Positions 1 through 64,000 of a stretch of DNA of 64,000 nt are shown here, in pieces. The stretch covers positions 130,299 to 194,298 of the forward strand of contig JACRJM010000003.1 of assembly GCA_016219965.1 (NCBI GenBank). The letters run 5' to 3'. A program made the position numbers and the translations under genes. The notes beneath the pieces were generated by a model. The model did not search any database and was not told where the DNA came from. It saw only the letters and a list, made by a program, of their open reading frames with translations. The stretch comes from Candidatus Schekmanbacteria bacterium (lineage in GTDB: Bacteria; Schekmanbacteria; GWA2-38-11; J061). Positions within the stretch are counted from its first letter, which is position 1, and each line of letters begins with the position of its first letter.

Positions 1-434
1 TCGATCCTCAGAAATGGGAAGGCAAACCAAGGCTCGTGAAGATACACCAGGACATGGCATCAGTCCTGGACTCTACAGGAGTATGTTACTTCTTTGCGAT
101 TCGCTATTATGTACTGCCTGTACTTGAGGTAACTCCGGAGGGGTTTTGCAATTTCCTGAATGCTGCTACCGGTGCCGGATACACAATAGAAGAAGTTGAA
201 AAAGCAGGCGAACGTATCTTCAACGCCGAGAGGCAGTTCATGGTGAAGGCCGGATTTTCGCGCAAGGATGATTCGCTACCTGACCGGCTCGTCAAGGAAC
301 CAATGCCTGAAGGACCAGCCAAGGGGCTCGTGGTTCACCTCGATGAAATGCTTGATGAGTATTACAAGCTTAGAGGATGGGACCAAAACGGCATTCCCAC
401 TATTGAAAAGCTAAATGAATTGGGGCTAGCCTGA
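1..434 (+). CDS. Aldehyde:ferredoxin oxidoreductase (tungsten AOR family), C-terminal fragment; 5' end lies outside the window
   Basis: The reading frame is open from nt 3 (…DPQKWEGKPRLVKIHQDMASVLDSTGVC…). The C-terminal sequence LDEMLDEYYKLRGWDQNGIPTIEKLNELGL is typical of AOR-family C-termini. A MoaD-like gene immediately downstream is a common AOR neighbour. Confidence 0.55.
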   Translation, partial: DPQKWEGKPRLVKIHQDMASVLDSTGVCYFFAIRYYVLPVLEVTPEGFCNFLNAATGAGYTIEEVEKAGERIFNAERQFMVKAGFSRKDDSLPDRLVKEPMPEGPAKGLVVHLDEMLDEYYKLRGWDQNGIPTIEKLNELGLA

Positions 435-468
435 CTCCAAATCCTCAGTTTGGACAGGAATTAACGAC

Positions 469-702
469 ATGAAGATAAGGGTTCATCTTTTTGCATATCT
501 TGCAAAGTATGCGCCAGAAGGTGTGAAGGATTTCACTATAGAGCTTAAGCCCGGTGCTTCTGTGGAAGATATTATTAAGTATCTTGGCATACCACCCACA
601 GAAGGCAAGATTATAATCGTAAATGGAAGACATAGTGGTGAAGATACACCTCTGAATGAGAATGATGAGGTTGTGTTCATGACTCCCGTAGAAGGCGGAT
701 AA
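469..702 (+). CDS. MoaD/ThiS-family small sulfur-carrier protein
   Basis: 77 aa with a beta-grasp-like sequence and a C-terminal Gly-Gly (…MTPVEGG). ATG start with a 35-nt gap after the AOR gene. Confidence 0.65.
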   Translation: MKIRVHLFAYLAKYAPEGVKDFTIELKPGASVEDIIKYLGIPPTEGKIIIVNGRHSGEDTPLNENDEVVFMTPVEGG

Positions 703-754
703 CTAAAATATTCAATTAGAATTTAGGATTATAAAACTTAAAAGGAAAGTTCCC

Positions 755-1996
755 ATGATTAAAGAAATAGTTCAAACCTACGCCTGTTCGAAATGTGGTT
801 TATGTATTGCCGCTTGTCCTGAAAAAGCTATCTCCCTTAGCGGAGATTATTCTCCCTATGTTGATGAAAAATGCACTAATTGCAGAATTTGTCTTGAAGT
901 CTGCCCTAGGAGTGAACTTCCTTTTAACGAAATAAAGAAAAATCTCAATACTGTAAACTTCCCTAAGTTTGAAGAAGAACTTTTGGGTCCTTATAACCGG
1001 ATAGTACTTGCAAAGACCTGCAACAATGAAATACTGAAAAGATGTTACAGCGGTGGAGTGACAACAGAGTTCCTGTGTTTCCTTTTAGAAAAGGGATATA
1101 TTGATTCAGCACTTTTGACTGACCGCGAGCATGATCTTTCCTTTTGCGGACATCCTGTCCCATTCATAGCAAGAACCCGCGAGAATATAATAAAATGCGC
1201 AGACACAAAACCCTGTGTTAATCCCATTTTAGCTTCATTGCCAGTTGATGGTGATCGAGTAGCATTTGTCGGAGTATCGTGCCATACGGAGGGGATTAGA
1301 AAAGCGCAGTGGCTTGCAGAACATGGAGATAAATCCAAGGAAATATGCAAGCATTTAATCGGGAATATAAGCTACGTCATAGGATTGAACTGTTTTTTCT
1401 CCTTCGGTAGAAACGGAGTAGATCGCCTGCTTGCAAAGGTTGGTCTCAAAGAAGAAAATATTGAGAAGTTTTTTAACTGGAAAGGAAAACCTGTTGCAAG
1501 AATGCATGGCGGAAAAGAAATAGTTGATTTTGGAGATGAAGGAGATTTTTCAAACTCAAACTTAGGATGTTTTCTCTGTTATCCTTCATATTCTGCAAAG
1601 CTTTCTGATATAACTTTTGGGAAATGCATCAGCGAAGAATGGGGCTGGAACGATGTTATAGTAAGAAGCGAAAAATGTGACAGTATTATTTCTGAGATGG
1701 AAGAAAAAGGCCTCATTACTATCAAAGCAGCTGGAAATGAAAAAAGTGAGATTTTAGAAGCTCTTCTTGAAGCAAATGTTTTTGAGGTAGATGCAGTTGG
1801 TTACGGAGGTTTCTTAGACACCGGAAAATTTGAAGGAAGTCTTCCAGGCACTTCCCCTATGCCTCAGCAGGAAGGAAGCTCTATAAAGGGAATCAATAGA
1901 ATAAGACTAATCCAGGCAGTAAGGCGAGATTCCTTCTATAAAATAGCAACAACAGAAAGAAAAAAAAGGGGAATTCTAAATCCTATTTTAAAGTAA
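755..1996 (+). CDS. 2x[4Fe-4S] ferredoxin domain fused to an F420-hydrogenase/dehydrogenase beta-subunit (FrhB/FdhB)-like domain
   Basis: N-terminal CSKCGLCIAACP and CTNCRICLEVCP motifs. The central VAFVGVSCH region matches the FrhB-family flavin/Fe-S fold. RBS aaaggaaag upstream. Confidence 0.55.
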   Translation: MIKEIVQTYACSKCGLCIAACPEKAISLSGDYSPYVDEKCTNCRICLEVCPRSELPFNEIKKNLNTVNFPKFEEELLGPYNRIVLAKTCNNEILKRCYSGGVTTEFLCFLLEKGYIDSALLTDREHDLSFCGHPVPFIARTRENIIKCADTKPCVNPILASLPVDGDRVAFVGVSCHTEGIRKAQWLAEHGDKSKEICKHLIGNISYVIGLNCFFSFGRNGVDRLLAKVGLKEENIEKFFNWKGKPVARMHGGKEIVDFGDEGDFSNSNLGCFLCYPSYSAKLSDITFGKCISEEWGWNDVIVRSEKCDSIISEMEEKGLITIKAAGNEKSEILEALLEANVFEVDAVGYGGFLDTGKFEGSLPGTSPMPQQEGSSIKGINRIRLIQAVRRDSFYKIATTERKKRGILNPILK

Positions 1997-2020
1997 GCCT
2001 AAATCCTCAGGGAGATAACC

Positions 2021-2896
2021 ATGATATTGCTTGCAGGTGCTACGGGACAGCTGGGAAGTGCTGTTTATAACGCTCTAAAAAAAGAATATGGAACTAATTT
2101 CAAATGTCTGGATATAAACGCTGACAAACTTGAGGTCTATAAAAATGAAGGAATCCCGGTCTTCTGTAACGATCTTTCTGATATTGAAGAGATCAAAAAG
2201 ATTCTCCAAGATGTTGACTCCGTAATAAGCGTTGTCGGGCTTCAACGGGAGACTGAAACTCTATCACATATGGATGTAGACTATGGAAGAAATAAAAATT
2301 TACTGCAGGCTGCACTAAAAACCGGCGTCAGGCATTTTGCTTATGTAAGCGCGCTGCAAACGCGCGAAGATGCACCGCGGAAAGTACACAAGGCAAAATG
2401 GCTTATGGAGGAAGAACTTAAAAAAAACGGGATGGATTATACAATTTTCAGGCCTTCAGGTTTTTTTACAGATTTCATCCATTATTTCGGGAAGAAATGC
2501 AAGGATAGTAATTCATTTACTCTTATAGGAAGCGGCAATATGAAAATTCAGCCAATAAGCATTGACGACCTAGCCATGTGTCTTGTCATGTCATCTAAAA
2601 CCCCTGCTGCAAAAAATAAGATATTTGTTATCGGCGGACCGGAAGTTATGACTCTGAATGAGTTAATAGAATACTATGCTGAATTTTTCAGCAAGAGGAT
2701 AAAAATCCGACATATCCCGATGGGTCTTATGAGATTTTTTGCAGCTTTGACTTTTGACAAAGTAATTTCAAGAGATTTCTTAAAAAGACTTGAAACTGAC
2801 AGTATCTGCGATGTAACGGCAGTCAAAGAAGCATTTAAAATAAATTTTACATCGTTACGCGATTATATAAGGAACTTTGACTGGTCAAAAATATGA
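2021..2896 (+). CDS. NAD(P)H-binding NmrA-like/atypical SDR family protein
   Basis: N-terminal Rossmann motif ILLAGATGQLGSAV; 291 aa. Confidence 0.55.
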   Translation: MILLAGATGQLGSAVYNALKKEYGTNFKCLDINADKLEVYKNEGIPVFCNDLSDIEEIKKILQDVDSVISVVGLQRETETLSHMDVDYGRNKNLLQAALKTGVRHFAYVSALQTREDAPRKVHKAKWLMEEELKKNGMDYTIFRPSGFFTDFIHYFGKKCKDSNSFTLIGSGNMKIQPISIDDLAMCLVMSSKTPAAKNKIFVIGGPEVMTLNELIEYYAEFFSKRIKIRHIPMGLMRFFAALTFDKVISRDFLKRLETDSICDVTAVKEAFKINFTSLRDYIRNFDWSKI

Positions 2897-2929
2897 TTTA
2901 TTGTTTTAATAAAAAGATTGGCTAATGAA

Positions 2930-3316
2930 TCAGTATCGGATTTTTAGGATAACTGCAGTGATCATCATCCCTATAGAATCTATAATGACATCATGATAGT
3001 TTCCCTGCCTGCCTTTTATGAAGAGTTGATGAATTTCATCGCTTGTTGCTAACAGTAGAGAGATTATAAATGAAAAACAAATGGTGTGACTAATGCTGTT
3101 ATTTTTTCTCTTTTCAGGTTGTTGAGATTTGTAAATCGCATTAAAAATGAGGAAAGAAAGAATTGCAAATTCTATCATATGAGCTCCCTTGCGCAGTATA
3201 AAATCGTAAGGAAGATCTGATTTCAGGCTGGGCTGATTTGAAAGAAAGAAAATTACTTCGTACCAGATTATCACCGGACCCCAAAGCCTTATAAAATTCC
3301 AAAATTTATTTTTCAT
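2930..3316 (-). CDS. VanZ-like membrane protein
   Basis: 128 aa with about four TM segments; the RKGAHMIEFAILSFL motif resembles the VanZ family. Confidence 0.4.
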   Translation of the reverse strand: MKNKFWNFIRLWGPVIIWYEVIFFLSNQPSLKSDLPYDFILRKGAHMIEFAILSFLIFNAIYKSQQPEKRKNNSISHTICFSFIISLLLATSDEIHQLFIKGRQGNYHDVIIDSIGMMITAVILKIRY

Positions 3317-3896
3317 TAAAGACTTTCTTTATATTGTATGGCATCCACTTTGTCCCAGTGATCCTTCTGTAAGTTTCAATATGAAAGAGAGCCTCGTTTT
3401 TCCTGCCACTTTCAATATAAATAAGCGAGAGATTAAAATGAGCAGCTGGGTTGTCCGGAGACAGATAGAGTACTGATTTAAATATTTCTTCACCTTTGAT
3501 TATATCCCCAGATTTTCTATATGATATACCCAAGGCAATCATACCTTCTAAAGACATTGGAAAAGATTGATGATAATTTTGGAACGCATTGATTGATGCC
3601 TTTAAATTTCCAACAGTCTGATAATTCAAGCCGAGATTGAAATAATAGACTGGGTCGTATATAGCTGCTTTTGTGTAATAGGTTACAGCTTTCGTAAAAT
3701 CAAGTTTACTTTCTTCTATTTCCCCAAGGTGAAAATAACATTCAGCACAGGATGGATTAAATCTTGTTAACTGTAAAAGAATTCTGCTTGCATTATCCCA
3801 ATCTCCCCTTTGTTTCAGAATCATTGCATTAGCTAATGTTTCATCAGCAGCATATACATTCCAAGAGCTGAGCAGCTGAGCGAGCAGGAATCCCAT
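3306..3896 (-). CDS. Secreted TPR-repeat protein
   Basis: Signal peptide MGFLLAQLLSSWNVYAA followed by tandem TPR-like A..Y…G repeats. Overlaps the downstream VanZ gene, consistent with an operon. Confidence 0.5.
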   Translation of the reverse strand: MGFLLAQLLSSWNVYAADETLANAMILKQRGDWDNASRILLQLTRFNPSCAECYFHLGEIEESKLDFTKAVTYYTKAAIYDPVYYFNLGLNYQTVGNLKASINAFQNYHQSFPMSLEGMIALGISYRKSGDIIKGEEIFKSVLYLSPDNPAAHFNLSLIYIESGRKNEALFHIETYRRITGTKWMPYNIKKVFNEK

Positions 3897-3915
3897 AATA
3901 ATCAGTTTTACATTG

Positions 3916-5541
3916 CTAAGTTTTTTTTCCAGGTTCCCTCCTCCTCATTATTACACATTCCCTGTTTTCTCCTACTTTAACAAGTTTAGACTGTATCAAC
4001 TCATCAAGATCTCTATCAAAGTCCTTTTTTCTGAAGATATAATATTCATCATAATTATTATTTGTATGATATAGCCTGTATGTAAGCTGAAATTTGTGAT
4101 CAATCCTTAATATCCTGCGTTGCGAGTAAAATACGAATGAGGGTTTAAAAAACTTAAAAAAAACTATTTCACTTTTCCCAATAGCAGAACTTTTAAGTGT
4201 AAGAGCTAATTTCTTGTTAGATTTGAATTTTTCAAAAGCATCAACATTTATAACAGCTCCTAGAAAAATAAATACCACGAGAAAAACCTGCATATAAAAT
4301 ATAGCCACTTTTTTATTCTTGTATGTCAGAAAAACTAAAACAATAAACCAGATATTGAGACTTATCAATGTCCATATCAAAGCGGTTAAACCTATTGCGT
4401 CTAAAACAATTACTACTATATTAGGAAAAAATTTAAGGATTATCAAAGCAGATATATCAAAACTTAGAAACAATGCAAAAATGGCATATATTCCCAAGGT
4501 TATTCCTTTATCTTCTCTGCGCTGAAAACAATCTTTCCAGCACTTCCCGGCTATCATAGCAAGAGGTGGATAAATGGGAAGTATATAGTTTGGCAGCTTT
4601 GACTTTGAAAGAGAATAGAAGACAAATATAGCACAAGCCCATGCAATGAGAAATTTAAGTTGCCTTGAGTCTTCGGTCTGATTACTTATACTTTTTGTTG
4701 CCTGAAAAGGCAGAAAAAAAATCCATGGGAAAAAACCACCGATAATTACCGGTATATAGTAAACAATGCTACCGCTTCTTTCATGGACATCTGTAAAATA
4801 CCTCATGATATTTTCATAAACTATATTTTCATACAAAAAACCCGGAGTTTTAATTGAAGAAGCTACGTACCACGGCAGGATTACTAACAGTGTAATCAGT
4901 ATCCCTGTTGGTTTAAAAAAAACTTTTATTGATTCGAATTCTTTGAAAATCAGTATATAAAAAAAAATTATAATTCCAGGGACAATAATTCCCAGAGGTC
5001 CCTTTGACATAAACCCTAATCCAAGTGAGATAAATAATATTACCCGATGTATTTTACTATATGGAGAATATTTCCCAGTTGTATTAATAAATGAAAAAAC
5101 AGAAAGGGTAATAAAAAAAGCAAGAGTCATGTCTGTTACTATTGAGTGAGAAAGCGCAATAAACTCTATACTGGTAAGAAGGATGATAAGGGAAAGTAAT
5201 CCAGTTTCAAAACAGAAAAAATTTTTTCCAAGTGCGAATACAAGATATAGTAATCCGGCTCCAAATAGTGTCGTAACATAACGTGGAGCATAATCAGCCA
5301 TTCCAGTTAAATTAAAGGCAATTGCAGAAAGCCAGAAATAAAGAGGAGGTTTTTTATTATATGCTTCATAGTTTAGATGCGGAGATATGTAATCCCCTGA
5401 TTCAATCATTTCCCTAGCTATCTCCGCATATCTCGCTTCATCAGGGTCCCATAAGTCACGGGATGACAATCCAAAAAAAAGGAGAAATATGGCAAATAAT
5501 ATTGTCCCTGATAGGAAAAGTTTTTTTTGTGAAGACGTCAT
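3916..5541 (-). CDS. GT-C fold glycosyltransferase, ArnT/PMT-like (GT39/GT83)
   Basis: 541 aa polytopic membrane protein. The first-loop motif RDLWDPDEARYAEIAREM (DExRYAE) is the signature of ArnT/PMT undecaprenyl- or dolichyl-phosphate-sugar transferases. Confidence 0.7.
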   Translation of the reverse strand: MTSSQKKLFLSGTILFAIFLLFFGLSSRDLWDPDEARYAEIAREMIESGDYISPHLNYEAYNKKPPLYFWLSAIAFNLTGMADYAPRYVTTLFGAGLLYLVFALGKNFFCFETGLLSLIILLTSIEFIALSHSIVTDMTLAFFITLSVFSFINTTGKYSPYSKIHRVILFISLGLGFMSKGPLGIIVPGIIIFFYILIFKEFESIKVFFKPTGILITLLVILPWYVASSIKTPGFLYENIVYENIMRYFTDVHERSGSIVYYIPVIIGGFFPWIFFLPFQATKSISNQTEDSRQLKFLIAWACAIFVFYSLSKSKLPNYILPIYPPLAMIAGKCWKDCFQRREDKGITLGIYAIFALFLSFDISALIILKFFPNIVVIVLDAIGLTALIWTLISLNIWFIVLVFLTYKNKKVAIFYMQVFLVVFIFLGAVINVDAFEKFKSNKKLALTLKSSAIGKSEIVFFKFFKPSFVFYSQRRILRIDHKFQLTYRLYHTNNNYDEYYIFRKKDFDRDLDELIQSKLVKVGENRECVIMRRREPGKKT

Positions 5542-5874
5542 TTATCTTTTTTTCGCTAAGCGATTAATTGTTAATTTTAGAAGTAAAGGTTATTTAAGAT
5601 TCTGCGAAATCTAAGATAAAATATTATTACCGTCAATGTAAATTAACTTAAAAAGTTTTTCGTCATGACATTGACGTTGTTGTCAAAAGATACCCGTAAA
5701 AAATTGCCGCAAACTATCAATATGTTCCTATTAACAATTTGTTATCCAACGAATGGAAGAAGGTCTGGCTGTCAATATATTTTATATCTTTCCACAATAT
5801 ATCTTAGTAAATCAGTAAGTTAAAGATTGCTATTCAAATTTTATTTATCTCGTTGCTAAAAAACTGATTCTCTC

Positions 5875-5889
5875 TGGCATAGTAATTGC
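5875..5889 (+). promoter_or_regulatory. Sigma-54 (-24/-12) promoter upstream of the chemotaxis operon
   Basis: TGGCAT-agtaa-TTGC matches the TGGCAC-N5-TTGCW consensus with correct GG–GC spacing. It lies about 50 nt upstream of the cheY start at 5940. Confidence 0.55.
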
Positions 5890-5939
5890 GTAATCAATAA
5901 AGATTTTTTTAACAACTATGAACAGGAGGCCATGTAACC

Positions 5940-6314
5940 ATGAAGATTATGATAGTAGACGATTCATCGGTTATGCGAAAAATAGTAACACGAACAATCA
6001 GACAAACCGGTTTTGAAATAGAGGAAATAGTTGAAGCATCTGATGGACTGGATGCATTGGAAAAACTGAAATCTTACACAAGCGATTTGATTCTCTGTGA
6101 CGTTAATATGCCAAACATGAATGGGTTAGAATTTGTAGAGAAGGTAAACGCTGAAAAAATCGCACCTGAGAGTGACATTATTATGGTCACGACTGAAGGA
6201 GGAATAGACATCGTAAACAAGGCTGTGGAAAACGGCGCCAAAGGATTCATAATCAAGCCATTTACTCCAGAAGATTTCGTCGCCAAGGTAAAACATTTAT
6301 GCAAGAGGTGGTAA
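5940..6314 (+). CDS. cheY: Chemotaxis response regulator CheY
   Basis: Single REC domain (MIVDDSSVMRK…LILCDVNMPNMNG…KP). AGGAGG RBS upstream. Confidence 0.85.
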   Translation: MKIMIVDDSSVMRKIVTRTIRQTGFEIEEIVEASDGLDALEKLKSYTSDLILCDVNMPNMNGLEFVEKVNAEKIAPESDIIMVTTEGGIDIVNKAVENGAKGFIIKPFTPEDFVAKVKHLCKRW

Positions 6315-6358
6315 AATTCACGCTGCCGATGAAACCCTTAAAAGAAAGCGCATAATAT

Positions 6359-6838
6359 ATGGAATCAATTATATCGCTTATGTCAGAAACTGCAGTTGAG
6401 GTGCTTAAAAAAATGGCTTTTTTAGATGTAGAACACATAAGGAATGATGAACCCATTTCAAAAGCTATAGAAAATGTCCACATGTGTTCAATGATCATGC
6501 TCGACGGTACGTTAAAAGGCTCTATCGTTTTTCATTGCTCTGATAAACTTGCGAAACAGGTGACATGCGCTCTTTTAGGGGAAGATATGGCAAATGACAT
6601 AGCAGATATGGATATAAAAGACGCAATAGGTGAAGTTACAAATGTAATTGCAGGAAATGTTAAAAACAAGATTTCGAATTTAGGTCATAGCTTTTCTCTT
6701 TCTTCTCCTAAAGTTTTGGAATGGGGAGAATATGTGATCGAACTTAAGACTAAAGCACGCCAGGGGATTATGGAATTTACCTCGGGAAAAGAAACTTTTT
6801 TTATTGAGTTGTTATCAAGTAATGGGTCTCACGATTAG
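6359..6838 (+). CDS. cheX: CheX-type CheY-P phosphatase (CheC/CheX/FliY family)
   Basis: Contains the D-x3-E-x2-N-x21-P active-site motif (DAIGEVTNVIAGN…SSP) in a protein of about 155 aa. Confidence 0.7.
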   Translation: MESIISLMSETAVEVLKKMAFLDVEHIRNDEPISKAIENVHMCSMIMLDGTLKGSIVFHCSDKLAKQVTCALLGEDMANDIADMDIKDAIGEVTNVIAGNVKNKISNLGHSFSLSSPKVLEWGEYVIELKTKARQGIMEFTSGKETFFIELLSSNGSHD

Positions 6839-6851
6839 ATAAACAAAACAT

Positions 6852-7877
6852 GTGAAAAGTGACATGGCCAATCCTGTTGAGAAAATAAAAGAAACTATTG
6901 ATGAAATCCTTGACTCTGTTGAGAATGAAATAGTTACTATTTTCAATGCATTGTTTGGAAAGCTTGTCAGTTGTTTTCTAGCAGGTGTGTCAGTTACAAC
7001 CGCCAAGGAATTCCTCGATCCACGAAAAGGTAAAAAAAGCTTCCTTATAGATCTTAATACTAATGAAGAAATAAAGGGAGATATCTTTATCTGTCTCGAC
7101 CACAAAGAAGCTTGCTGGGTTTCAGCAATTATGAATGGCCTTGCTGAATCAATGGCAGATGAAAAAGAAAAAAGCGGCCAATTTGATGAAAATGATATTG
7201 ATGCTGTTTCAGAAGTTGGCAATCAATTAGCTGGAAAATTGAATTTTGTCCTCAAGCCTATTGCCAAGAAAAAACTACATTTTATTAAAACCAGGCATTT
7301 TTTGACTGAAGAGATGCAGGGAGAAGACAATAAAATACCTCTTGATGAAGAAGAAACTGTAATTATCCCTAAATTCTCTTTTTCCTCTGAGGGGAAGGAA
7401 ATAGGATTTATTTATGTAATGTTCCCGGTAAACTTTGCTTCCCTGATGGTTGGGATACCTCTCAGTGGCGACACTCAAGAAAAAGATAATGAAAGTGAAT
7501 CTGCTAAATTAAGAAAGATAATCCTCCTTTGCCAGCAAATTGATAGCAAGGAAGAAGCACTTTATAATATGGTTGCAGATAAGTTTTCGGCAAGCTTTAT
7601 TACCTGTAAGCTTAACTCTGCTCTTGAGGAAAACCCAGAAATTAAAGAAGCAGATCTGATTTTCGTCGACTCCTATGATGATCCAAACAGTGGGATAGAC
7701 ATATGTAAACAGCTTATAGCGTTAAAAAGCAGTAAAAAAAAATCAATAATTCTCAGTTCAAAAAATATAACAAAAGATCTTTTGCTCCAGGCTATATCTA
7801 CCGGAATTTGTGACATCATAGTAAAGCCCGCTTCTACAAAAACAATTATGCAGAAAGTACAAGCGAATATAGGGTGA
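6852..7877 (+). CDS. CheC/CheX-like domain fused to a degenerate receiver (pseudo-REC) domain; start uncertain (GTG 6852 or ATG 6864)
   Basis: The N-terminal half contains a D-x3-E-x2-N motif (DAVSEVGNQLAG). The C-terminal roughly 120 aa have REC topology (…DLIFVD…, IILSS, IIVKP) but lack the N-terminal acidic pair, which is replaced by IILLCQQ. Confidence 0.45.
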   Translation: MKSDMANPVEKIKETIDEILDSVENEIVTIFNALFGKLVSCFLAGVSVTTAKEFLDPRKGKKSFLIDLNTNEEIKGDIFICLDHKEACWVSAIMNGLAESMADEKEKSGQFDENDIDAVSEVGNQLAGKLNFVLKPIAKKKLHFIKTRHFLTEEMQGEDNKIPLDEEETVIIPKFSFSSEGKEIGFIYVMFPVNFASLMVGIPLSGDTQEKDNESESAKLRKIILLCQQIDSKEEALYNMVADKFSASFITCKLNSALEENPEIKEADLIFVDSYDDPNSGIDICKQLIALKSSKKKSIILSSKNITKDLLLQAISTGICDIIVKPASTKTIMQKVQANIG

Positions 7878-7881
7878 GGTT

Positions 7882-10629
7882 ATGGCATTAAATATAGAAA
7901 AAATAAATGAGATTGTTAATCAGCTTTCAATATCTTTGATTTCTGAAAACGGCAATTTTTTTTCTATTCCGCAAGTTAAAGCAGAAATAATAGAACTTCT
8001 AGAGTTACTCAATGCAGGCACTACCCCTGAGCTGTCAAATATATGCAATGAGATTAACGCAGTTATTCAGAAAGCTTCAGAATGTAAGAGTAATAAAAAT
8101 ATAGGTGATCCGACAAAAAGAATTTCAGAACTATTAATAAGTCTTCAGAATCTGATTCTCTCAACTCCACACCGGTCAGACAGCGATATATCTAAAAAGA
8201 ACACTCAATCATCTGGAGAGCCACATTTTGCCGTTCCAGAACATCAAAAAAAGGATGAAGAGATGCTTAATATACCTGATGACGAAAGAGAAATTTATGG
8301 AGATTTTGTTACAGAGAGTCTTGAACATATCCAACAGATAGAAAAAGGAATATTGGAACTTGAGAACAACAGTGCTGATGCAGAGATAATCAACAGTATG
8401 TTCCGTTGTTTTCATTCCATTAAGGGAAATTCCGGTTTTTTAAATCTTAAAGTGATGAACAATTTATCTCATAAGTGTGAGGGACTCCTTGACAAGCTCA
8501 GAAGCAAAAAAATGAACTATACTGAAGAGATTACAGATATTGTTCTTGAAGCAATTGACATTCTCAAGGGTATGCTCGGTGATATTGGTGCTGCGGTTCG
8601 CGATAAGCAACCGCTTAATTGTCACTATGAAATTGAAACATTTCTACAAAAAATAGAAGATGTTAAAAATCCTATCATTACTAAGGATGTCACTAAACCA
8701 TCAGATGTAAATAAATCTGATTCTGCTGAGATTAAACAACCCCAGGAGGCCACTTGTGATGAATTCAATGTTAACTCTTTAGTTAATAGGGAAGAGGAAG
8801 AGTTTATTCATCTTCCAGAGGACTCTGATATTAGCCTGATTGGTGAATTTATAACAGAAAGCAATGATAATATAGCTGGTGCTGAGGCCGCTCTTCTTTC
8901 TCTTGAAACTCAACCTGACGACATGGAAGCAGTTAACACATGCTTTCGAGCTTTTCATACAATGAAGGGAACTGCCGGTTTTATTGGCATAAAACCTATG
9001 GCAGAATTTGCTCATCACGCTGAATCACTTCTCAGTCGTATCCGTGACCGCAAAATCTCCTATACTCCCGGATATGCAGATCTGGCACTGCGTTCGATAG
9101 ATATGTTCAAGGAATTAATACAATCCCTACAGACTGTCTTAGGAGGAGAAACTGCAAGTAAACCTTCAGGCTACACTGAATTAATTCATGATTTAATGAA
9201 CCCTGAATCTGTCACTGCAAAGAATTCTATGCCAGAGATTGTCACTCCAAGGCTCGGAGATATTCTTGTTGCTGATGGAAAGGCTGACCGGAATGAAGTC
9301 GAAAAGGCTGCGTCATCTAAGAGCGAAGAACCAATAGGAGTAAAATTGGTAAAAAATGGCGCTGCATCCCTTCAGGATGTTGCAGGTGCCATACGTAAAC
9401 AACAATCTACTGCTGCTGGTGACAGCAACATTTCGGATACATCTGTACGAGTCAGGACAGACCGTCTTGACCGTCTCATAGATATGGTGGGTGAGCTTGT
9501 AATATCTCAGTCTATGGTTTCGCAGGATATAAGTGTAGCAGGCAATGGCTATCATGAGTTGTCAAAGAAAATTTCTCATACAGGAAAAATAGTAAGAGAG
9601 TTGCAGGATCTAACTATGTCAATGAGAATGGTGCCTCTTAAACCCACTTTCCAGAAAATGACACGACTCATAAGGGATCTTTCACGTAAGAGCGGAAAGA
9701 TTGTCAATTTCATTACACAGGGTGATGATACCGAGATAGACAGGAATATGGTTGATGTCATTAACGATCCTCTTGTACATATGCTTCGCAATGCTGCGGA
9801 CCATGGTGTTGAGTTGCCGGAAATCAGGGAAAAGAATGGGAAAGCAAAAGAAGGGACTATTTCTCTCTCAGCATACCATTCAGGCGGAAATGTTGTGATT
9901 GAAATTAAGGATGACGGCAAAGGAATTGACAGGGAAAAGGTAATTAAAAAAGCTGTTGCTGCCGGTCTTATTGACCCGGGGAAAAATCTGTCTGACAGCG
10001 AGGTGTTTAACCTTATATTTGAACCAGGCTTTTCTACAGCAGATAAAGTAACGGATATTTCGGGCAGAGGAGTTGGGATGGATGTAGTTAAGCGAGGAGT
10101 AGAGTCATTAAGGGGAAAGATTAATCTGACATCAGTTGCAGGCAAGGGAAGTACTTTTTCCATGTATCTGCCGCTCACAATGGCAATAACTGACGGTATG
10201 CTTGTTAAAGTAGGAAGCGAACGCTATCTCATTCCTACAGTGAATATTTCCATGAGTTTTAGACCTGATGCCAAACTCCTTTTTACGGTTGGTGAAAAAG
10301 GAGAAATTGTAATGCTTCGCGACAATCCTGTTCCAATATTCCGATTGCACAGTCTGTTTGGGATTAAAGGCGCAGTTGAAAATCCTTTAGAAGCATTGCT
10401 TGTTATCATAGATGACGGAAATCAACAGAATGCACTTCTTGTTGATGAATTATTGGGTCAGCATCAGGTTGTGGCAAAACCGCTGGGTAACTGGTTAGGA
10501 CAGATCCCCGGAGTATCTGGTGGCGCAATCCTGGGAGATGGACATGTCGGATTAATTCTTGACTCATCAGATCTTATTGCGGCGGCAAAACAAAATAGTA
10601 CTGCAAGTGATTGCAGATATGCAGCATAG
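7882..10629 (+). CDS. cheA: Chemotaxis histidine kinase CheA with two N-terminal Hpt (P1) domains
   Basis: Two Hpt motifs (HSIKGNSGFL and HTMKGTAGFI). Dimerisation domain (RLDRLIDMVGELVISQSM), HATPase_c (HMLRNAADHG…GRGVGMDVV) and a C-terminal CheW-like domain follow. Confidence 0.9.
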   Translation: MALNIEKINEIVNQLSISLISENGNFFSIPQVKAEIIELLELLNAGTTPELSNICNEINAVIQKASECKSNKNIGDPTKRISELLISLQNLILSTPHRSDSDISKKNTQSSGEPHFAVPEHQKKDEEMLNIPDDEREIYGDFVTESLEHIQQIEKGILELENNSADAEIINSMFRCFHSIKGNSGFLNLKVMNNLSHKCEGLLDKLRSKKMNYTEEITDIVLEAIDILKGMLGDIGAAVRDKQPLNCHYEIETFLQKIEDVKNPIITKDVTKPSDVNKSDSAEIKQPQEATCDEFNVNSLVNREEEEFIHLPEDSDISLIGEFITESNDNIAGAEAALLSLETQPDDMEAVNTCFRAFHTMKGTAGFIGIKPMAEFAHHAESLLSRIRDRKISYTPGYADLALRSIDMFKELIQSLQTVLGGETASKPSGYTELIHDLMNPESVTAKNSMPEIVTPRLGDILVADGKADRNEVEKAASSKSEEPIGVKLVKNGAASLQDVAGAIRKQQSTAAGDSNISDTSVRVRTDRLDRLIDMVGELVISQSMVSQDISVAGNGYHELSKKISHTGKIVRELQDLTMSMRMVPLKPTFQKMTRLIRDLSRKSGKIVNFITQGDDTEIDRNMVDVINDPLVHMLRNAADHGVELPEIREKNGKAKEGTISLSAYHSGGNVVIEIKDDGKGIDREKVIKKAVAAGLIDPGKNLSDSEVFNLIFEPGFSTADKVTDISGRGVGMDVVKRGVESLRGKINLTSVAGKGSTFSMYLPLTMAITDGMLVKVGSERYLIPTVNISMSFRPDAKLLFTVGEKGEIVMLRDNPVPIFRLHSLFGIKGAVENPLEALLVIIDDGNQQNALLVDELLGQHQVVAKPLGNWLGQIPGVSGGAILGDGHVGLILDSSDLIAAAKQNSTASDCRYAA

Positions 10630-10669
10630 ATACTTTTTAAAATGACAAAATTTAAAGAGGGAAAGAAAC

Positions 10670-11182
10670 ATGTTAGGTGGAAATGAAGGGATAAATGAAA
10701 ACCGAGATAAGGGATTTAATTCCGAAAAGGCTGCTGGCAAGTCTGGCGAAACAAAGAAATTTCTCAGCTTTTTTCTTGGAACAGAAGAATACGGAATAGA
10801 CATTGTTAGTGTCCACGAGATCATTGGTGTATTACCCATAACTTCAATTCCATACACTTCAAATTTTATCAAGGGTGTAATTAATCTTCGTGGGAAGATA
10901 ATTCCGGTAATTGACTTAAGGCTCAAGTTTGAAATGAGTGAAGCTGAATATACAGAAGAAACATGCATAATAGTTACCCAGTCGGAAAACTTACAAGTTG
11001 GTGTCATCGTAGACAAAGTATCAGAGGTTCTAGATATTTCACCCTCTCAAATTGAGGATGTGCCATCTTTTGGAATAAGAACAAATATTGATTACCTTTT
11101 AGGCATCTGTAACATCAGGGGAGGAGTCAAACTTTTGCTTGATATAGATAATGTACTTTCAAGCAAGGCAGCTTCAGCATAA
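10670..11182 (+). CDS. cheW: Chemotaxis coupling protein CheW
   Basis: 170 aa with a CheW fold (FLSFFLGTEEYGIDIVSVHEII…NLRGKIIPVIDLR). Confidence 0.85.
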   Translation: MLGGNEGINENRDKGFNSEKAAGKSGETKKFLSFFLGTEEYGIDIVSVHEIIGVLPITSIPYTSNFIKGVINLRGKIIPVIDLRLKFEMSEAEYTEETCIIVTQSENLQVGVIVDKVSEVLDISPSQIEDVPSFGIRTNIDYLLGICNIRGGVKLLLDIDNVLSSKAASA

Positions 11183-11252
11183 ATACATCGAAACATCTAT
11201 AAAGAATAATTTTGGCAATGAATAAAAATGAATAAAATGGAGGGGAATAGTT

Positions 11253-13736
11253 ATGTTGAATAGAATCAAATCAAGTCTGTCTATTAAAATTTGTACTCTC
11301 GTTGCCAGCGTTTTGACCATAGTGCTCGCGACAACCGGTTATTTCCAGATTAAGGACAAGGAAAGTATGTTTATGAACGACTTAATCGAAGAGTCCTCTA
11401 ACATGACGTCAGTTTTAGATTCATCCCTACATCAGGGAATGATGAAGGCTGATATGGAAGGAATTGACGATGTGTTAAACAAGACAGGCCAGATAAAAAA
11501 AATAAAAAGGGCCTACATACTTTCATCCTCAGGCAAAGTTTTCAAATCTTCAGATAAAACACTGGTTGGGAAAACTGAAGGACAGTCAGCGATTGAAAAG
11601 ATTAAAGGGACAAGGCAGAATTTTTTTGAACTAATGAAAACTTCTGACGGTAATCCTTATGTAATGGGATTAAGCGCAATTTCGACTGAAAAAGGGTGCA
11701 TCGAGTGTCACGCAGAGTTTAAGGAAGGGGAAACAATCGGCTACCTTGGGCTTGATACATGGGCTATAGATAATTTCAAAGATCTTGAGGCGAGCACAAC
11801 AAAGACCGTTCTTTCTTATGCGATTGCCGTTATGCTTCTCCTCGCTACAATAATTTTTATTATCAGGAAGTCTGTAAATCCTATTGTCAATATTTCCAGG
11901 GCCGCCAGCTTAATTTCAAAAGGTGACTTAAATCAGTCAGTAGATTTTCATTCTGATGATGAGGTAGGAGCTCTTGCAAATTCTTTCCGTGAACTCATCG
12001 ATTACATCAAGAAAGTGAGCGATGCAGCAGATCAGTTAAGCAAGGGGAAACTGAAGATTGATATTGAGATGAAAAGTGACAAGGATGAATTAAATAAATC
12101 CTTTCAGCAATTACAGATAACCATGAATAATCTTGTTACAGAAATTGATCAGATGATCCAATGGGCTAAGGATGGAGAACTTCAAAAACGCGGTGATCCA
12201 TCTAAGTTTGAAGGAGGTTATCGCAAATTAATAAAGAGCACAAATGAAATGCTTGATGCGGTAATCGAGCCTGTGAACGACGCCTCCAATGTTCTGGAGC
12301 GAATAGCAGAAAAGGATCTTACGGCGCAGATAACCGGAGACTATAAAGGTGACCATGCTAAGATCAAAAATTCTCTGAACAGAGCTGTTTTCAATCTAAG
12401 CAACGGGCTTGAACAGGTTGCTGTAGGAGCAGACCAGGTTTCATCCGCATCTTCAGAGATAGGAAGCGGAAGCCAGTCGCTGGCTCAGAGTGCGTCTGAA
12501 CAGGCTGGTTCGCTTCAGGAGATATCGAGTAGTTTGCATGAGATAGCATCAATGACAAGACAAAACAGGGAAAATTCCAAAGAGGCAGAAGCCCTTTCTA
12601 GTGCAGCCAAGTCCAGTGCCAATAAGGGTGTAGAAAGCATGAAGCGACTCTCCGATGCCATTAACAAGATTAAGGCATCTTCAGACGAAACTGCAAAGAT
12701 TGTAAAAACCATTGATGAGATAGCATTTCAGACAAATCTTCTTGCCCTAAATGCTGCAGTTGAGGCTGCCAGAGCTGGAGATGCAGGAAAAGGATTTGCC
12801 GTAGTTGCTGAAGAAGTAAGAAATCTTGCAATGAGAAGCGCTGAAGCTGCGAAAAACACTGCTGCCATGATTGAGGGTTCAGTGAAAAAGTCTGAAGATG
12901 GCGTTGTGATCAATAAGGAAGTTTTAGCCAATTTAGAAGAAATAAATGGGAACGTGACTAAAGTCAGTGAGGTTATGTCTGAGATATCTGTCGCATCAGA
13001 GCAGCAAAGTCAGGGGATAGAGCAGCTAAACACTGCTGTGGAGCAGTTAAACCAGGTTACCCAGCATAATGCGTCATATTCAGAGGAATCTGCAAGTGCA
13101 GCACAGGAACTTTCCGGACAGGCATCTGAAATGAAAAATTTAGTTAATAGCTTTAAACTTGGAAAGTTTAGCAACAACGATAGTACTGATATGGAAAATA
13201 ATAGTAGAAGACTACGCACAACAGGGACAAGAACTGTAAGCGCAATGCCGGAACACCGAAAAACAGGAAGCTCTGCCAGCTCATCTGTTGACTTTTCTTC
13301 AGCAAGAACCAAGCACAGACTCTGGATTACAAGACTCAGGTCTTTTTTAGACGGCAAGGAATCGCTTACTGAGCAACAGATTGTCTCACATAAGGACTGT
13401 GACCTTGGAAAATGGATCTATGCGGAAGGCATTAAAAAATATGGAAACATTGCCCAGTTCCAGCAGCTTGAAAAAATACATGAGGATTTTCATTCAAAGA
13501 TAAAGACTGTTAAACAGCATAGAGATTCAGGAGATATTCAGCTTGCTGAACAGGCTTTTGATAAAATGATGCCAATCTCTGAACATGTAATTTCTCTGCT
13601 TAATGATATTGAGCAGAAATTAAAATCTCCCAATTCAAGTACTGTTTCTCAACAGGGAGAGATGGAATCAGATGGTTTAGGAAAAATAGTTCCCATGCGT
13701 AATGATATGGAAAAAGCTTTCTTGCAGTCTTTTTAA
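11253..13736 (+). CDS. Methyl-accepting chemotaxis protein with a periplasmic CxxCH (c-type heme) sensor domain, HAMP repeats and a C-terminal CZB zinc-binding domain
   Basis: TM1 at residues 12-32 and TM2 at about 186-208. The periplasmic domain of about 150 aa contains CIECH. HAMP and MCP signalling domains (…[31 protein letters not shown]…) follow. The C-terminal HRLWITRL…CDLGKWIY…HEDFH matches the CZB Hx3W…CxLGKW…H motif. Confidence 0.85.
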
Positions 13737-13798
13737 TGCTTAACGCTGTGTAACTATTTTGACTGGAATATTTTTCTGGGGACTTTTGGAGGAAAAAA

Positions 13799-14650
13799 AT
13801 GAGCAATATTTCCGCAAACGAAACTGCACACAGTATTGCAACTTTTCATCTCAAAGAAGCCGAGTTTAAAAAAATTTGCAGGATCGTATACAGTGTATGC
13901 GGAATAGATCTGCACGAAGGGAAGGAAGAACTGGTAAAATCGCGCCTTTCTAAGCGCCTCAGGGCTTTGAATATAAATAGCTTTGAGAATTATCTTACTT
14001 TTATTGAAAAAGAGCCTTCAAAAAAAGAATTAAATTATATGGTAGATATATTGACTACCAATAAAACATATTTTTTCCGGGAATCTCAGCACTTTGACCT
14101 TCTTAAACAAAAAGTCATTCCAAAACTTGATCATTCAAAAATCAGGTTCTGGAGTGCAGGGTGTTCGTCCGGAGAAGAACCATACACTCTTTCCATTCTT
14201 TTAAGGGAAGAAATACCTGATATTGATAAAATTGATGTAAAAATTCTTGCTACAGATATATCCTCAAGGGTTCTCGAAAAAGCAAATTCAGCAGTTTATG
14301 AAAAAGAAGCCTTCAATGATCTTCCTCAGGCATATTTAAGAAAATATTTCACCAGCGTTGGATCTAACTCGCATCAGTCTTTCCGTGTAAATGAGAACAT
14401 AATGAAAACAGTTTATTTTGCACAGCTAAATCTCATGGAACAGTGGCCCATGGCAGGAAAGTTTGATGTCATATTTTGCAGGAATGTTATGATTTATTTT
14501 GACAGACCTACCAGAGAAAAACTGATTAACCGTTTTTGGGATTACTTAGTTCCCGGAGGATATCTTTTTGTAGGACATTCTGAAAGCCTCACAGGACTTT
14601 CGCATCAATTTGGTTATGTTCAGCCAGCGGTTTATATTAAATCCAATTAA
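13799..14650 (+). CDS. cheR: Chemotaxis protein methyltransferase CheR
   Basis: CheR N-terminal and SAM-methyltransferase domains (RFWSAGCSSGEEPYTLSILL). Confidence 0.85.
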   Translation: MSNISANETAHSIATFHLKEAEFKKICRIVYSVCGIDLHEGKEELVKSRLSKRLRALNINSFENYLTFIEKEPSKKELNYMVDILTTNKTYFFRESQHFDLLKQKVIPKLDHSKIRFWSAGCSSGEEPYTLSILLREEIPDIDKIDVKILATDISSRVLEKANSAVYEKEAFNDLPQAYLRKYFTSVGSNSHQSFRVNENIMKTVYFAQLNLMEQWPMAGKFDVIFCRNVMIYFDRPTREKLINRFWDYLVPGGYLFVGHSESLTGLSHQFGYVQPAVYIKSN

Positions 14651-14672
14651 AATAAAGATATGAGGTTTTGTA

Positions 14673-15197
14673 GTGATATATACTGTTGGCATTGCTGATA
14701 TGAAGATTTCGACTCAACATTCTGACATTATAATTACCTATGCTCTTGGAAGTTGTCTTGGAATTACAATTCATGACCCTGTGGCCTGCGTAGGTGCTAT
14801 GCTTCATATCATGCTACCTACTTCTTCAATAGACATACAAAAGGCAGCACAGAATCCCTGCATGTTTGTAGATACAGGAGTGCCCAAACTTTTTAATGAT
14901 TGTTACAAGTTTGGAGCGCGCAAAGAAAGACTTGTCGTGACAGTTGCCGGAGGCGCAAGTCCATTAAGCGTATCCGGGAATGATCATTTTCAGATTGGCA
15001 ACAGGAACTTTATAACATTAAGAAAACTTCTCTGGCATAATGGAGCGCTGCTTAAAGCATATGACGTCGGTGGAACAGTTGCTCGTACCATGTCTCTTGA
15101 GATAGGGACGGGCAAAGTAGTTGTGAAACATAGTGGCGGCGAAACAAAAGTAATTAACATTGACGTCGAAGATTGCAACGTCGGAAGGAGAAATTAA
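14673..15197 (+). CDS. cheD: Chemoreceptor glutamine deamidase CheD
   Basis: Motif ALGSCLGITIHDPVACVGAMLHIMLP; GTG start. Confidence 0.8.
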   Translation: MIYTVGIADMKISTQHSDIIITYALGSCLGITIHDPVACVGAMLHIMLPTSSIDIQKAAQNPCMFVDTGVPKLFNDCYKFGARKERLVVTVAGGASPLSVSGNDHFQIGNRNFITLRKLLWHNGALLKAYDVGGTVARTMSLEIGTGKVVVKHSGGETKVINIDVEDCNVGRRN

Positions 15198-15202
15198 CCT
15201 TT

Positions 15203-15592
15203 ATGCTAAACATACTGATTGTAGACGACAGCGCAGTTATGCGTGCAATGATAATCAAGACATTTAAGCTTTGTGGTATTCCCTTTGGTGAAATAATGGA
15301 AGCTTCAAACGGAAAAGAAGGGATAGATGTTATTGACACCAAGTGGGTTGACCTCATTCTTGCTGATATCAATATGCCGGTTATGAATGGCATAGAGATG
15401 ATAGATAAAATACAAAAAAATCCTCAAACTGCAGATACTCCCATAATAGTGATATCAACGGAAAGCAGCCAACCCAGGATAGAAGCCCTCAAAAACAAGG
15501 GCGTACACTTTGTAAAAAAACCATTTACTCCTGAAATTCTGAGAGAAACCATTACAAATATTATAGGAATAAAATTCAATGGAAAAGATTGA
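15203..15592 (+). CDS. CheY-like single-domain response regulator (second copy)
   Basis: REC domain MLNILIVDDSAVMRA…ILADINMPVMNG…KKP. I start it at the internal ATG 15203, which has a GGAGG RBS, rather than the ORF-track 15173. Confidence 0.8.
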   Translation: MLNILIVDDSAVMRAMIIKTFKLCGIPFGEIMEASNGKEGIDVIDTKWVDLILADINMPVMNGIEMIDKIQKNPQTADTPIIVISTESSQPRIEALKNKGVHFVKKPFTPEILRETITNIIGIKFNGKD

Positions 15593-16049
15593 AAATATAT
15601 TACTGAATGCGGCTACTAATGCTTTTGAACAGTTATGCTTCATGTTTAGTTCTCCTGATGATGAAGATACTGAAAAAAATTTACGTACCTGGGTAGCGTC
15701 GATTGTGAATTTTTCCGGCCCATTTTCTGGTAAATTAATTGTAAGAGCGCACAAAGGGTTGCTTAATGTAATTGCTTCAAACATGCTGGGGGAAGAGGCA
15801 TCAACAGCCAAACAACAGATAGATGCGCTTGGGGAAGTTTCAAATGTCATATGCGGAAGCGTTCTCCCTCAGATTGCCGGAGTAGCAGAGGTTTTTAATC
15901 TTGAAGCTCCGAAAATTCTTCAAAATTCTGAACCTGTATCACCTCAAAATGGAGAAAAAATGGTCTTTGTCAGCATGACTTTGGATGAGGGACGAGTTGA
16001 ATTACAACTTTTCATTAAAGAGGGATTAGAGCTTTTAAAGGAGGTCTAA
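15579..16049 (+). CDS. CheX-type phosphatase (second copy)
   Basis: DALGEVSNVICGS…EAP matches the D-x3-E-x2-N-x21-P motif. Overlaps the preceding cheY by 14 nt. Confidence 0.7.
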   Translation: MEKIENILLNAATNAFEQLCFMFSSPDDEDTEKNLRTWVASIVNFSGPFSGKLIVRAHKGLLNVIASNMLGEEASTAKQQIDALGEVSNVICGSVLPQIAGVAEVFNLEAPKILQNSEPVSPQNGEKMVFVSMTLDEGRVELQLFIKEGLELLKEV

Positions 16050-16050
16050 T

Positions 16051-17112
16051 GTGATCCGTGTACTGGTCGTAGACGATTCAGCGGTTGTAAGGAAAGTATT
16101 GACTGAAGAACTTTCCAAATATGAAGGGATTGAAGTTGTCGGAAGTGCAATAGATCCATATATTGCTCGTGAAAAAATCATCAGCCTTCGTCCTGATGTC
16201 ATAACCCTTGATTTGGAAATGCCAAGGATGGATGGCTTATCGTTTCTTTCAAAGTTAATGAAATTTTATCCATTACCTGTCATAGTTGTAAGTTCTCTTA
16301 CACCTGAAAACAGCGCTACCGCGATTAAGGCTCTTGAACTTGGAGCAATTGATGTAATATGTAAACCTGGTTCTGCTTATTCCATACCCAATGTATCTCA
16401 TCGTTTAGTAACTGCCATACGTGCTGCCGCAACTGCCAAAGTTGTCAAAATGCAGGATGTTAGCGAGAGCCAATCTTCTGTTGCATCGATAAGCGGATTT
16501 CAGCTTCAAACTACACATAGAATTATAGCTATTGGAGCATCAACTGGAGGAACAAAGGCAATAGAAGCTGTTCTGACTAAATTGCCTCCTACAACGCCAG
16601 GTATAGTTATAGTGCAACACATGCCTGAATATTTTACCGCAGGATTCGCAGAAAGACTTAACCAGATATGCAGAATGGAGGTAAGGGAGGCCAAGAACAA
16701 TGACCCTGTTGTACCGGGCGTTGTTCTGATTGCACCGGGTAATTACCATATGGTTTTGGAAAAATCAGGTGCTCGTTATTTCGTAAAGATAAAAGATGGC
16801 CCCTATGTCCACTATCAGCGTCCAAGCGTGGATGTACTGTTCCATTCTGTTGCAGCTAATGCCGGAAGAAATGCAGTCGGCGCCATTTTAACAGGAATGG
16901 GGGCTGATGGAGCTCAGGGACTTTTGAAAATGAGAGAAAACGGAGCACATACTATTGCTCAAGATGAACAATCATGTGTTGTCTTTGGAATGCCAAAAGA
17001 AGCTATAAATCTTGGGGCAGCTGATGAAATAGTTCCACTGCAGGACGTAGCACAGGCATTACTAAATGCCCTGGTTGATAACGATAATATAAGACAGGTT
17101 AAGACAGCCTGA
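16051..17112 (+). CDS. cheB: Chemotaxis response regulator protein-glutamate methylesterase CheB
   Basis: REC domain plus CheB methylesterase domain (IAIGASTGGTKAIEAVL…GMGADG). GTG start with AAAGGAGG RBS. Confidence 0.85.
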   Translation: MIRVLVVDDSAVVRKVLTEELSKYEGIEVVGSAIDPYIAREKIISLRPDVITLDLEMPRMDGLSFLSKLMKFYPLPVIVVSSLTPENSATAIKALELGAIDVICKPGSAYSIPNVSHRLVTAIRAAATAKVVKMQDVSESQSSVASISGFQLQTTHRIIAIGASTGGTKAIEAVLTKLPPTTPGIVIVQHMPEYFTAGFAERLNQICRMEVREAKNNDPVVPGVVLIAPGNYHMVLEKSGARYFVKIKDGPYVHYQRPSVDVLFHSVAANAGRNAVGAILTGMGADGAQGLLKMRENGAHTIAQDEQSCVVFGMPKEAINLGAADEIVPLQDVAQALLNALVDNDNIRQVKTA

Positions 17113-17190
17113 GAAGTAAAATATGTTTAAAAACTACAATAATGCGGAATGTAGCATGTATACCACTATATTCAAAGGAGGTAAAAAACC

Positions 17191-18045
17191 ATGAGCAGAC
17201 TTGATGAAATCATGGAGAAAGTAGATAAGTTACCTCCTTTTTCGAATGTTGTTGGCAGGGCAGCAGCCTTATTCAGCAACCCTGAAATAGAGCCAGAAGA
17301 AATAGTAGATGTAATTAAATTTGAACCTGCCATTACTGCAAACGTCCTGAAAATATGTAATTCTGCTTATTATGGCCTTATGAGAAAAGTAAGTTCCCTC
17401 AAGGAAGCAGCAACATATCTCGGGACCGAAGAACTCCTGAAAATTGCACTGGCAAACGGCATGGCTGATGTATTGAAAGACAATATAAAGGGCTATGATC
17501 TTAAAGAAGGGGAACTCTTTAAACATTCTATCGGATGTGCAATAGCATCCCAGTTGTTATCAAAAAAACTTTTTGTTCAGAATTCGAATATACTTTTTAC
17601 AGGATCTCTTTTGCATGATATCGGCAAGCTCATCTTAAGTGAATTTGTAAATGAGGAATACAATAATATACATAGGATGGTTGTTGAAAAACAATGTTCA
17701 TTCATAGAGGCTGAACGAGAGATACTTAACACAGATCATGCGGAGATAGGTGGTTTTTTAGCTGATGAGTGGAAATTTCCTGAGGAGCTCAAGGCAATAA
17801 TAAAATATCATCATGAGCCTGCAAAAGGCCCTGAATCGCAGCAACAGAATATCGAAATAGTTCATGTAAGCGATCTGTTGTGTCTTATATCCGGGATAGG
17901 GATAGGATCTGATGGTATGGCTTACAGGGCATCGCTCCAGCAAATTAACATTATAAAGCTTATTGACAGTAGCCTTGAATCACTTATATGCGACCTTATT
18001 ACAGAACTTGAGAAAGTGAGTACTTCATACAATCTCAGCAATTGA
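17191..18045 (+). CDS. HDOD domain protein
   Basis: HD-related output domain (…NVLKICNSAYYGLMRKVSSLKEAATYLG…HDIGKLIL). Last gene of the che operon. Confidence 0.7.
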   Translation: MSRLDEIMEKVDKLPPFSNVVGRAAALFSNPEIEPEEIVDVIKFEPAITANVLKICNSAYYGLMRKVSSLKEAATYLGTEELLKIALANGMADVLKDNIKGYDLKEGELFKHSIGCAIASQLLSKKLFVQNSNILFTGSLLHDIGKLILSEFVNEEYNNIHRMVVEKQCSFIEAEREILNTDHAEIGGFLADEWKFPEELKAIIKYHHEPAKGPESQQQNIEIVHVSDLLCLISGIGIGSDGMAYRASLQQINIIKLIDSSLESLICDLITELEKVSTSYNLSN

Positions 18046-18063
18046 GCTGTTAACCGGATTTTT

Positions 18064-18951
18064 TTACTCTGGAAATCCCTCTACTTCTCTGCAGAACTCG
18101 TTGGCTCTTAGTCCCTGGGTCCTTACTAAATTTATCATATCAATTCTTTTTTGCGTAAACCATGCTTCACGCAAAGGCCTGTCGGATATGTTTGAGACCG
18201 GATCCACCCATGCTCCAGCTTCACAAGGACAAAGTATAATATTCCCGTCAGTGGTAATTGACATTTCGTTTTCTATGAAATAACAACTTCTGGAATCAGG
18301 TACGCAGGGAATTGCCTCTTTGTCTAAATCACCGCCTCTTAAACGATATGAAGGGAACTGTACCTTTTTTATCCCCAGCTCGTTAAAGAACTTTTTAAAT
18401 TCCTCCCATCCTTCTGAAACCGTAATGGGAAGCTGTATTTTGGAAATCCAGACCTCTGCCGTTGAACCGGTCTTATGTTTGATATCCATAAACCTTTCTA
18501 CATTCTCCAATACCACACTTAACGGCAGGCCTCTTATGTATTTATATAACTCGTGGTTTAACGTATCAATGGAAAAAACTATTATGTCTGTATTACTTTC
18601 GAGGAGCCTGTAAGCTCTTTCCTCGTTGAGCAGATAACCTGTTGTTGTTATCCAGTTTGCAATCCCTTTGCTATTAGCCCTTTTCATAAAGCCGTATATC
18701 CTGTCGTCACAAAGGGGATCGTTAATCCACTCCCAGTTTATAAAACACTCCCAGTCAATCTCGTCCAGGATCTTATCGATCATCCAGTCAGGCATCAGCT
18801 TGTTCTTGCGTGTTTGAAGAACCTTGCTTCTGGGGCACATTATGCAGTTAGCCGGACACTGAGTTGTCGTCTCAATGGAAAAGTATGCCGGAAGATGAAG
18901 TCCTTCCCATACGTCCTGACCTGGGTAACGGAGAATAGCGTTCTCAGCCAA
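18064..18951 (-). CDS. Radical SAM enzyme with C-terminal SPASM/twitch domain
   Basis: CPANCIMCP (Cx3Cx2C) near the N-terminus. The C-terminal Cys cluster is CPCEAGAWVD…. Confidence 0.7.
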   Translation of the reverse strand: MAENAILRYPGQDVWEGLHLPAYFSIETTTQCPANCIMCPRSKVLQTRKNKLMPDWMIDKILDEIDWECFINWEWINDPLCDDRIYGFMKRANSKGIANWITTTGYLLNEERAYRLLESNTDIIVFSIDTLNHELYKYIRGLPLSVVLENVERFMDIKHKTGSTAEVWISKIQLPITVSEGWEEFKKFFNELGIKKVQFPSYRLRGGDLDKEAIPCVPDSRSCYFIENEMSITTDGNIILCPCEAGAWVDPVSNISDRPLREAWFTQKRIDMINLVRTQGLRANEFCREVEGFPE

Positions 18952-21850
18952 AGCAAACTCCCTTTTCCAGTATTCTGTTCATGTCTGCTAACTCTTCATG
19001 CCTGTTAACCTGCTTATGCCCCTCATACCAGTATCCAAGCGTATTCCCTATCTCGGAAGCAACAATCTTAAACAATGCTTCTGAAAAATCTTTTTTTCCT
19101 ATTTTTAATGAGTTATGATTTTCAAGAATATATTTCATGAGATTTTTCATTTGCTCATTAAAGTTAGAAAACATGTGGTTGTATTTGAATGGGTTGCCGC
19201 TGCCTTTATGTCCATTGGTACAATTAATTTCAAGGAGCAGATTTTTTAGACTTGCTTCATCACAGGCAGTACCATTGAATTTTCTTACCTTGTCATAGAA
19301 ATTTTCTGTTGATTCATTTAACAGTTGAAGAAATGCCTTGAAATCATTGGGTGTTATGTTTGCCTGCGGTTCCCACTCAGAAATTGACATCTTTATTGTG
19401 TCATAGAGAACCCATGATTTATGGGCTATATCCCTAAGTGAAGATATATGGAGAGTTTCAAAATTGGGCACCTCATTTCCGAGAAGCTCTGTAAATGCCT
19501 TCATGCCATTGTAATTCCTCTTAAGGAAATAATCAGCATTCTTGTAGTGCCAGTGATATACCCCGCAGGAATAAAGAAATCCAAGGTGCTCTCCGTTCCG
19601 TGCCATTCTCATCCCTGCCTCGATGTCCTCGGCGTTTGATATTTTTTTAAATCCATATTTAAGGAGAGATTTCTTTGAATAACATGCACAAACATTGTCA
19701 ATAAATGAGACTTTTCTCTTTAATTGCTCCGGCAGACAGTCAAAAGATTCTTTGTCCTGTAAATAGTATTCTACGTCCCTGTCAAATCCGTAGGAGTTAT
19801 ATGTTATATCGGTAATCCATCTGCTGTAAAGGTCGGCATCAGAATTTACCATCTGCCTTATTGAGAGAGCTGCAAGCTCAGGAGATGCCTTAAAAGTTTG
19901 AGCTATCTTGTATAACAGATAATCGCTGGCAGGAAGGGCATCATGTACCGTATAGAGGACATAATCGCCGCTTGCGTGTTCCGCTGCCAGCTGCCTCGTC
20001 GCACCATGATTAAAAGATTCCCTTGGTATCTGAACAATCTTTGCTCCATTCTTTGCAGCAACTTCCAATGTGCCGTCAGTGGAACCTGAATCTATAATAA
20101 CTATCTCAACATCCTTCACCTTCTTTTGTTTTTTTATTTTATCCATAAGAGCTATAAATTGCTGCCCACCGTTCAATACTGGGATTACTATTGAAAATTT
20201 AGCATCAGCACAGCTGGCATCAGATATATTGCTTTTTATGGGATTGAATGTCATCAACTTGCTTAATGTCTTATTCAAAGTGGCACTTCTATTGAGGAAT
20301 TTCTGATTTGTATGGTCCAAAAGATTATTCAATTCCCTGTTCTTTTCAAGCTCGCTCTGATAGCGTTTATGCATCATATCTATTATGCTTACAGTCCCAT
20401 CAAATGCTTTAGCTTTAAAGATATAGTCGTCACTGTCCGCAGTTGACTGGCCATTTGCAGGTTCAACAGAATTAGATGTTTCTTTTTTATCCATTTTATC
20501 ATCAGCGGCAAAAACAGAATCATCTACCATGATTTTTTCAAGAAATGAGTAGTCGACACCTTTTACCTTTGCAGCCATTTTCCCGCGGTTTGACATATCT
20601 TCCACAGAACCATCGCACATGATAAGGTTGTTTTTCTTATAGAAGTCAAAAAGAGTACTTCCCGGGACAGGAGTGTAAAGGGCCGGCGAATAATGGATAG
20701 GCTTGACTTTTAATACTCCAGCCACTGTCATTATATCATCTTCTTTATGCCAGCCTGTATCAGTGGGGATGCCTAAAATATAATTTGCCCAGATCTTTAC
20801 ACCATACTTGTGTAATATTTCTGTAGCCCTGAAATTGTCCTCGGGAGTTGCCTTCTTGTTAAACCATTTTAATATCCTTGGGCTGAAAGACTCAAAGCCA
20901 ATAATAAGAAATGCAAGGCCAGAGCCTGCCATTTTTTCTATTAAATCCTCGTTCTTGCAAATTACATCTGCCTTAGAAGATGTAACCCATTTGAAACCGC
21001 TCTTTACAAAGCCTTTATCATGAAGAGCCTGCGTGAATTCTTCCACCCACTCGCGGGACATTATAAACTGGTCATCATGAAACATGGCAGACCTGATACC
21101 ATACTTATCCCTAAGCATCTCTAACTCTGCAATCACATTTTCAACACTTCTTCCCCTGATATAGGAAATGCGTTTGCCATCCTTATCAAGCCTTGTGTAA
21201 AGTTGATGTTCTCCGGGTCCGCAGCAGAATGTGCAGTTAAAGGGACAACCTCTGGTATTCATAAGTTCAGCCATAGGGAGAGGGAAATGAAATTTTTTCA
21301 AGCCAAAGGGCTCGCAGTTCATTCTTACATCATAATCCGACCAGATCTCCCTGTCAGGAAACGGGATCTGGTTTAAATCAGGAGTTTTCCCCCAGGAATA
21401 TTTCGGGAACTTTGATGGGTTTTCAATAAGCTCTGGAAAACTTATTTCACCTTCTCCCTGTATTACATAGTCAAAGGCGCCTGTCTTAAGACATTCCTCG
21501 GGAAACATAGTAGGGTGAATGCCACCCGCAACCCTCATAGCTTTTGGGAGGATGGCAGAGGCTATTTTTCCTGCTTCTACAGCTATTGAAAATTCCACAG
21601 AATGGATTGAAAATCCTATTACGTCAGGAGAATTTTTCTTTAACAAAGTCTTATATTCATCCCAGCCGGAAAGCATCCTGAAGTCCACAAGGAAAACCTC
21701 ATGTCCTTTAGATTTAAGCGCTCCCGCCAGATAAGCTAGTCCAAGACGTATGAAAATACTGTCAGGAGATGGTTTTTTTAAATCAGCATCCCACGAACTA
21801 TAGGCTAAGGCTGGATTGACTAAAAGAACTTTTGCCATTTTCCTCTCCAA
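18944..21850 (-). CDS. Fusion protein: B12-binding (class B) radical SAM domain + GT2 family glycosyltransferase + unknown C-terminal domain
   Basis: The N-terminal 150 aa form a cobalamin-binding-like Rossmann region (KVLLVNPA…DVIGFSIHS). Radical SAM CPFNCTFCCGP follows. A GT2 domain starts near residue 555 (FSIVIPVLNG…IIDSGSTDGT). The last roughly 200 aa resemble nothing I recognise. Confidence 0.65.
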   Translation of the reverse strand: MERKMAKVLLVNPALAYSSWDADLKKPSPDSIFIRLGLAYLAGALKSKGHEVFLVDFRMLSGWDEYKTLLKKNSPDVIGFSIHSVEFSIAVEAGKIASAILPKAMRVAGGIHPTMFPEECLKTGAFDYVIQGEGEISFPELIENPSKFPKYSWGKTPDLNQIPFPDREIWSDYDVRMNCEPFGLKKFHFPLPMAELMNTRGCPFNCTFCCGPGEHQLYTRLDKDGKRISYIRGRSVENVIAELEMLRDKYGIRSAMFHDDQFIMSREWVEEFTQALHDKGFVKSGFKWVTSSKADVICKNEDLIEKMAGSGLAFLIIGFESFSPRILKWFNKKATPEDNFRATEILHKYGVKIWANYILGIPTDTGWHKEDDIMTVAGVLKVKPIHYSPALYTPVPGSTLFDFYKKNNLIMCDGSVEDMSNRGKMAAKVKGVDYSFLEKIMVDDSVFAADDKMDKKETSNSVEPANGQSTADSDDYIFKAKAFDGTVSIIDMMHKRYQSELEKNRELNNLLDHTNQKFLNRSATLNKTLSKLMTFNPIKSNISDASCADAKFSIVIPVLNGGQQFIALMDKIKKQKKVKDVEIVIIDSGSTDGTLEVAAKNGAKIVQIPRESFNHGATRQLAAEHASGDYVLYTVHDALPASDYLLYKIAQTFKASPELAALSIRQMVNSDADLYSRWITDITYNSYGFDRDVEYYLQDKESFDCLPEQLKRKVSFIDNVCACYSKKSLLKYGFKKISNAEDIEAGMRMARNGEHLGFLYSCGVYHWHYKNADYFLKRNYNGMKAFTELLGNEVPNFETLHISSLRDIAHKSWVLYDTIKMSISEWEPQANITPNDFKAFLQLLNESTENFYDKVRKFNGTACDEASLKNLLLEINCTNGHKGSGNPFKYNHMFSNFNEQMKNLMKYILENHNSLKIGKKDFSEALFKIVASEIGNTLGYWYEGHKQVNRHEELADMNRILEKGVCFG

Positions 21851-21883
21851 TATTTATAAAAAATTATTTTATCTGCGCGACGC

Positions 21884-23005
21884 TCACAGGAAGCATACGT
21901 GTTCTTTGGGTCTTGTGATATTCCATAATACCTGATTAAATGTGTTGCACCTGCACAATGGGATACAGTCATCAAAATCTATTTTTTCGCAGGCCTCTTT
22001 CCGTTCTTCCGAATTCCAAACCTCTGCAAGACTTTTTTCCTTGAGATCCCCGATACAATACTTTTCATAACCTCTGAGATGGCAGCAGATGTACATCTTG
22101 CCGGTTGCGGCAATAACCGTAGCAAACTGGTGGCCATAGCATTCCTTGTAATTCCTTCCATAATCTTTCGAGTTCATCATGTCGTATTTATGTTTTGAAT
22201 GGAGGACATCAAAGGCATTGCCGCTGTATTTTATACATTTCGCAATTTCCCTCGTAACATCTTCCCAGTTGTATTCAAAATTTCCGCCGCGATGTATCTG
22301 CATTGGACGAAACTGGATATAGTCAACTCCCATATCTCTGCAAAGGATAGTTGCTTTTTCCAAATCACCGCTTGTCTCCCTGCTGGTCAGGTATCCTACT
22401 CCCACTGTGGCGTTGCTTTGTAATTCCTTTTTCATTCTTGTCAGCATTCGTATATTCTCTACAACCTTGTTAAAAGCATTTCCGTCCCTTCCATGCGTTT
22501 TCAAGAATACTTCAGGGGTTGCAGCATCAAGAGAAACCCTTATCCATGTGCAATTTTTCAGAAGCTTCTCTGCTGACTCTTCTTTTAGAAGCTGGCCATT
22601 TGTGATAAAACCGACATCTATACCTCTTGATTTTGCACGCTCGACTATATCAGGAGTATCAGGATGGCATAATGGTTCTCCGCCGCCGGTAAAAATCAAT
22701 CCCCTTGCTCCTTCTTCGCCTAATTGATCTATAATTGATTCTGCCCTTTCCCTTGAAAGGGAATTACTGTCTGTAAGCTGGTAATAACTTACAACGCACT
22801 CCGGGCACTTGTGATTGCATACATTTGTCATATCTATTTCAACAGTAATAGGTGGAGGATTATCTCCATCTATCCATGCGCTGACCCTGTCCAAATGTTG
22901 CAGAATTTTCTCAGAACTGAACTGTTTTACATCATTAAGCTTTTCCTTAAGGTCGGGGATAAATTCTATGATGTTTTCTTTTTTTGGTGCTGCAGCGCCC
23001 TTCAT
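21884..23005 (-). CDS. Radical SAM enzyme with SPASM domain (first gene of the operon)
   Basis: CNHKCPECV (Cx3Cx2C) with a C-terminal Cys-rich SPASM region. I start it at the internal ATG (MKGAAAPKK), which has a perfect AAAGGAGG RBS 6 nt upstream. The ORF track extends to 23056. Confidence 0.7.
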   Translation of the reverse strand: MKGAAAPKKENIIEFIPDLKEKLNDVKQFSSEKILQHLDRVSAWIDGDNPPPITVEIDMTNVCNHKCPECVVSYYQLTDSNSLSRERAESIIDQLGEEGARGLIFTGGGEPLCHPDTPDIVERAKSRGIDVGFITNGQLLKEESAEKLLKNCTWIRVSLDAATPEVFLKTHGRDGNAFNKVVENIRMLTRMKKELQSNATVGVGYLTSRETSGDLEKATILCRDMGVDYIQFRPMQIHRGGNFEYNWEDVTREIAKCIKYSGNAFDVLHSKHKYDMMNSKDYGRNYKECYGHQFATVIAATGKMYICCHLRGYEKYCIGDLKEKSLAEVWNSEERKEACEKIDFDDCIPLCRCNTFNQVLWNITRPKEHVCFL

Positions 23006-23057
23006 AAAAAATCCTCCTTTTAATAAATAAAAATGCTCATAGATAAAAAATACCAAG

Positions 23058-23072
23058 CCTCTTTAAGCAATA
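23058..23072 (-). promoter_or_regulatory. Sigma-54 (-24/-12) promoter for the radical-SAM operon
   Basis: The minus strand reads TGGCAG-gatta-TTGCT, an almost perfect TGGCAC-N5-TTGCW. It sits about 40 nt upstream of the RBS/ATG at 23005. Confidence 0.5.
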
Positions 23073-23298
23073 ATCCTGCCAAAGGTTTATTAGAAGGAGA
23101 AGGGATTATTATCAGACAATAACCATTTGATATTTATATTTTTTTTGAAGCGGTGCCTTTTTTCTCAATAGAGCATTCTTAAACAATTATTGTGGAAAAG
23201 ATTGCCCATTGAGGAGAAAAATTAGCCTGGTGAAATGATTATCAGGAAATTGATTTCATGCTGAGTACTTCTTAAGATAGGGGAGCAAATTTACTTCT

Positions 23299-23703
23299 TC
23301 AGGATTTATCAACAAGGTACTGAAAAGAGTATATTTGAAGGTTTTTTATAAGGTTTTGCTCGACCTCCTTGCATACGGTATGTATGGGGCATGTTGCCTT
23401 CCTTTTGCATACATCTTCCCCGTTTACGCATATATTTATAAGTGGTAATGCTTCCATTGCTTTAACAACATCAAAAACAGTCAACTGACTAGGTGTTACG
23501 GCCAATGAATAACCGCCGCCTTTACCCCTCTGGGATTGCACGATTCCTTGTTTGTTCAGACGGTGCATTATTTTGGCAACAAATGGGCGAGGTATTTCTT
23601 CGTCGGCAGACAGGGCATCTATCCTGGAAAACCCTTTTTCCTGTTTTGACAGGTTTAAAACGCACCTTATTGCATAATCTGTATCACGCTTAATACGTAA
23701 CAT
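23299..23703 (-). CDS. Rrf2-family (IscR-like) transcriptional regulator
   Basis: N-terminal wHTH DYAIRCVL…S..EIP..F.AKI. Three cluster-ligand cysteines (CVNGEDVCKRKATCP). Confidence 0.75.
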   Translation of the reverse strand: MLRIKRDTDYAIRCVLNLSKQEKGFSRIDALSADEEIPRPFVAKIMHRLNKQGIVQSQRGKGGGYSLAVTPSQLTVFDVVKAMEALPLINICVNGEDVCKRKATCPIHTVCKEVEQNLIKNLQIYSFQYLVDKS

Positions 23704-23765
23704 ATATTATCTGTAAATAGCTAAAAAAACACAAAGTCAATATTTTTTTTAAAATATTTATTATT

Positions 23766-24740
23766 TTAGCCATTAATTCTTTTTGCCATACGGTCAAGAT
23801 ACCCGGAAAGCTTTAACTTTATAGACTGAAGAGTATCGAACTCATTTACAACTATGCGCTTAAGCATTAACCTGCTGTCACTGAAAGTATTCAGACCGAA
23901 AACTGTGGAACAGGTATTTTCATAGCCTGATGATGAAAAAACCTGTGCGTTAATATTTCTGAAGTATTTTTCTCCTCCAAAAGGCATGGCGAAGGACAAT
24001 ACTTTTTTTGATGTGACAGATTCGAGGTATTCCCTTGAATGAGTTAATTCTTTTTTGATCTCATCCTTTCCGAGCATGCTGAAATCAGCATGGGAATGAC
24101 TGTGTGAGGCAACTTCAATAAAAGGAGAGGAAATATGTCTGACATCCTCTGCGGAAAGAAAATTCCTTTCAATATAACCGAATAGCATATTTACATTAAG
24201 AATCTTTTCAACAAGACTTCTTGTTTTTCCCTGATTATTAGAGGCAAGTATTGAAGTAATTGATCTTTTTAGCAGGAGATGATTTTTACTTTTAGTGATA
24301 TGCAATTCATTAAGAAGCATTTCGAATGAATCTTTGTTGTTTAATGCAGCCTCAATATATATATATAATGGAATCGCATCCCCTGAAAGTATTCCCGTAG
24401 GAAGAAAAAATGTGCAGGGTATATTGCTTTTATCAACTAGAGGTATCACATTGCTGATTAATGATTTGTAGCCATCATCAAAGGTAATGGCAACAAAGGG
24501 TTTCCCCCCTTCTGAAATTTTGCAATTGGCAATATGATCTGCCACTTCAGAAAGCGGAACTATCCGGAAATATTTTTTAAGGAAAAAGATATGCGATTCA
24601 AAATCTTTTACCGTGCAGCTTACAGTCCCATCGTAATAAAAATTTTCATTTGAATCCTCGTCATTTTCATCAATTATCCTGTGGTAGGCAAGTATAGGAA
24701 AACAGCTCTTCTTGAGCTTTGAGAGAGAAGAATCAAGCAT
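23766..24740 (-). CDS. Polysaccharide deacetylase (CE4/NodB family)
   Basis: NodB motif VAITFDDGYKS and a His-rich SHSHSHADF motif. Confidence 0.65.
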   Translation of the reverse strand: MLDSSLSKLKKSCFPILAYHRIIDENDEDSNENFYYDGTVSCTVKDFESHIFFLKKYFRIVPLSEVADHIANCKISEGGKPFVAITFDDGYKSLISNVIPLVDKSNIPCTFFLPTGILSGDAIPLYIYIEAALNNKDSFEMLLNELHITKSKNHLLLKRSITSILASNNQGKTRSLVEKILNVNMLFGYIERNFLSAEDVRHISSPFIEVASHSHSHADFSMLGKDEIKKELTHSREYLESVTSKKVLSFAMPFGGEKYFRNINAQVFSSSGYENTCSTVFGLNTFSDSRLMLKRIVVNEFDTLQSIKLKLSGYLDRMAKRING

Positions 24741-24825
24741 TTTCTGCTGCGTTTTCCCTTTGAGAAGGAAAGATAGTGCAGATGTAAGAATCCGTTCATT
24801 GTCTCTTAAGAATTTTGAAAATATC

Positions 24826-25731
24826 TCAATAGTATGTCCTTCCCATTAATTTATTTATTTTTTTTATGGTTTCAGCGCTTAAGACATTGTCATCTTTCCT
24901 GACAGCCTGTATTTTTTTTATACCATGAACCAATCCCTTTAAGTAATGCTTTAATGATGATGTACGCATACTTTCCAAAAATACAAAAACGCTCCATAAA
25001 AGACTATGGATAATGGCATAGCGGAGAGGCAGATATTTAAAAGCAACGTTAATTCTATTTTTTATGAGATAATATGAACGCTGACCCTCTGATTTTCCTG
25101 ATGGCGACATAAAGTGTTTTATTTTTACGTCCGGTATAAAGAAAATATCTATTCCCTTTTCCATCAGTCTGAACGAGAAATCAAGCTCTTCGCAACCAAA
25201 GAAATATTCTTCAGGGAGTAGGCCTATATCTTCAAATATTTTTTTTCTGAAAGCGCAGGCTCCCCCGAAAAAATAGGAGCATGCTGTATCTGAATCAAGT
25301 CTTTTCCCGCGCCGGACAGGATAACCACCATGGTCTATATTCTTCCCTCTGCTCTCAGGTTTTATATCTTCAATCTTGAAACTAAGAGCACCGGCAGAAG
25401 GGTATCTGTCAAAAGATCTGATGATGTTTTGTATATCTTCATTAGAAGAAAAGCATGCATCATCATCAATAAAAATGACAAACTTTCCTGAAGAGTTTTT
25501 TATACCAATATTTCTTCCACCTGCAACCCCGGTGTTTATTTCAGATTTTACCTGTTTGAGATCCATTCCATTGAAAAGTGCAATCTGTTCATTGCTGCAA
25601 TTAACACCGTTTTCAACAAGGATTATTTCAAAATCCTTAAATGTCTGGATTTTGAGGCTGTCTGCAAGGGAGTGGAGTTCTTTTTCCCGTTCCATAGAAG
25701 ATATCACAACGACTATACTGATTAAAGGCAT
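24826..25731 (-). CDS. GT2 family glycosyltransferase
   Basis: GT-A fold motifs ISIVVVISS…EIILVENG…FIDDD. Confidence 0.7.
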   Translation of the reverse strand: MPLISIVVVISSMEREKELHSLADSLKIQTFKDFEIILVENGVNCSNEQIALFNGMDLKQVKSEINTGVAGGRNIGIKNSSGKFVIFIDDDACFSSNEDIQNIIRSFDRYPSAGALSFKIEDIKPESRGKNIDHGGYPVRRGKRLDSDTACSYFFGGACAFRKKIFEDIGLLPEEYFFGCEELDFSFRLMEKGIDIFFIPDVKIKHFMSPSGKSEGQRSYYLIKNRINVAFKYLPLRYAIIHSLLWSVFVFLESMRTSSLKHYLKGLVHGIKKIQAVRKDDNVLSAETIKKINKLMGRTYY

Positions 25732-25869
25732 GGTATTCTTCTTTAAAAAAGTGAATAAAATACTAATAAAAGATTTTTATTTAGATTGCCAGTCCAAAGA
25801 GACATGGTAAACTTGTTTTTATTATTAATTAATAGCAATAGATATTGGCATCTTTAACATTTTATTGAA

Positions 25870-28476
25870 ATGAAAACACAGACTAAAATTATTATCTTAT
25901 TGTCCTTTCTAATATTTATCTTTATTTGCGGTCTGGTATCGCTGCAGTATTTTCAACTTCAGAAGGCAGAGCACATTTCTAATGAAAGTAAAATCTACAG
26001 AGAGAAGATGTTTGATAAAATCATCGATATTAAAGGCAAGACACTGGAAGGCTTTACCAATGATTATAGCTACTGGGATGGGATGGTAAGTCTGGTTTCA
26101 CAGCCTTTGGATAAAAAATGGGCGTATGAAAATATAGATATTGTAATTCATAATTACAATGTTCAGGTGGTCTGGGTTTATACGAAAAATTTTTCCAATG
26201 TATATTCTACGAACAGTTTTAATGATGAAAAACTGAAGGGAAACCTCCTGTCTGAAGAAGCGCTGAAGAAAATCTTTAAAACAAATCTTTTCCCACATTT
26301 CTTTGTTAACACAAGCCGCGGACTAATGGAAATCAGGGGAGCCCCGATTCAGGCTACTGCCGACAGCAAAAGGGAAACAACTCCATCAGGATTTCTTATT
26401 GCCGGACGTTTATGGGATAGCATTTATATTAATGAAATTTCGGAGTTGGTGGACGGTTCTATAATACTCTCTGATTTTGCAGGTAATAAGAAGCAGGATG
26501 CTGACCATCCCAATGAACAGGATGTTATCGAATTTTCAAAAATATACAATGGATGGGATGGTAAACCCCTGGTATTCGTTAATGTATCTGCTAATTCCCA
26601 TATAATGACAGAGATCAACCAATGGTCCAAAAATGTGTTTTTCATATTCATGGTCTTTTCTCTGGCTATTTTAATTATTATCCCTGCATTTATTATCCGC
26701 TGGGTTACAACCCCTTTGAATAAAATATCGCAGAGCTTGAATCAAGATGCCCCTGATGCAATTGAGAGTCTGAGGGAAGAAAAATCAGAATTTGGCAATA
26801 TAGCAAAACTGATTGCAGAGTTTTTCAGACAAAGAAGCGAACTGAAGGCAGTTGTTAACGAGATGGAAATAAGAGTTCAGGAGAGAACATCTGAGATAGC
26901 GAAGGTAAATGAAAATCTCCGTTCTGAGATCATTGAGCGGGAAAAAGCAGAAGAGTTCATTAAAAATATCCTTGAAACCGTTGACGAAGGCTTCATCGTT
27001 GTAGACCGCGAGTACAGGATAATATCTGCAAACAATGCTTATATAAAACAGGCAAATATACCTTTGAAAGATATAATAGGCAGGCACTGTTATGAAGTAT
27101 CCCATAATGTAAGCAGACCATGTTATGAGGAAGGTGAGGATTGTGCCGTCAGGCATACTTTTTCTTCGGGCAACCCACATACTTCCATCCATACCCACCG
27201 GGACAATGATAACCGCCCTGTTTATGTGGAAACAAAAACTTATCCAATGAAAAACGAGTCAGGAGAAATAATTTCTGCAATAGAAATTGTTAATAATATT
27301 ACTGAAAAAAAGAAGCTTGAGGCTCAGTTGCGTCATTCTCAAAAGATGGAAGCAGTGGGCCAGCTTGCAGGAGGTGTGGCGCATGATTTTAACAACATAC
27401 TTACTGCCATAATCGGTTACGGCACTATGCTGCAGAGGAAAGTTGGAGATAACAACACGTTAAGAACATATGTAGATACCATTCTTTCCTCAGCTGAAAG
27501 AGCAGGTAATCTTACCAAGAGCCTTCTTGCATTCAGCAGAAAACAGATAATGGAGCCAAAACCTGTAAACCTCAATCAATTAATAAATGAAGCAAAGAAA
27601 CTTCTTTCAAAGCTCGTAAACGAAAAAATAGAGTTTAAGGTGACGCTTTCAGATCAGGATATGGTTGTCATGGCAGATAGCGGCCAGATAGAGCAGGTGC
27701 TGATGAACCTTGTAACGAATGCAAAGGATGCGATGCCTGACGGAGGCACTTTACAGATTACTACAGAGATTGCAGAAACTGAAGATGAGTATATTAAGTT
27801 CCCAGCCTTTATGAAACCCGGCAGATATGTTCTAATTTCTATTTCGGATACAGGTATTGGAATGGATGATGATACAAAGGAAAAAATATTTGAACCATTT
27901 TTTACTACAAAAGACCCAGGGAAAGGCACTGGACTCGGGCTGGCGATAGTTTATGGCATAGTAAAACAGCATAACGGTTATATAGAAGTTAACAGCGAAT
28001 TTTCGCAGGGGACTACTTTTAAAATATATCTTCCGCTCATTGAATCCATTGCTGAAAAAAAAGGAGACAGTGCAGCATTATTACTGCCTAAAGGGAATGA
28101 AACAATATTGGTAGCAGAAGATGAACTCTCTGTAAGGGAAATTGTAAGAATGCTCCTCGAAGAACAGGGATATAAGGTAATAGAAGCTGTTAACGGCGAA
28201 GATGCGGTGAAAAAGTTCACTGCTAATAAAGACAGCATCGAGCTTATTCTCCTTGACCTTATGATGCCTCAGAAAGATGGCAGGACTGTTTATGAGGAAA
28301 TAAAGAAGATAAGGCCGGGAATTAAGGCGATTTTTATGAGCGGTTATTCTGAAGAGACTGTCAGTATATCAGGGATTATTAAGGATAAACTGCACTTCAT
28401 CCCGAAGCCGATTTCGCCGGAAAAACTTTTATTTAAGATACGAGAGGCAATTTCTGGTGATGGTCACCCTGCCTGA
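25870..28476 (+). CDS. Hybrid sensor histidine kinase (periplasmic sensor–PAS–HisKA–HATPase–REC)
   Basis: TM segments at about 8-28 and 254-276. The PAS domain contains a Cys/His cluster ([24 protein letters not shown]). H-box [12 protein letters not shown], HATPase G-boxes and a C-terminal REC (ILVAEDE…LILLDLMMP…KP). Confidence 0.8.
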
Positions 28477-28525
28477 TAGGTTTGCAGTTTCCCGGGCATA
28501 GCTTATCATTTCCTGACACTTCGGT

Positions 28526-30589
28526 TTAGTTTTTTACAGGTACGAAGAATCTTGGTTTTACAGGACCTTTTTCCCCTTCAGGAGTCTGCCAGACAAGCAT
28601 GAATCTGGCGCTTCCGGACTTTTTTATTGATATATCGATCAGGTGGAATCCGGCATCAGCCTGTACGCTGTAAGTGCTGATACTATTTTCACTGCTTAAA
28701 GGATGTATCTTGGATTTGTCTATTGAAAATTCAATGTTGCCTTTGGACAAGAGAGCGAATCTGTATGTCCCGCTGGCAGGGAACAACAACATGGTATCTA
28801 TGGATATTGATCTTATTTTTTCCGGTACAATCGGATTATCCCAGTAGCCTGTCATGGCAAGCCATATTTTTTCCGGATTATCGCTGTATTCTCGCTGTAT
28901 TGACATTAATACTGATTTGCGTGAAGGTACGATTCTCCTCTCTTCGTCACGGATAATGTTCTCAATTGATTTGTAAACAGAAATAAGCTGTACCCCTTCG
29001 GATGAAACTGTGTAGTCAGGAATCATGTAATCATAGCAGAACCATTCAAGGCTTTTAAAAACTCCCTGTCTGCTGTTGAGCACCAGATAATCATAAGACT
29101 TGTTGAATGAATAGGCATCAGTCGTGCTGTATCCGTTTTCTATGAACGAACTGTCAATATATCCATTTTTATTATAAAATTTGAGCTGTCTTAATTCATC
29201 AGGCAATGCGCAATAAAGGATCTTCTTCCCTTTGTAACGCTCTTTGAGAACATAAAGAAAATCCTTATTGAAGGTATCTCCCCAGTAAGTAGTTTCAAGC
29301 TTTATCTTCTGCGCGCCACTTAACCCTCCGATCAAAATGTTATAGTATGAAAGTTCGTAGGGATGTATCATCAAGAGCGAGACAAAAGGGAATATGAGGA
29401 ATAAAGAACATGCTGCTATTCTGTGCCATACTTTTTTCCCATAGCGGTCAACAATCATAGCGGCACCTATTCCGCTTAGTCCTGCAATAAAAGTAAATGC
29501 CGGAAGGAAAAGCCGCACACTATCATATTTTGGAATACCCGGAGACGATGCTGCGCCGAGCATCACTGCTGCATTGACGAGGAAAAGCAACATCATACTC
29601 ATTTTCTGATCTGTAATTTTTCCTGATCTTTTCCCTTCTTTTATTATGTTTATAATACTTGCAATTGCCGCTATAAGCATTAATGGCGGAACAGTAAAAA
29701 TGACCATGACAGGTACATAGTGCCACGGGATATCCCAGGATTTTAATTCGCCGAGATAATAGGTGAATTTAAAATTTGTTGAAAGATCTCCTATCTGGTC
29801 TTGCTCAAAACCCATGGCACGATTAAATGTATTGTGCCAGAGCCATGGCCATGAAATAATGAATACAGGGAACGTAAAAAAAGTCATTGAGAGGAAATTC
29901 ATCTTTGCCCGTCTGTCGCGGGTAAGTATATACCAGATTACTAAAGCTGCCGGTATAAGAAGTGCATGGATCTTTGTAGAAAGAGAAAGCCCAAGCAGTA
30001 TCCCTGTTGCAAGCGCCCACCGCCTGCTTTGAAGTCCGTAAACAAATGAGAAAACCGTTAGAAACCACATAGCTGAGATTGGGGTATCCAGGGCAAAGAT
30101 ATGCGCGTGCCCGAAGACATGAGGCATAAGTATTAAAGAGACGCTTGAAAGAAGGCCTGCCATTGCGCCAAAATATTTTGAAACAAGGAGAAAAAGCAGC
30201 ATGCTCTCGATGGCAAAAAAAACTGCGGAAGGGAGTCGATATGCCCTGTATTCACCAATTACGTCTTTGAGGGAATACCATGAAAGCCCCCCCATGAACC
30301 TGGCAAGAGGAGGGTGCCAGTTTACCCTGTCTCCACCTTCTACAAGTGCGCCAAAATATTTGTCAGCAACCTCCTTAGAAGCAAAACTTAAATCTCCTCT
30401 TTTAATATCGTGCACTGCAAGTTTTAGCCAGTCTGTATAAAGCTTAGCCGCATCATCATTAATGTAGACCTCATCCCAGGATATTCCTATGTCAGTCAGG
30501 GTAAAAAGCACCGGCAGAAAGGAAAAAATAAAAACCAACAGTCCCGATATTTTCCTGTTTTCCCTTAACATGGCAGCAAGACTCTTCAT
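28526..30589 (-). CDS. GT-C fold membrane glycosyltransferase (PMT/ArnT-like) with a C-terminal periplasmic domain
   Basis: About 11 TM helices. The first-loop motif DIGISWDEVYIND (DE motif) is present. The last roughly 200 aa are soluble. Confidence 0.5.
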   Translation of the reverse strand: MKSLAAMLRENRKISGLLVFIFSFLPVLFTLTDIGISWDEVYINDDAAKLYTDWLKLAVHDIKRGDLSFASKEVADKYFGALVEGGDRVNWHPPLARFMGGLSWYSLKDVIGEYRAYRLPSAVFFAIESMLLFLLVSKYFGAMAGLLSSVSLILMPHVFGHAHIFALDTPISAMWFLTVFSFVYGLQSRRWALATGILLGLSLSTKIHALLIPAALVIWYILTRDRRAKMNFLSMTFFTFPVFIISWPWLWHNTFNRAMGFEQDQIGDLSTNFKFTYYLGELKSWDIPWHYVPVMVIFTVPPLMLIAAIASIINIIKEGKRSGKITDQKMSMMLLFLVNAAVMLGAASSPGIPKYDSVRLFLPAFTFIAGLSGIGAAMIVDRYGKKVWHRIAACSLFLIFPFVSLLMIHPYELSYYNILIGGLSGAQKIKLETTYWGDTFNKDFLYVLKERYKGKKILYCALPDELRQLKFYNKNGYIDSSFIENGYSTTDAYSFNKSYDYLVLNSRQGVFKSLEWFCYDYMIPDYTVSSEGVQLISVYKSIENIIRDEERRIVPSRKSVLMSIQREYSDNPEKIWLAMTGYWDNPIVPEKIRSISIDTMLLFPASGTYRFALLSKGNIEFSIDKSKIHPLSSENSISTYSVQADAGFHLIDISIKKSGSARFMLVWQTPEGEKGPVKPRFFVPVKN

Positions 30590-32055
30590 TTCAATTTTAT
30601 AATAGCGCCGTAGGGTGTAGCCTCAATCTCTTTATAGTTTTTGTCTCTTCTAATCTTCTCTGCTTCTATTGAGGCAACAAGCACTGCTCCTTTTTTTTGG
30701 AGGACACCGATGTTGCCAGATGTTACATCCTCTATATCAACATACCAGCCTCTTCTGCCTGAAAGGTAAAAAAGCGACGGTACTGGGGTGACAGCTTCTG
30801 TTCCTGCAACTATGATAAGATCATTTTGGCTGGTCGCTCCGGCTATCTGTTCAGAAGTTTTGAGCAGCCTTTTGTCAACCTTGTAAAATCCATTTTCCAT
30901 GTACATTTTCCCTTCGAGTGTATAATAGCCTGAAAAAAGAATGGCAGAGGCAAATATTAAAACAACCGCTGCTTTTGCAATCACAGATGTTCCACTGGAT
31001 TGCAAAACAGGCATCATCCCCTTTCCTGCAATTATTGAGAATGGTACAAGAAAGGGCAAAAGATAATAATCATGGGAGTAAAATCCTTTAGCAACAAGGA
31101 TTGCAACAGCAGGAAGGAGAGTGAGCCAGATATAAATCCAGTTTCTCTTTGAATCTTTTTCTTCGATTAGCAAACCTGCACAAAATGTAATCAGTCCTAC
31201 AGGAGTTATCATAAGCGTAAAAAGCCGTTTAAAAATTTTTTCATAAAATAAAACACTTCTCCAGTCATAACCTGATGTGAATTTAAGAAACCCGCCGGAG
31301 AGTATTCCGAAGGTGAGGCCTGTTTTCTGATAAATAAAATATGCATACACATACCAGAAAATCGGAGGAAGCAATGCTATAGAACTGAAGACCGAGATAT
31401 CTTTCCCAAATTTTTTTAAATTGGACGAGTTCCGGTATATGATGAATGCAAAGACAACCATCAGATAAAGTACAAGGACCTTGACAAGCAGGGCAAGGGC
31501 AAAGAATAGCGCCGAGAGATGAATATAATATTTTCTCCCTCCTTCCTTCCACAGCAGCAGCATATAAAGTGACAACACAATAAAAAAGATGAGAAGCATT
31601 TCAGGCATGAAAGTCCTCGAATAATAGATAGAGAGAGGAGAGAATGTGAAAAAGAAAAGGGAAGCACAGGCACAATCTTCCCCATATAGTATCCGGACTA
31701 TCAGGTAGAATACAACCGCAGACAAAGAAAACAGAAAGACAGAGAATAATCTTCCTAAAATGTCATATTCCCCTGCTATCCTGTACAATAAAGAAACTGA
31801 ATACTGAAAAAGCGGGAATTCGGATTCAACAAGACCGGAAGAATCTCCTCCCCAGTCTATCTGGGGTGAAAGGATAGAAGTTCCGTTAAGATAAAAATTC
31901 CTTGCCATTGACGCGGTGTCGCACTGTCTCCAGTTCTGATGGTCGGCAAGAGGAGAATCTATTTTATAGAGTCTTACAGCTATGCCGGAGCCAATTATTA
32001 TGGCAGCTAATAAAAAATATATCCGGACTTTTTTCAGATTAGTTTTACTTTTCAT
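30586..32055 (-). CDS. GT-C fold membrane glycosyltransferase (GT39/ArnT-like)
   Basis: The N-terminal loop motif WRQCDTASMARNFY is typical of bacterial PMT_2/ArnT-like proteins. Polytopic membrane protein. Confidence 0.55.
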   Translation of the reverse strand: MKSKTNLKKVRIYFLLAAIIIGSGIAVRLYKIDSPLADHQNWRQCDTASMARNFYLNGTSILSPQIDWGGDSSGLVESEFPLFQYSVSLLYRIAGEYDILGRLFSVFLFSLSAVVFYLIVRILYGEDCACASLFFFTFSPLSIYYSRTFMPEMLLIFFIVLSLYMLLLWKEGGRKYYIHLSALFFALALLVKVLVLYLMVVFAFIIYRNSSNLKKFGKDISVFSSIALLPPIFWYVYAYFIYQKTGLTFGILSGGFLKFTSGYDWRSVLFYEKIFKRLFTLMITPVGLITFCAGLLIEEKDSKRNWIYIWLTLLPAVAILVAKGFYSHDYYLLPFLVPFSIIAGKGMMPVLQSSGTSVIAKAAVVLIFASAILFSGYYTLEGKMYMENGFYKVDKRLLKTSEQIAGATSQNDLIIVAGTEAVTPVPSLFYLSGRRGWYVDIEDVTSGNIGVLQKKGAVLVASIEAEKIRRDKNYKEIEATPYGAIIKLK

Positions 32056-32126
32056 AAAAAGTTAAAAAAGATATAGTCAATCTACTTATACTACAAATCA
32101 TTGAAGTGATATTACATAAAATTTAA

Positions 32127-33272
32127 ATGAAGATTGCCTATATAACCCACGAGACTTTCTTTCCTCCAAAAGGAGGCGGTGCCGTACGGGTACTGAATAT
32201 AGCAAAGGCTTTTGCAAAAAAAGGGCATGAGGTAAAATTATTTGCGCCCTATGGGGATTTATATAGCGGAGAAAAGGAAATAATCCCGGATGTAGCTTTC
32301 ATCCCTGTCTCTAAGATTGAAAGGTTTAAAACAAAAAACAAGGAAACTGCTTATATAAAATTTCTGTTCAGTTTGACTTCTCTTCTTATTAAAGAGAAGT
32401 TTGACCTTCTCTTTTCTCATATTGCAGTAGCAGGAACCTCCGGAGCCCTTGTTAAGACCATAAAGAGGAAACCCGCAGTAATAGACCTTGACGATATAAT
32501 ATCAGGACTTTCCGGAATATCTTTTGTCCAGAGATATGGACCTCCTTTTGAATTTTTTATTCCGGTTTTTTATGACAGAGTCATATGCATGTCTGAGTCT
32601 CTCGCCAAAAGGGTCTCCATGGTAAAAAAAGACCATGTCTTTGTAGTCCCTCATGGCGCAGACTTTGGGCTATTTTATCCGGGGGGAGAAAGCAGGAAAG
32701 AAAGACACTTTGTTTTTTCAGGCGGCATAGAAAAACATGACGGAGTTGATTTGATTCTCATGGCAGCAAAGGAGCTGATTGATAAATATCCTGATATGAA
32801 GATCACTATTTTAGGCGATGGGAGCGAACTTTCACGAAATATGGAATTAAGCAGGGAGCTTGGACTGTCCAGCATTGTAGAGTTTAAAGGCTGGATAGAG
32901 CATGAGCGAGTCCCTGAATATCTGAGGCACGCGTGTGCCGGGATTGTTTCTGACAGAAGGCGGGCGGCGACTGAAGTAGCCCTTGTAGTAAGAGGCGTCG
33001 AATATATGGCATCAGGTATCCCTGTAATAGCTCCTGACCACGGCGGAACACGCGAGCTGCTGGGTGATGACGGTGAAAGAGGCATTATATTCAGGAGCGG
33101 TGATTATCCGGACCTTGCTTCCAAAATGGCATGGGTTATGGATAATCCTGACGAAGCTTATAATATTGGAATAAAAGGACGCAAGTATGCAGAAGTCAAT
33201 TATTGCTGGGAAAATAATGCGGAGCGCATAGTTAAGATATGCGAAGCAGTATATAGAGAGAAAAGCTCTTAG
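32127..33272 (+). CDS. GT4 family (GT-B) glycosyltransferase
   Basis: N-terminal HETFFPPKGGGAVRVLNIA. The C-terminal E-x7-E region is …GIPVIAPDHGGTRELL…. Confidence 0.75.
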   Translation: MKIAYITHETFFPPKGGGAVRVLNIAKAFAKKGHEVKLFAPYGDLYSGEKEIIPDVAFIPVSKIERFKTKNKETAYIKFLFSLTSLLIKEKFDLLFSHIAVAGTSGALVKTIKRKPAVIDLDDIISGLSGISFVQRYGPPFEFFIPVFYDRVICMSESLAKRVSMVKKDHVFVVPHGADFGLFYPGGESRKERHFVFSGGIEKHDGVDLILMAAKELIDKYPDMKITILGDGSELSRNMELSRELGLSSIVEFKGWIEHERVPEYLRHACAGIVSDRRRAATEVALVVRGVEYMASGIPVIAPDHGGTRELLGDDGERGIIFRSGDYPDLASKMAWVMDNPDEAYNIGIKGRKYAEVNYCWENNAERIVKICEAVYREKSS

Positions 33273-33275
33273 AAA

Positions 33276-34226
33276 ATGTATATCCTTATCACCATTGATT
33301 GTGAAAATACTTACCGGCAATTCCCATTCAATGACTTCACATTAGTAAATATGGATGGGAAATCATATGGCATCCCCATGATAATGGAAGCTCTTGACAA
33401 AAGGGGAATAAAGGGGAATTTTTTTCTCGATACCTGCGCGGCAGAATATTACGGAAATGATACTGTTGCCTCTGTAGCTTCTCTTATTTCTGAACAAGGA
33501 CATGAAGTTGAACTTCATACACACCCTCTTGACGGGGATTTCTGCCGGATAGGCCGGGAAAAGCAAAAAGAGATAATCGAGAGAGGAATTGCCCTTATAA
33601 AATCTGTTGCCCGAAAACCGCCATACGCATTCAGAGCAGGAAGCTATATGATGGATGAATCAGGGCTGGCAATATTGAAAGAATATGGAATAACGGCAGA
33701 CTGCAGCAACTATTATGGCGTTTCACCCTTGTCAGTTACCAGGAATGCAGTAAAAAAAATAAACGGGATTTATGAGTTCCCTGTTTCCTTCTTCAGACTA
33801 CATATTTCCCCGGCAATAAGCACTTTCAATAGAATTGCAGGCACACATTTGTTGTATAACGGGAACTGCAAACTCGACATAAACTGGATGAACATTTCAG
33901 GGCTTAAAAGAGTTATAGATACTTTTGCACTTAATGGAACAGCTGTCCTTGTAATATTCCTGCACAGTTACAGCTTTGCAGATGAAAAAAAACTGGCTCA
34001 GGGGAAACGCGGCAAAGATGTAATCAAAGGCGAAGTAATAAAAAGGTTTAACGGTCTTCTGGATTATTTTAGTTCAGAAAATGAATTCGAAGTTGTTACG
34101 ATAAAATGGCTTCTTGAAAAAATGAATGAGGATAACAACTTTAGCGAAAAAATCCTCTCTGCCCCTGATTATGTTCCCCATGATATCTGGGGAATTGATG
34201 TCAGTCATCTAAGGTTAAAAAGATAG
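33276..34226 (+). CDS. Polysaccharide deacetylase-like (CE4-related) protein
   Basis: ILITIDCE…HEVELHTHP resembles a variant NodB motif 1/2. Confidence 0.4.
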   Translation: MYILITIDCENTYRQFPFNDFTLVNMDGKSYGIPMIMEALDKRGIKGNFFLDTCAAEYYGNDTVASVASLISEQGHEVELHTHPLDGDFCRIGREKQKEIIERGIALIKSVARKPPYAFRAGSYMMDESGLAILKEYGITADCSNYYGVSPLSVTRNAVKKINGIYEFPVSFFRLHISPAISTFNRIAGTHLLYNGNCKLDINWMNISGLKRVIDTFALNGTAVLVIFLHSYSFADEKKLAQGKRGKDVIKGEVIKRFNGLLDYFSSENEFEVVTIKWLLEKMNEDNNFSEKILSAPDYVPHDIWGIDVSHLRLKR

Positions 34227-34240
34227 CATTGAGCGGGAAA

Positions 34241-35155
34241 TTATTTCTCTTTCTTCTCTGAAAAGTACTCAACCACCATTTCTCCCAAAAATCCAAGCGA
34301 GATTACCTGCACCCCAAGTATCATCAAGGCAACACCTAAAATGAGCATCGGAATATGTTCCTTGATGTCGTAAACGCTGAGCATGTAATCAGATATTACC
34401 TGGAGCATATTGATAAGAAACCCAAATGAGAAAATAGTTCCTCCGGTGGCACCGAAAAAATACATTGGCTTCTTCATGAATGACAGGCGGAATTTCACGA
34501 CGACCAGATCTATTATGCCTTCAAAAAGCCTCCTTGCACCAAACTTAGATTTGCCTGAGTTTCTCTCATACCAGTTTGTTTCAACTTCTTTGACTTTGAA
34601 ACCTTCGTGGTAAGCAATTGGAATAATATAACGGTGCCAGTTTGCCCGGAGAGGCAGTTCATTTATTACCTCTTTCCGGAAAGCTTTTATCCAGTTCTGG
34701 TCCTTTGCTTTTACTCCGAAAAGAAGGTAACAGACAAAATTATAAAGCCTTGATGCCAGTACCTTGAATTCTTTTCTCCCTACCCGGCAGCCAACTGCTA
34801 AATCATAACCTTCATTTATAACACTTAACAGTTTCGGAATGTCTTCCACCGGGTCAGACTGCATGTCGGACGGTAAAAATATAATAATGTCTCCGTCTGC
34901 ATGACTGAATCCTGTAACAAGGGCACTTGTAAGTCCTGTTCTTTTTCTGTGGTGAAATACTCTAATATTTTCATTTTTTCTCTTTAGCGATTCTGCTATC
35001 TCTCCGGTCTTATCACTGCTCCCGTCATTGATTATTATTATATTCCCCTTGAGGGATTCCTGGTGGAATGACTCATTAATCCTGCCTACAACCTTTTCAA
35101 GATTTCCTTCTTCATTGCATGCCGGAAGTACAACGCTTATTAGTGTGTCCATCAC
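34241..35155 (-). CDS. Polyprenol-phosphate glycosyltransferase (GT2; DPM1/ArnC/GtrB-like)
   Basis: ISVVLPACNEEGNL…IIINDGSSDKT…DGD with two C-terminal TM helices. This is the characteristic GtrB-type architecture. Confidence 0.75.
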   Translation of the reverse strand: MMDTLISVVLPACNEEGNLEKVVGRINESFHQESLKGNIIIINDGSSDKTGEIAESLKRKNENIRVFHHRKRTGLTSALVTGFSHADGDIIIFLPSDMQSDPVEDIPKLLSVINEGYDLAVGCRVGRKEFKVLASRLYNFVCYLLFGVKAKDQNWIKAFRKEVINELPLRANWHRYIIPIAYHEGFKVKEVETNWYERNSGKSKFGARRLFEGIIDLVVVKFRLSFMKKPMYFFGATGGTIFSFGFLINMLQVISDYMLSVYDIKEHIPMLILGVALMILGVQVISLGFLGEMVVEYFSEKKEK

Positions 35156-37029
35156 CTGTATTCCACTTCTATCAGATGTTTCCCTTGTTCAAGTATTATA
35201 AGCCCTTTTTCCCTGTAAGAATCAGAACTTAGAGAATTGCCATCAACTTTTATCTCTACTATATCACTGCTCTGCTGTAATTTCAAAGTTTGCCCCTGAG
35301 CTAATGCTTCTGCATCAATTTTAAGGCTCTTGCCTGTCCTGTATGAGAATACCCTGCTTTTTTTCCGTATATTGAAATAATCGACGAGATTGTTTATCCC
35401 TGTTTTCCATATCCTGTCATCCCCTGATATAAAAGCAGTTATTCTTTCCAGTTTTTCCTTTGATTTTGCATTTGTAACACAGTAGTGAGGATGGAAGAGA
35501 AGGACTACCGGAGAATTGAATTTTTCCGCTGAATCCCTGATTATAGATTCAATCTGCTCAACTGAAAGCTTCCCGTGCGGTTCATGAACCTGAAACGGCA
35601 GTTCGTAAATCTGTGCGGGTGTCCCGTTATCATTTTCCGGGTTATATGGGAACCCTGTGCCAAATATATATCCACCCATATTTCTGCCGGGGCCGAATGA
35701 AGAGTCTATCTTGATCCCTGCCTGTTGAAGAATCAGAAATATCTTTGCTGGATCACTTTCTGCAACAAGGTAGTGTATGCGCGAAACAGAGGCTGGTTCT
35801 GATCCGCTTATTTCACTGAGCTTCTTTATTTGTGATGATAAAGACTTCTCTTTCTCCATGTGCATCCCTGTAACAGTTGCATGTAAATGAAAGCGGTTCC
35901 AATGAATACCTGTTCCAAGTCTGCGGTTTCTTAAAAGTTCAAATGTTGAATGTCTGGCAGGAGTGGAAGACATCATAAAGAACATAGGATTCAGTTTTGA
36001 TACATCTCCCATTGAAAGAACGTCTGCTGCCTCGTCACCGCAGTAATCCTCATCAAATGTAAGAATAGCTGCGGAAGATTTTCCATCAGGGTAATACCAC
36101 CATGTAGGCACTTTTTCACATTCTGCCGCAGTCAAAATTATGGAGCGTTCGAAAATATCGAGGAACGGCATTGCCTCATATCTTTTATTATTGAGACAAC
36201 TGGAATCACTAGTCTGCCTGTGGCTTAGACTGATAAGGGAAATCGCTTTCGATATAATTTGTTTTTTACTCTTTTCCCCGCCCTGAGAAAGCAGAAAGCG
36301 CCAATCTGAGATTTTGAAAAATATGCTTACCACTATTCCTTTCCCGGACCGGCATCTCAGGATTATGGGAAGGCCATCAACCTCTGATATTATTTCTTCA
36401 TTTTCAACCTGCGATGTAATCTGTCTGCATAAGAGCTTGGGCAGTCCAGTAGGAAAGAGGCTCTTGTCGCTGCCGCGGCTGGAGAACCTAATCCCGTTCA
36501 GATTTATGTTAATTAAAGGACCTGTTGAAACCCCTGTTAAAAGCTCGATCCTGTTATCAGGACATTCGAGAAGAACAGTTCTCCCTGTTTCCCTCACCAA
36601 ACCCAGGAGTTTATTGATTCTTTTTGAAGAAGAGGATATTTCTTCAACTGCTTCAGCAGTAAATATTATGACCCGGCCATTCTGAGGGATAAAGTTTTCA
36701 TCAGAAGTAAGCCTGTACATACCAAAAAACCCGCATTCTTTTGAAAGTATGTTGAGCCACTCCATTTCATGGCTATCTTTCCTGCTCCCTGTAAACGAAG
36801 AAATAACCAATATGAAATCTGCCTCTGTGTTTTGAACTTCCTCGATATTTGAGGCTGTCATCTGAGCCGGATTCTCTTTGATCAAAAGGGGAAGAAGAAT
36901 AAAAGCAATAATAGCAACAATTACAGCAAATGCGACCGGCACAATTATCGGTAAAACTTTAAGGAATGGAGAAATGACTGCAATAAACAAAAAAAGGTAA
37001 AAAAAGATTTTAAGTATATTTCTTCCCAT
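35152..37029 (-). CDS. Membrane-anchored protein of unknown function (possible deacetylase-like core)
   Basis: N-terminal TM helices followed by a large extracytoplasmic domain. The ILTFDEDYCGDEA segment is reminiscent of the CE4 motif. Overlaps the GT2 gene by 4 nt. Confidence 0.3.
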   Translation of the reverse strand: MGRNILKIFFYLFLFIAVISPFLKVLPIIVPVAFAVIVAIIAFILLPLLIKENPAQMTASNIEEVQNTEADFILVISSFTGSRKDSHEMEWLNILSKECGFFGMYRLTSDENFIPQNGRVIIFTAEAVEEISSSSKRINKLLGLVRETGRTVLLECPDNRIELLTGVSTGPLININLNGIRFSSRGSDKSLFPTGLPKLLCRQITSQVENEEIISEVDGLPIILRCRSGKGIVVSIFFKISDWRFLLSQGGEKSKKQIISKAISLISLSHRQTSDSSCLNNKRYEAMPFLDIFERSIILTAAECEKVPTWWYYPDGKSSAAILTFDEDYCGDEAADVLSMGDVSKLNPMFFMMSSTPARHSTFELLRNRRLGTGIHWNRFHLHATVTGMHMEKEKSLSSQIKKLSEISGSEPASVSRIHYLVAESDPAKIFLILQQAGIKIDSSFGPGRNMGGYIFGTGFPYNPENDNGTPAQIYELPFQVHEPHGKLSVEQIESIIRDSAEKFNSPVVLLFHPHYCVTNAKSKEKLERITAFISGDDRIWKTGINNLVDYFNIRKKSRVFSYRTGKSLKIDAEALAQGQTLKLQQSSDIVEIKVDGNSLSSDSYREKGLIILEQGKHLIEVEYR

Positions 37030-37150
37030 TTTGCCCAGTCAATCTTGATATAAGAAATTGAATTTAGTATTTAGAAGTATAATGTATTAAAATAAGTTTT
37101 GTTAAATAAAAATAAAGGAATTTATATGAATTGTTATCAAGAGACCTTAT

Positions 37151-37315
37151 ATGGATGATGTTGTACAACAAAGGACAAAATGTCCTGACTGTGATTATTG
37201 CCTTAATTGCCCTGTCAGCAGGTGCAATTTGTGCAGAGCGCAGAAGAAGAAAAGCGAGATGAAAAAATGCTGCAAGAAAGAACAACCCGAAACACCTGAG
37301 GTTAGCGAGCCTTAA
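37151..37315 (+). CDS. Small Cys-rich protein (54 aa, 8 Cys), not in the ORF track
   Basis: Hand translation gives MDDVVQQRTKCPDCDYCLNCPVSRCNLCRAQKKKSEMKKCCKKEQPETPEVSEP*. The stop lies 3 nt before the radical-SAM ATG at 37318. A possible TTGTTA-N17-TTATAT promoter lies at 37099-37127. Confidence 0.4.
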   Translation: MDDVVQQRTKCPDCDYCLNCPVSRCNLCRAQKKKSEMKKCCKKEQPETPEVSEP

Positions 37316-37317
37316 AT

Positions 37318-38331
37318 ATGAAAGAGGCATACCTTTATGAAAAACTTGATGATCTGATTGTCGGCTGTTTTCTGTGCGAACACCGCTGTAAGATAAACGA
37401 AGGGAAGAAAGGAATATGCGGAGTCCGTGAAAACAGAGGTGGGATTCTCTATTCCATTGTATATGGCATTGCATCTGCGCTTAACATAGACCCTATAGAA
37501 AAAAAACCTCTCTATCATTTCTATCCCGGATCACAGGCACTCTCTATCGCAACAATCGGCTGTAACTTTGTGTGCCGGTTCTGTCAGAACCATGATATCT
37601 CTCAGGCATCAAGGGGTGAATTTAAAAGTAAATCTGACAAAAAAATTCTTCCTGAAGATATAGTACGGATTGCAGCTGATGCCGGATGTAAAAGCATATC
37701 CTATACATACACTGAACCTACAATTTTTTTCGAATATGCCTATGATACGTCGGTGCTTGCCGTAAAGAGGGGGATAAAGAATAATTTTGTGACTAACGGT
37801 TTTATGACTCCTGAGATGCTGAACATGATTAAACCATATCTTCATGCTGCAAATGTGGATATCAAGTGCTTCAATGACAGGACTTACAGAAAACTCATGG
37901 GAGGGAGGCTGGAGCCGGTTTTAGATTCCATAAAACTGATGAAGGAGATGGGAATTTGGGTTGAGGTGACGACTCTCATAATCCCCGGAGTAAACGACTC
38001 TGATGAAGAGCTTGAGCAAATCGCTGATTTCATAGTTTCAGTGGGAAATGAAATCCCCTGGCACGTGAGCCGCTTCCACCCTGACTATAATTTTAATGAT
38101 TCACCTGCAACTCCTGAAGAACGAATCATCTCAGCCAGAGAGATCGGTATTACAGCCGGACTAAAGTATGTCTATACTGGAAACATATTCCATAATGAAG
38201 GTAACACCACGTACTGCCATGCCTGCGGAGAAACCCTTATCGAACGGGTCGGTTTGTCAGTAACCCGGTACAATGTAGTCAACGGAAAATGTCCCAAATG
38301 TAATGCTCCTCTTTCAGGAATAGGAGTATAA
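37318..38331 (+). CDS. Radical SAM enzyme, PflA-like activase of the AmmeMemoRadiSam type
   Basis: CFLCEHRC followed by CNFVCRFCQN (Cx3Cx2C). The whole protein resembles the AMMECR1/MEMO1-associated radical SAM family. Confidence 0.65.
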   Translation: MKEAYLYEKLDDLIVGCFLCEHRCKINEGKKGICGVRENRGGILYSIVYGIASALNIDPIEKKPLYHFYPGSQALSIATIGCNFVCRFCQNHDISQASRGEFKSKSDKKILPEDIVRIAADAGCKSISYTYTEPTIFFEYAYDTSVLAVKRGIKNNFVTNGFMTPEMLNMIKPYLHAANVDIKCFNDRTYRKLMGGRLEPVLDSIKLMKEMGIWVEVTTLIIPGVNDSDEELEQIADFIVSVGNEIPWHVSRFHPDYNFNDSPATPEERIISAREIGITAGLKYVYTGNIFHNEGNTTYCHACGETLIERVGLSVTRYNVVNGKCPKCNAPLSGIGV

Positions 38332-38333
38332 TT

Positions 38334-39395
38334 TTACTTTCCGAACTTTTCCACCACCTGCTTCATCATATCAGGGATGGGCAGATCATAAGGACACCTT
38401 GTTACGCACTCTCCGCATGCTACACATTCTGAAGCCGGGACAAGTAATCCTTTTTCCACCCCGTCAGAGTAAGCTTTTTTCTTTTTCTCAAAGCTCAACA
38501 CGCCTGCGTTCAGGAGATCTATAAGCCCGTAAATCCTTATATTCTGAGGGCATGGGAGACAATAGCCGCATCTGTGGCAGTAAAGTTTTCCCATTCTTTG
38601 TGCAAACTCGCTCAACTGTTCCTTTTCAGCCTCTGAGAGCTCTTCATTCCTTCTCGCAATGTTGATGTTCATTTTCAGCTCATCAATGGTTTTTGTTCCG
38701 GGTATTATGGTAGAAACTGGTTTATGGAGAAGCCATTTAAGCTGGGCCTCAGCTATGTCTCCGAATTGCCCTCCGCCTAAAGGCTTCATTACGATCGTCC
38801 CGATGTCCATTTTATTTGCGAGAGGAACCAATTCTGTATCAACATCCCGCTCTATCACATTGAAAGGGAATTCCACTATGTCAAAAGCACCTGTCTTTAT
38901 TGCTTCTGCAAGAATCGGATAGTTATGCCCTGCTACAAGAGTATAGTCTATCAATCCCTGCTTCTTTGCCTCAAGGATTGCCTCGATTCCCCCGTCAGGC
39001 TCGCTTACCTCCTTTAAAACATCATCGTAGTCGATAAATGCAAGCTGGAATATGTCAATCACTTCCCTTGAAGTGCCTTTGAATATTAAGTTTAGCGCCT
39101 TATCTATGTCTTCCAGCACTTCTGACTTTTTTCTTCTCATGGTTTTTACACCCACATACACTTCGCTTCTCCGCTCTTTAAGAACTTCCCCTATTTTTTC
39201 CTGGCTGTCTTTGTATACAGCTTCCTGGTAAAATTGTTTTGGGCCTTCGTCGAGATCAAAATAGTTTACTCCTTCATCTATTGCGGCATTGATAAGCTCT
39301 ATGGCATCTTTTGTAGGTATGAATGTACTCGGAAGACCTCCGAATGATATAGAAGAAACTTTAAGCCCGGTTCTTCCAAGTCGTCTGTATTCCAT
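38334..39395 (-). CDS. Aldo/keto reductase with C-terminal 2x[4Fe-4S] ferredoxin domain
   Basis: AKR N-terminus (YRRLGRTGLKVS.ISFG). C-terminal CHRCGYCLPCP and CVACGECVTRCP motifs. Confidence 0.75.
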   Translation of the reverse strand: MEYRRLGRTGLKVSSISFGGLPSTFIPTKDAIELINAAIDEGVNYFDLDEGPKQFYQEAVYKDSQEKIGEVLKERRSEVYVGVKTMRRKKSEVLEDIDKALNLIFKGTSREVIDIFQLAFIDYDDVLKEVSEPDGGIEAILEAKKQGLIDYTLVAGHNYPILAEAIKTGAFDIVEFPFNVIERDVDTELVPLANKMDIGTIVMKPLGGGQFGDIAEAQLKWLLHKPVSTIIPGTKTIDELKMNINIARRNEELSEAEKEQLSEFAQRMGKLYCHRCGYCLPCPQNIRIYGLIDLLNAGVLSFEKKKKAYSDGVEKGLLVPASECVACGECVTRCPYDLPIPDMMKQVVEKFGK

Positions 39396-39599
39396 CTTAT
39401 CTCCTTTCTATTGCTGTTTTGTCTACCTGCAATCAGATGTTGTTAAAATATTTTCAATCCTTTTTTGTCTAAATTATTTTTTAGCACACTTCAATATGAA
39501 AATAGGTGTATAATTTTGTAGACTATGCAATAATATGTAATAGAATATGAACATAAGAATATGCAAGAAAACTACAATCCTCTATCATGATAAAAAGGT

Positions 39600-40271
39600 A
39601 TGGTAAGGGAAATTGAGCTTTTAAAGAATGTTCCTATTTTCTCTGGTATTTCAGACAAAGAAATAGGCTTGGTTACAAGTATCCTCCGTAAGAGGTCTTT
39701 TCCGAAGAGCAGTGTCGTTATTCATAAAGGTGATGAAGGAGAAGCTCTCTATATTATTCTTTCCGGTAAAGTAAAGGTCACCTTAATAAGTGATGCAGGA
39801 AAGGAGATAATACTCGCAATATTAAGAGAAGGAAATTTCTTCGGAGAGATGTCTCTTCTAAACAACGAGCCAACGTCCGCAAATGTAGTAACTGCAGAGG
39901 ATTCTGTTTTTTTAACTATCTACAGGGATGACTTCAACTACATTTTGAGAAAGGACCCGGGGATAGCCCTTAATCTTCTTAAGCATATGTCCCTGAGACT
40001 GAAGATTGCCGACAAGAAGATAGGAAGTCTTGCCCTGCTTGATGTTTGCGGCAGAATAGCAAACCTTTTCATCGATATGGCAAAAGAAGAAAAACATGAG
40101 ATATATATAGTTGAAAAGATTACTCACGCAGAGATTGCCCACATGATAGGCTCCACAAGAGAAGTGGTAAGCCGTGCCATAAAATGCCTTAAGGATAGCG
40201 GTTATATCAAAGTGCTAAGAGACAAAATTATCTTAGATAAGGATCTGAAGCTCAAGATAGATGATTTTTAA
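39600..40271 (+). CDS. Crp/Fnr-family transcriptional regulator
   Basis: cNMP-binding domain (GEALYIILSGKV…FGEMSLL) plus a C-terminal HTH (…REVVSRAIKCLK). An extended -10 (TGTATAAT) lies at 39507-39514. Confidence 0.8.
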   Translation: MVREIELLKNVPIFSGISDKEIGLVTSILRKRSFPKSSVVIHKGDEGEALYIILSGKVKVTLISDAGKEIILAILREGNFFGEMSLLNNEPTSANVVTAEDSVFLTIYRDDFNYILRKDPGIALNLLKHMSLRLKIADKKIGSLALLDVCGRIANLFIDMAKEEKHEIYIVEKITHAEIAHMIGSTREVVSRAIKCLKDSGYIKVLRDKIILDKDLKLKIDDF

Positions 40272-40367
40272 CCGCAAGTGATAAATAATACAGCATCATA
40301 GTGTGTTAAGTCCTATCTTTTGATTAATGAATTACTATAATTAATATATGCCAATATTGGGTTTTCG

Positions 40368-40446
40368 AAAAAGGCAAACTCCGTGTAAGCGGAAGACGCA
40401 AAGCCAACGGATCCTAAAAAGTTAGGATGGCCGGGTCGCCGAAGAA
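40368..40446 (+). ncRNA. Candidate c-di-GMP-I (GEMM) riboswitch aptamer
   Basis: GGCAAAC is followed by a hairpin with a GUAA (GNRA) loop (CCGU-GUAA-GCGG). Next comes the hallmark GACGCAAAGCC, a hairpin containing CCUAAA…GGAUGG (tetraloop-receptor-like), and 3' CCGGGUCGCCGA (compare Vc2 CGGGGUUACCGA). A putative expression-platform hairpin (gaagaaacc…ccuguuucuuc) lies at 40441-40475. The gene starts at 40590. Confidence 0.5.
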
Positions 40447-40589
40447 ACCGGGAGAATATGATAACCTGTTTCTTCATAAACCGAGAAATGGGTTATATTT
40501 TTTTGATAAGGAGGTGATTAAGTTCAAAAGAAAATTTAGTATTAACAAAAAAATTTAATAAATTTTTTTATAATTTGGAGGAAAAATAT

Positions 40590-42116
40590 ATGAAGCAAAG
40601 AATTACAATAATGGCAATAATAGCGGTTTTTGTAATGGCTTTTTGCCTTGGAGAGATTATCAATGCCAAACAGCCGGGAGGACAACCTTCAATAAAGTCC
40701 GTAAAAGTTACGCCTGTAAAAGTTAAAGTTAAAACAGATAAAACTAAGAAATTTAAAGCTGTAGTAAAAGCAAAAGGAGGTGCGGATAAAAGTGTCAGTT
40801 GGTATGTCAATGACGTACTCGGCGGAGATAGTTCCGTAGGAACTATAACACAAAGCAATCCGGCTGTTTACACTGCTCCGGCAGCACCCCCAAATCCAGC
40901 GACAGTAACTATTAAGGCTGTTAGCACTTCAGACACTTTAAAATATGCGACATCAAAGGTTAAAATAGAACTTTCAACTAAGAAGAAGGCAAAAATAAAA
41001 GGAGTCGCAGCAACGGGTGCTCCTATAGCCAACGGAACAGTTGTAATAACTGATGCGACAGGAAAGGAAGTAGGAACAGATGAGACATCTGCCGATGGTT
41101 CCTATTCCGTAAACTATCAAAAAAAATACCAGCTTCCATTTCTTATTAAAGTTACCAGTGAAGATGGTACTGTTACCCTTTACAGTGTAACCAATGATCC
41201 AACACAACCTGCAAACATAACACCTTTTACGGACAAGGCTGTTGAAACACTGGTTGTACAAAATGGAGGAGATGTCAGCGACGGCGAAGTTGAAGACGAT
41301 ATTGAAGAACTAGCGGGCCAGACTGCAGACATGGACAGCGCCATATCCAAAGCGCTTGAAACAATCAAAAATGCGTTGGGGCTTTCAACTGTAGATATCA
41401 ATTTTGTAACTTCCAAACTTGATACTGAAGATCCCGATGATTTTTATGATGATCTGCTTGATGCTGTTGAATCCTCGATTGAAGACGCAGGAAAAGATGA
41501 CATTGACGATCTGATCGAAGTAGATGACGATTATATCAAAGTCGATAAGACAATAACTTTAAAATATGGCGAATACGGGGTTAAAACAGATGATGGTGAA
41601 GAACTCGAGGACGAATCTCCGGAAGACCTATCTGAAGATGAGCAACCTGAGATAGAGGGAACTATCAGCGCTGTTGATCCAATCAGCATGACCATAACAG
41701 TAAACAGCAATACAATAGGGGTTACAGACACAACCGTGATAAAAATGGAAGATATTGACGGCAATGATACGGTTGTAACTTTTAGCGCATTGGCAGAAGG
41801 CCAATTTGTAAAGATTGAGGCAAAATTTGAAGGAGATTTATTGGTTGCAGCAAAGATCAAGATAAAAAATGAATCAGAAGATGATGATGAGGATGAATTC
41901 GAGGCGGCAATAACACAGAAGAACGATGAAGCTTCGACCATTGTTGTCGACAATGCCCTGATATATGTGACTGTTGACACAGTGATAGATATCAATGATA
42001 CCAGCGGGGCTTTTTCTGACCTCGCTGTGGGACAGGAGGTTGAAGTTAAAACCCAGCTTGTAGATTTTAAACTTGTCGCTGTTAAAATAGAAGTAAAAGA
42101 TGAAGACAGCAACTAA
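40590..42116 (+). CDS. Secreted protein: signal peptide + Big_2-like Ig domain + highly acidic region + two C-terminal DUF5666-like beta domains
   Basis: I start it at ATG 40590 (MKQRITIMAIIAVFVMA…), which has a GGAGG RBS 8 nt upstream. The ORF-track TTG at 40575 overlaps the RBS. VKVTPVKVKVKTDKTKKFKAVVKAKGG…VSWYVND is Big_2-like. The D/E-rich segment spans about 230-360. Two repeated modules of about 65 aa (…TVVTFSALAEGQFVKIEAKF… and …AFSDLAVGQEVEVKTQL…) end the protein. Confidence 0.55.
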   Translation: MKQRITIMAIIAVFVMAFCLGEIINAKQPGGQPSIKSVKVTPVKVKVKTDKTKKFKAVVKAKGGADKSVSWYVNDVLGGDSSVGTITQSNPAVYTAPAAPPNPATVTIKAVSTSDTLKYATSKVKIELSTKKKAKIKGVAATGAPIANGTVVITDATGKEVGTDETSADGSYSVNYQKKYQLPFLIKVTSEDGTVTLYSVTNDPTQPANITPFTDKAVETLVVQNGGDVSDGEVEDDIEELAGQTADMDSAISKALETIKNALGLSTVDINFVTSKLDTEDPDDFYDDLLDAVESSIEDAGKDDIDDLIEVDDDYIKVDKTITLKYGEYGVKTDDGEELEDESPEDLSEDEQPEIEGTISAVDPISMTITVNSNTIGVTDTTVIKMEDIDGNDTVVTFSALAEGQFVKIEAKFEGDLLVAAKIKIKNESEDDDEDEFEAAITQKNDEASTIVVDNALIYVTVDTVIDINDTSGAFSDLAVGQEVEVKTQLVDFKLVAVKIEVKDEDSN

Positions 42117-42144
42117 TTTTTAAATTTTTTCAATTGTAGAAAAA

Positions 42145-42170
42145 GGGGCTCAAATCGAGCCCCTTTTTTT
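42145..42170 (+). terminator. Rho-independent terminator
   Basis: GGGGCUC-aaauc-GAGCCCC followed by U7, immediately after the stop at 42116. Confidence 0.75.
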
Positions 42171-42175
42171 GTCCG

Positions 42176-42205
42176 TTGACCTTCTTAGCATATCTTTATT
42201 ATAAT
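42176..42205 (+). promoter_or_regulatory. Sigma-70-like promoter (TTGACC-N18-TATAAT)
   Basis: -35 TTGACC at 42176-42181 and -10 TATAAT at 42200-42205. About 45 nt upstream of the AlaDH-family gene. Confidence 0.45.
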
Positions 42206-42250
42206 AATATTATAAAGATGTTTTTCCCCAGATGAGAGAATGAAGAGAAT

Positions 42251-43363
42251 ATGGATATTGCAATAGCTCACAACTTGGGTTCAGAAGACTATAGGGTCCC
42301 CCTTACCCCAGGCGCAGTCGGAAGCATCACAAAAGCAGGAAATAATGTCTATCTTCTTCAGGGAGCAGGAGCTGCAAGCGGTTATAGCGACCGTGAATAT
42401 GAGCTGAAAGGTGCAAACATAGTTTATTCTTCTGAAGAAATCTATAAGCGGGGAGATCTGTTAGTTTCAGTATCTTCGCCATCCCTGGAAGCCCTGAGCG
42501 TTATTAACAACAAAACAGTAGTTATGTCTTTTCTCCATTTAGCTGTGGCTGGTGAAAAATACCTTGACCTTCTTATTGAAAAAGAAATTACGTCAATAGG
42601 CTTTGAAGTTATATCGGATGAGAATTGTGAGCTTCCTCTTGAAGTATCTACCGGAGAAATAGCCGGAGCTCTGAGCGTGCAGATAGCAGCTAACTATCTT
42701 CAGAGCAACATGGGAGGAAAGGGGATACTTCTCGGAGGGGCCCCGGGTATTGAACCCGCGAAAGTTCTTATCATAGGAGCAGGCTCAGTCGGAAGAACTG
42801 CGGCGAAAATAGCAGCGGCAATCGGAGCGGAGGTCCTCATTGTTGACAGAAATGTCAGAAAGCTCCGGCAGATTGAAGATACGATAGGAATGGGTATATC
42901 AACAGGGTTTTCAAGCATACATGGACTTTCAGACTGGATAAAAGATGCGGACGTTGTGATCGGGGCAGTTTACCTTAAAGGGGCAAAAAGCCCGGTTGTC
43001 GTAACCGAGGAGATGGTAAGCTCTATGAAGAAAGGTTCCATCATTATTGATCTTTCCATCGACCAGGGGGGATGCGTTGAAACAAGCAGAAGGACTACGC
43101 TCAGCTCGCCTGTCTTTGAGTATAAAGGAATAATCCATTATTGCGTTCCGAACATACCATCGCTTGCGGCAAAGGCATCTTCTCAGGCATTAAGCCATGC
43201 TCTTTATCAATATATTATCCAGATGTCGCATCATGGGAGTGATTTCCTTAAAAACATCCCGGACATTGCACGGGGCACGTACACCCATAAGGGGAAAATC
43301 ACCATGAAGGTCCTCGCAGAGCTTTTCAGGAAAGAATACTTCCCCATAGAGGGACTTCTCTGA
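42251..43363 (+). CDS. Alanine dehydrogenase/PNT-family NAD-dependent dehydrogenase
   Basis: AlaDh_PNT N-domain. NAD-binding VLIIGAGSVGRTAAKIAAAIGAEVLIVD. About 370 aa, as for Ald. Confidence 0.65.
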   Translation: MDIAIAHNLGSEDYRVPLTPGAVGSITKAGNNVYLLQGAGAASGYSDREYELKGANIVYSSEEIYKRGDLLVSVSSPSLEALSVINNKTVVMSFLHLAVAGEKYLDLLIEKEITSIGFEVISDENCELPLEVSTGEIAGALSVQIAANYLQSNMGGKGILLGGAPGIEPAKVLIIGAGSVGRTAAKIAAAIGAEVLIVDRNVRKLRQIEDTIGMGISTGFSSIHGLSDWIKDADVVIGAVYLKGAKSPVVVTEEMVSSMKKGSIIIDLSIDQGGCVETSRRTTLSSPVFEYKGIIHYCVPNIPSLAAKASSQALSHALYQYIIQMSHHGSDFLKNIPDIARGTYTHKGKITMKVLAELFRKEYFPIEGLL

Positions 43364-44658
43364 TGGAGTGGCCGCTTGTTTATCGCGAAAAGGTGACAAC
43401 TCCTGAGAAAGCAGTCAGATATATAAAATCCGGGAACAGGATAATTATAGGTTCCGGCTGCGCAGAACCGCAGTCGCTTGTCAAAGCCTTAAACAGCGTT
43501 GCTCCGGAACTTCACGAAGTCGAGGTTGTCAGCATGCTCACTACCGGCATTGCAGACTATACCGGACCAGAATTTAAAGGTTCCTTCAGACATAACGCAT
43601 TCTTTGTAGGTGCAAATGTAAGGGATGCAGTAAACGCTGGCAGGGCTGACTTCATTCCCATATTTCTCTCCGAAATTCCGAGGCTTTTTAAAAAAAAGAT
43701 CCTCCCCATAGATGTTGCCCTTATACAGGTTTCACCCCCTGACACGCACGGCTTTTGCTCATTCGGCGTCTCTGTTGATATCATAAAACCGGCTGCGGAG
43801 AATGCATCAATAATCCTTGCTGAAGTGAACGATAAAATGCCCAGGACTTTGGGAAACAGTTTCATCCATGTAAGCAAGCTTACGGCAATAGTTGAAAGCT
43901 CATCTCCAATACTCACACTTGCACGTCCTGAGATATCTGAGACTAACATGAAGATAGGAAAGCATGTTGCCGAGCTTATAGAAGACGGCTCAACTCTTCA
44001 GATGGGCATCGGAGGAATCCCTGATGCAACGCTGGCGCAGTTGAAGGATAAAAAAGATCTCGGTGTTCACACGGAAATGTTCTCCGACGGTGTCATAGAC
44101 CTTGTGGAACTTGGGGTTATAAACAACGAAAAAAAAACCCTTCATCCGGGCAAGATTATTTCAAGCTTCATCATGGGGAGCGAAAGCCTTTATCGCTTTG
44201 TTGACAACAATCCCATCATAGAGCTTCACCCTTCGGACCACACTAATGATCCATTTATTGTCTCACAGAACAAAAAAATGGTTGCCATAAACTCAGCCAT
44301 TCAGGTTGATATCACCGGGCAAGTCTGCTCTGACAGCATGGGGACTTTACAGTTTAGCGGCATTGGCGGTCAGGTAGATTTTATCCGCGGCGCGGCAAAA
44401 TCTGAAGGGGGAAAACCAATAATAGCTTTACCGGCCACAGCCAAAGGCGGACGCATATCAAGAATAGTCCCCAAGCTAGACGCAGGTTCAGGGGTTGTAA
44501 CGTCAAGGGGCGATGTACACTGGATTGCGACTGAGTTCGGCGCAGTTGACCTTCATGGTAAAAATCTCCGTCAGCGTGCAAAATCCCTGATCAGCATTTC
44601 CCACCCTGATTTCAGGGAAGCCCTCGAATGCGAAGCACGGGAGAGAAAGTTCTGGTGA
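43363..44658 (+). CDS. Acetyl-CoA hydrolase/transferase family CoA-transferase (Cat1/4-hydroxybutyrate CoA-transferase-like)
   Basis: Family-wide similarity (…IIIGSGCAEPQSLV…, …GGQVDFIRGA…). Its start overlaps the upstream stop (ATGA). Confidence 0.7.
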   Translation: MEWPLVYREKVTTPEKAVRYIKSGNRIIIGSGCAEPQSLVKALNSVAPELHEVEVVSMLTTGIADYTGPEFKGSFRHNAFFVGANVRDAVNAGRADFIPIFLSEIPRLFKKKILPIDVALIQVSPPDTHGFCSFGVSVDIIKPAAENASIILAEVNDKMPRTLGNSFIHVSKLTAIVESSSPILTLARPEISETNMKIGKHVAELIEDGSTLQMGIGGIPDATLAQLKDKKDLGVHTEMFSDGVIDLVELGVINNEKKTLHPGKIISSFIMGSESLYRFVDNNPIIELHPSDHTNDPFIVSQNKKMVAINSAIQVDITGQVCSDSMGTLQFSGIGGQVDFIRGAAKSEGGKPIIALPATAKGGRISRIVPKLDAGSGVVTSRGDVHWIATEFGAVDLHGKNLRQRAKSLISISHPDFREALECEARERKFW

Positions 44659-44882
44659 AGAGCAAAGCAGTCCTTGTCTTCAGCACCACCCATATGACCC
44701 TGAAGGCAGAAGAAATCCTCAAAAATAGAAAAATCCCCAACATGGTAATCCCTAAGCCTGAAAGCGCAAAATCAAAATGCGGGATGGCGCTGAGAATCTA
44801 CGAAGAAGATTTAACGCGGGTTAAGGATTTGCTGCGGAAAGAAAACATAAAAACATTTACTGTCTTGAACAACGAAATATAA
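44628..44882 (+). CDS. DUF3343-family small protein
   Basis: VLVFSTTHMTLKAEEILK…MVIPKP…CGMALRI matches DUF3343 (YedF-related). The start may be GTG 44655, overlapping the upstream stop as GTGA. Confidence 0.5.
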   Translation: MRSTGEKVLVKSKAVLVFSTTHMTLKAEEILKNRKIPNMVIPKPESAKSKCGMALRIYEEDLTRVKDLLRKENIKTFTVLNNEI

Positions 44883-44950
44883 AAGGCTTGGCAGTCCCGC
44901 TTAGGCTTAAAACTTCATGCGCCTGCCGCGGGAACTGCCAAGCCTTTTTA
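44883..44950. repeat. Palindromic REP-like element copy 1 / terminator-like hairpin
   Basis: AAGGCTTGGCAGTCCCGC…GCGGGAACTGCCAAGCCTTTTT: about 18-bp arms and a T-run. Confidence 0.45.
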
Positions 44951-45152
44951 GAAATTAAATGGTATTCTAATAGGTTTGGGTTACTGATTGAACAATTAAG
45001 AAAAAACATTTAGAAAGCGGAGGCAGCCTGCATAGGAGCGCATGTAGTTTTAAGCGAAATGCAGGTTGCCTCCTCTTTTCAACATAAGTATTTTATCTCC
45101 ACGCTCACTAAGCAACTTCAGATAGCATTGAAATTGAATAAGAGAATAACTG

Positions 45153-45215
45153 GCTTGGCTGCTTCCGCGGCAGGCACCTGCTTTTTAGTGCCAGAGCGGG
45201 AGCTGCCAAGCCAGC
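45153..45215. repeat. Palindromic REP-like element copy 2 (nested hairpins)
   Basis: CTGGCTTGGCTGCTTCCGC…GCGGGAGCTGCCAAGCCAG has arms nearly identical to copy 1. An inner hairpin is GGCAC-ctgcttttta-GTGCC. A third hairpin GGAGGCAGCCTGCAT…ATGCAGGTTGCCTCC lies at 45019-45074. Confidence 0.45.
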
Positions 45216-45238
45216 CCAGGAACACAATTAATTTGTAT

Positions 45239-46996
45239 TTAATTTTTAACTTCGCTATCGGGTCTTGGCATTAATGGAGGCCTGGTTTTCTTCTCGGGTT
45301 TTCTCTGCAGTTCTATTTCTTCAATCAACACGCTTGGTGCTACTGTAGAAACAGGCACTGAGCCGGATTCTGCCGAGCAGTAACCGTTAAACACATCATA
45401 ATCTTTTCCGGTGGCTATTATCCTGTTTATGCTGATAAGGGGAGTCCCTACTATTTCAACCCCACGGACAAGCTCTTCCTTCCCTGTTTCAACATCAACC
45501 CTGTAAACAAACTTGGGTGTACTCCTGAAAGCCTGGAAATTAAGCTTTGCTGTTGAAGTTTCTCCTCCCCCTTCGATATCTTTAACTATGAATCCGAAAG
45601 TCTTTCCTCTTTTTTTTGCCTCTGCGATAAGCATCTCTTTGAGTTTGTCTTCGCTAAATTCTCTGGAAGACCTGACTATGATGTTTCCCATTCTCCCCAT
45701 AGGCTTCTGGAGCCCGCTTGATCTGCCGTGGCCATTTGATTTTGAAAACCCCTCAACAGGAGTTCTTGACATGAGATAGTTTTGAAGTATCCCATTGCTG
45801 ATAAGCGTTACCTTCTGTGACTTTACTCCTTCATCATCATATTCATAGAAGCCGTTCAGCTCGGTTCCGTTATATTCCTTTAATGTCGGGTCATCTTCAA
45901 CGGTTATAAAATCAGGAATTACCTTAGCGCCTATTTTCCCCTTGAAAGTCTGCCCTTCCTTTTCAAGCCGTTGCCGTTCTCCCTCAAGCCTGTGTCCCAC
46001 TGCCTCGTGGAAAAAAACTCCGGTAACCGTTGGGGAAAGTATAGCGGGAGCAGTATAGGGATCACTACGCGGAACTGCTTTAAGCAGTTTTAGCTCTTCC
46101 ATAACTTTTGACACGCTTTTTGAAAGCGCACTTTCGCTGAATATATCTTCCGGTGTCCTTGCATAGATGTAGTCAGCGTTCCCTATTTCTTCTCCAGTAT
46201 CAAGGACAAGGCTTGCCGAAGCAGAAGCAAGATAAATGGGATAGGATGTAAATATCAATGAGCCATCGGAGTTTACAAAATACTTTGATTCTATCCTTCC
46301 CTCTATCTCAACTTCGCTTGTAGTTATACCCGGAAGCTCCTTAAAAAGCAGGCTTGCTTTGCGAATGCTCTCTTTCCATTTCTCTTCATCCATCTTAAAA
46401 GTAAAAGTGTTCGATGTGTGGATCTGTTTTTCTTCAACAGAAAAATCATCAACATCATTCTTTTTTTCAACATTGAACACTTTGTCGCCCTTCTTCTTAA
46501 GATATGAAGAAAGCGCTTCTTTGTATTTGTAATCCGTTAATAGCCATAGGGCGCTCTTTAATGCCGGCACATTATCCTCAAGGGGAGCGACAGAGAGCAT
46601 ATAGGAATCCATGAAAGAATAACGGCTGTCGAGCTGGAATCCGGGCGATTCTATATTAGAGCTGTCCAAGTGGTGATTCCCGACTCTCGTCTCGCAGTAT
46701 ATACTCCTCGCCTTGTCTTTGTTATCCGAATAGAGAGCTCCGTCGCGTGCCGAAAAAGAGAAGGTATCTTTCTCTCTCATAAGATAGCTTATAAAATATG
46801 GAGATTCAAAATCAGGAAGCTTCAATTTCTCCATGGAGCGGTCGACCTCGCTTTTCATGGCATTTAAAATATTCCCCGCATTGTCATTGCTGCTTCCTTT
46901 GTCACTCTTTTCATCAGTTGAAAACCATCCAACCAGGAAAAAAATAAAAATGACAGGAAAGATCTGCCATAACCTTATTCTTTGGCCATATCTCAT
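45239..46996 (-). CDS. TldD/PmbA-family metallopeptidase (secreted or membrane-anchored)
   Basis: TldD/PmbA core (…HEAVGHRLEG…, …SNGHGRSSGLQKPMGRMGNIIV…). N-terminal hydrophobic signal or anchor. Confidence 0.7.
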   Translation of the reverse strand: MRYGQRIRLWQIFPVIFIFFLVGWFSTDEKSDKGSSNDNAGNILNAMKSEVDRSMEKLKLPDFESPYFISYLMREKDTFSFSARDGALYSDNKDKARSIYCETRVGNHHLDSSNIESPGFQLDSRYSFMDSYMLSVAPLEDNVPALKSALWLLTDYKYKEALSSYLKKKGDKVFNVEKKNDVDDFSVEEKQIHTSNTFTFKMDEEKWKESIRKASLLFKELPGITTSEVEIEGRIESKYFVNSDGSLIFTSYPIYLASASASLVLDTGEEIGNADYIYARTPEDIFSESALSKSVSKVMEELKLLKAVPRSDPYTAPAILSPTVTGVFFHEAVGHRLEGERQRLEKEGQTFKGKIGAKVIPDFITVEDDPTLKEYNGTELNGFYEYDDEGVKSQKVTLISNGILQNYLMSRTPVEGFSKSNGHGRSSGLQKPMGRMGNIIVRSSREFSEDKLKEMLIAEAKKRGKTFGFIVKDIEGGGETSTAKLNFQAFRSTPKFVYRVDVETGKEELVRGVEIVGTPLISINRIIATGKDYDVFNGYCSAESGSVPVSTVAPSVLIEEIELQRKPEKKTRPPLMPRPDSEVKN

Positions 46997-47213
46997 TAAA
47001 ATCCTCCATTTATATTAAGGAAACAAAAATATCCCATTAGACCATAAAATGCAAATATGCTTTTCTCTTGAATTAATAATTGGATTAATAATTGACATCA
47101 TAGGTATTATTATAATTAAATTAATGAGATATACTTTTTTTCAGCTCATAGTTTTTGAGTTTATGATTTAATGGTGTCGGTGCAGAACTTTATTTAGAGG
47201 GGGGAATATAAAA

Positions 47214-47432
47214 ATGCTCGGTAAAGAAGAGCTCAAGACAGTTATTTCAAAGCAGAAAACCATATTAAAAGAAAAGATGAAGGAAGAAGGGGACATAGAC
47301 CTCACAGAACTGAGAAAATGTAAAAAAGACCTCAAACGTTCCCAGAGAAAACTTCGCTCAATTCTTGCAGTAGAAGAAAGAGAAAAAATTAAAAAGGAAA
47401 AAAAGAAAAAAGAAGCAGAACAGACAGCTTAA
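47214..47432 (+). CDS. Small K/E-rich hypothetical protein (predicted coiled coil)
   Basis: 72 aa. Strong RBS (GAGGGGGG) 7 nt upstream of the ATG. Confidence 0.4.
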   Translation: MLGKEELKTVISKQKTILKEKMKEEGDIDLTELRKCKKDLKRSQRKLRSILAVEEREKIKKEKKKKEAEQTA

Positions 47433-48013
47433 CTTCTCTCCATATCTGCTATAGCTGAATTAATAAGACTTTCAGCGCTTTCGCCGTCAGTTGGATAAGT
47501 AGCAACTCCTATCTTTATGTCTGGCCATTTTTTCTCTTCTGCAATCTTGAGGAGCCTGTCTTTGATAATATTTGCCGAATTGTCTGCAGTTATATGTGAA
47601 AGCACGACTTTGTATCTTCTGTAATCAACCTGCAAAAATTGATCTGATTTCCTTATCTCCTTTTCAACATGCTCAACATTCACAGTTCTGCCCGGGAGGA
47701 AATAATGTATTCCTCTTCCCACAGAGTCTTCAATATCCATTATCATTATGCCTGTCCTGTGACCGTGCCTTTTTGCACGTTCAATCTCAGAGACAAGCAA
47801 ATTCTTTGTCATAGTTTTTTGCGCTGAATAGAAAGTTTCCCTCTGTCTTATCATGAGGAGATAGAGAAGTATTCCAACTACGGCTATTGCGCCAATGGCC
47901 GGCAGTAAAATGATAGCAAATGGGGTATCATTCAAATCATTTTGGGTACAGCTGGATATAATTGCCGGTGTTAATAAGGATAAACCAAAGAAACATTTCG
48001 TTGCTGATTTCAT
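47429..48013 (-). CDS. Membrane-anchored degenerate GGDEF-domain protein
   Basis: N-terminal TM helix. The domain has GGDEF topology (…MIMDIEDS…, …KIGVATYPTDGESAESLINSAIADM…), but the GG[DE]EF active site is replaced by YRRYKV. Confidence 0.5.
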   Translation of the reverse strand: MKSATKCFFGLSLLTPAIISSCTQNDLNDTPFAIILLPAIGAIAVVGILLYLLMIRQRETFYSAQKTMTKNLLVSEIERAKRHGHRTGIMIMDIEDSVGRGIHYFLPGRTVNVEHVEKEIRKSDQFLQVDYRRYKVVLSHITADNSANIIKDRLLKIAEEKKWPDIKIGVATYPTDGESAESLINSAIADMERS

Positions 48014-48028
48014 TGCTTTCCTCCTTTT

Positions 48029-49561
48029 TCAGGAAGCTTTAGCGGTTTTAACTTCTCTTTTCATTGACGCTATAGTTTCAACTATATGGTCCTGTGCAAG
48101 TTTTGCCGCGATTACATCCCTGCAATTGTTTATAATAATGGAAAACACAATCGGTTCTTTTTCATCTGTCATTACATATCCTGATAAAGCTGATGTTCCG
48201 TTTACATATCCTGTCTTTGCACGTATGTGTCTTTTAAGCGGCGATTTTTGAAGGCGTCTGTGTAATGTTCCATCAACTCCCATGATTGGCAAAGAGGCAA
48301 TAAACTCAGGTCCCTGCCCCAAATCTGTATAAAGGTCTTCAAGCACTTTTGTTATAAAATGTGCTGTGAGCCTGTTCTCCTTGGAAAGTCCTGAGCCATC
48401 CTTGATCTTAATTCCCTCACTGTATATCTTGTCCTTTTTAAACAGTTCGATCTCGGTACTGATACTTTTTTCAGCAGTTGCCGGCATTCCCAGGGCCTTG
48501 GCGCCGACTGCTACAAACAGGTGGTCGGCTATGAAATTATTGCTGTACTTGTTCATATCTACTATTATCTGCGACAGAGGTTTAGAGCCGTGCCTGTAAA
48601 CGAGAACAGACTTTTCAGGGATTGTGCCCTCTTTTACTTTCCCTGCAACCTTCACCCCGTCAGACAGAAGTAATTTTCTGAAGCTCTCTCCTGTAAAGAG
48701 ACAGGGGCTATTAACGCGGCTGTAGCCGGTCACAGGAAGTTTACCGTTGAATTTTCCGTTGAAGACTACTTTTTCACCTTTATCATTATTTTTATAGGTT
48801 GTTACCTGTGTAGTATTTTCCTCGGTCGGTTCTCCGGGTTTCACGTTGTTTGAAAGGGAAAGATATGATGAAAACGGATCAGCTGAAATGAAAGGTGAGC
48901 TTCCGTTCGGAGACTTGTTGTAAGGAGACACTGTATATCTGACTGAGTTAAAATTCAGAGGCAGAGCCGAGAGAACAGTCGAATCTGAGGTGCTGCCGAG
49001 TTTTTGCTCTGCTAATGATTTGGCAAGGTAACTGCCGTCTACAACTATATCGCCCTTTACCTCATTGATACCGAGAAGAGAAATCTCTTTTGCCATTATC
49101 CATATGTCTTCAGGATAAAGGACAGGATTCCCAAAGCCTTTGATATAAAGATCCCCGTCAATCTTTCCCCCTGAAGGGGTGGACTGCGAGTAAATATCGG
49201 TATTAAAAGTATATTCAGGGCCAAGTATATCAAGAGCAACAGCGCTTGTTATTATTTTCATGTTTGAAGCAGGAATAAGCAGCAGGTTTTCATTTGCGCT
49301 GTAAATGATTTCGCCTGTCTTTAAAGACTTGATGTAAATGCCATACATTGTATTGCTCAGCAATCCTGATGTGACAACCCGCTTTATCTCATTTTTTATC
49401 CCTTCAGGAGAATAGTCTTTTAATACTGCGGGTGCCGGCTTTGGCTTGGCCTTGGGTTTGGCTTTAAGCCTCTGTGCTGAAGAATCAAAGACGCAGGGAA
49501 GCAGAAGCATCTGAATAATAAAAACAACAATAGTTCTTTTAAATATTTTTTTTATATTCAT
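48029..49561 (-). CDS. dacB: D-alanyl-D-alanine carboxypeptidase/endopeptidase (PBP4, peptidase S13)
   Basis: Signal peptide, active-site PASNMKIIT (SxxK), family-wide similarity. Confidence 0.7.
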   Translation of the reverse strand: MNIKKIFKRTIVVFIIQMLLLPCVFDSSAQRLKAKPKAKPKPAPAVLKDYSPEGIKNEIKRVVTSGLLSNTMYGIYIKSLKTGEIIYSANENLLLIPASNMKIITSAVALDILGPEYTFNTDIYSQSTPSGGKIDGDLYIKGFGNPVLYPEDIWIMAKEISLLGINEVKGDIVVDGSYLAKSLAEQKLGSTSDSTVLSALPLNFNSVRYTVSPYNKSPNGSSPFISADPFSSYLSLSNNVKPGEPTEENTTQVTTYKNNDKGEKVVFNGKFNGKLPVTGYSRVNSPCLFTGESFRKLLLSDGVKVAGKVKEGTIPEKSVLVYRHGSKPLSQIIVDMNKYSNNFIADHLFVAVGAKALGMPATAEKSISTEIELFKKDKIYSEGIKIKDGSGLSKENRLTAHFITKVLEDLYTDLGQGPEFIASLPIMGVDGTLHRRLQKSPLKRHIRAKTGYVNGTSALSGYVMTDEKEPIVFSIIINNCRDVIAAKLAQDHIVETIASMKREVKTAKAS

Positions 49562-49606
49562 TTATTATTCCTGAAAAACTGTATGATGTTTGTTTTGGAC
49601 TGTCGG

Positions 49607-50071
49607 TTATTCATCTTCGCTTTCATCTGGTGCTGTTTCATTTTGAGGCTCTGTTTCACCGCTATCAGGCTCGGCAACCGGTGCTTCATCATTTGAGCCA
49701 GGTTCTGTCAAGGCCGGAGCATTTTCATCTTCTGTTGAACCAGGCTCCTCTGCATTATCCTCTCCCTGTTGATCTGTGCTTTCCCCGTTTTCTTCGCCTT
49801 GTACTTCCGTAGCAGTATCATCAGCATAGTTCTGCGCTATGAGCCTCTTTCCATTGCCTCCCGGCAGGAACACAGCTCCCAATATTAAGAGCAAAACTGC
49901 AAAGAGAGACATAGCCCAAAAAAGATACTTCCCGCGGGAATTGTCTTTTTTATTGCTATCCATTCCATTGAGCTTGAATATCCTGCCGCAGGACGGGCAA
50001 GCTCTGGCATCAGAATCTGCTTTCTCCCCGCAAAACGGACAGTTTTTTAATTCTTTTTTTTTGGATTTCAT
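49607..50071 (-). CDS. Zinc-ribbon membrane protein with acidic C-terminal tail
   Basis: CPFCGEKA…CPSCG zinc ribbon, one TM helix and a D/E-rich tail. Confidence 0.5.
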   Translation of the reverse strand: MKSKKKELKNCPFCGEKADSDARACPSCGRIFKLNGMDSNKKDNSRGKYLFWAMSLFAVLLLILGAVFLPGGNGKRLIAQNYADDTATEVQGEENGESTDQQGEDNAEEPGSTEDENAPALTEPGSNDEAPVAEPDSGETEPQNETAPDESEDE

Positions 50072-50310
50072 TTTTCTGATTTCTTTTCCTTTATTTTTGT
50101 AGAGCGTTCATCAGTTCTTTTCAGTTCATCATCTATAAAACTTTTCATTGCCATAAGAAGTTCTTTTTTTGAATTGCAAAGATGTTTTGCAACGTCTTCA
50201 GGCATCTTTGAAAGCATGGAATCAACCACCATTTCCCCCATCTCACGCAGGCTTTTCCTGTTGTCTTTTTTCTTTTCTTCTTTATCACAGGTATCAGACA
50301 TTTTTTTCAC
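50068..50310 (-). CDS. Hypothetical small charged protein
   Basis: 80-aa ORF. Its 3' end overlaps the downstream zinc-ribbon gene start by 4 nt, a coupled arrangement. Confidence 0.3.
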   Translation of the reverse strand: MKKMSDTCDKEEKKKDNRKSLREMGEMVVDSMLSKMPEDVAKHLCNSKKELLMAMKSFIDDELKRTDERSTKIKEKKSEK

Positions 50311-50328
50311 CTCCTTTTCACTATAGTC

Positions 50329-51993
50329 TCATCTGAAAGGATAATCCCTTCCCATCTCCCTTTCAACTCTTTTTGCATGTCTTGACCTATAGTCAAAGAG
50401 CCTCCTTGCAGGAAGAAGGAAGGTAAGCGTCATCAGCAGAACGGAAAACCCAAGGAACAGGCATAGAACTATGAGATTCCCGTTCCTGATATATATCATT
50501 GAACCTACAACTGCATTTGTCAAAGAAGATATCCCCACAATCACTCTTCTCAGTATATAACCAAGATAACCTTCAATTCTCAAAATATCTACCGGATGAA
50601 GCCTTACCCGGAAAAGCTCTCTTTCCGCCCGCTTTAAAATAGTTTCAAGATTTTCTGTCATTTTATACGTATCTTTCATTTTTTGAAACAGAAAATCTAT
50701 AATGTCAGTTTTTGGTTCGCTCATCGCTTCCCTAAACATCTCTTTCACTATGGGGGTACCGTCCTTAATTCCGTTGAAGGAGGGATCGAATTTCATTCCT
50801 ATCCCTTCTATCATTACAGCAGACTTGAAGAGATATACGAGGTTGGACGGCAGATTGAGAGGGAACTGATAAAAGGTATTGAAGATCTCATTAGTGAGTT
50901 CCTTGATACGTTTTTTGTTTACCTTCTTTTTATCGAATATATCTGTCATCACTGAGATAGCATCCTTCATTACCGAGACATTTATTTCAGGGCCGATTAT
51001 GTTAAGCTTTATAAGCGCATCAACAAGCCCGTCATAGTCCCGTTTTGCCCCTGATATCGCGGCTTTTACGAGTTCCCTTTTGGTCTCATCATCGATTGGC
51101 ACCACCATTCCGAAATCAAGAAGTATTATTTTCCCCTCTTCGTTTACAAGGATATTGCCGGGATGCGGGTCTGCATGGAATATACCGTCCACAAGGACCT
51201 GATGAGAATAAAGCAGGATGAGTTTTTTAATGAGATCCTCTACGCTTATTCCCATTCCCTTAAGAGCTTCCACATCATCAACCTTTACCCCCTTGTAATA
51301 TCTGAGCACCAGCACTTTCCTGGAAGTAAGCGCGGTAAAGATTTCGGGGATTATGATATCAGGGTGTCCCTTGAAGTTTTCGCTGAAAATGGAGATGTTC
51401 TCAGCCTCTTTGCGAAAATCCATCTCTTCTCTTATTATCTTGGAAAATTCGCTGACTACGGTTGAAAGAATGTCAGCCTCATGGGAAGGATAGAAAAAAT
51501 TAAATGCATCTGTAAGCCTCATCATGATGTCTAAATCCATCTCGACAAGTTCTGGTACTCCGGGTTTCAGCACTTTCACTATCACCTCTTCCCCGCTATA
51601 AAGCGCCCTGTGAACCTGCCCGAGCGATGCTGCCGCTATCGCCTCTTTGTCAAAGCGTTCAAAAATATCATCTATCTTTTTTCCAAACTCATTTTCTATG
51701 GCCTCAATTATATATTTGCCGTCTATGGGAGGAACCTGGTCCTGCAGTTTGCTCAACTCCAGCAGATAATGAGGAGGAAGGATGTCCGCCCTGCTGCTTA
51801 GAATCTGTGTAAGCTTTATGAAAGTGGCACCGAGGGATGAGATGGTTTCACGAAGTTCTACAGCCCTTTTCTTGTGTACCTTGTCAGTTACATCCCTTGG
51901 CCTTCCAAACAGTATGAACCTTTTCCTGTCGCGCAGAAGGTCTGTGAGATGCGGGATTAACGCCAATATTACTTTTAGAGTTCGTGAAAACAT
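50329..51993 (-). CDS. ABC1/UbiB-family atypical protein kinase
   Basis: ABC1 kinase motifs (…AAASLGQVHRA…, HADPHPGNILV, …ILLDFGM…) with C-terminal TM helices. Confidence 0.8.
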   Translation of the reverse strand: MFSRTLKVILALIPHLTDLLRDRKRFILFGRPRDVTDKVHKKRAVELRETISSLGATFIKLTQILSSRADILPPHYLLELSKLQDQVPPIDGKYIIEAIENEFGKKIDDIFERFDKEAIAAASLGQVHRALYSGEEVIVKVLKPGVPELVEMDLDIMMRLTDAFNFFYPSHEADILSTVVSEFSKIIREEMDFRKEAENISIFSENFKGHPDIIIPEIFTALTSRKVLVLRYYKGVKVDDVEALKGMGISVEDLIKKLILLYSHQVLVDGIFHADPHPGNILVNEEGKIILLDFGMVVPIDDETKRELVKAAISGAKRDYDGLVDALIKLNIIGPEINVSVMKDAISVMTDIFDKKKVNKKRIKELTNEIFNTFYQFPLNLPSNLVYLFKSAVMIEGIGMKFDPSFNGIKDGTPIVKEMFREAMSEPKTDIIDFLFQKMKDTYKMTENLETILKRAERELFRVRLHPVDILRIEGYLGYILRRVIVGISSLTNAVVGSMIYIRNGNLIVLCLFLGFSVLLMTLTFLLPARRLFDYRSRHAKRVEREMGRDYPFR

Positions 51994-52127
51994 TTGTATT
52001 GTCCCTTTAAAAGCACGTCATTGCGAGGAGCAACTGCAACGAAGAAATCATCAATATATTTAATGATAGCAATATAACCGCGGTGCTTTCAAGAAAAAAG
52101 GGATAGAAGAGAAACTCTGAAGAAATG

Positions 52128-52319
52128 TTAAACTGTGAGCACTGATATGACAATAGCAAGGAGTATGCTGACCCCTACCAGTCCTGAGAATATATATGCC
52201 CCGCTTTTTAAAGCTTCAGGCTTGTCTTCCTTTTCTCCATTAAATGAAAGTATCCCCCATATAACGGAGATACCCAAAACAAGAAACAGGAAGCTTAAAA
52301 TAAATCCAAAACTGTTCAA
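52128..52319 (-). CDS. Small membrane protein (two TM helices)
   Basis: 63-aa hydrophobic ORF. Its start overlaps the upstream gene stop by 4 nt. Confidence 0.3.
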   Translation of the reverse strand: MNSFGFILSFLFLVLGISVIWGILSFNGEKEDKPEALKSGAYIFSGLVGVSILLAIVISVLTV

Positions 52320-52735
52320 CTTTTTTTCCCTTTTACTATGTCGTAGTTATCAAAAATTATGAGTATATTCAAAATGCCTGCCACAAGGATATAAGTGCCG
52401 CCTATTTCATCAAACTCAGGCGGCGCCTGGAAACCTGAAAAAAGAAATACAGAGAGCCAGAACACGAGTCCATTGAAAGCCTCTATGAAAACAGAAAGTA
52501 TCTTTAACGCTCCGAAAAGCTCTGGATTGCTTAGTTCTCCGCGTGGCACAAAATAGGAGCCGAGGAGCATGAATCCGATCAGCGAAAATGTTGTGACTAT
52601 AATAAATGAAATTATTCCCCTGTACTTTTTCCCCAAATAAAGATAACCGCCTCCGGGAATAATAATCCCCGCAAGAAATGCCATCGCTAAATTATTTATG
52701 CCACTCTTTTGTTCCTGCATCTGTTTTGCCTTCAT
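52316..52735 (-). CDS. Hypothetical integral membrane protein
   Basis: 139 aa, about four TM helices; first gene of the minus-strand block. Confidence 0.35.
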   Translation of the reverse strand: MKAKQMQEQKSGINNLAMAFLAGIIIPGGGYLYLGKKYRGIISFIIVTTFSLIGFMLLGSYFVPRGELSNPELFGALKILSVFIEAFNGLVFWLSVFLFSGFQAPPEFDEIGGTYILVAGILNILIIFDNYDIVKGKKS

Positions 52736-52913
52736 GGTTTAAAATACTACGTATAAAAGTTATATTTATTTATCACCTATAACAATAATTAGCAAGTGAC
52801 ATCAAAAGAGGAATTTGTGGGGTTTGGTTAAGAAAAAACTGAACTGGAAGAGAAAAAGTGATAATGTAAAAATTGATAATAATTTTTTTCATTCAATATT
52901 AAAAACATAAAGG

Positions 52914-55037
52914 ATGAGCATGACAATCAACAAACTCAGGGAAGATATTATCAAGGAAATATCCCTTCATAAAAAAAAGTCTGTCCCCCTTTCCGAGCTT
53001 GCAGAAAGTGTTGGATTAAACCGGAAGGACCGCGATTTTAAAGAGCTGTGCAGGGAACTTGAACTCGAGGGGTTTCTTTATCTTGAAGGGGGAACAGCAG
53101 TAAAGCCTTCTGCATGGAACCTCGTGCTAGGGAAAATAAAGATTGGCAGGACGGGTGATGCCAGAGTTGCCCCTAAAGACGATCCATCAAACTCCATATA
53201 TATAGATTCCCGCGATACCGGTGATGCCTTAAACGGCGACATAGTCTTTGTTAAGATAGCTCAGTGGGGAAGAAACAGAAGGCCTGCCGGAAAAGTGGTA
53301 AAGGTTGTCAAAAAAGGTTTCCCCAGAATCGTTGGTGAAGTAGAAAAAAAATCAGGGCGGACTTATGTGATTCCGCTTCCTGACTACCGTATGCCTGATA
53401 TTCATTTATCACCGGTTGATGCAGAGAGTTTAAAAAGAGGAGAGCTTGTTGTAGTAGAGCCGCTCGGATTCAAACAAAAACAGGGGATAATCGAAGCTAA
53501 GCTTCTCAAAGTAATAGGCAAAAAAGGGGAGGATTTCATAGACACCCGCATTGTCGTGGAAAAATACGGACTTCCGGAAGAATTCACCCCTTCCGTCCTT
53601 GAAGAAGCAGACCGCCTCTTTGAGCCATCCGAGGGAAATATAGCCGGGAGAAAAGATTTCAGGAAACTTCGCACTGTCACGGTTGACGGCGAGAAGGCAC
53701 GCGATTTCGATGATGCTATTTCAATCGAAAGATTTAAAGAAGATGGATACCGCCTTTATGTCCATATTGCAGATGTTTCCCACTTTGTAAGGGAAGAGTC
53801 GGCAATTGACCGCGAAGCGCTGCGGCGCGGCACAAGCGTTTATTTTCCCGATTATTGGATCCCCATGCTCCCCATGAGGCTTTCAAGCGGGCTTTGCAGT
53901 TTAAACCCGCATGAAGACAGGCTTACATTGACAGTTGTAATGAATTTTGACCGCATCGGAAACATAGTGAAGTATGAGCTTTTTGAATCTGTCATAAACA
54001 GCAATGAGCGCATGACCTATACAGACCTTCACACACTCCTTGATGGGGATGACCAGTATCTTCAAAAACGTTACAAGGATAATATGGATGATTTCAAGCT
54101 CATGAAAGAGCTTTGCCTGATCCTCAAAGATAAGAGGAATAAAAGAGGAAGCCTTGACTTTGACTTGCCTGAACCTGAATTCGTCCTTGATGCTACGGGT
54201 GACATAGTTGATATAATGGCTGCTGAGCGGAACATTGCGCACAAATTGATCGAGGAGTTCATGATCGCCGCCAACGAAACCGTAGCTTCCCATTTAAATA
54301 AGAATCAGGTCCCTTCAATATACAGGATACACGAAACCCCGGACAGAGACCGTATAAAAGAATTCAATGAATTTTTAAAAGACCTTGATATTGGGATAAA
54401 AGGGGTCGGGAAGATAACTCCAAAGGCATTCCAGACTGTCCTTGATGCAGTGAAGGGGCTGGAGATGGAGCATCTTATCTCAACGGTTCTTCTCCGCTCT
54501 CTAAAACATGCCTCCTATTCCACATCCACTTTGGGACACTTCGGGCTTGCATCAAAATATTACACACATTTTACTTCGCCCATCAGGCGCTATCCTGACC
54601 TTATGGTTCACAGGATTTTGAAAAAATTTCTTAAAGGAGAAAGCGGCCAAACAGGGCGAAAAGCAGCCGGCAAGGCGCTTGACAATATTGCCCTCTCCTG
54701 CTCCGTGACAGAAAAGACTGCTGAGAATGCTGAAAGGGAAGTGCTTGACCTAAAGAAGCTTGAATATCTTAAGAGCCGGATAGGTGATGTGCTTGAAGGA
54801 GTAATAGCAGGTGTTGCTGATTTCGGATTTTTCGTTGAGATCAGCGGATATTATGTTGACGGACTTGTAAGGATGGCATCAATGAAAGATGACTACTATA
54901 TACTTGAGCCAGAAAAACACCGCATAAGAGGAAAACGCCGCGGCAAAATCTTCCGCATCGGCGACAAGGTTAAAGTCGTTCTCGATGATGTTCACCCCGA
55001 CCGCGGAGAGATGGATCTGAGGATGATAGTGGATTAA
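52914..55037 (+). CDS. rnr: Ribonuclease R (RNase II/R family 3'-5' exoribonuclease)
   Basis: Cold-shock/OB N-terminus, RNB catalytic domain (…DFDDAISI…, …IYRIHE…) and a C-terminal S1 domain. Confidence 0.85.
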   Translation: MSMTINKLREDIIKEISLHKKKSVPLSELAESVGLNRKDRDFKELCRELELEGFLYLEGGTAVKPSAWNLVLGKIKIGRTGDARVAPKDDPSNSIYIDSRDTGDALNGDIVFVKIAQWGRNRRPAGKVVKVVKKGFPRIVGEVEKKSGRTYVIPLPDYRMPDIHLSPVDAESLKRGELVVVEPLGFKQKQGIIEAKLLKVIGKKGEDFIDTRIVVEKYGLPEEFTPSVLEEADRLFEPSEGNIAGRKDFRKLRTVTVDGEKARDFDDAISIERFKEDGYRLYVHIADVSHFVREESAIDREALRRGTSVYFPDYWIPMLPMRLSSGLCSLNPHEDRLTLTVVMNFDRIGNIVKYELFESVINSNERMTYTDLHTLLDGDDQYLQKRYKDNMDDFKLMKELCLILKDKRNKRGSLDFDLPEPEFVLDATGDIVDIMAAERNIAHKLIEEFMIAANETVASHLNKNQVPSIYRIHETPDRDRIKEFNEFLKDLDIGIKGVGKITPKAFQTVLDAVKGLEMEHLISTVLLRSLKHASYSTSTLGHFGLASKYYTHFTSPIRRYPDLMVHRILKKFLKGESGQTGRKAAGKALDNIALSCSVTEKTAENAEREVLDLKKLEYLKSRIGDVLEGVIAGVADFGFFVEISGYYVDGLVRMASMKDDYYILEPEKHRIRGKRRGKIFRIGDKVKVVLDDVHPDRGEMDLRMIVD

Positions 55038-55177
55038 ATTTTATTGAAATGCTGTCATTCCGCACTTGATGCGGAATCCAGTTTTGTTCATTATTTCTGG
55101 ATCCCCGCTTTCGCGAGGATGACAAAAAAATGATAACAAAAATTAATGGGCGTTGTCGCTATTTTCCCCACCTTGAA

Positions 55178-55206
55178 TTGACACATCTTCCATGCTTTGG
55201 TAGAGT
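55178..55206 (+). promoter_or_regulatory. Sigma-70-like promoter (TTGACA-N17-TAGAGT)
   Basis: -35 TTGACA at 55178-55183 and -10 TAGAGT at 55201-55206. About 28 nt upstream of the 55234 ATG. Confidence 0.4.
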
Positions 55207-55233
55207 TAGCTCAAGCTAACGGAAGGAAACTAC

Positions 55234-55881
55234 ATGTCCATATTTATACGAAACATTCTTATAGACCTCGATGAAGCACAGGAAAACGTCATGCGCGTTT
55301 CAGCCCACATGAAAGACGTTGTCCATGATATCAGGGTGAGCCTTTTCGTGTCGCTTCCTGATTACACCATAATAGATGTTTCCCTTGAAATGAGGGAAAC
55401 CCCTGAGAAGGCATGCCAGAAGCTTAACGATGTGATAGGGAGTATAAAGGGGATTAAGATCGAAGCAGGGTTTAATACAAAGATCAAAAGGCTTCTCTCA
55501 GGGAAAACAGGGTGTACTAACGTGCTAAGCCTTCTTACAGTTGCCGCTCCTCTTGTCATAAATATATCATGGTTTCTCTACCGCAAAAAAAACAAGATGA
55601 GCGACGAGGAATACCAGAAGATGAAGCGGGCTGACATGATAGACAAATGCATAGCCTTCAGCGAGACGTCAGATGCCGAGGCTGCAAGAACATCGCTTTC
55701 TTCCGGTGAAGAGGCTATTGTGCGTGACTGCGCAAGGTGCTCTTCAGTGACAAAAGGGGACAACATAAAAAAAAGGCTTACCAATAACATTATGTCCCTT
55801 TCAAAGCTCTTTGATATTCCTGAAGCAACCGTTGAAGAACTTATAAAAGATGTGGAGCTTCTGGAGAAAAAAAACGCCTAA
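55234..55881 (+). CDS. DUF2889-like protein
   Basis: IFIRNILIDL…VSLFVSLPDYTIIDVSLEMRETPEKAC…GCTNVLSLL resembles the DUF2889 pattern. This is a family-level guess. Confidence 0.35.
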   Translation: MSIFIRNILIDLDEAQENVMRVSAHMKDVVHDIRVSLFVSLPDYTIIDVSLEMRETPEKACQKLNDVIGSIKGIKIEAGFNTKIKRLLSGKTGCTNVLSLLTVAAPLVINISWFLYRKKNKMSDEEYQKMKRADMIDKCIAFSETSDAEAARTSLSSGEEAIVRDCARCSSVTKGDNIKKRLTNNIMSLSKLFDIPEATVEELIKDVELLEKKNA

Positions 55882-55899
55882 CCTTTTAAGCTGTGTTCT

Positions 55900-57006
55900 A
55901 TGAGCCGTGAAAACTGGATAGCACTTAATCTTATTGCCGGTATCGAAGGGCGTGTTTTCACCTCGCTGATTTCGCATTTTGGTTCTCCTTCGAATGTACT
56001 TGCCGCTTCAAAAGATGAACTCCTTAAGGTAAATGGAATAAGCAGGAAAGAAGCTGATGCAGTAGTTTCCATGAAAGGAGGAGAAAGGCTCGATGCAGAG
56101 CTTGCGGCTATTAACAAAAACAATATAAAGGTAACAACGCTTGAAGATGAGGATTATCCTGCACTTTTAAAGGAAATAGATACGCCTCCTCCGGTCATTT
56201 ATGTAAAAGGCAGCCTGCCATCTCAATTTCTCGGGATTGCCGTAGTGGGAACAAGAAAACCGTCAAGCTACGGTCTTCTAATGGCAGAGAGGCTGGTATC
56301 TGAAATTGCAGGGGCAGGGATAGTAACAGTGAGCGGTATGGCGCGAGGTATTGATACGGCAGCGCACAAGTCTGCCCTTTCCAAAGGAGGATTCACCGTA
56401 GCAGTGCTCGGTTGCGGCGTTGACAGGGTTTACCCGCCGGAGAATAAAAAACTTTATGATGAGATCGCAGATAAGGGAGCAGTTATTTCCGAATTCCCGA
56501 TGGGAACCTTTCCCCATAAAGCCAATTTCCCGAGACGTAACCGCATAATAAGCGGCATGAGCAAGGCTGCCCTTATTATAGAAGCCGGAGAAAAGAGCGG
56601 CACCCTTATCACTGCCCGCTTTGCCCTTGAGCAGGGACGCGATGTTTTAGCTGTACCGGGAAGAGTGACATCTTCAGAGAGCAGGGGAACAAACGACCTC
56701 ATAAGAAAAGGCGCAAGACTTGTTGAGACTTTCAGTGATATCTGTGAAGAGCTTGATCTCAAAATCAAGACAGACAAAAAAAATTCAACGAAAAATACAG
56801 AGAAAAACAATCTGACAACTGTTCCGCAAAACCTCAGCGATGAAGAAAGAAGACTGCTCGGTGTTTTAAGCGATGAACCGCTTCATATAGATAAGATTGT
56901 CCGTAATTCAGGTTTGCCAGCCGGGAAAGCATCATCTATACTTATGAAGCTTGAAATAGAAGGGCTTATCCGGCAAACAGCCGGGAAACTTTTTTTAAGA
57001 TTGTGA
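55900..57006 (+). CDS. dprA: DNA-processing protein DprA (SMF family)
   Basis: Rossmann-like DprA core (GIAVVGTRKPSSYG…SGMARGIDTAAH) plus a C-terminal winged-helix domain. Confidence 0.8.
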   Translation: MSRENWIALNLIAGIEGRVFTSLISHFGSPSNVLAASKDELLKVNGISRKEADAVVSMKGGERLDAELAAINKNNIKVTTLEDEDYPALLKEIDTPPPVIYVKGSLPSQFLGIAVVGTRKPSSYGLLMAERLVSEIAGAGIVTVSGMARGIDTAAHKSALSKGGFTVAVLGCGVDRVYPPENKKLYDEIADKGAVISEFPMGTFPHKANFPRRNRIISGMSKAALIIEAGEKSGTLITARFALEQGRDVLAVPGRVTSSESRGTNDLIRKGARLVETFSDICEELDLKIKTDKKNSTKNTEKNNLTTVPQNLSDEERRLLGVLSDEPLHIDKIVRNSGLPAGKASSILMKLEIEGLIRQTAGKLFLRL

Positions 57007-57013
57007 GGTCGGA

Positions 57014-59227
57014 TTGACTAAGCAGACAGAGACTACACCGAAGAAGAGAAGGACTATCATAGCGATAGTAAGCTTCGTCCTCCTCTTTGTTGTTCTCCTT
57101 ACAATGGAGATTTCAACGCAGAACATAGCGACGTCATCTCCCATCGCCAACTATGTAATCTTTTATTCCTTTTACAACATTAATTTTATCCTTCTTCTTG
57201 TGCTCTTCTATCTTGTCATAAGAAACCTCGTAAAACTGTATTTTGAGCGGCAGCGGCGTGTACCCGGAGCCAAGTTCAGGACAAAGCTGATAGTTTCCTT
57301 TTTCCTTCTTACCATAATCCCATCGGTGCTGCTCTTCCTGTTTGCCCGGGTCCTGATAGCCCAGACAATAGAATACTGGTTCAGTGTCCCCATAGAGCAG
57401 TCATTGAAAGGGGCAATAGATGTTTCAGACCAGTACAACAAAACCCGCCTTGAGAAGTCGCTGCATTTTTCTTCGCTTATAGGAAAAACCGTAGTACGCA
57501 GGAACCTTCTTGCTCCGCGCAACAACACCCATCTGAAGAATTATCTTAATGCAAAACTCAGGGAGTATGACCTTGACTCTATTTTTATCTACAATGATAA
57601 AGGAAATGAGATAATCCATATAGACACCGGAAAGAAAGGGGAACCCAAACCTGACAAGAAACTCATAGCGCAGTCATTGCTAGGGAAGAAATATACCAAG
57701 GTTGAATCTGACGTTGAAGATGATTCGATTTTTGGGACTTTCACAATGAAGGAGGGGGGGAATAAAACAATCGGCGTGGTGGCTGTAGGCTACTACCTGC
57801 CCAAAAGCACATCACAGGATATAAGGTCTGTTGCCCTTGCTTTCAAAGATTACAGGCAGAAAGAGATATTTAAAAAGCCTATCATGGACAACTACATTGC
57901 CATGTTCGCCATCGTGACTGTGCTCGTCATATTTGCAGCAATGTGGTTCGGGTTCCAGCTTGCAAAGGAGATAACAGTACCCATACAGCAGCTTGCCGAA
58001 GGAACGCATGCGGTCGCAGAAGGGAACCTTGATTTCCATATAGATATCAAAGTCAAGGACAGAAGCCAGGATGAGATAGGAATACTTGTCGATTCCTTCA
58101 ATAAGATGACGCATGATTTAAAGATCCACAAGCTTGAGCTTGAAGACAAGAACATGAGCCTTGAGAATACCAACAGGGAACTTGACAGGAGGAGAAGCTA
58201 CATTGAAACCGTTCTTGAAACAGTAAGCACCGGAGTTATATCACTTGACGCATGGGGAAAGATAACAACCATCAATGATGCGGCAGAAGACATGCTCCAG
58301 ATAAGAGGGGAGGATTATGCCGGCAAACATTACCAGCAGGCTTTCGGGAAATCCCAGCTTGAGCCGCTGAAAAAAGTCATAAACGAGCTTGAGGAAAAAA
58401 GGGACCGAAGCATTCAGCAGGAGATTAACCTTAACATCAATGGCGAAGTTTTCACCTTAATGACAAATATCAGGGAACTTTACGACGGGAATGGCACGCT
58501 GATGGGAATGGTCATGGTGCTCGATAACGTTACTGAACTAGTCCGTGCACAAAGAGTGGCTGCATGGAGGGAGGTCGCAAGGATGATCGCCCATGAGATA
58601 AAGAACCCACTCACCCCGATAAAACTTTCTGCCCAGAGGCTCAAAAAACGTTATTTTCAGAAGATCAGCGGAGACGATGCGGTCTTTGAAGAATGTGTTG
58701 ATACTATCATACAGGAGGTGGATGATTTAAAGGGCATGATTAATGAATTTTCAAATTTTGCACGCATGCCGGTTTTCGACCCTGTAGATACCAATATCGA
58801 GAATGTCATAAATGAAACTATTTCTCTTTACAAAACAAGCATGAAAGATGTTAAAATAGACCTTGTTTCGGGCGGGGAGATGCCTTCGCTGAAACTTGAC
58901 CCTGATCAGATAAAACGTGTATTCATCAACCTTGTCGATAATGCGATTGAGGCAATGGGGGGCAAGGGAGAGATAAAAGTAGCGCTTGAATATTTAAAAG
59001 ATTTGCAGACTGTTAAAATAGAGTTTTCCGACAATGGAGCCGGCATTGCTCCAAACATCAAGGAAAAGATGTTTATGCCCTATTTTTCGACCAAGAAAAA
59101 GGGAACGGGGCTGGGGCTGGCCATAGTGAACACCATAATCTCGGAACACCGGGGTTACATAAGGGTAAAAGACAACAATCCGCGGGGGACGACTTTTGTA
59201 ATTGAGCTCCCCGTGAGAGTAGCTTAA
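57014..59227 (+). CDS. ntrY: NtrY-like sensor histidine kinase (TM–HAMP–PAS–HisKA–HATPase)
   Basis: Four N-terminal TM helices, HAMP, PAS, H-box MIAHEIKNPLTPI and HATPase N/G boxes. The ORF-track start is TTG 57014; an ATG alternative lies at about 57104. Confidence 0.7.
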   Translation: MTKQTETTPKKRRTIIAIVSFVLLFVVLLTMEISTQNIATSSPIANYVIFYSFYNINFILLLVLFYLVIRNLVKLYFERQRRVPGAKFRTKLIVSFFLLTIIPSVLLFLFARVLIAQTIEYWFSVPIEQSLKGAIDVSDQYNKTRLEKSLHFSSLIGKTVVRRNLLAPRNNTHLKNYLNAKLREYDLDSIFIYNDKGNEIIHIDTGKKGEPKPDKKLIAQSLLGKKYTKVESDVEDDSIFGTFTMKEGGNKTIGVVAVGYYLPKSTSQDIRSVALAFKDYRQKEIFKKPIMDNYIAMFAIVTVLVIFAAMWFGFQLAKEITVPIQQLAEGTHAVAEGNLDFHIDIKVKDRSQDEIGILVDSFNKMTHDLKIHKLELEDKNMSLENTNRELDRRRSYIETVLETVSTGVISLDAWGKITTINDAAEDMLQIRGEDYAGKHYQQAFGKSQLEPLKKVINELEEKRDRSIQQEINLNINGEVFTLMTNIRELYDGNGTLMGMVMVLDNVTELVRAQRVAAWREVARMIAHEIKNPLTPIKLSAQRLKKRYFQKISGDDAVFEECVDTIIQEVDDLKGMINEFSNFARMPVFDPVDTNIENVINETISLYKTSMKDVKIDLVSGGEMPSLKLDPDQIKRVFINLVDNAIEAMGGKGEIKVALEYLKDLQTVKIEFSDNGAGIAPNIKEKMFMPYFSTKKKGTGLGLAIVNTIISEHRGYIRVKDNNPRGTTFVIELPVRVA

Positions 59228-59241
59228 TAGCGGAGAAAAAA

Positions 59242-61440
59242 GTGAGAAAAGGACACATATTAGTTGTTGATGATGAAAACAACATAGGCACAACCCTTGA
59301 AGGGATTCTTACTGACGAAGGGTATGAAGTGTCGAAGGCTGAAAACGGGCTTCAGGCACTTGACATGATAAAGCGGGTCCCTCCGGATGTGGTATTGCTT
59401 GATATCTGGATGCCGGGAATGGACGGGATAGAAGTCTTAAAAAGCATAAAAGAACATGAGAGCGATACTGAGGTGGTTATAATGTCAGGGCATGGCTCTA
59501 TTGATACCGCCGTAAGGGCCATCAAGCTGGGTGCATTTGATTTCATCGAGAAACCTCTTTCGCTTGACTCCCTGCTTTCTACAATCAACCATGCCCTTGA
59601 AAGACAGAGGACAGCAAAAGAAAGCCAGGAACTTAAAAGAGAACTTCTTCAGCGGTATGAGCTTATAGGTGAGAATCCGAAAATACAGGAGGCACGAAAG
59701 CTTATCAGCGCAGCCGCAATCTCAAATGCAGGGGTATTGATAGAAGGGGAACATGGCACAGGCAAAGAACTTGTGGCAAGGACCATTCATATCAACAGCA
59801 TCAGACGCAACAGGCCTTTTGTAAAAGTAAATTGTGCTGCTCTTCCTGATGATATAATAGGGAATGAAATGTTCGGCTGCGACTCAAACAACGGAGGAGG
59901 AATAAGCAAAAGGGGAAAATTTGAGCTTGCAGAAGACGGCACTCTCTTCCTCGACGGCATAGAAAAGCTGGACATCAATGTTCAGGAGACAATCCTGAAA
60001 GTTCTTCAGACAGGAAAATTCATGCGGATTAACGGGAAGAGGCTTCTCCCTGTCAACTTCAGGATAATAGCTGCAAGCGAAAAGGACATTCAGAAACTGA
60101 TTGAAGAGAACAAATTTTCCAGTGAGCTCTATTCATTCATATCTACCTTTGTCATATATCTGCCCCCCCTGCGCGACAGAAAGGATGACATCCCGTCACT
60201 TGTAAATTACTTTAGCCGCGAGCTTACACAGGATTACGGCAGAGGTGTTAAGGAAATCGACGACAATGCCATGGCAGCCCTTGTGACTTTTGACTGGCCC
60301 GGCAATGTGAAAGAAATCAAGAATATTATCGAGCGTCTGGCAATATCTGTTCCCACAGGGAGGATATCTGCCGACGATATCCCTGTTTCGATCCGCGGAA
60401 TAACGCCAAAGACTTCCCAGTACCAGTACAACGGCTACTCATTGAAAGACGCGAGACAGAAATGGGAAAAGGAATACCTCATTCACTGTCTGACCATGAC
60501 AGGATGGGACCTCAAGAAGACCGCAAAGGAAATGGGAATAACCTGCAAGACCCTTGAGAAGCACATAAAATCCTTCGGTCTTAAAAAACCTAAGAAAGAG
60601 ACAAGCACTGCTGCAAGAATCCAGCGCACACTAAAGACAAGCGTAGTCCTCTGCGGTCAGGGGCTCCATTCCGGACTTAAGACAGGTCTGATACTTGTCC
60701 CCCAGAATCCAAACGCCGGTATCGTATTTGCTAATGTTTCTACCGGAGAAACCATGACAGCAGTTCTTGATAACGTGGAATCAACAGACTATGCCACATC
60801 GTTAAAGTGCGGCAAGTCCCATGTAAAAACAATAGAACATATCATGGCTGTGCTTAATATTTACGGGATAAACAACCTTCTCATAAAGATAACCGACGAG
60901 GTTCCCATAATGGATGGTTCATCCCTTGATTTCTGTGAACTTATTGAGGATGGGGGCATTCTTGAGCAGGATGAGTTTATAGAGGAAATAGTCATAGACA
61001 AGGTCATAGTTCACGGCAAGGAAAGTCCCAAGGAAAAGTATATTAAAATAGAGCCCTGCGATAAGTTTTCCGTGAAGTATATAATGGATTATCCTCCGCC
61101 CATCGGCAAACAGGAAATGGATTATGTTTTCAAGGGGGCCGAGGATTTTAAAAAGAACATTGCCCCTGCCAGAACCTTCGGTTTCCTCAAGGACGTAGAA
61201 TACCTTGAGAAGAAGGGGCTGATCAGCGGAGGAAAGCTTCACAATGTCATCCTCCTTGATAACGAGAAGGTAATAAACACTGAGCTGAGGTTCAAGAATG
61301 AGTTTGCAAGGCACAAGGTGCTCGACATTATCGGCGATTTCTATCTCCTCGGCAGACCGCTAAGGGGCAAAATTACCGCGCACCTTACAGGCCATTCAGA
61401 AAACATAGCTCTTCTTAATAAGATACGTTCTATCTACTGA
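59242..61440 (+). CDS. NtrX-like response regulator (REC–sigma54-type AAA+–HTH) fused in frame to a complete LpxC (UDP-3-O-acyl-GlcNAc deacetylase) domain
   Basis: Residues 1-457 carry REC (ILVVDDE…LLDIWMPGMDG), Walker A GEHGTGKE and a Fis-type HTH. Residues about 470-732 align over their whole length with E. coli LpxC: IQRTLK…GQGLHSG, TIEHIMAV (zinc-ligand EH), RTFGF, ARHKVLDIIGD, TGHSEN. There is no stop codon and no in-frame start codon at the junction. Confidence 0.7.
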   Translation: MRKGHILVVDDENNIGTTLEGILTDEGYEVSKAENGLQALDMIKRVPPDVVLLDIWMPGMDGIEVLKSIKEHESDTEVVIMSGHGSIDTAVRAIKLGAFDFIEKPLSLDSLLSTINHALERQRTAKESQELKRELLQRYELIGENPKIQEARKLISAAAISNAGVLIEGEHGTGKELVARTIHINSIRRNRPFVKVNCAALPDDIIGNEMFGCDSNNGGGISKRGKFELAEDGTLFLDGIEKLDINVQETILKVLQTGKFMRINGKRLLPVNFRIIAASEKDIQKLIEENKFSSELYSFISTFVIYLPPLRDRKDDIPSLVNYFSRELTQDYGRGVKEIDDNAMAALVTFDWPGNVKEIKNIIERLAISVPTGRISADDIPVSIRGITPKTSQYQYNGYSLKDARQKWEKEYLIHCLTMTGWDLKKTAKEMGITCKTLEKHIKSFGLKKPKKETSTAARIQRTLKTSVVLCGQGLHSGLKTGLILVPQNPNAGIVFANVSTGETMTAVLDNVESTDYATSLKCGKSHVKTIEHIMAVLNIYGINNLLIKITDEVPIMDGSSLDFCELIEDGGILEQDEFIEEIVIDKVIVHGKESPKEKYIKIEPCDKFSVKYIMDYPPPIGKQEMDYVFKGAEDFKKNIAPARTFGFLKDVEYLEKKGLISGGKLHNVILLDNEKVINTELRFKNEFARHKVLDIIGDFYLLGRPLRGKITAHLTGHSENIALLNKIRSIY

Positions 61441-61473
61441 TACCTTTTATTTTTACTAAGAGTTGGAGTGTAA

Positions 61474-62511
61474 ATGGATAACAAAAAAATAGATTACAGA
61501 TCGTCAGGAGTGAACATAGATGCCGGCAATGAGTTCGTGCGGCGAATAAAGCCGCTTACGAAATCGACTTTTATAGAAGGCGTTGTTTCAGATATCGGGG
61601 GGTTCGGCGGATTTTTCAGGCTCCCCCAGGGATTGAAGAATCCCCTCCTTGTGGCGACTACGGACGGAGTCGGCACAAAGCTCAAGGTTGCCTTTGATGC
61701 AGGAATACATACCACCATCGGAATAGACCTTGTCGCCATGTGCGCAAATGACCTTATAGCCACAGGTGCTACACCTCTTTTCTTCCTTGATTACTTTGCA
61801 ACAGGGGCGCTCACAATAGAGCAGGGAGTCGATGTAGTAAAAGGGATTACCGAGGGGTGCCGCGAAGCCGAGATGGCTCTCATAGGCGGCGAGACCGCTG
61901 AAATGCCGGGTTTTTATAAAAATGGCGAATATGATATTGCAGGATTTGCGGTAGGTGTCGTTGAAGAAGGTAAAGCCCTCCCATCCAAGGACATAAGGAC
62001 AGATGACTGTCTTATTGGAATCGCATCCAACGGACTTCACAGCAACGGCTATTCCCTTGCAAGGAAGTTGTTTTTTGATGAGCTTTTAATGTCTGTAGAA
62101 GACGATTTCCCCGGAGGTCAGGGGCAGTCGGTGGGCAATGTGCTTTTAAGACCTACCCGCATATACGTCAAGCTTATGAAATCCCTTTTAAAATCTTACC
62201 ATATAAAGGCTGTCGCACATATAACAGGCGGAGGATTCATTGACAACATACCGCGCGTGCTTCCGGATATGGCTACTGCCATAATCGAAGAGGGAAGCTG
62301 GGAGATGCCCGATGTTTTCCGCTTCATAGTCGAGACAGGAAAAATAGAGAGGAATGAACTCTACAGGACATTCAATATGGGAATAGGACTTGTCCTTGTG
62401 GTAAGCCGGGAATCCTGTGATGATGTTCTTTCCCTTGTCAAGGCTTGCGGCGACAAGGGGTGGAAAATCGGAAGAATAGAACGAGGGGAAAAAGAAGTAG
62501 TGATAAGATGA
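61474..62511 (+). CDS. purM: Phosphoribosylformylglycinamidine cyclo-ligase (AIR synthetase)
   Basis: Canonical PurM sequence (DYRSSGVNIDAGNE…ATTDGVGTKL…). Confidence 0.9.
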   Translation: MDNKKIDYRSSGVNIDAGNEFVRRIKPLTKSTFIEGVVSDIGGFGGFFRLPQGLKNPLLVATTDGVGTKLKVAFDAGIHTTIGIDLVAMCANDLIATGATPLFFLDYFATGALTIEQGVDVVKGITEGCREAEMALIGGETAEMPGFYKNGEYDIAGFAVGVVEEGKALPSKDIRTDDCLIGIASNGLHSNGYSLARKLFFDELLMSVEDDFPGGQGQSVGNVLLRPTRIYVKLMKSLLKSYHIKAVAHITGGGFIDNIPRVLPDMATAIIEEGSWEMPDVFRFIVETGKIERNELYRTFNMGIGLVLVVSRESCDDVLSLVKACGDKGWKIGRIERGEKEVVIR

Positions 62512-62515
62512 CATT

Positions 62516-63148
62516 ATGAAAAACATCGGCATACTTGTTTCAGGACGCGGGAGCAACCTCCAGGCATTGATTGACTCAATCTCAAAGAGAGAGATAAATG
62601 GCACCATTGCCATAGTTGTCAGCAATATTGAAGATGCGCAGGCCTTGAACCGTGCAGCCTCCGCCGGTATCAGGACAGCCGTAGTTGACCACAGGAAGTT
62701 TAAATCGCGCGAAGATTTTGAGAAGGAACTTATAAGGGTTCTCGATGATTCAAAAGTCGACCTTGTATGCCTTGCAGGTTTCATGCGTGTCCTTACATCC
62801 TTTTTTATAAGGAACTACAGGAACAGAATCATAAATATCCATCCTGCGCTTCTCCCGTCATTCCCAGGTATCCATGCACAGAAGCAGGCTCTGGATTATG
62901 GGGTGAAGGTCAGCGGATGTACTGTCCATTTTGTTGACGAAGGGACCGACACTGGCCCTATCATACTTCAGAAGACTGTACCTGTTTACGATGCGGACGA
63001 TGAAGAGAGCCTTTCAGAGAGGATACTTGCCGAAGAGCATAAACTCTACGTTGAAGCAGTCAAACTTTTCTGCAGTGACAGAATCATTGTGAACGGCCGG
63101 AAAGTTTTCATAAAACAGGATTATGAAGAGGATAAAACCACGAGATAA
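62516..63148 (+). CDS. purN: Phosphoribosylglycinamide formyltransferase
   Basis: IGILVSGRGSNLQALID and the NIHPALLPSFPG motif of the formyl-transferase fold. Confidence 0.85.
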   Translation: MKNIGILVSGRGSNLQALIDSISKREINGTIAIVVSNIEDAQALNRAASAGIRTAVVDHRKFKSREDFEKELIRVLDDSKVDLVCLAGFMRVLTSFFIRNYRNRIINIHPALLPSFPGIHAQKQALDYGVKVSGCTVHFVDEGTDTGPIILQKTVPVYDADDEESLSERILAEEHKLYVEAVKLFCSDRIIVNGRKVFIKQDYEEDKTTR

Positions 63149-64000
63149 AAGGTACTGCAAAGTTATTGCAGGGCAAATCCGAAGCACTCCCGTTTTCTGG
63201 ATATTACTTTTTATTGCAGCCTTTCCCATAAATTCCTTCTGCGGGGAAACTGCGCCCTCTAAAAACGTCCTTGCTGTTATTGATGGAAAGAATATCAGCG
63301 TATCTGAAGCTGAAAAATACCTGATGCTTCTTCCTGAAGCAGATAGAGTTAAATTCCAGAACAGCAAGATGAAGAATATATTCATCCGTGATTTTATCGA
63401 TACTGAACTTCTCTTCAGGGAAGGGGTTGCTAGGGGAGTTTCAAATGACGAGAGAGTGCGTCTAAGGCTTCAAAGTCTTGAGAGGATACTGGTAAGGGAT
63501 CTTTATATAAACAACTTCATCATGCCAAAGGTGAAAGTGACAGAAGACGATGCTTTTAATTATTATAAATCGCACAAGAATGATTTCGTTGACAGAGGCT
63601 ATGCATTGGCTGAACATATTGCCGTGCTGTCTAAAGAAGAGGCTGAGAGGATTAAAGAGGAAATAAATTCAGGGAAGATTTCATTTGAGGATGCGGTAAA
63701 AAAATATTCCATAGACAAATATACTTCAGGCAATAAAGGGGCACTCCCGCTTATATTAAACGGAAGACCTATTGAGGGATACAGAGATAGCGGCGAGATA
63801 ATAAAACTTGCTTTCTCGGCAAAGGTCGGGACTGTGGCAGGTCCTGTAAAGAGCCTGATGGGGTGGCATATTCTACGCATAAAATCTAGGAAGGATGATA
63901 TGCCTCGTGCTTATGATACAGTAAAAGGGGAAGTGAAAAATATGGTAACCAAAGAAAAACTGGTAAAGGCTCTGGATGAGGAAATAGATAAGCTCAAAAA
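63123..64000 (+). CDS. Periplasmic parvulin-type peptidyl-prolyl isomerase (SurA/PpiD-like), truncated at the 3' window end
   Basis: Hand translation from ATG 63123, in the +1 frame overlapping the purN end. A signal peptide (…VFWILLFIAAFPINSFC) and SurA-N-like region are followed by a PpiC domain (…LAEHIAVLSKEEAE…GWHILRIKS…). The ORF is open to the window end. Confidence 0.55.
   Translation, partial: MKRIKPRDKRYCKVIAGQIRSTPVFWILLFIAAFPINSFCGETAPSKNVLAVIDGKNISVSEAEKYLMLLPEADRVKFQNSKMKNIFIRDFIDTELLFREGVARGVSNDERVRLRLQSLERILVRDLYINNFIMPKVKVTEDDAFNYYKSHKNDFVDRGYALAEHIAVLSKEEAERIKEEINSGKISFEDAVKKYSIDKYTSGNKGALPLILNGRPIEGYRDSGEIIKLAFSAKVGTVAGPVKSLMGWHILRIKSRKDDMPRAYDTVKGEVKNMVTKEKLVKALDEEIDKLK

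What the first reader, a model, noticed from the sequence alone, without database searches (positions are those of the whole stretch)
6852..7877. Novel chemotaxis component: CheC/CheX-like phosphatase motif fused to a pseudo-receiver domain
It sits between cheX and cheA inside the operon. The N-terminal half retains D-x3-E-x2-N (DAVSEVGN). The C-terminal 120 aa fold like a REC domain with a candidate phospho-Asp (DLIFVD), Ser and Lys positions, but lack the Mg-binding acidic pair. I do not know of such a fusion. It could act as a phosphorylation-regulated CheY-P phosphatase or as a CheY-P sink.
Basis: seen in the sequence. Interest (0 to 1): 0.55.

Follow-up and report, generated by a model that had tools for sequence, protein, structure and literature searches.

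The report
CheC-like phosphatase fused to degenerate receiver
The gene encodes a real but uncharacterised chemotaxis protein, a CheC/FliY-type phosphatase domain joined to a crippled receiver domain, and it belongs to a conserved, so far unnamed family that always sits next to cheY and cheX.

Summary
ORF 6852/6864-7877 (+) lies between cheX and cheA. It has a ~196-aa N-terminal CheC/FliY-fold domain with DAVSEVGN on the second catalytic helix, a disordered linker, and a C-terminal (βα)5 receiver fold. The receiver keeps Asp269, Ser299 and Lys321 but has Gln224-Gln225 where the Mg-binding acidic pair should be.

Evidence:
- The family profile matches FliY (4HYN) at E=2.3e-13.
- AlphaFold reaches pLDDT 88. 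Foldseek gives FliY/CheC/FliM (TM 0.76-0.85) and REC (about 0.8).

It is not a one-off. I collected about 150 relatives, from Desulfobulbales, Desulfuromonadales and a second Schekmanbacteria-like contig. Where a source names them, it is mostly "hypothetical protein".
- D-x3-E-x2-N is essentially invariant (223 of 233 domains).
- The first CheC site is lost.
- Many relatives carry 2-3 tandem CheC-like domains.
- 122 of 134 receivers lack the phospho-Asp.
- 47 of 53 loci show cheY-cheX(n)-gene, often beside flagellar genes.

Most likely it is an extra CheY-P phosphatase whose pseudo-receiver docks or regulates rather than accepts phosphate.

"Phosphorylation-regulated" or "sink" is poorly supported.

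Verdict: a new architectural variant of CheC-type phosphatases. Interest is moderate.

The parts
6852..7877 (+). The ORF: 341 aa from GTG 6852, or 337 aa from ATG 6864 (protein P0001, used for residue numbering). Stop codon 7875-7877.
6864..7451 (+). CheC/FliY-type domain, residues 1-196. Secondary structure: a1, b1-b3, a2, a3, a1', b1'-b3', a2'.
   Evidence: Profile vs PDB: FliY 4HYN 2.3e-13, CheC 1XKR 1e-6. AF2 secondary structure. Foldseek TM 0.76-0.85 to FliY and FliM middle domain. hhalign to the neighbouring CheX family: probability 95%.
6891..6914 (+). Degenerate first site on helix a1: ETIDEILD (E-x3-E-x2-D), in the position of the first CheC/FliY D-x3-E-x2-N site.
   Evidence: Aligned by hand to the FliY EIGN site using the alignment printed. 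E..N at this site occurs in only 3 of 233 family domains.
7200..7223 (+). Predicted active-site motif DAVSEVGN (D113-x3-E117-x2-N120) on helix a1'.
   Evidence: Across 233 family domains: D 227, E 231, N 223. It lies in model helix 109-130 and aligns with FliY LSAVGEAMN and CheC ASALREIGN.
7452..7511 (+). Acidic, low-complexity linker, residues 197-216.
   Evidence: pLDDT below 50 for residues 203-213. Lowest conservation of any segment, 1.0 bit.
7512..7874 (+). Degenerate receiver (REC) domain with a (beta-alpha)5 fold, residues 217-337.
   Evidence: Pfam Response_reg 28.1 bits, cut-off 30.2. Family profile vs REC structures down to 5e-28. Foldseek TM about 0.8 to REC domains.
7533..7538 (+). 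Q224-Q225 at the positions of the Mg-binding acidic pair (CheY D12, D13).
   Evidence: The closest relative, P0002, has E-E here.
7668..7670 (+). D269, equivalent to the phospho-acceptor Asp57 of CheY.
   Evidence: Asp is kept at this position in only 12 of 134 family members.
7758..7760 (+). S299, equivalent to CheY T87.
7824..7829 (+). K321-P322, equivalent to CheY K109-P110.
5940..6314 (+). cheY, first gene of the conserved cheY-cheX-gene triad.
   Evidence: Pfam Response_reg 7.5e-29. Synteny.
6359..6838 (+). cheX, directly upstream of the ORF.
   Evidence: Pfam CheX 4.5e-19. cheX lies directly upstream in 48 of 53 related loci.
7882..10629 (+). cheA with two Hpt domains, then dimerisation, ATPase and CheW-like domains. 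No REC domain.
14673..15197 (+). cheD. No canonical cheC is present in the window.
15173..16049 (+). Second cheY-cheX pair.
17191..18045 (+). HDOD/HD gene. In relatives it is part of the recurring HDOD-cheY-cheX-gene module.

Best explanation
The gene encodes an accessory component of a flagellar-type chemosensory pathway. It belongs to an unnamed family of two-part proteins.

Part 1 is a CheC/FliY-fold domain in which only the second catalytic helix (a1') keeps D-x3-E-x2-N. By analogy with CheC, FliY and CheX, this helix would insert its Glu and Asn into the active site of phospho-CheY and speed up hydrolysis. That step is inferred, not shown.

Part 2 is a receiver-fold domain that has lost, or is losing, its phosphorylation chemistry. 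In this protein Gln224-Gln225 replace the Mg-binding pair, so it is most likely not phosphorylated efficiently. It more likely works as a protein-protein module. Candidate roles are docking the phosphatase to a partner, dimerising it, or gating the catalytic helix as a CheY look-alike. Candidate partners are the kinase/array, the motor, or the neighbouring CheX.

The protein works alongside the CheY and CheX encoded directly upstream. Together they would raise or shape CheY-P turnover.

Separate confidences:
- Domain identities and family membership: about 0.95.
- CheY-P phosphatase or CheY-P binding role: about 0.6-0.65.
- Receiver is a non-phosphorylated docking or regulatory module in this protein: about 0.55.
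For: Fold and homology:
- The N-domain profile matches FliY 4HYN over its full length at E=2.3e-13, and CheC at 1e-6.
- The AF2 model has pLDDT 87.9.
- Foldseek matches FliY/CheC/FliM at E about 1e-11 and REC domains at TM about 0.8.
- hhalign to the operon's own CheX family gives 95% probability.

Selection on the catalytic motif:
- D, E and N are present in 227, 231 and 223 of 233 CheC-like domains. This includes every copy in 2- and 3-domain relatives.
- The first-site E..N is present in only 3 of 233.
- Helices a2 and a1' are the most conserved parts of the domain.

The receiver is degenerate:
- This protein has QQ-D-S-K at the five catalytic positions.
- Across the family, 122 of 134 lack the acceptor Asp, and K109 is most often Thr (80 of 134) and T87 Gly (98 of 134).
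- Even so, b3-a3, b4, the b4-a4 loop, a4 and b5 are the best-conserved REC segments (2.1-3.0 bits, against about 1.1 for a1, b2 and a2). That pattern implies a conserved interaction surface.

Context:
- cheY-cheX(n)-gene occurs in 47 of 53 loci with enough upstream DNA, with a median gap of 50 nt.
- It holds for relatives at only about 20% identity.
- In Desulfobacterota the gene abuts flgBC-fliEFG genes.
- In Desulfuromonas the cluster was reported only in the flagellated strains.
Against: - There is no biochemical evidence for any member.
- On its own, this protein is below the Pfam thresholds for CheX, CheC and REC.
- The conserved Pro that follows the motif in CheC/FliY/CheX (N-x21/22-P) is not at that spacing. 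The neighbouring CheX proteins do have it, N95...P117.
- FliM middle domains share the fold without being enzymes.
- This protein and its closest relative still have Asp, Ser and Lys, and the relative has Glu-Glu at the acidic pair. Some phosphorylation in this clade therefore cannot be excluded.
- pTM 0.59 and the disordered linker give no support for a fixed contact between the two domains.
Confidence: 0.55

Rival explanations
1. Self-clearing phosphate sink, or phospho-regulated phosphatase. CheA-P phosphorylates D269 of the receiver. The attached CheC-like domain then hydrolyses it in cis, or its activity toward CheY-P is switched by that phosphorylation.
For: - D269, S299 and K321-P322 are retained.
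- The closest relative has Glu-Glu at the acidic pair.
- Four family members have a fully canonical DD-D-S/T-K receiver, and 12 of 134 keep the Asp.
- The gene lies next to cheA.
Against: - Gln-Gln sits at the two metal-binding positions in this protein.
- From established CheY biochemistry, D13 together with D57 binds the Mg2+ needed for phosphotransfer. This is my own knowledge and was not tested here.
- 122 of 134 family members have Val, Ile or another residue at the acceptor position, yet they keep the same synteny and an invariant CheC motif. The conserved function of the family therefore cannot depend on receiver phosphorylation.
Confidence: 0.2
2. Functional CheC for the operon's CheD. 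The CheC-like domain binds CheD and titrates it off the receptors, as in the Bacillus CheC-CheD-CheY-P adaptation loop. The fused pseudo-receiver stands in for bound CheY-P.
For: - cheD is in the operon, and no canonical cheC is in the window.
- By my reading of the locus maps, cheD lies in the same cluster in roughly two thirds of the related loci that hold enough flanking DNA. I did not count this by script.
- By sequence and fold the domain is CheC/FliY-type rather than CheX-type.
- In B. subtilis, CheY-P strengthens CheC-CheD binding (abstract of PMC3513319).
Against: - Many relatives have no cheD within 8-10 kb (L004, L005, L007, L008, L014, L017, L018, L035).
- Helix a2', the CheD-binding helix in CheC by my own knowledge of structure 2F9Z, is poorly conserved here at 1.4 bits.
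- This reading is not exclusive of phosphatase activity.
Confidence: 0.15
3. Non-catalytic scaffold. A FliM-like CheC-fold domain plus a pseudo-receiver would only bind partners such as motor or array components, with no phosphatase activity.
For: - FliM middle domains are among the best structural matches, TM 0.82-0.85.
- The post-motif Pro spacing of active CheC-type enzymes is absent.
- The clusters already encode one to three CheX proteins.
Against: Near-invariance of exactly the catalytic D, E and N in 223-231 of 233 domains, including tandem copies, is hard to explain without a role at the CheY-P active site.
Confidence: 0.1

Closest known systems
FliY middle domain and CheC (class II and class I CheC-type CheY-P phosphatases; PDB 4HYN, 1XKR/2F9Z)
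   Same: - Full-length pseudo-twofold a/b fold of about 200 aa.
- D/S-x3-E-x2-N on helix a1'.
- Best sequence and structure matches.
- A chemotaxis operon that contains cheD.
   Different: - The first active site on a1 is lost.
- No FliN/SpoA domain and no N-terminal CheY-binding peptide was detected.
- A receiver-fold domain is fused at the C-terminus.
- The Pro after the motif is at a different spacing.
- Relatives carry 2-3 tandem copies.
CheX (class III; PDB 1XKO, 3HZH), including the two CheX proteins of this operon
   Same: - A single active site of the same motif.
- Homologous over b2-b3-a2-a1' (hhalign probability 95%).
- Always encoded side by side.
   Different: - CheX is about 150 aa.
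- Its structural match is poorer, TM 0.58-0.65.
- The N-domain profile does not reach CheX structures by sequence.
- CheX has no receiver domain.
"CheC-like" response regulators (REC plus a CheC-like domain), for example Psyr_0886 / PSPTO1039
   Same: They combine a receiver domain with a CheC-superfamily domain in one polypeptide (PMC2222644).
   Different: - From my own knowledge, not verified here, those are REC at the N-terminus followed by the CheC-like output, with a canonical phosphorylatable receiver.
- Here the order is reversed, the receiver is degenerate, and the gene is locked into a cheY-cheX operon.
Aspartate-less or pseudo-receiver domains (ALR domains, PMC4395418; FrzS, KaiA and PRR-type pseudo-receivers)
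   Same: A receiver fold kept for protein-protein function without phosphorylation. 122 of 134 family members lack the Asp.
   Different: - This particular protein still has the Asp and lacks only the acidic pair.
- No CheC-linked example is mentioned in that survey.

Membership tests
CheC-type phosphatase superfamily (CheC/FliY/CheX, Pfam clan CL0355) | a/b fold built from two a-b3-a halves | tested here: met
   AF2 element order. Foldseek to 4HYN/3QTA/1XKR at E 1e-11 to 4e-10. Profile E=2.3e-13 to 4HYN over 188 columns.
CheC-type phosphatase superfamily (CheC/FliY/CheX, Pfam clan CL0355) | D/S-x3-E-x2-N on an active-site helix | tested here: met
   DAVSEVGN at residues 113-120. The motif is invariant or nearly so across 233 family domains.
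CheC-type phosphatase superfamily (CheC/FliY/CheX, Pfam clan CL0355) | Conserved Pro about 22 residues after the Asn (N-x22-P) | tested here: not met
   In P0001 the Pro is at N+12, and in the family consensus at N+15. The PP of CheC and FliY aligns as an insertion. The neighbouring CheX proteins do have N95...P117.
CheC-type phosphatase superfamily (CheC/FliY/CheX, Pfam clan CL0355) | Passes the Pfam gathering score for CheX (27 bits) or CheC (22 bits) | tested here: not met
   14.5 and 13.1 bits for this protein. Several multi-domain relatives do pass.
CheC-type phosphatase superfamily (CheC/FliY/CheX, Pfam clan CL0355) | Accelerates CheY-P dephosphorylation | not testable with these tools
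   Needs an enzyme assay.
Class I CheC | Two active sites (a1 and a1') in a stand-alone protein of about 200 aa | tested here: not met
   The first site is E-x3-E-x2-D here, and E..N occurs there in only 3 of 233 family domains. A REC domain is fused.
Class I CheC | Co-occurs with and binds CheD | tested here: inconclusive
   cheD is in this operon and in many related clusters, but it is absent near others. Binding is not testable here.
Class II FliY | C-terminal FliN/SpoA domain and N-terminal CheY-binding peptide | tested here: not met
   Pfam finds no FliN-type domain. The C-terminus is a REC fold.
Class III CheX | About 150 aa, a single site, CheX-specific topology | tested here: not met
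   The domain is 196 aa with both halves present. TM to CheX is 0.58-0.65 against 0.76-0.85 for FliY and FliM. There is no CheX hit in the profile search of the PDB.
Receiver (REC) domain, Pfam PF00072 | (beta-alpha)5 fold and sequence similarity | tested here: met
   AF2 elements b1-a5. TM about 0.8 to REC structures. The family profile reaches 5e-28. The single sequence scores 28.1 bits, just under the cut-off of 30.2.
Receiver (REC) domain, Pfam PF00072 | Acidic pair (CheY D12/D13) for Mg2+ binding | tested here: not met
   Q224-Q225.
Receiver (REC) domain, Pfam PF00072 | Phospho-acceptor Asp, Thr/Ser and Lys (D57, T87, K109) | tested here: met
   D269, S299, K321. Whether D269 is phosphorylated cannot be tested here.
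"CheC-like" response regulators (REC plus CheC-like domain) | N-terminal canonical REC followed by a CheC-like output domain | tested here: not met
   Here the CheC-like domain comes first and the REC second, and the REC is degenerate. The comparator family is known only from a table in PMC2222644 and from my memory; I did not examine its sequences.
Aspartate-less / pseudo-receiver domains | Receiver fold lacking the acceptor Asp | tested here: not met
   This protein keeps the Asp. 122 of 134 relatives lack it. The label "pseudo-receiver" here rests on the missing acidic pair only.

The most novel reading that the evidence does not exclude
This could be a fourth architectural class of CheC-type CheY-P phosphatases. 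It would have one to three tandem single-site CheC-fold domains. Activity or location would be set by a built-in CheY look-alike, a receiver domain that has given up phosphorylation. That domain would tether the enzyme to a CheY-binding partner (CheA, the motor switch or CheX), or would occupy the catalytic helix as a pseudo-substrate. This would give Desulfobacterota, Schekmanbacteria and relatives a way to shape CheY-P in space or time that differs from CheZ-CheA(short), CheC-CheD and FliY.
Probability: 0.3. Interest if true: 0.6.

Novelty: new variant of a known kind. Interest (0 to 1): 0.45.

Why it matters
From my own knowledge of the field, three solutions are textbook for how cells localise and control CheY-P dephosphorylation: CheZ at the array, CheC with CheD, and FliY at the motor, with CheX acting as a free dimer.

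A conserved fourth architecture would add a testable case of a receiver domain re-used as a targeting or gating module. Here the catalytic domain is tied to a decayed receiver, can be repeated up to three times, and is always encoded next to CheY and CheX.

The family also gives names to about 150 proteins that are mostly called "hypothetical". It defines a recognisable chemosensory gene module, (HDOD)-cheY-cheX-gene, in sulfate- and metal-reducing bacteria. One paper flagged the Desulfuromonas version of this cluster as unusual without resolving it (PMC8235581).

The effect is on one specialised field. It does not overturn any principle.

Tried and rejected
Searches that gave little or failed:
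- The word-indexed homology searches found almost nothing beyond the protein itself. Receiver-domain hits swamped the candidate lists. Only the exhaustive HMMER search exposed the family.
- Single-sequence AlphaFold was useless, pLDDT 42. The family alignment fixed that.
- Alignment A1 was too divergent for the locus scan. A Desulfobacterota sub-alignment worked.
- Three key papers are not held, so whether they mention this architecture is unchecked: Galperin 2006, Muff & Ordal 2008 and Wuichet & Zhulin 2010.
- I had an off-by-one error in CheY numbering and corrected it.

Ideas considered and rejected:
- CheX-type domain: rejected, because both halves are present and FliY/CheC match better.
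- FliY: rejected, because there is no FliN domain.
- General link to a multi-Hpt CheA: rejected, because only the closest relative shares it.
- Chance motif: rejected, because of family invariance.

Full report
**Observation**

The ORF at 6852-7877 (+) is intact. NCBI's gene call for the same sequence starts at ATG 6864. It gives a 337-aa "hypothetical protein" of a Candidatus Schekmanbacteria MAG (P0001), and I number residues from that start.

The gene sits in a tightly packed + strand operon:
- cheY 5940-6314
- cheX 6359-6838
- this gene
- cheA 7882-10629, with two Hpt domains
- cheW 10670-11182
- an MCP 11253-13736, with HAMP and CZB domains
- cheR 13799-14650
- cheD 14673-15197
- cheY 15173-15592
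- cheX 15579-16049
- cheB 16051-17112
- an HDOD gene 17191-18045

DAVSEVGN is at residues 113-120 (nt 7200-7223). In the C-terminal third, Q224-Q225, D269, S299 and K321-P322 align with CheY D12/D13, D57, T87 and K109-P110.

**Is it more than chance?**

Alone, the sequence is borderline. Pfam gives Response_reg 28.1 bits (cut-off 30.2), CheX 14.5 bits and CheC 13.1 bits. NCBIfam has no specific model.

An exhaustive HMMER search of 1.84 billion representative proteins found 112 relatives at E<=1e-3. One is 44% identical, and many are full-length matches of about 330 aa at about 20% identity.

The evidence from those relatives:
- In a 22-sequence alignment, D113 and E117 are invariant and N120 is nearly so.
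- A profile of the N-terminal 200 aa hits the FliY CheC-like domain (4HYN) at E=2.3e-13 over its whole length, and T. maritima CheC at 1e-6.
- The whole-protein profile hits receiver structures down to 5e-28.
- AlphaFold2 on the alignment gives pLDDT 87.9. It shows two well-folded domains and a disordered linker at 203-213. Without the alignment the model was useless.
- Foldseek against the PDB ranks FliY, archaeal and Thermotoga CheC, and FliM middle domains first (E 1e-11 to 1e-9, target TM 0.65-0.85). CheX follows (TM 0.58-0.65). Receiver domains then match the C-terminal part (TM about 0.8).
- Profile-profile comparison with the CheX proteins encoded next to family members gives 95% probability over b2-b3-a2-a1'.

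The N-domain is therefore a full-size CheC/FliY-type member of the CheC superfamily, not a CheX-type one. The C-domain is a genuine receiver fold.

**The family**

A scan of GTDB species genomes with a Desulfobacterota sub-alignment returned 56 loci. They come from Desulfobulbales and Desulfuromonadales, including Desulfofustis glycolicus DSM 9705, Desulfopila, Desulfuromonas, Malonomonas and Geopsychrobacteraceae.

With the HMMER hits I assembled 163 non-identical sequences. Of these, 151 have at least one near-full-length CheC-like domain and 134 have both domains. At the looser domain threshold, 154 proteins have a CheC-like domain: 77 have one, 65 have two and 12 have three.

Across 233 CheC-like domains, D, E and N of the second-site motif are present in 227, 231 and 223. 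This holds in every position of the tandem arrays. E..N at the first site (helix a1) occurs in only 3. In this protein the first site reads E-x3-E-x2-D.

The Pro that follows the motif at N+21/22 in CheC, FliY and the neighbouring CheX proteins is not at that spacing here.

The receiver is mostly dead:
- Only 12 of 134 keep Asp at the acceptor position. Val or Ile is usual.
- T87 is usually Gly, and K109 is usually Thr.
- Only 4 members have the full canonical quintet.

The window's protein (QQ-D-S-K) and its closest relative (EE-D-S-K) are intermediate.

Despite this decay, the best-conserved receiver segments are b3-a3, b4, the b4-a4 loop, a4 and b5 (2.1-3.0 bits). Helix a1, strand b2 and helix a2 are variable at about 1.1 bits. 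A surface around the former active site and the a4-b5 face is therefore under selection. From my own knowledge, CheY uses that a4-b5 face to bind FliM, CheZ and CheA-P2, and CheX approaches the active-site face.

**Genomic context**

Of 53 non-identical family genes with at least 1.3 kb of upstream DNA, 48 have cheX directly upstream (median gap 50 nt). Forty-seven show cheY-cheX(1-3)-gene.

The triad holds for very distant members, including those with a canonical receiver.

A larger module recurs in Desulfuromonadales, for example in the complete genome of Geoalkalibacter subterraneus: cheA-(cheW)-(mcp)-cheR-cheB-cheD-HDOD-cheY-(cheX)-cheY-cheX-cheX-gene. The window holds the same gene set in a different order.

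In several Desulfobacterota the gene abuts flgB/C-fliE/F/G and a sigma-54 activator. This includes the five loci that lack an adjacent cheY-cheX. A comparative paper on Desulfuromonas noted this cluster as a "unique type" found only in the flagellated strains (PMC8235581).

A two-Hpt CheA is shared only with the closest relative. Other relatives do not have it.

**Annotation and literature**

Where a source gives a name, it is "hypothetical protein", or occasionally JGI's "CheY-specific phosphatase CheX" or "CheY-like chemotaxis protein".

Full-text searches found no description of a natural CheC/X-REC fusion of this order. They also found no paper linking a pseudo-receiver to a CheY-P phosphatase.

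Response regulators with a CheC-like domain are catalogued in Pseudomonas syringae. From my own memory of Galperin's census, not checked here, these have REC first.

Three reviews that might mention the family could not be read.

**Mechanism**

Shown by the analysis:
- The folds of both domains.
- The intact second-site motif and its strong conservation.
- Loss of the first site.
- Loss of receiver chemistry across the family, and of the acidic pair in this protein.
- The fixed partnership with cheY and cheX.
- The association with flagellar genes in relatives.

Inferred: helix a1' acts on CheY-P as in CheC, FliY and CheX. The receiver-like domain acts as a docking, dimerising or gating module and not as a phospho-acceptor. 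I put about 0.6-0.65 on the first inference and about 0.55 on the second for this particular protein.

It cannot be the family's conserved function.

A CheD-partner role, as a CheC substitute, is a compatible rival at about 0.15. It is suggested by cheD in the operon and the absence of any canonical cheC in the window. It is weakened by the relatives that have no cheD nearby and by poor conservation of helix a2'.

A purely structural, FliM-like role (about 0.1) is disfavoured by the invariance of the catalytic triplet.

**Verdict**

The protein is best described as a new architectural variant of the CheC-type phosphatases: a single-site CheC-fold domain, sometimes repeated in tandem in relatives, followed by a C-terminal degenerate receiver. 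It belongs to a conserved but unnamed family.

Interest is moderate at 0.45. It is a concrete, testable addition for chemotaxis specialists, not a new principle.

Noticed in passing
window 7882-10629: CheA has two Hpt domains but no C-terminal CheY-like domain. A survey of CheA architectures reports that more than 90% of multi-Hpt CheAs also carry one (PMC10542144). The closest relative's CheA is the same (L001).
   Followed up: partly
window 17191-18045; also L062 6661-7533, L066 7115-8023, L067 7009-7905: An HDOD/HD-domain gene is a constant member of this chemosensory cluster. In relatives it usually lies directly before the cheY-cheX-gene triad. Its role in chemotaxis is unexplained.
   Followed up: partly
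L005 10001-12529 (P0007); L062 10001-11986 (P0003): Relatives carry two or three tandem CheC-like domains, each with an intact D-x3-E-x2-N, before one pseudo-receiver. Their clusters also encode up to three separate CheX proteins. That is up to five phosphatase-type domains in one locus.
   Followed up: partly
window 11253-13736: The operon's 827-aa chemoreceptor has two HAMP-type domains and a C-terminal CZB (zinc-binding) domain.
   Followed up: no
window 14673-15197 and 15173-15592: The cheD ORF and the second cheY ORF overlap by 25 nt if the cheY TTG start is used. An in-frame ATG (MLNILIVDD...) 30 nt downstream would remove the overlap and is probably the true start.
   Followed up: no
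window 3916-5541 (-), 18064-25731 (-), 28526-33272: The che operon is embedded among PMT-family glycosyltransferases, GT2/GT4 glycosyltransferases, a polysaccharide deacetylase and radical-SAM/SPASM and B12-radical-SAM-GT2 fusion genes. No flagellar genes were seen among the ORFs I scanned, unlike the Desulfobacterota loci.
   Followed up: no
window 25870-28476: A hybrid histidine kinase with CHASE4-PAS-HisKA-HATPase-REC domains lies about 8 kb downstream of the operon.
   Followed up: no
L035 310-6717 and 9090-11096; L005 1-7233 and 12618-14724: In Desulfobulbia-type relatives the family gene is flanked by flgB/C-fliE/F/G on one side. On the other side are a sigma-54 activator and a cNMP-binding protein. 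This arrangement is conserved.
   Followed up: partly

Follow-up and report, generated by a model that had tools for sequence, protein, structure and literature searches.

A chemoreceptor pairing a predicted periplasmic haem-c sensor with a cytoplasmic CZB domain in Candidatus Schekmanbacteria

Locus and domain organisation

The window, which is the whole 64-kb stretch of DNA that was analysed, contains a che operon at 5940..18045 on the forward (+) strand, the strand of every feature described here. The operon encodes CheY, CheX, an RR-like protein, CheA with two Hpt domains, CheW and a methyl-accepting chemotaxis protein (MCP), followed by CheR, CheD, CheY, CheX, CheB and an HDOD protein. 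The complete operon is syntenic in two metagenome contigs (L001 and L002). The MCP gene lies at 11253..13736, with CheA (7882..10629) and CheW (10670..11182) encoded just upstream. It starts with ATG and encodes an 827-aa product identical to NCBI MBI5374350.1, from a Ca. Schekmanbacteria MAG, where it is labelled ‘HAMP domain-containing protein’. A Shine-Dalgarno sequence, GGAGGGG (11239..11245), can be read directly 7 nt upstream of the ATG, and the N-terminus of the protein aligns with its homologues.

Radical-SAM and Fe-S proteins are encoded in the window, as an earlier sequence-only reading had stated. The AOR gene which it listed beside them was sought in every ORF of at least 150 aa in the window and was not found. 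Nothing in the window points to genes of nitrogen-oxide metabolism. No cytochrome c maturation genes (Ccm or CcsBA) were seen in the window, and the CIECH of the MCP is the sole CxxCH among all stop-to-stop ORFs of at least 80 aa. The lack of maturation genes and of a second CxxCH protein is counted against the interpretation preferred below.

Kyte-Doolittle hydropathy predicts two transmembrane segments in the MCP. TM1, an uncleaved signal anchor at approximately residues 9-31 (11277..11345), is flanked on its N-terminal, cytoplasmic side by the basic residues R4, K6 and K12. TM2 spans approximately residues 186-206 (11808..11870) and has the basic R205 and K206 as its cytoplasmic flank, with a HAMP domain directly after it. 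Given these flanks and the position of HAMP, residues 32-185 (~154 aa) are predicted to be periplasmic. The sequence-only reading had proposed a chemoreceptor with a periplasmic domain of about 150 aa bearing a single CxxCH; the ORF, the hydropathy and the sole CIECH agree with this. Topology had been named in advance as a check on the proposal, and by hydropathy the CxxCH falls in the periplasm.

The cytoplasmic part begins with HAMP (PF00672, residues 202-252, 11856..12008, E = 5.2e-17) and HAMP_2 (PF18947, residues 318-379, 12204..12389, E = 7.5e-24). These are followed by the core of the MCP signalling domain (PF00015, residues 448-603, 12594..13061, E = 3.6e-43). Its conserved hairpin tip is 11 letters long (residues 505-515) and has arms of ~130 residues on either side, an arm length which suggests, as a rough estimate, a signalling class near 36H. 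A linker of ~44 residues rich in Ser, Thr, Asn and Arg (residues 641-684, 13173..13304) leads to a C-terminal CZB domain. The order of domains is thereby TM1, periplasmic sensor, TM2, HAMP, HAMP_2, MCP signalling domain, linker and CZB. The signalling domain, the two transmembrane segments with HAMP and the che neighbours together identify the predicted protein as a transmembrane MCP of class I topology. Only four Cys residues occur in the whole protein: C14, C149, C152 and C716.

The C-terminal pentapeptide that binds CheR and CheB follows an xWxxF-type pattern. Such a site was considered for this MCP and rejected, as the end of its tail (...AFLQSF) does not match the pattern.

Codon differences were counted against an ortholog of 97% identity. 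There are 19 synonymous and 6 non-synonymous differences in the sensor, and 9 and 2 in the CZB domain; both modules have few amino-acid changes and, by these counts, the CZB domain looks constrained. The linker shows 5 synonymous and 9 non-synonymous differences. It is fast-evolving and, given also its composition, probably disordered.

The periplasmic sensor

The periplasmic domain (residues 32-185, 11346..11807) belongs to the sCache_heme group, which was described recently, as a divergent member in the branch of Geobacter sulfurreducens GSU0582 and GSU0935. It is placed there because its CxxCH motif and Met63 are conserved, its family profile matches GSU0935 and GSU0582, and a Cache/PAS-like fold is predicted.

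The motif CIECH (residues 149-153, 11697..11711) is the only CxxCH in the MCP, and the periplasmic domain has no further Cys. C149 and C152 are the predicted attachment sites of haem c, and H153 the predicted proximal ligand. An exhaustive phmmer search over 1.84 billion cluster representatives gave 60 matches to the sensor, and 57 of these have CxxCH at the equivalent position. C149, C152 and H153 are kept in all 54 aligned sequences at an overall identity of only 20-43%, and CxxCH is the only invariant block among the relatives. Judged from this conservation, the motif is not a chance occurrence. The homologues came from the exhaustive representative search and from a search with the full-length query; word-indexed searches returned no matches, whether the query was the sensor by itself or a 42-sequence sensor profile. 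A related-locus search with a 6-sequence alignment returned 6 genome loci and 6 metagenome loci.

Met63 (11439..11441) is the predicted distal axial ligand of the haem. It is kept in 52 of the 54 aligned sequences, is invariant in the sensor-family alignment A2, and aligns with Met60 of GSU0935 and GSU0582. D67 is kept in 47 of the 54. Two other ligand arrangements were considered and rejected. The alignment column of His60, a candidate distal ligand, is not conserved. Cys/His ligation of the Tll0287 type is impossible with no Cys in the periplasmic domain outside CxxCH, so Met/His ligation is predicted instead.

A likeness to the Geobacter heme-PAS chemoreceptors had been suggested from the sequence, and this proves to be real homology. 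The 42-sequence family profile matches the crystal structures 3B42 (GSU0935, E = 1.8e-7) and 3B47 (GSU0582, E = 3.9e-7). In these alignments the CxxCH motifs superpose, and the invariant Met corresponds to chain residue 26, which is Met60. The query sensor by itself falls below the Pfam threshold for PF11845 (Tll0287-like; E = 0.26) and has no match to PF21563 (Mcp40H-20_sensor) at E ≤ 1; membership was therefore reached transitively, through the family profile. A single-sequence phmmer search against PDB sequences also gave nothing significant for the sensor or the CZB region. PF21563 is matched by 13 of the 61 family members and PF11845 by 4. The sensor family is a small divergent haem-c branch of ~60 clusters at 50% identity that is mostly missed by current Pfam models.

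The AF2 model of the sensor is a single Cache/PAS-like domain (pLDDT 94.7), of the kind formerly termed ‘PAS-like’. A short helix (model residues 120-124) lies between the strands at 108-117 and 134-143, and the CxxCH occupies model residues 122-126. Foldseek matches the model to the sCache domains of WalK, CitA, KinD and DctB, as well as to 3B42; the sCache domains that match best, WalK and CitA among them, carry no haem. Covalent binding of haem c is predicted for the domain from the motif and its homology.

The cytoplasmic CZB domain

The CZB domain is modelled as a four-helix bundle at residues 680-791 (13290..13625). A CZB HMM search was the second check named beforehand, and PF13682 matches residues 688-753 with 48.0 bits against a gathering cut-off of 29.4 (E = 1.7e-12). 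The model, which was built on two sequences, has helices at 5-23, 41-54, 58-82 and 86-115 (model numbering) and a pLDDT of 81. Its best PDB match is 3T9O, the CZB domain of DgcZ (TM 0.69), with a weak Foldseek E of 0.067.

All four ligands of the predicted 3His/1Cys zinc site are kept: H688, C716, H743 and H747. Their spacing of 28/27/4 is identical in an independent homologue, P0039. The published motif criterion for CZB is CX(L/F)GXW(Y/L) (PMC8262984). C716-DLGKWI fits it except at the final Ile, a residue that is still bulky and hydrophobic. Zinc binding is predicted from these features. The full motif reported by the sequence-only reading is present, although its first part is H-x2-W (H688-R-L-W691) and not Hx3W. 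The domain had also been located at the extreme C-terminus; this does not hold, as a tail of ~35 residues predicted to be disordered (residues 792-827, 13626..13733) follows the four-helix bundle. The tail has no counterpart in P0039.

Rigid helical coupling of the CZB domain is reported for TlpD (preprint 10.64898/2026.01.16.699579). The ~44-residue, fast-evolving and probably disordered linker argues against such coupling in the present MCP.

Proposed mechanism and alternatives

The locus probably encodes a transmembrane MCP that senses on both sides of the membrane, through a haem-c sensor outside and a zinc-binding CZB domain inside. The domain architecture, the topology, the homology to haem-c structures and the conservation of the ligands are established here. 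Occupancy by haem and zinc, the physiological signals and the coupling of CZB across the flexible linker are the predicted parts of the mechanism, which would operate as follows. One c-type haem would be held covalently by C149 and C152, coordinated proximally by H153 and distally, in a labile bond, by Met63. If the domain works like its solved homologues GSU0582 and GSU0935, the haem would change its coordination and spin state when it is oxidised or reduced, or when NO or CO takes the place of Met. The N-terminal helix bearing Met63 would move upon this switch. From there TM2 would relay the signal to the HAMP/HAMP_2 array, which would hand it on to the kinase-control tip and finally to CheA and CheW. 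The CZB domain, tethered by the linker, may report labile cytoplasmic Zn2+, oxidation of the zinc-Cys site, or both, by analogy with TlpD, McpA and DgcZ. Its state would bias the output of the same receptor that carries the haem sensor.

A more specific possibility is that the receptor compares redox conditions across the membrane. Haem c would read extracellular redox potential or NO, CZB would read intracellular redox through labile Zn2+ or oxidation of Cys716, and the output would be their difference or coincidence. This is speculative and on balance unlikely. If it were true, a single protein could position a candidate-phylum anaerobe in steep redox gradients. The recurrence of the pairing in the distant lineage of P0039 would suggest selection for the combination over accidental domain shuffling.

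The alternative that survives best concerns the haem signal. It holds that NO (or CO), rather than ambient redox potential, is the specific signal of the haem domain, so that the receptor would combine NO taxis with cytoplasmic zinc/redox sensing. A signalling-linked sCache_heme member of P. azotoformans reportedly binds NO and releases it slowly, at an off-rate comparable to those of H-NOX and NosP; it does not form a stable complex with O2 (PMC12889525). In GSU0582 and GSU0935, Met60 is displaced by NO whether the haem is oxidised or reduced, and by CO in the reduced form (PMC8396549). However, these closest solved relatives, whose midpoint potentials are distinct, have been read as sensors of redox potential (PMC8396549), and the window is without any pointer to nitrogen-oxide metabolism. 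NO specificity is a possible reading, though somewhat the less likely one. It refines the haem half of the preferred explanation and is compatible with it; sequence alone cannot separate redox from NO.

A further alternative keeps the haem domain as the single true input. The CZB domain would then be a zinc-stabilised module on a flexible tether, with a role in structure, dimerisation, localisation or array assembly. The linker bears on this, as it is hard to see how a segment which evolves so fast (9 non-synonymous against 5 synonymous differences) could couple CZB mechanically to the signalling helices. The connection to CZB is much shorter in P0039. In addition, polar localisation of TlpD is reported to require an intact C-terminus in a 2026 J Bacteriol article (PMC13001251). 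Against these points, both independent lineages retain the redox-active Cys motif and the full set of four zinc ligands at identical spacing, and the CZB domain has few changes relative to the ortholog (9 synonymous, 2 non-synonymous). Every experimentally tested CZB domain modulates output upon exposure to Zn2+ or oxidants (PMC8262984; preprint 10.64898/2026.07.03.735341). A purely structural CZB domain is accordingly considered improbable.

The notion that the CxxCH is a metal site, a disulphide or a chance motif in an ordinary small-molecule Cache sensor could draw on the missed Pfam thresholds of the haem-sensor families and on the haem-free best structural matches (WalK, CitA). It is nevertheless highly implausible. 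The motif is the only invariant block and recurs in 57 of the 60 relatives, which are 20-43% identical; the family profile significantly matches two crystal structures in which haem is covalently bound at the aligned CxxCH; the distal Met is co-conserved; and the periplasmic domain has no other Cys.

Rarity and significance

With both modules taken together, as in the preferred reading of the receptor, each belongs to a known family and the particular haem-c/CZB pairing is rare. It occurs in 2 of the 61 sensor-family clusters, representing two lineages, and no published description of it was found in the literature. The combination of inputs had been called uncommon in the sequence-only reading. 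The term is apt for this pairing, but overstates the general case because receptors with a periplasmic ligand-binding domain (LBD) and a C-terminal CZB domain are a recognised major class (PMC8262984). Membrane MCPs with a C-terminal CZB domain are already known, and no new kind of system is revealed here.

Recent research on periplasmic haem-c Cache domains (redox/NO) and on CZB domains (Zn2+-mediated redox) has in each case been built on single-input model proteins. The present MCP and P0039 naturally unite both modules, and could therefore be used to probe how an MCP integrates extracytoplasmic and cytoplasmic redox cues. The receptor is also useful for asking whether a CZB domain can signal via a flexible tether. 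The analysis additionally gives a better annotation to a gene so far labelled only ‘HAMP domain-containing protein’; the candidate phylum from which it comes lacks cultured members.

Comparison with known systems

GSU0582 and GSU0935 of G. sulfurreducens (3B47 and 3B42; PF21563) are, like the query, transmembrane MCPs with a periplasmic Cache/PAS-like domain of ~130-150 aa. The shared features are one c-type haem, which is predicted in the query, a CxxCH located late in the domain with the motif His as proximal ligand, and a distal-ligand Met in the N-terminal helix (‘MMxxD’), again predicted in the query. The Geobacter proteins have His144-Met60 haem ligation, undergo a high-spin to low-spin switch and bind NO and CO (PMC8396549). 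The query differs in its very divergent sequence, with no match to PF21563. Its cytoplasmic part contains HAMP and HAMP_2 and is roughly estimated to be near class 36H, whereas the name of the Geobacter family gives 40H. A CZB domain on the Geobacter proteins is not mentioned in the Pfam family name or the papers, a comparison of descriptions rather than of full-length sequences.

Members of the sCache_heme superfamily (DUF3365/Tll0287-like, PF11845) have, like the query, an extracytoplasmic single-Cache domain with a short CxxCH helix before the last strands. The outputs attached to this domain are of the MCP, HK or GGDEF type. The WalK sCache domain is the nearest haem-free fold for both, and the WalK comparison was likewise used in defining sCache_heme (Deshpande et al. 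2026 preprint, PMC12889525, Fig. 1). The query has an E of only 0.26 to PF11845, and Met/His ligation is predicted instead of the Cys/His of Tll0287. That preprint mentions neither CZB nor zinc.

Membrane-bound CZB chemoreceptors with a periplasmic LBD and a cytoplasmic CZB domain form ‘cluster II’, a recognised class (Perkins et al. 2021, PMC8262984). The LBDs listed for them are 4HB, globin and PAS/Cache domains, and the word ‘heme’ does not occur in the text of that paper; the LBD of the query is a predicted haem-c Cache domain. The soluble TlpD (H. pylori) and McpA (Salmonella), together with DgcZ (E. coli), share the 3His/1Cys core and CxLGxW with the query. As in other CZB chemoreceptors, the CZB domain of the query is C-terminal to the MCP signalling domain. 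It differs from known CZB receptors in its ~44-residue, probably disordered linker and in the ~35-residue tail behind it, which is predicted to be disordered. Position 2 of its Cys motif is Asp, where Arg is enriched (PMC8262984).

Among the ~61 clusters, just one more shares this plan: P0039, a 674-aa metagenomic MCP from JGI sample 3300075153. It has the CxxCH/Met sensor, TM, HAMP, MCPsignal and CZB of the query, at 27% identity in the sensor and ~25% in CZB. Unlike the query, it has longer signalling arms and a short connection to CZB, and is without HAMP_2 and the C-terminal tail. Che genes adjoin it as well, in a neighbourhood which differs from that of the query; a 4HB-MCP that contains a hemerythrin domain is encoded there.

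Gene structure and domain architecture

The chemoreceptor (MCP) ORF at 11253-13736 (+) is a real gene of 827 aa, with a strong Shine-Dalgarno sequence (GGAGGGG) 7 nt upstream of the start and an N-terminus that can be aligned with homologues. The protein is identical to NCBI MBI5374350.1, labelled 'HAMP domain-containing protein', from a 658-kb contig of a Candidatus Schekmanbacteria MAG. Hydropathy identifies two hydrophobic segments, at about residues 9-31 (TM1) and 186-206 (TM2). Basic residues are located on the N-terminal side of TM1 and immediately past TM2, which is followed directly by a HAMP domain. Together these features indicate the standard MCP topology, with residues 32-185 non-cytoplasmic. 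The whole protein contains only four Cys, two of which form its sole CxxCH, C149-I-E-C152-H153. This motif lies between TM1 and TM2 and thus outside the cytoplasm, as the sequence-only reading had proposed; no second CxxCH is present among ORFs of at least 80 aa across the 64-kb window.

Pfam assigns HAMP to residues 202-252, HAMP_2 to 318-379, MCPsignal to 448-603 (E = 3.6e-43) and CZB (PF13682) to 688-753. The last scores 48 bits, where the gathering score is 29.4, bearing out the CZB domain claimed from the sequence. A sub-threshold hint of Tll0287-like PF11845 (E = 0.26) is located exactly at the CxxCH.

The predicted haem-c sensor

The sensor sequence is highly divergent. Neither the sensor alone nor a 42-sequence sensor profile gave a match in word-indexed homologue searches, nor did single-sequence phmmer of the sensor find one in the PDB. 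The full-length protein retrieved a 97%-identical ortholog (P0061), and exhaustive phmmer of 1.84 billion cluster representatives with the sensor retrieved only 60 relatives, the closest at 43% identity. A CxxCH at the equivalent position (around residue 148) is found in 57 of these 60. In a 54-sequence alignment with an overall identity of 20-43%, C149, C152 and H153 are invariant; Met63 (52/54), Asp67 (47/54) and several Gly are also conserved.

A profile built from 42 family domains matches two solved haem-c sensors of Geobacter sulfurreducens chemoreceptors, 3B42 (GSU0935; E = 1.8e-7) and 3B47 (GSU0582; E = 3.9e-7), with the CxxCH motifs aligned. Using the numbering offset of the structures (C140 = chain residue 106), the invariant Met of the family corresponds to chain residue 26, Met60, in both. 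The suggested likeness to Geobacter haem-PAS chemoreceptors is thereby upheld. The haem ligands of GSU0935 are His144 and Met60; the haems are high spin when oxidised and become low spin on reduction, through binding of Met60, and Met60 is displaced by NO and CO (PMC8396549, a review). For the query sensor, His153/Met63 ligation is predicted. Cys/His ligation of the Tll0287 type is excluded, as the periplasmic domain has no other Cys.

The AlphaFold2 model of the sensor, with the family alignment as input, is confident (pLDDT 94.7, pTM 0.86). It contains a five-stranded sheet and two helices, the N-terminal one being long; the CxxCH is carried by a further, short helix that sits between the final strands. 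Foldseek matches include the extracellular sCache domains of WalK, CitA, KinD and DctB, in addition to 3B42 and 3B47. A February 2026 preprint (PMC12889525) unites DUF3365/Tll0287 with GSU0582 and GSU0935 as the sCache_heme family, with WalK as the haem-free comparator. On the basis of profile homology, the fold model and agreement with this family description, the query sensor is assigned to the GSU0582/GSU0935 branch as a divergent member. Among the 61 family sequences, PF21563 (Mcp40H-20_sensor) matches 13 and PF11845 four (E <= 0.001). As most therefore have no significant Pfam haem-sensor match, this branch is easily missed by automated annotation.

The CZB domain and its pairing with the sensor

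All four zinc ligands of the CZB domain (H688, C716, H743 and H747) are present, and zinc binding is predicted. An AF2 model from two sequences gives a four-helix bundle at residues 680-791 (core pLDDT > 90) with a disordered tail. Its best match among 350,000 PDB chains is the CZB domain of DgcZ (3T9O; TM 0.69, weak E-value of 0.067), followed by the CZB-like MID domain of DosC, also with a weak E-value. Weak E-values are usual with helical bundles. The C716-DLGKWI stretch fits the published criterion CX(L/F)GXW(Y/L) (PMC8262984) except for a conservative Ile at the last position.

The outputs of the 61 sensor-family sequences include 42 MCPs and six histidine kinases. A CZB is found in two: the query and P0039, a 674-aa metagenomic MCP. 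Among the 120 best full-length relatives, it occurs only in the 97% ortholog; the relatives that rank next at full coverage (about 50% identity, 680-716 aa) stop directly after the signalling domain. CZB is absent from the six related loci in 186,000 species genomes (Acidobacteriota, Nitrospinota, Nitrospirota and Thiotrichales MAGs) and from five non-orthologous metagenome loci.

In P0039 the ligand spacing is the same as in the query (28/27/4 residues), but identity to the query is only about 25-27%, HAMP_2 is missing, the signalling arms are longer and the CZB is joined by a short connection. As CZB was found only in the query lineage and this distant protein, the pairing either had two origins or is old and mostly lost. 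The P0039 locus (JGI 3300075153) differs from that of the query: its che cluster includes genes for a CheA fused to a receiver and for a 4HB-MCP that ends in a hemerythrin domain. The adjoining hemerythrin-MCP and haem-sensor-CZB MCP point to several redox/O2-type chemoreceptor inputs at a single locus.

Genomic surroundings

The radical-SAM and Fe-S genes mentioned in the sequence-only reading are present in the window; the neighbouring AOR gene was not found among ORFs of at least 150 aa. Cytochrome c maturation genes are absent from the 64-kb window; haem c attachment in the host cell is predicted.

CheA (7882-10629, +) contains two Hpt domains (two matched stretches). Just 5′ of it, at 6852-7877 (+), is a 341-aa protein in which nothing is recognisable except a weak receiver domain at the C-terminus (E = 2.5e-6, under the Pfam cut-off). 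The operon further contains two CheX, two CheY, CheD and a terminal HDOD protein.

Elsewhere, in a 732-aa single ORF at 59242-61440 (+), an NtrC-type regulator (receiver, sigma-54 AAA+ domain, lid and HTH-like segment) runs into a complete LpxC deacetylase domain, which occupies residues 461-728. The junction reads ...KSFGLKKPKKETSTAARIQRTLKTSVVLCGQGLHSGLK, with no intervening stop or start codon; either the fusion is genuine and unusual, or it stems from an assembly error or the loss of a stop codon. In a 968-aa protein encoded at 18944-21850 (-), a B12-binding radical-SAM module and a family-2 glycosyltransferase are fused. On its flanks are two more radical-SAM/SPASM proteins, along with several PMT/ArnT-like glycosyltransferases and polysaccharide deacetylases; these neighbours suggest a glycan-modification cluster of an unusual kind. 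Among glycosyltransferase genes, the 625-aa ORF at 35152-37029 (-) has no Pfam match even at E = 1e-3.

Proposed signalling mechanism

We infer the following mechanism. A periplasmic redox change, or binding of NO or CO, would change the ligation by Met63 and shift the N-terminal helix. From there the signal would travel via TM2, HAMP and HAMP_2 and reach the hairpin tip (residues 505-515), which would control CheA and CheW, encoded immediately upstream. CheR, CheD and CheB, whose genes lie downstream, would provide adaptation. Depending on zinc occupancy or oxidation of Cys716, the CZB would bias that same output.

The mechanism is weakest at the CZB, which would have to act across a disordered tether of about 44 residues. 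This difficulty underlies the main rival reading, in which the CZB has a structural or localisation role. Codon differences were counted against P0061, whose che operon is fully syntenic and occurs on two metagenome contigs. Synonymous and non-synonymous differences respectively were 19 and 6 in the sensor, 19 and 1 in the HAMP region, 18 and 2 in the signalling domain, 5 and 9 in the linker (residues 641-684) and 9 and 2 in the CZB. These small raw counts suggest constraint on the sensor and CZB, and none on the linker that joins the CZB to the signalling domain.

Comparison with known chemoreceptors

In essence, the original observation and interpretation of this MCP were right. What results is a domain annotation with good support, in which two known sensor modules occur in a rare combination; its surprise for a specialist is moderate-to-low, and the MCP is a reasonable experimental candidate for chemoreceptor signal integration.

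No paper was found combining 'chemoreceptor zinc-binding' with 'c-type heme'; CZB and zinc are both absent from the sCache_heme preprint (PMC12889525), and haem is never mentioned in the CZB census (PMC8262984). According to a TlpD preprint (10.64898/2026.01.16.699579), crystal structures of this soluble receptor point to rigid coupling, which is not directly applicable to the query. It has been proposed in a July 2026 preprint (10.64898/2026.07.03.735341) that CZBs sense exogenous redox potential via the labile Zn2+ pool; the two modules of the query would then be redox-related sensors on opposite membrane faces. Chemoreceptors that sit in the membrane and combine a periplasmic ligand-binding domain with a C-terminal CZB already form an established class, cluster II, for which 4HB, globin and PAS/Cache domains are listed (PMC8262984). 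Dual input is therefore not new in itself; it is the haem-c/CZB pairing, described in the sequence-only reading as uncommon, that is rare (2/61 family sequences).

Follow-up and report, generated by a model that had tools for sequence, protein, structure and literature searches.

Do six neighbouring genes, three of which encode radical-SAM (rSAM) enzymes, make up a single pathway, and on what kind of molecule would such a pathway act? The genes lie in the 64-kb window analysed here (the whole stretch of 64,000 nucleotides), a segment of a Candidatus Schekmanbacteria MAG in which they are annotated with generic names only. An initial annotation had described them as co-directional members of one glycan-modifying operon. 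All six ORFs are present on the minus strand between positions 18064 and 25731, and an ORF check combined with a Pfam profile search agrees with the gene order and domain content first given:

24826..25731, minus strand: GT2 glycosyltransferase, 301 aa, MBI5374362 (PF00535, 63.7 bits)
23766..24740, minus strand: CE4 polysaccharide deacetylase-family enzyme, 324 aa, MBI5374361 (PF01522, Polysacc_deac_1, 64.5 bits)
23299..23703, minus strand: Rrf2-family regulator, 134 aa, MBI5374360 (PF02082, 108 bits; TIGR00738, 101.9 bits vs. a cut-off of 73.3)
21884..23005, minus strand: SPASM radical-SAM enzyme, 373 aa, MBI5374359 (PF04055, 82 bits; PF13186, 38.7 bits)
20510..21838, minus strand: N-terminal half of the fusion protein, cobalamin-binding domain and radical-SAM core of predicted class-B type (PF02310, 65.7 bits; PF04055, 73.4 bits)
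18944..20317, minus strand: C-terminal half of the fusion protein, coiled linker, GT-A fold GT2 and conserved all-helical C-terminal domain (PF00535, 58.2 bits)
18064..18951, minus strand: small radical-SAM enzyme, 295 aa, MBI5374357 (PF04055, 45 bits)

Two gene starts were corrected. The SPASM gene begins at ATG 23005 (RBS AAAGGAGG) rather than at the ORF end, 23056, and the fusion (ORF 18944-21850) at ATG 21838 (964 aa, RBS GGAGAGG); the resulting proteins equal NCBI MBI5374359 and MBI5374358, respectively. Read 5' to 3', the genes are separated by 85, 62, 293 and 45 nt, and the last one, with a TTG start, overlaps the stop codon of the fusion by 8 nt.

The initial annotation had proposed neighbourhood conservation across related genomes as a check on the block, and this comparison divides it: the rSAM trio recurs in distant loci, whereas the three upstream genes are restricted to near-identical genomes. 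GT2, CE4 and Rrf2 join the trio only in such relatives (L038 and a 71.7-kb contig), which does not fit a single conserved six-gene operon. Judged by sequence conservation, the block is split in two, with the trio (18064-23005) as its conserved unit. The entire trio is syntenic in two distant loci (L010 and L028, the latter from Nitrospiria; 55–74% identity), where the B12-rSAM, the GT2 part and then the small rSAM come directly after a SPASM gene (69 and 74% identity, respectively). Given a promoter placed between Rrf2 and the trio, the block more likely forms two transcription units than one.

This promoter lies in the 293-nt gap, together with an inverted repeat:

23066..23081, minus strand: putative sigma-54 (-24/-12) promoter TGGCAGGATTATTGCT, 60 nt 5' of ATG 23005
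23231..23258, no strand: imperfect palindrome, 13 + 13 nt, TGAAATCAATTTC-CT-GATAATCATTTCA in the minus-strand reading (repeat search, 77% complementary)

With one mismatch to TGGCACG-N4-TTGCW, an intergenic position and a GG/GC spacing of 10 nt, TGGCAGGATTATTGCT has the features expected of a sigma-54 promoter. TGGCA-N6-TTGCW is matched nowhere else in the 64 kb, a count of one that is not significant in itself (0.48 expected by chance, and at least one match in 40 of 100 shuffles). We judge the promoter real from its position and its recurrence across related loci, not from the match count. Sigma-54 sites precede B12-rSAM genes in ~10 lineages, within 300 nt 5' of the gene in L001/L014, L006/L015, L017, L019, L022, L024, L025 and L027, and matches in related loci number 32 on the gene strand vs. 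3 on the opposite strand (shuffle mean 5.5). The near-consensus promoter first called from the window is thus strengthened by its relatives. The site is identical in L038, where the promoter regions are 94% identical and too close for an informative footprint. No sigma-54 activator gene adjoins the trio, the sole one in the window being at 59242-61440. The palindrome, ~150 nt 5' of the sigma-54 site, is speculatively a candidate site where an activator or Rrf2 might bind. We considered and rejected an intrinsic terminator downstream of Rrf2: a hairpin at 23226-23246 was flagged on the plus strand only, the minus-strand RNA is no better than shuffles, and the palindrome as RNA (MFE -9.7 kcal/mol, z = +1.3) is unconvincing as a terminator.

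The three genes behind the promoter encode radical SAM superfamily proteins (PF04055 82.2, 73.4 and 45.3 bits vs. a cut-off of 29.5), each with a CX3CX2C motif (C63/67/70, C202/206/209 and C32/36/39, the second in 968-aa numbering of the fusion) whose cysteines show no variation across alignments A1 and A2. All three enzymes are predicted to be soluble. For this rSAM module, the curated NCBIfam models all stay below their cut-offs.

SPASM domains had been assigned to both smaller enzymes, and only one of the assignments stands. The 373-aa enzyme belongs to the SPASM/twitch group (PF13186 38.7 bits vs. a cut-off of 21.5) and has conserved auxiliary cysteines C289, C307, C308, C347 and C351, whereas the 295-aa enzyme stays under the same cut-off (20.3 bits), has four C-terminal cysteines only (C223, C241, C243, C287) and is predicted to be twitch-like at best. 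The best PDB sequence matches of the 373-aa enzyme are DesII and BlsE (E-values 3e-8 and 8e-8), and its best fold match is also DesII (E-value 7e-18, TM 0.62–0.66), with SuiB, CteB and anSME close behind in a ranking where SPASM folds are generic. DesII is a TDP-4-amino-4,6-dideoxyglucose deaminase and BlsE a cytosylglucuronate decarboxylase, i.e., both use radical-SAM chemistry on a sugar linked to a nucleotide or nucleoside, and the closest solved relatives of the 373-aa enzyme take nucleotide or nucleoside sugars, or nucleotides. The resemblance is distant (16–19% identity; 51 bits with the DesII model TIGR04426 vs. a cut-off of 450) and, unlike DesII and BlsE, the 373-aa enzyme sits in a large and tightly conserved family of its own (847 matches, ~60% identity). 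Elsewhere, this family is found in rSAM-rich glycan clusters with GT2, GT4, GT9, Wzy_C and PMT_2 genes. A reading as anti-phage defence (prokaryotic viperin) was set aside as probably reflecting generic similarity to the viperin core: in the 373-aa enzyme the PADLOC pVip model scores 70.9 bits on the rSAM core only (aa 53-201, aligned to positions 3-149 of a 262-position model), NF038283 gives 60.5 bits vs. a cut-off of 180, and the other five proteins have negligible or no PADLOC matches.

The N-terminal half of the fusion is predicted to be a class-B radical SAM, with its B12-binding domain (PF02310 vs. a cut-off of 32.1; aa 33-141) N-terminal of the rSAM core. It shares 59–73% identity with homologues from Nitrospirota, Desulfobacterota and Elusimicrobia. 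Its best PDB match is QCMT (9CCB, 1.4e-9), followed by AprD4 and TokK, and among NCBIfam models that of the RiPP enzyme ApyD ranks first (109 bits vs. a cut-off of 750). The layout of an N-terminal B12 Rossmann domain and a CX3CX2C rSAM core is common to class-B cobalamin enzymes (QCMT, TokK, GenK/Fom3-type methylases, AprD4, HpnJ/HpnR, BchE), of which no curated subfamily model is reached. Unlike these, the family found in the window has a helical-tailed GT2 as its fusion partner or neighbour. This C-terminal half is soluble and free of transmembrane segments, and its structure model (GT2 and helical tail, pLDDT 81.5) best resembles, among predicted fold matches, RmlT, TarP, TarS and PcManGT. 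TarP, TarS and RmlT are soluble GT2s that decorate a pre-formed polymer, wall teichoic acid, in the cytoplasm. The modelled GT2 half would share with them a GT-A fold and a helical C-terminal extension, yet at a TM of just 0.33–0.41 and 13–17% identity; the helical domain itself has no specific structural match.

The pairing of the two halves is itself conserved. Where a locus extends far enough, the GT2/helical-tail half nearly always comes right after the B12-rSAM half (aa 5-447), either fused as in the window clade (L001, L003, L007-L010, L013, L020, L039, L040) or as adjacent genes (L006, L017-L019, L021-L023, L025-L029, L041, L043-L045, L050), across some five phyla (Nitrospirota, Acidobacteriota, delta/Thermodesulfobacteriota, Elusimicrobia and Schekmanbacteria). 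The family of the 295-aa enzyme, in turn, is very small (13 proteins with E-value ≤ 1e-10 among 5.8 billion) and tied to the fusion, which its members (55–63% identity) adjoin in L001, L008, L009, L010, L028 and L039. For both small rSAMs, the top match was the model of a maturase for a tungsten-cofactor oxidoreductase (TIGR04317), a candidate rejected at 101 and 78 bits vs. 380, matching the rSAM core only; an AFOR gene does lie just upstream of the window, ~20 kb from the module.

Relatives of the module are located in glycosyltransferase-rich islands, in agreement with the glycan-directed reading offered at the outset. A Glyco_trans_1_2 protein of ~560 aa is found near the module in 15 loci, NDP-sugar epimerases or dehydratases in L003, L006 and L009, and flagellin, FliD or FliS in six distinct loci (L001, L006, L016, L019, L021, L027). 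As in the flagellin glycosylation islands of Campylobacter, Helicobacter, Aeromonas and Pseudomonas, the B12-rSAM/GT2 pair in related loci stands beside flagellin, FlaG-like, FliD and FliS genes, with Maf_flag10-like, TPR-GT, methyltransferase-GT and NDP-/CMP-sugar genes; the sigma-54 promoters are likewise shared with sigma-54-controlled flagellar regulons. The window differs in having no flagellin gene. Local HMMs found no flagellin, FliD, FliS or Glyco_trans_1_2 partner in its 64 kb, so that the link to flagellin is one of homology, made through the six related loci where filament genes adjoin the module. Flagellar genes are also absent from the flanks of L010 and L028, and from the contig just upstream of the window, where AFOR, ThiS and FrhB were found. 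Flagellin-glycosylation and surface-glycan islands are nevertheless the better comparison for this locus than hopanoid clusters, and the acceptor in the relatives is most likely a flagellin glycan or another surface glycoconjugate.

On balance, we consider it probable, with considerable room for doubt, that the sigma-54-driven trio (SPASM rSAM, B12-rSAM/GT2 and small rSAM) is an uncharacterised glycan-tailoring module making an unusual modified sugar, and neither a hopanoid nor a peptide. This reading draws on the glycosyltransferase-dominated neighbourhoods, the fused or adjacent B12-rSAM and GT2, the synteny of the trio, the recurrence of the promoter and the nucleotide-sugar relatives of the SPASM enzyme, and also on the solubility of the three enzymes, a GT2 model resembling cytoplasmic polymer decorators, a small-rSAM family tied to the fusion and the missing precursor ORF. 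The substrates, chemistry and order of steps that we infer for the trio are as follows. The DesII/BlsE-like SPASM enzyme would carry out a radical transformation of a nucleotide-activated or glycan-bound sugar, an unactivated carbon of which would then be methylated or otherwise rearranged by the B12-rSAM domain; the tethered GT2 would move the sugar to its acceptor in the cytoplasm, and the small rSAM would perform a further radical step.

The rSAM enzymes might alternatively modify flagellin or another surface protein, the B12-rSAM C-methylating a side chain, the SPASM enzyme cross-linking or oxidising, and the GT2 glycosylating the same protein. A protein substrate has to be considered because the best PDB and NCBIfam matches of the B12-rSAM half modify protein or peptide: QCMT, its best solved relative, is a protein glutamine C-methyltransferase, and ApyD is its top NCBIfam match. 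SPASM enzymes are mostly peptide maturases, with SuiB, CteB, SkfB and anSME among the fold matches here, and the module does adjoin flagellin genes in six related loci. Every one of these peptide-enzyme matches is far under its family cut-off, however, the SPASM enzyme finds its best sequence and fold matches in the sugar-nucleotide enzymes BlsE and DesII, and the family occurs in glycosyltransferase-rich clusters even where no flagellin is near. Nor is there a small precursor: the absence of a RiPP precursor reported from the window holds, the 293-nt gap containing no plausible ORF but only ones of 20–29 aa without ribosome-binding sites, and no precursor gene stands beside a maturase in the window (upstream of the trio in relatives, L028 has a MerR gene, and the L010 flank is only 151 nt long). 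We therefore regard modification of a protein as quite unlikely. Hopanoid-like tailoring of a lipid head group, with which the block had been compared, is very improbable and already largely refuted. In such a scheme, modelled on HpnI, HpnK and HpnJ, a polyol lipid would receive GlcNAc from GT2 and be deacetylated by CE4, after which ring contraction or rearrangement would fall to the B12-rSAM. The same enzyme classes are indeed co-located (GT2, deacetylase, B12-type rSAM) and the HpnJ and HpnR models do match, but superficially, at 88.3 bits vs. a cut-off of 577.6 (TIGR03471) and 96 vs. 650 (TIGR04367), respectively. HpnI and HpnK models have no match at E-value ≤ 0.01, and the hopanoid core genes squalene-hopene cyclase and HpnH are absent among window ORFs of at least 150 aa. 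HpnK is classed in the YdjC family and not in CE4. Moreover, the conservation of GT2 and CE4 does not follow that of the rSAMs, whose relatives sit in flagellar and glycan islands.

What role the upstream genes have then bears on a third alternative, that all six do not work together but are two or three unrelated units sharing a direction by chance: GT2 and CE4 as a generic pair, Rrf2 as an Fe-S sensor governing a regulon of its own, and the three rSAM genes. We hold this to be unlikely, yet by no means negligible. The 293-nt gap with its own promoter divides Rrf2 from the trio, all distant loci are without GT2, CE4 and Rrf2, and the region of the 301-aa GT2 has a lower GC (0.345). Against this, the order GT2-CE4-Rrf2-SPASM-fusion is kept in L038, weak evidence at ~93% identity, and small regulators of redox or metal type stand directly 5' of homologous modules: a MerR regulator occupies the position equivalent to Rrf2 in L007 and L028, and L020 has an Rrf2-like match (23% identity) upstream on the opposite strand. 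This recurrence suggests that the link to a regulator is not accidental.

The upstream genes themselves offer few specific leads. The 301-aa GT2 has one hydrophobic segment (aa 234-252), a rhamnosyltransferase model as its best NCBIfam match (TIGR01556, 58.7 bits vs. a cut-off of 200) and, in other loci, tblastn matches of 21–32% to generic GT2s only. The CE4 translation includes the metal/catalytic motifs TFDDG and HSHSH, with no signal peptide or transmembrane segment, and L038 is the only other locus where the gene accompanies the trio (89% identity). The cysteines of Rrf2 (C92-x6-C99-x5-C105-x5-C111) are cluster-ligand-like and place it among putative Fe-S-binding Rrf2 proteins, none of the IscR, NsrR, RirA and SufR equivalog models reaching its cut-off; it too is co-conserved with the trio in near-identical relatives only. 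By their distribution, the 301-aa GT2 and CE4 are putative lineage-specific accessory genes, the former outside the conserved module, and GT2-CE4-Rrf2 is a separate, lineage-specific unit on the same comparison. This unit may supply a de-N-acetylated hexosamine together with Fe-S-linked regulation, the latter being the role we infer for Rrf2.

Returning to the glycan-tailoring module, it does appear to match no described pathway, as first suspected: NCBIfam cut-offs are not reached, PDB matches are distant, and the literature search gave nothing relevant, either in full text for radical SAM with flagellin glycosylation or glycosylation islands, or for SPASM with nucleotide sugar and polysaccharide (the Schekmanbacteria literature found consists of ecological surveys). 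We know of no described flagellin glycosylation island that uses radical-SAM enzymes and, to our knowledge, radical-SAM sugar chemistry is documented almost only from antibiotic pathways (DesII, BtrN, GenK, AprD4, BlsE). The module, in contrast, occurs at loci for surface and flagellar glycans in a number of phyla that have received little study, with a glycosyltransferase tied by fusion and a conserved sigma-54 promoter. It is tempting to speculate, as a tentative and somewhat doubtful extension, that the B12-rSAM/GT2 polypeptide and its two rSAM partners represent an undescribed route, regulated by sigma-54 in the flagellar manner, in which a sugar is radically C-methylated or rearranged and passed straight to the tethered glycosyltransferase. 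If so, flagellin or surface glycans of Nitrospirota, Acidobacteriota, Desulfobacterota, Elusimicrobia and Schekmanbacteria would carry chemistry unseen in characterised glycans, new sugars (branched, deoxy or methylated) would be expected on the flagella or envelopes of environmental bacteria, nitrifiers included, and the module would exemplify a larger, still unstudied group of glycan clusters rich in radical-SAM genes (L030, L034).

We know of no characterised B12-rSAM with a GT2/helical-tail (or sulfotransferase) partner, and the natural rSAM-GT fusion would be a compact system for studying how radical tailoring, here predicted at every step, is coupled to glycosyl transfer. In some Nitrospirota, the B12-rSAM is fused or adjacent to a sulfotransferase.

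Six ORFs lie in the same direction between 18064 and 25731 (NCBI accessions MBI5374357-62, generic names only).

Genes of the 18064-25731 block
24826-25731, minus strand: GT2, 301 aa (PF00535 63.7 bits)
23766-24740, minus strand: CE4 deacetylase, 324 aa (motifs TFDDG and HSHSH present)
23299-23703, minus strand: Rrf2 regulator, 134 aa (Cys92/99/105/111)
21884-23005, minus strand: SPASM radical-SAM (rSAM) enzyme, 373 aa (Radical_SAM 82 bits, SPASM 38.7 bits)
18944-21838, minus strand: fusion, 964 aa (B12-binding, rSAM and GT2 domains, then a ~270-aa tail without Pfam match)
18064-18951, minus strand: small rSAM, 295 aa (SPASM 20.3, slightly under the 21.5 cut-off)

Pfam and NCBIfam profile searches confirmed the domains proposed for these genes in the initial annotation, including three rSAM enzymes (Radical_SAM matches, CX3CX2C motif in all three), but not the designation of the small rSAM as a second SPASM enzyme. 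None of the three rSAM enzymes has transmembrane segments. Starts were corrected to ATG 23005 for the SPASM rSAM (RBS AAAGGAGG) and ATG 21838 for the fusion (RBS GGAGAGG), both matching the NCBI protein models, and the TTG start of the small rSAM overlaps the fusion stop codon by 8 nt. GC content is 0.345 at 24001-26000 (GT2 gene and divergent promoter region) vs. ~0.40 around it, a pattern typical of variable glycan genes.

Scans of 185,579 species genomes yielded 17 related loci, and metagenomes a further 14 (L-numbers hereafter). The six genes had been taken as one operon; however, GT2, CE4 and Rrf2 accompany the rSAM trio only in near-identical assemblies (L038, 71.7-kb contig), and the block is thus best read as two units: a lineage-specific GT2-CE4-Rrf2 set and a conserved, putatively sigma-54-driven rSAM trio. 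The fusion is rare (nine full-length homologues among 5.8 billion clustered proteins), with four further proteins 67-73% identical over the N-terminal half and carrying a sulfotransferase domain in place of GT2. By tblastn, the B12-rSAM half (aa 5-447) is 44-73% identical in related loci and the GT2 and helical-tail half (aa ~512-967) 31-56% identical, the first being followed by the second, either in one reading frame or as the next gene, in nearly all loci long enough to show both. This fused-or-adjacent pattern, which spans Nitrospirota, Acidobacteriota, delta/Thermodesulfobacteriota, Elusimicrobia and Schekmanbacteria, argues for a functional coupling of B12-rSAM and GT2. The small rSAM family has just 13 members (E<=1e-10), and partners 55-63% identical to it, many of them longer by ~220 aa at the N-terminus, adjoin the fusion in L001, L008, L009, L010, L028 and L039. 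The SPASM family is large and tightly conserved (847 matches, ~60% identity), and lies upstream of B12-rSAM and GT2 genes in L010 (69%) and L028 (74%), where the entire trio is reproduced. Every family member comes from a MAG or a metagenome and bears a generic name.

Two Nitrospirota loci (L006 10001-12064, L019 4175-6289) encode a B12-rSAM core 67-73% identical to that of the fusion, with an N-terminal sulfotransferase domain and no C-terminal GT2; the GT2/helical-tail part is encoded separately there and has a methyltransferase domain of its own. One contig assigned to a Nitrososphaerales archaeon MAG (L013, JACAEJ010000084.1) carries a homologue of the entire fusion (52% identity), which may reflect a binning error or horizontal transfer.

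The near-consensus sigma-54 promoter reported initially is present (TGGCAGGATTATTGCT, 23081-23066, minus strand), one position off the consensus TGGCACG-N4-TTGCW and ending 60 nt before ATG 23005 of the SPASM rSAM. Its bare count in the window is not significant (0.48 matches expected per window), and comparative support is much stronger: across 24 non-redundant related loci (391 kb), TGGC[AC]-N7-TGC[AT] has 32 matches on the gene strand vs. 3 on the opposite strand (shuffle mean 5.5). The B12-rSAM gene is preceded by such a site at a distance of no more than 300 nt in L001/L014, L006/L015, L017, L019, L022, L024, L025 and L027, which suggests that sigma-54 control is conserved in this gene family.

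No sigma-54 activator gene lies beside the trio, the sole one in the window being at 59242-61440 (plus strand). This single 732-aa ORF (MBI5374391, annotated by NCBI as one protein, with the same 732-aa protein in a second assembly) combines an NtrC-type activator (aa 6-443, receiver, Sigma54_activat and HTH_8) and, in the same frame, a complete LpxC domain (aa 461-728), and is preceded by an NtrY-like kinase gene (57014-59227). No convincing terminator was found 3' of Rrf2, and an imperfect palindrome (13+13 nt, 23231-23258) is a candidate regulator site. Small MerR regulators lie directly upstream of homologous rSAM modules in L007 (2724-3062) and L028 (8405-8779), as does an Rrf2-like regulator in L020 (9422-9826); a predicted small redox- or metal-type regulator recurs in this position, parallel to the window Rrf2.

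The commonest neighbour in related loci is a ~560-aa Glyco_trans_1_2 (CgeB/DUF3880-type) protein (15 loci), and six distinct loci (L001, L006 (= L015), L016, L019, L021, L027) have flagellin, FliD, FliS or FlaG-like genes beside the B12-rSAM gene, with MotA, MotB and FlbD in L001. Other common neighbours are Maf_flag10-like, TPR-GT and methyltransferase-GT proteins, sulfotransferases and NDP- or CMP-sugar enzymes. Within the 64-kb window, no flagellin, FliD, FliS or Glyco_trans_1_2 partner was found; the trio is flanked by a chemotaxis operon (6359-18045) and a hybrid histidine kinase gene, past which lies a second glycan region (28526-35155: two PMT_2 GT-C, GT4, a second CE4, ArnC-like GT2).

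Class-B rSAM members are mostly C-methylases, and the B12-rSAM half is a generic class-B enzyme. It is closest to QCMT (9CCB, identified from PMC12931638), then AprD4 and TokK. The GT2-half model (pLDDT 81.5) resembles soluble GT-A enzymes (RmlT, TarP, TarS), and the helical tail has no specific structural match. By sequence, the SPASM enzyme comes closest to BlsE and DesII among PDB entries, and its AlphaFold model (pLDDT 80) best fits DesII (E 7e-18, TM 0.62-0.66), followed by SuiB, CteB, SkfB, BlsE, anSME, MoaA and viperin; its nearest characterised relatives, distant in similarity, act on nucleotide-linked sugars or nucleotides. As to the module's chemistry, all of which we infer, the trio enzymes would use radical reactions to tailor a sugar and would themselves pass it on, within the cytoplasm, to a surface glycoconjugate. 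A de-N-acetylated hexosamine may come from the GT2/CE4 pair, a generic combination that also occurs as PgaC/PgaB, MshA/MshB and HpnI/HpnK.

Since proteins or peptides are the substrates of QCMT, ApyD and many SPASM enzymes, the rSAM enzymes could modify a protein rather than a sugar; we consider this unlikely, since no plausible precursor ORF lies in the 293-nt gap before the trio, as the initial annotation had held for a RiPP, and the GT-rich context persists in loci without flagellin. The likeness to hopanoid tailoring drawn there was rejected on HMM scores far under cut-off (HpnJ 88 vs. 578, HpnR 96 vs. 650), context and co-conservation. A role in tungsten-enzyme maturation was also checked and dismissed; a role in defence seems unlikely, PADLOC giving viperin-core similarity only for the SPASM enzyme. 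The component enzymes belong to known superfamilies, none reaches an NCBIfam equivalog cut-off, and the full-text literature searched contained nothing linking rSAM enzymes to flagellin glycosylation. What appears undescribed is the module: a fused B12-rSAM/GT2 with two rSAM partners, putative sigma-54 control and a flagellar or surface glycan-island setting.

The PMT_2 proteins of 28526-35155 are GT39/GT-C membrane glycosyltransferases, and its ArnC-like GT2 is of polyprenyl-phosphate type (118 bits, under cut-off); together with an ArnT-like PMT with TPR partner (3306-5541), this region suggests periplasmic glycosylation from lipid-linked sugars, which may or may not be linked to the trio. 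An AmmeMemoRadiSam-system rSAM at 37318-38331 (plus strand; TIGR04337 364 bits vs. cut-off 220) is unrelated to the trio. The first gene of the window is FrhB-like (755-1996), and ahead of it, just before the window start, come genes for a tungsten-type AFOR and a ThiS/MoaD-like protein (L037 133-2230).

Other members of the SPASM family belong to clusters with unusually many rSAM genes: L030 (1-15065; DegT, B12-rSAM, five further rSAMs, GT4, carbamoyltransferase, GT2), L034 (1-15068; several rSAMs, GT2, GT4, GH5, GT9, PMT_2) and L011 (1-17068; giant GT, GT9, Wzy_C). With four to six rSAM genes interleaved with GT2, GT4 and GT9 genes and carbamoyltransferase, DegT, Wzy_C and PMT_2, these look like a wider, apparently unstudied class of rSAM-rich glycan clusters.
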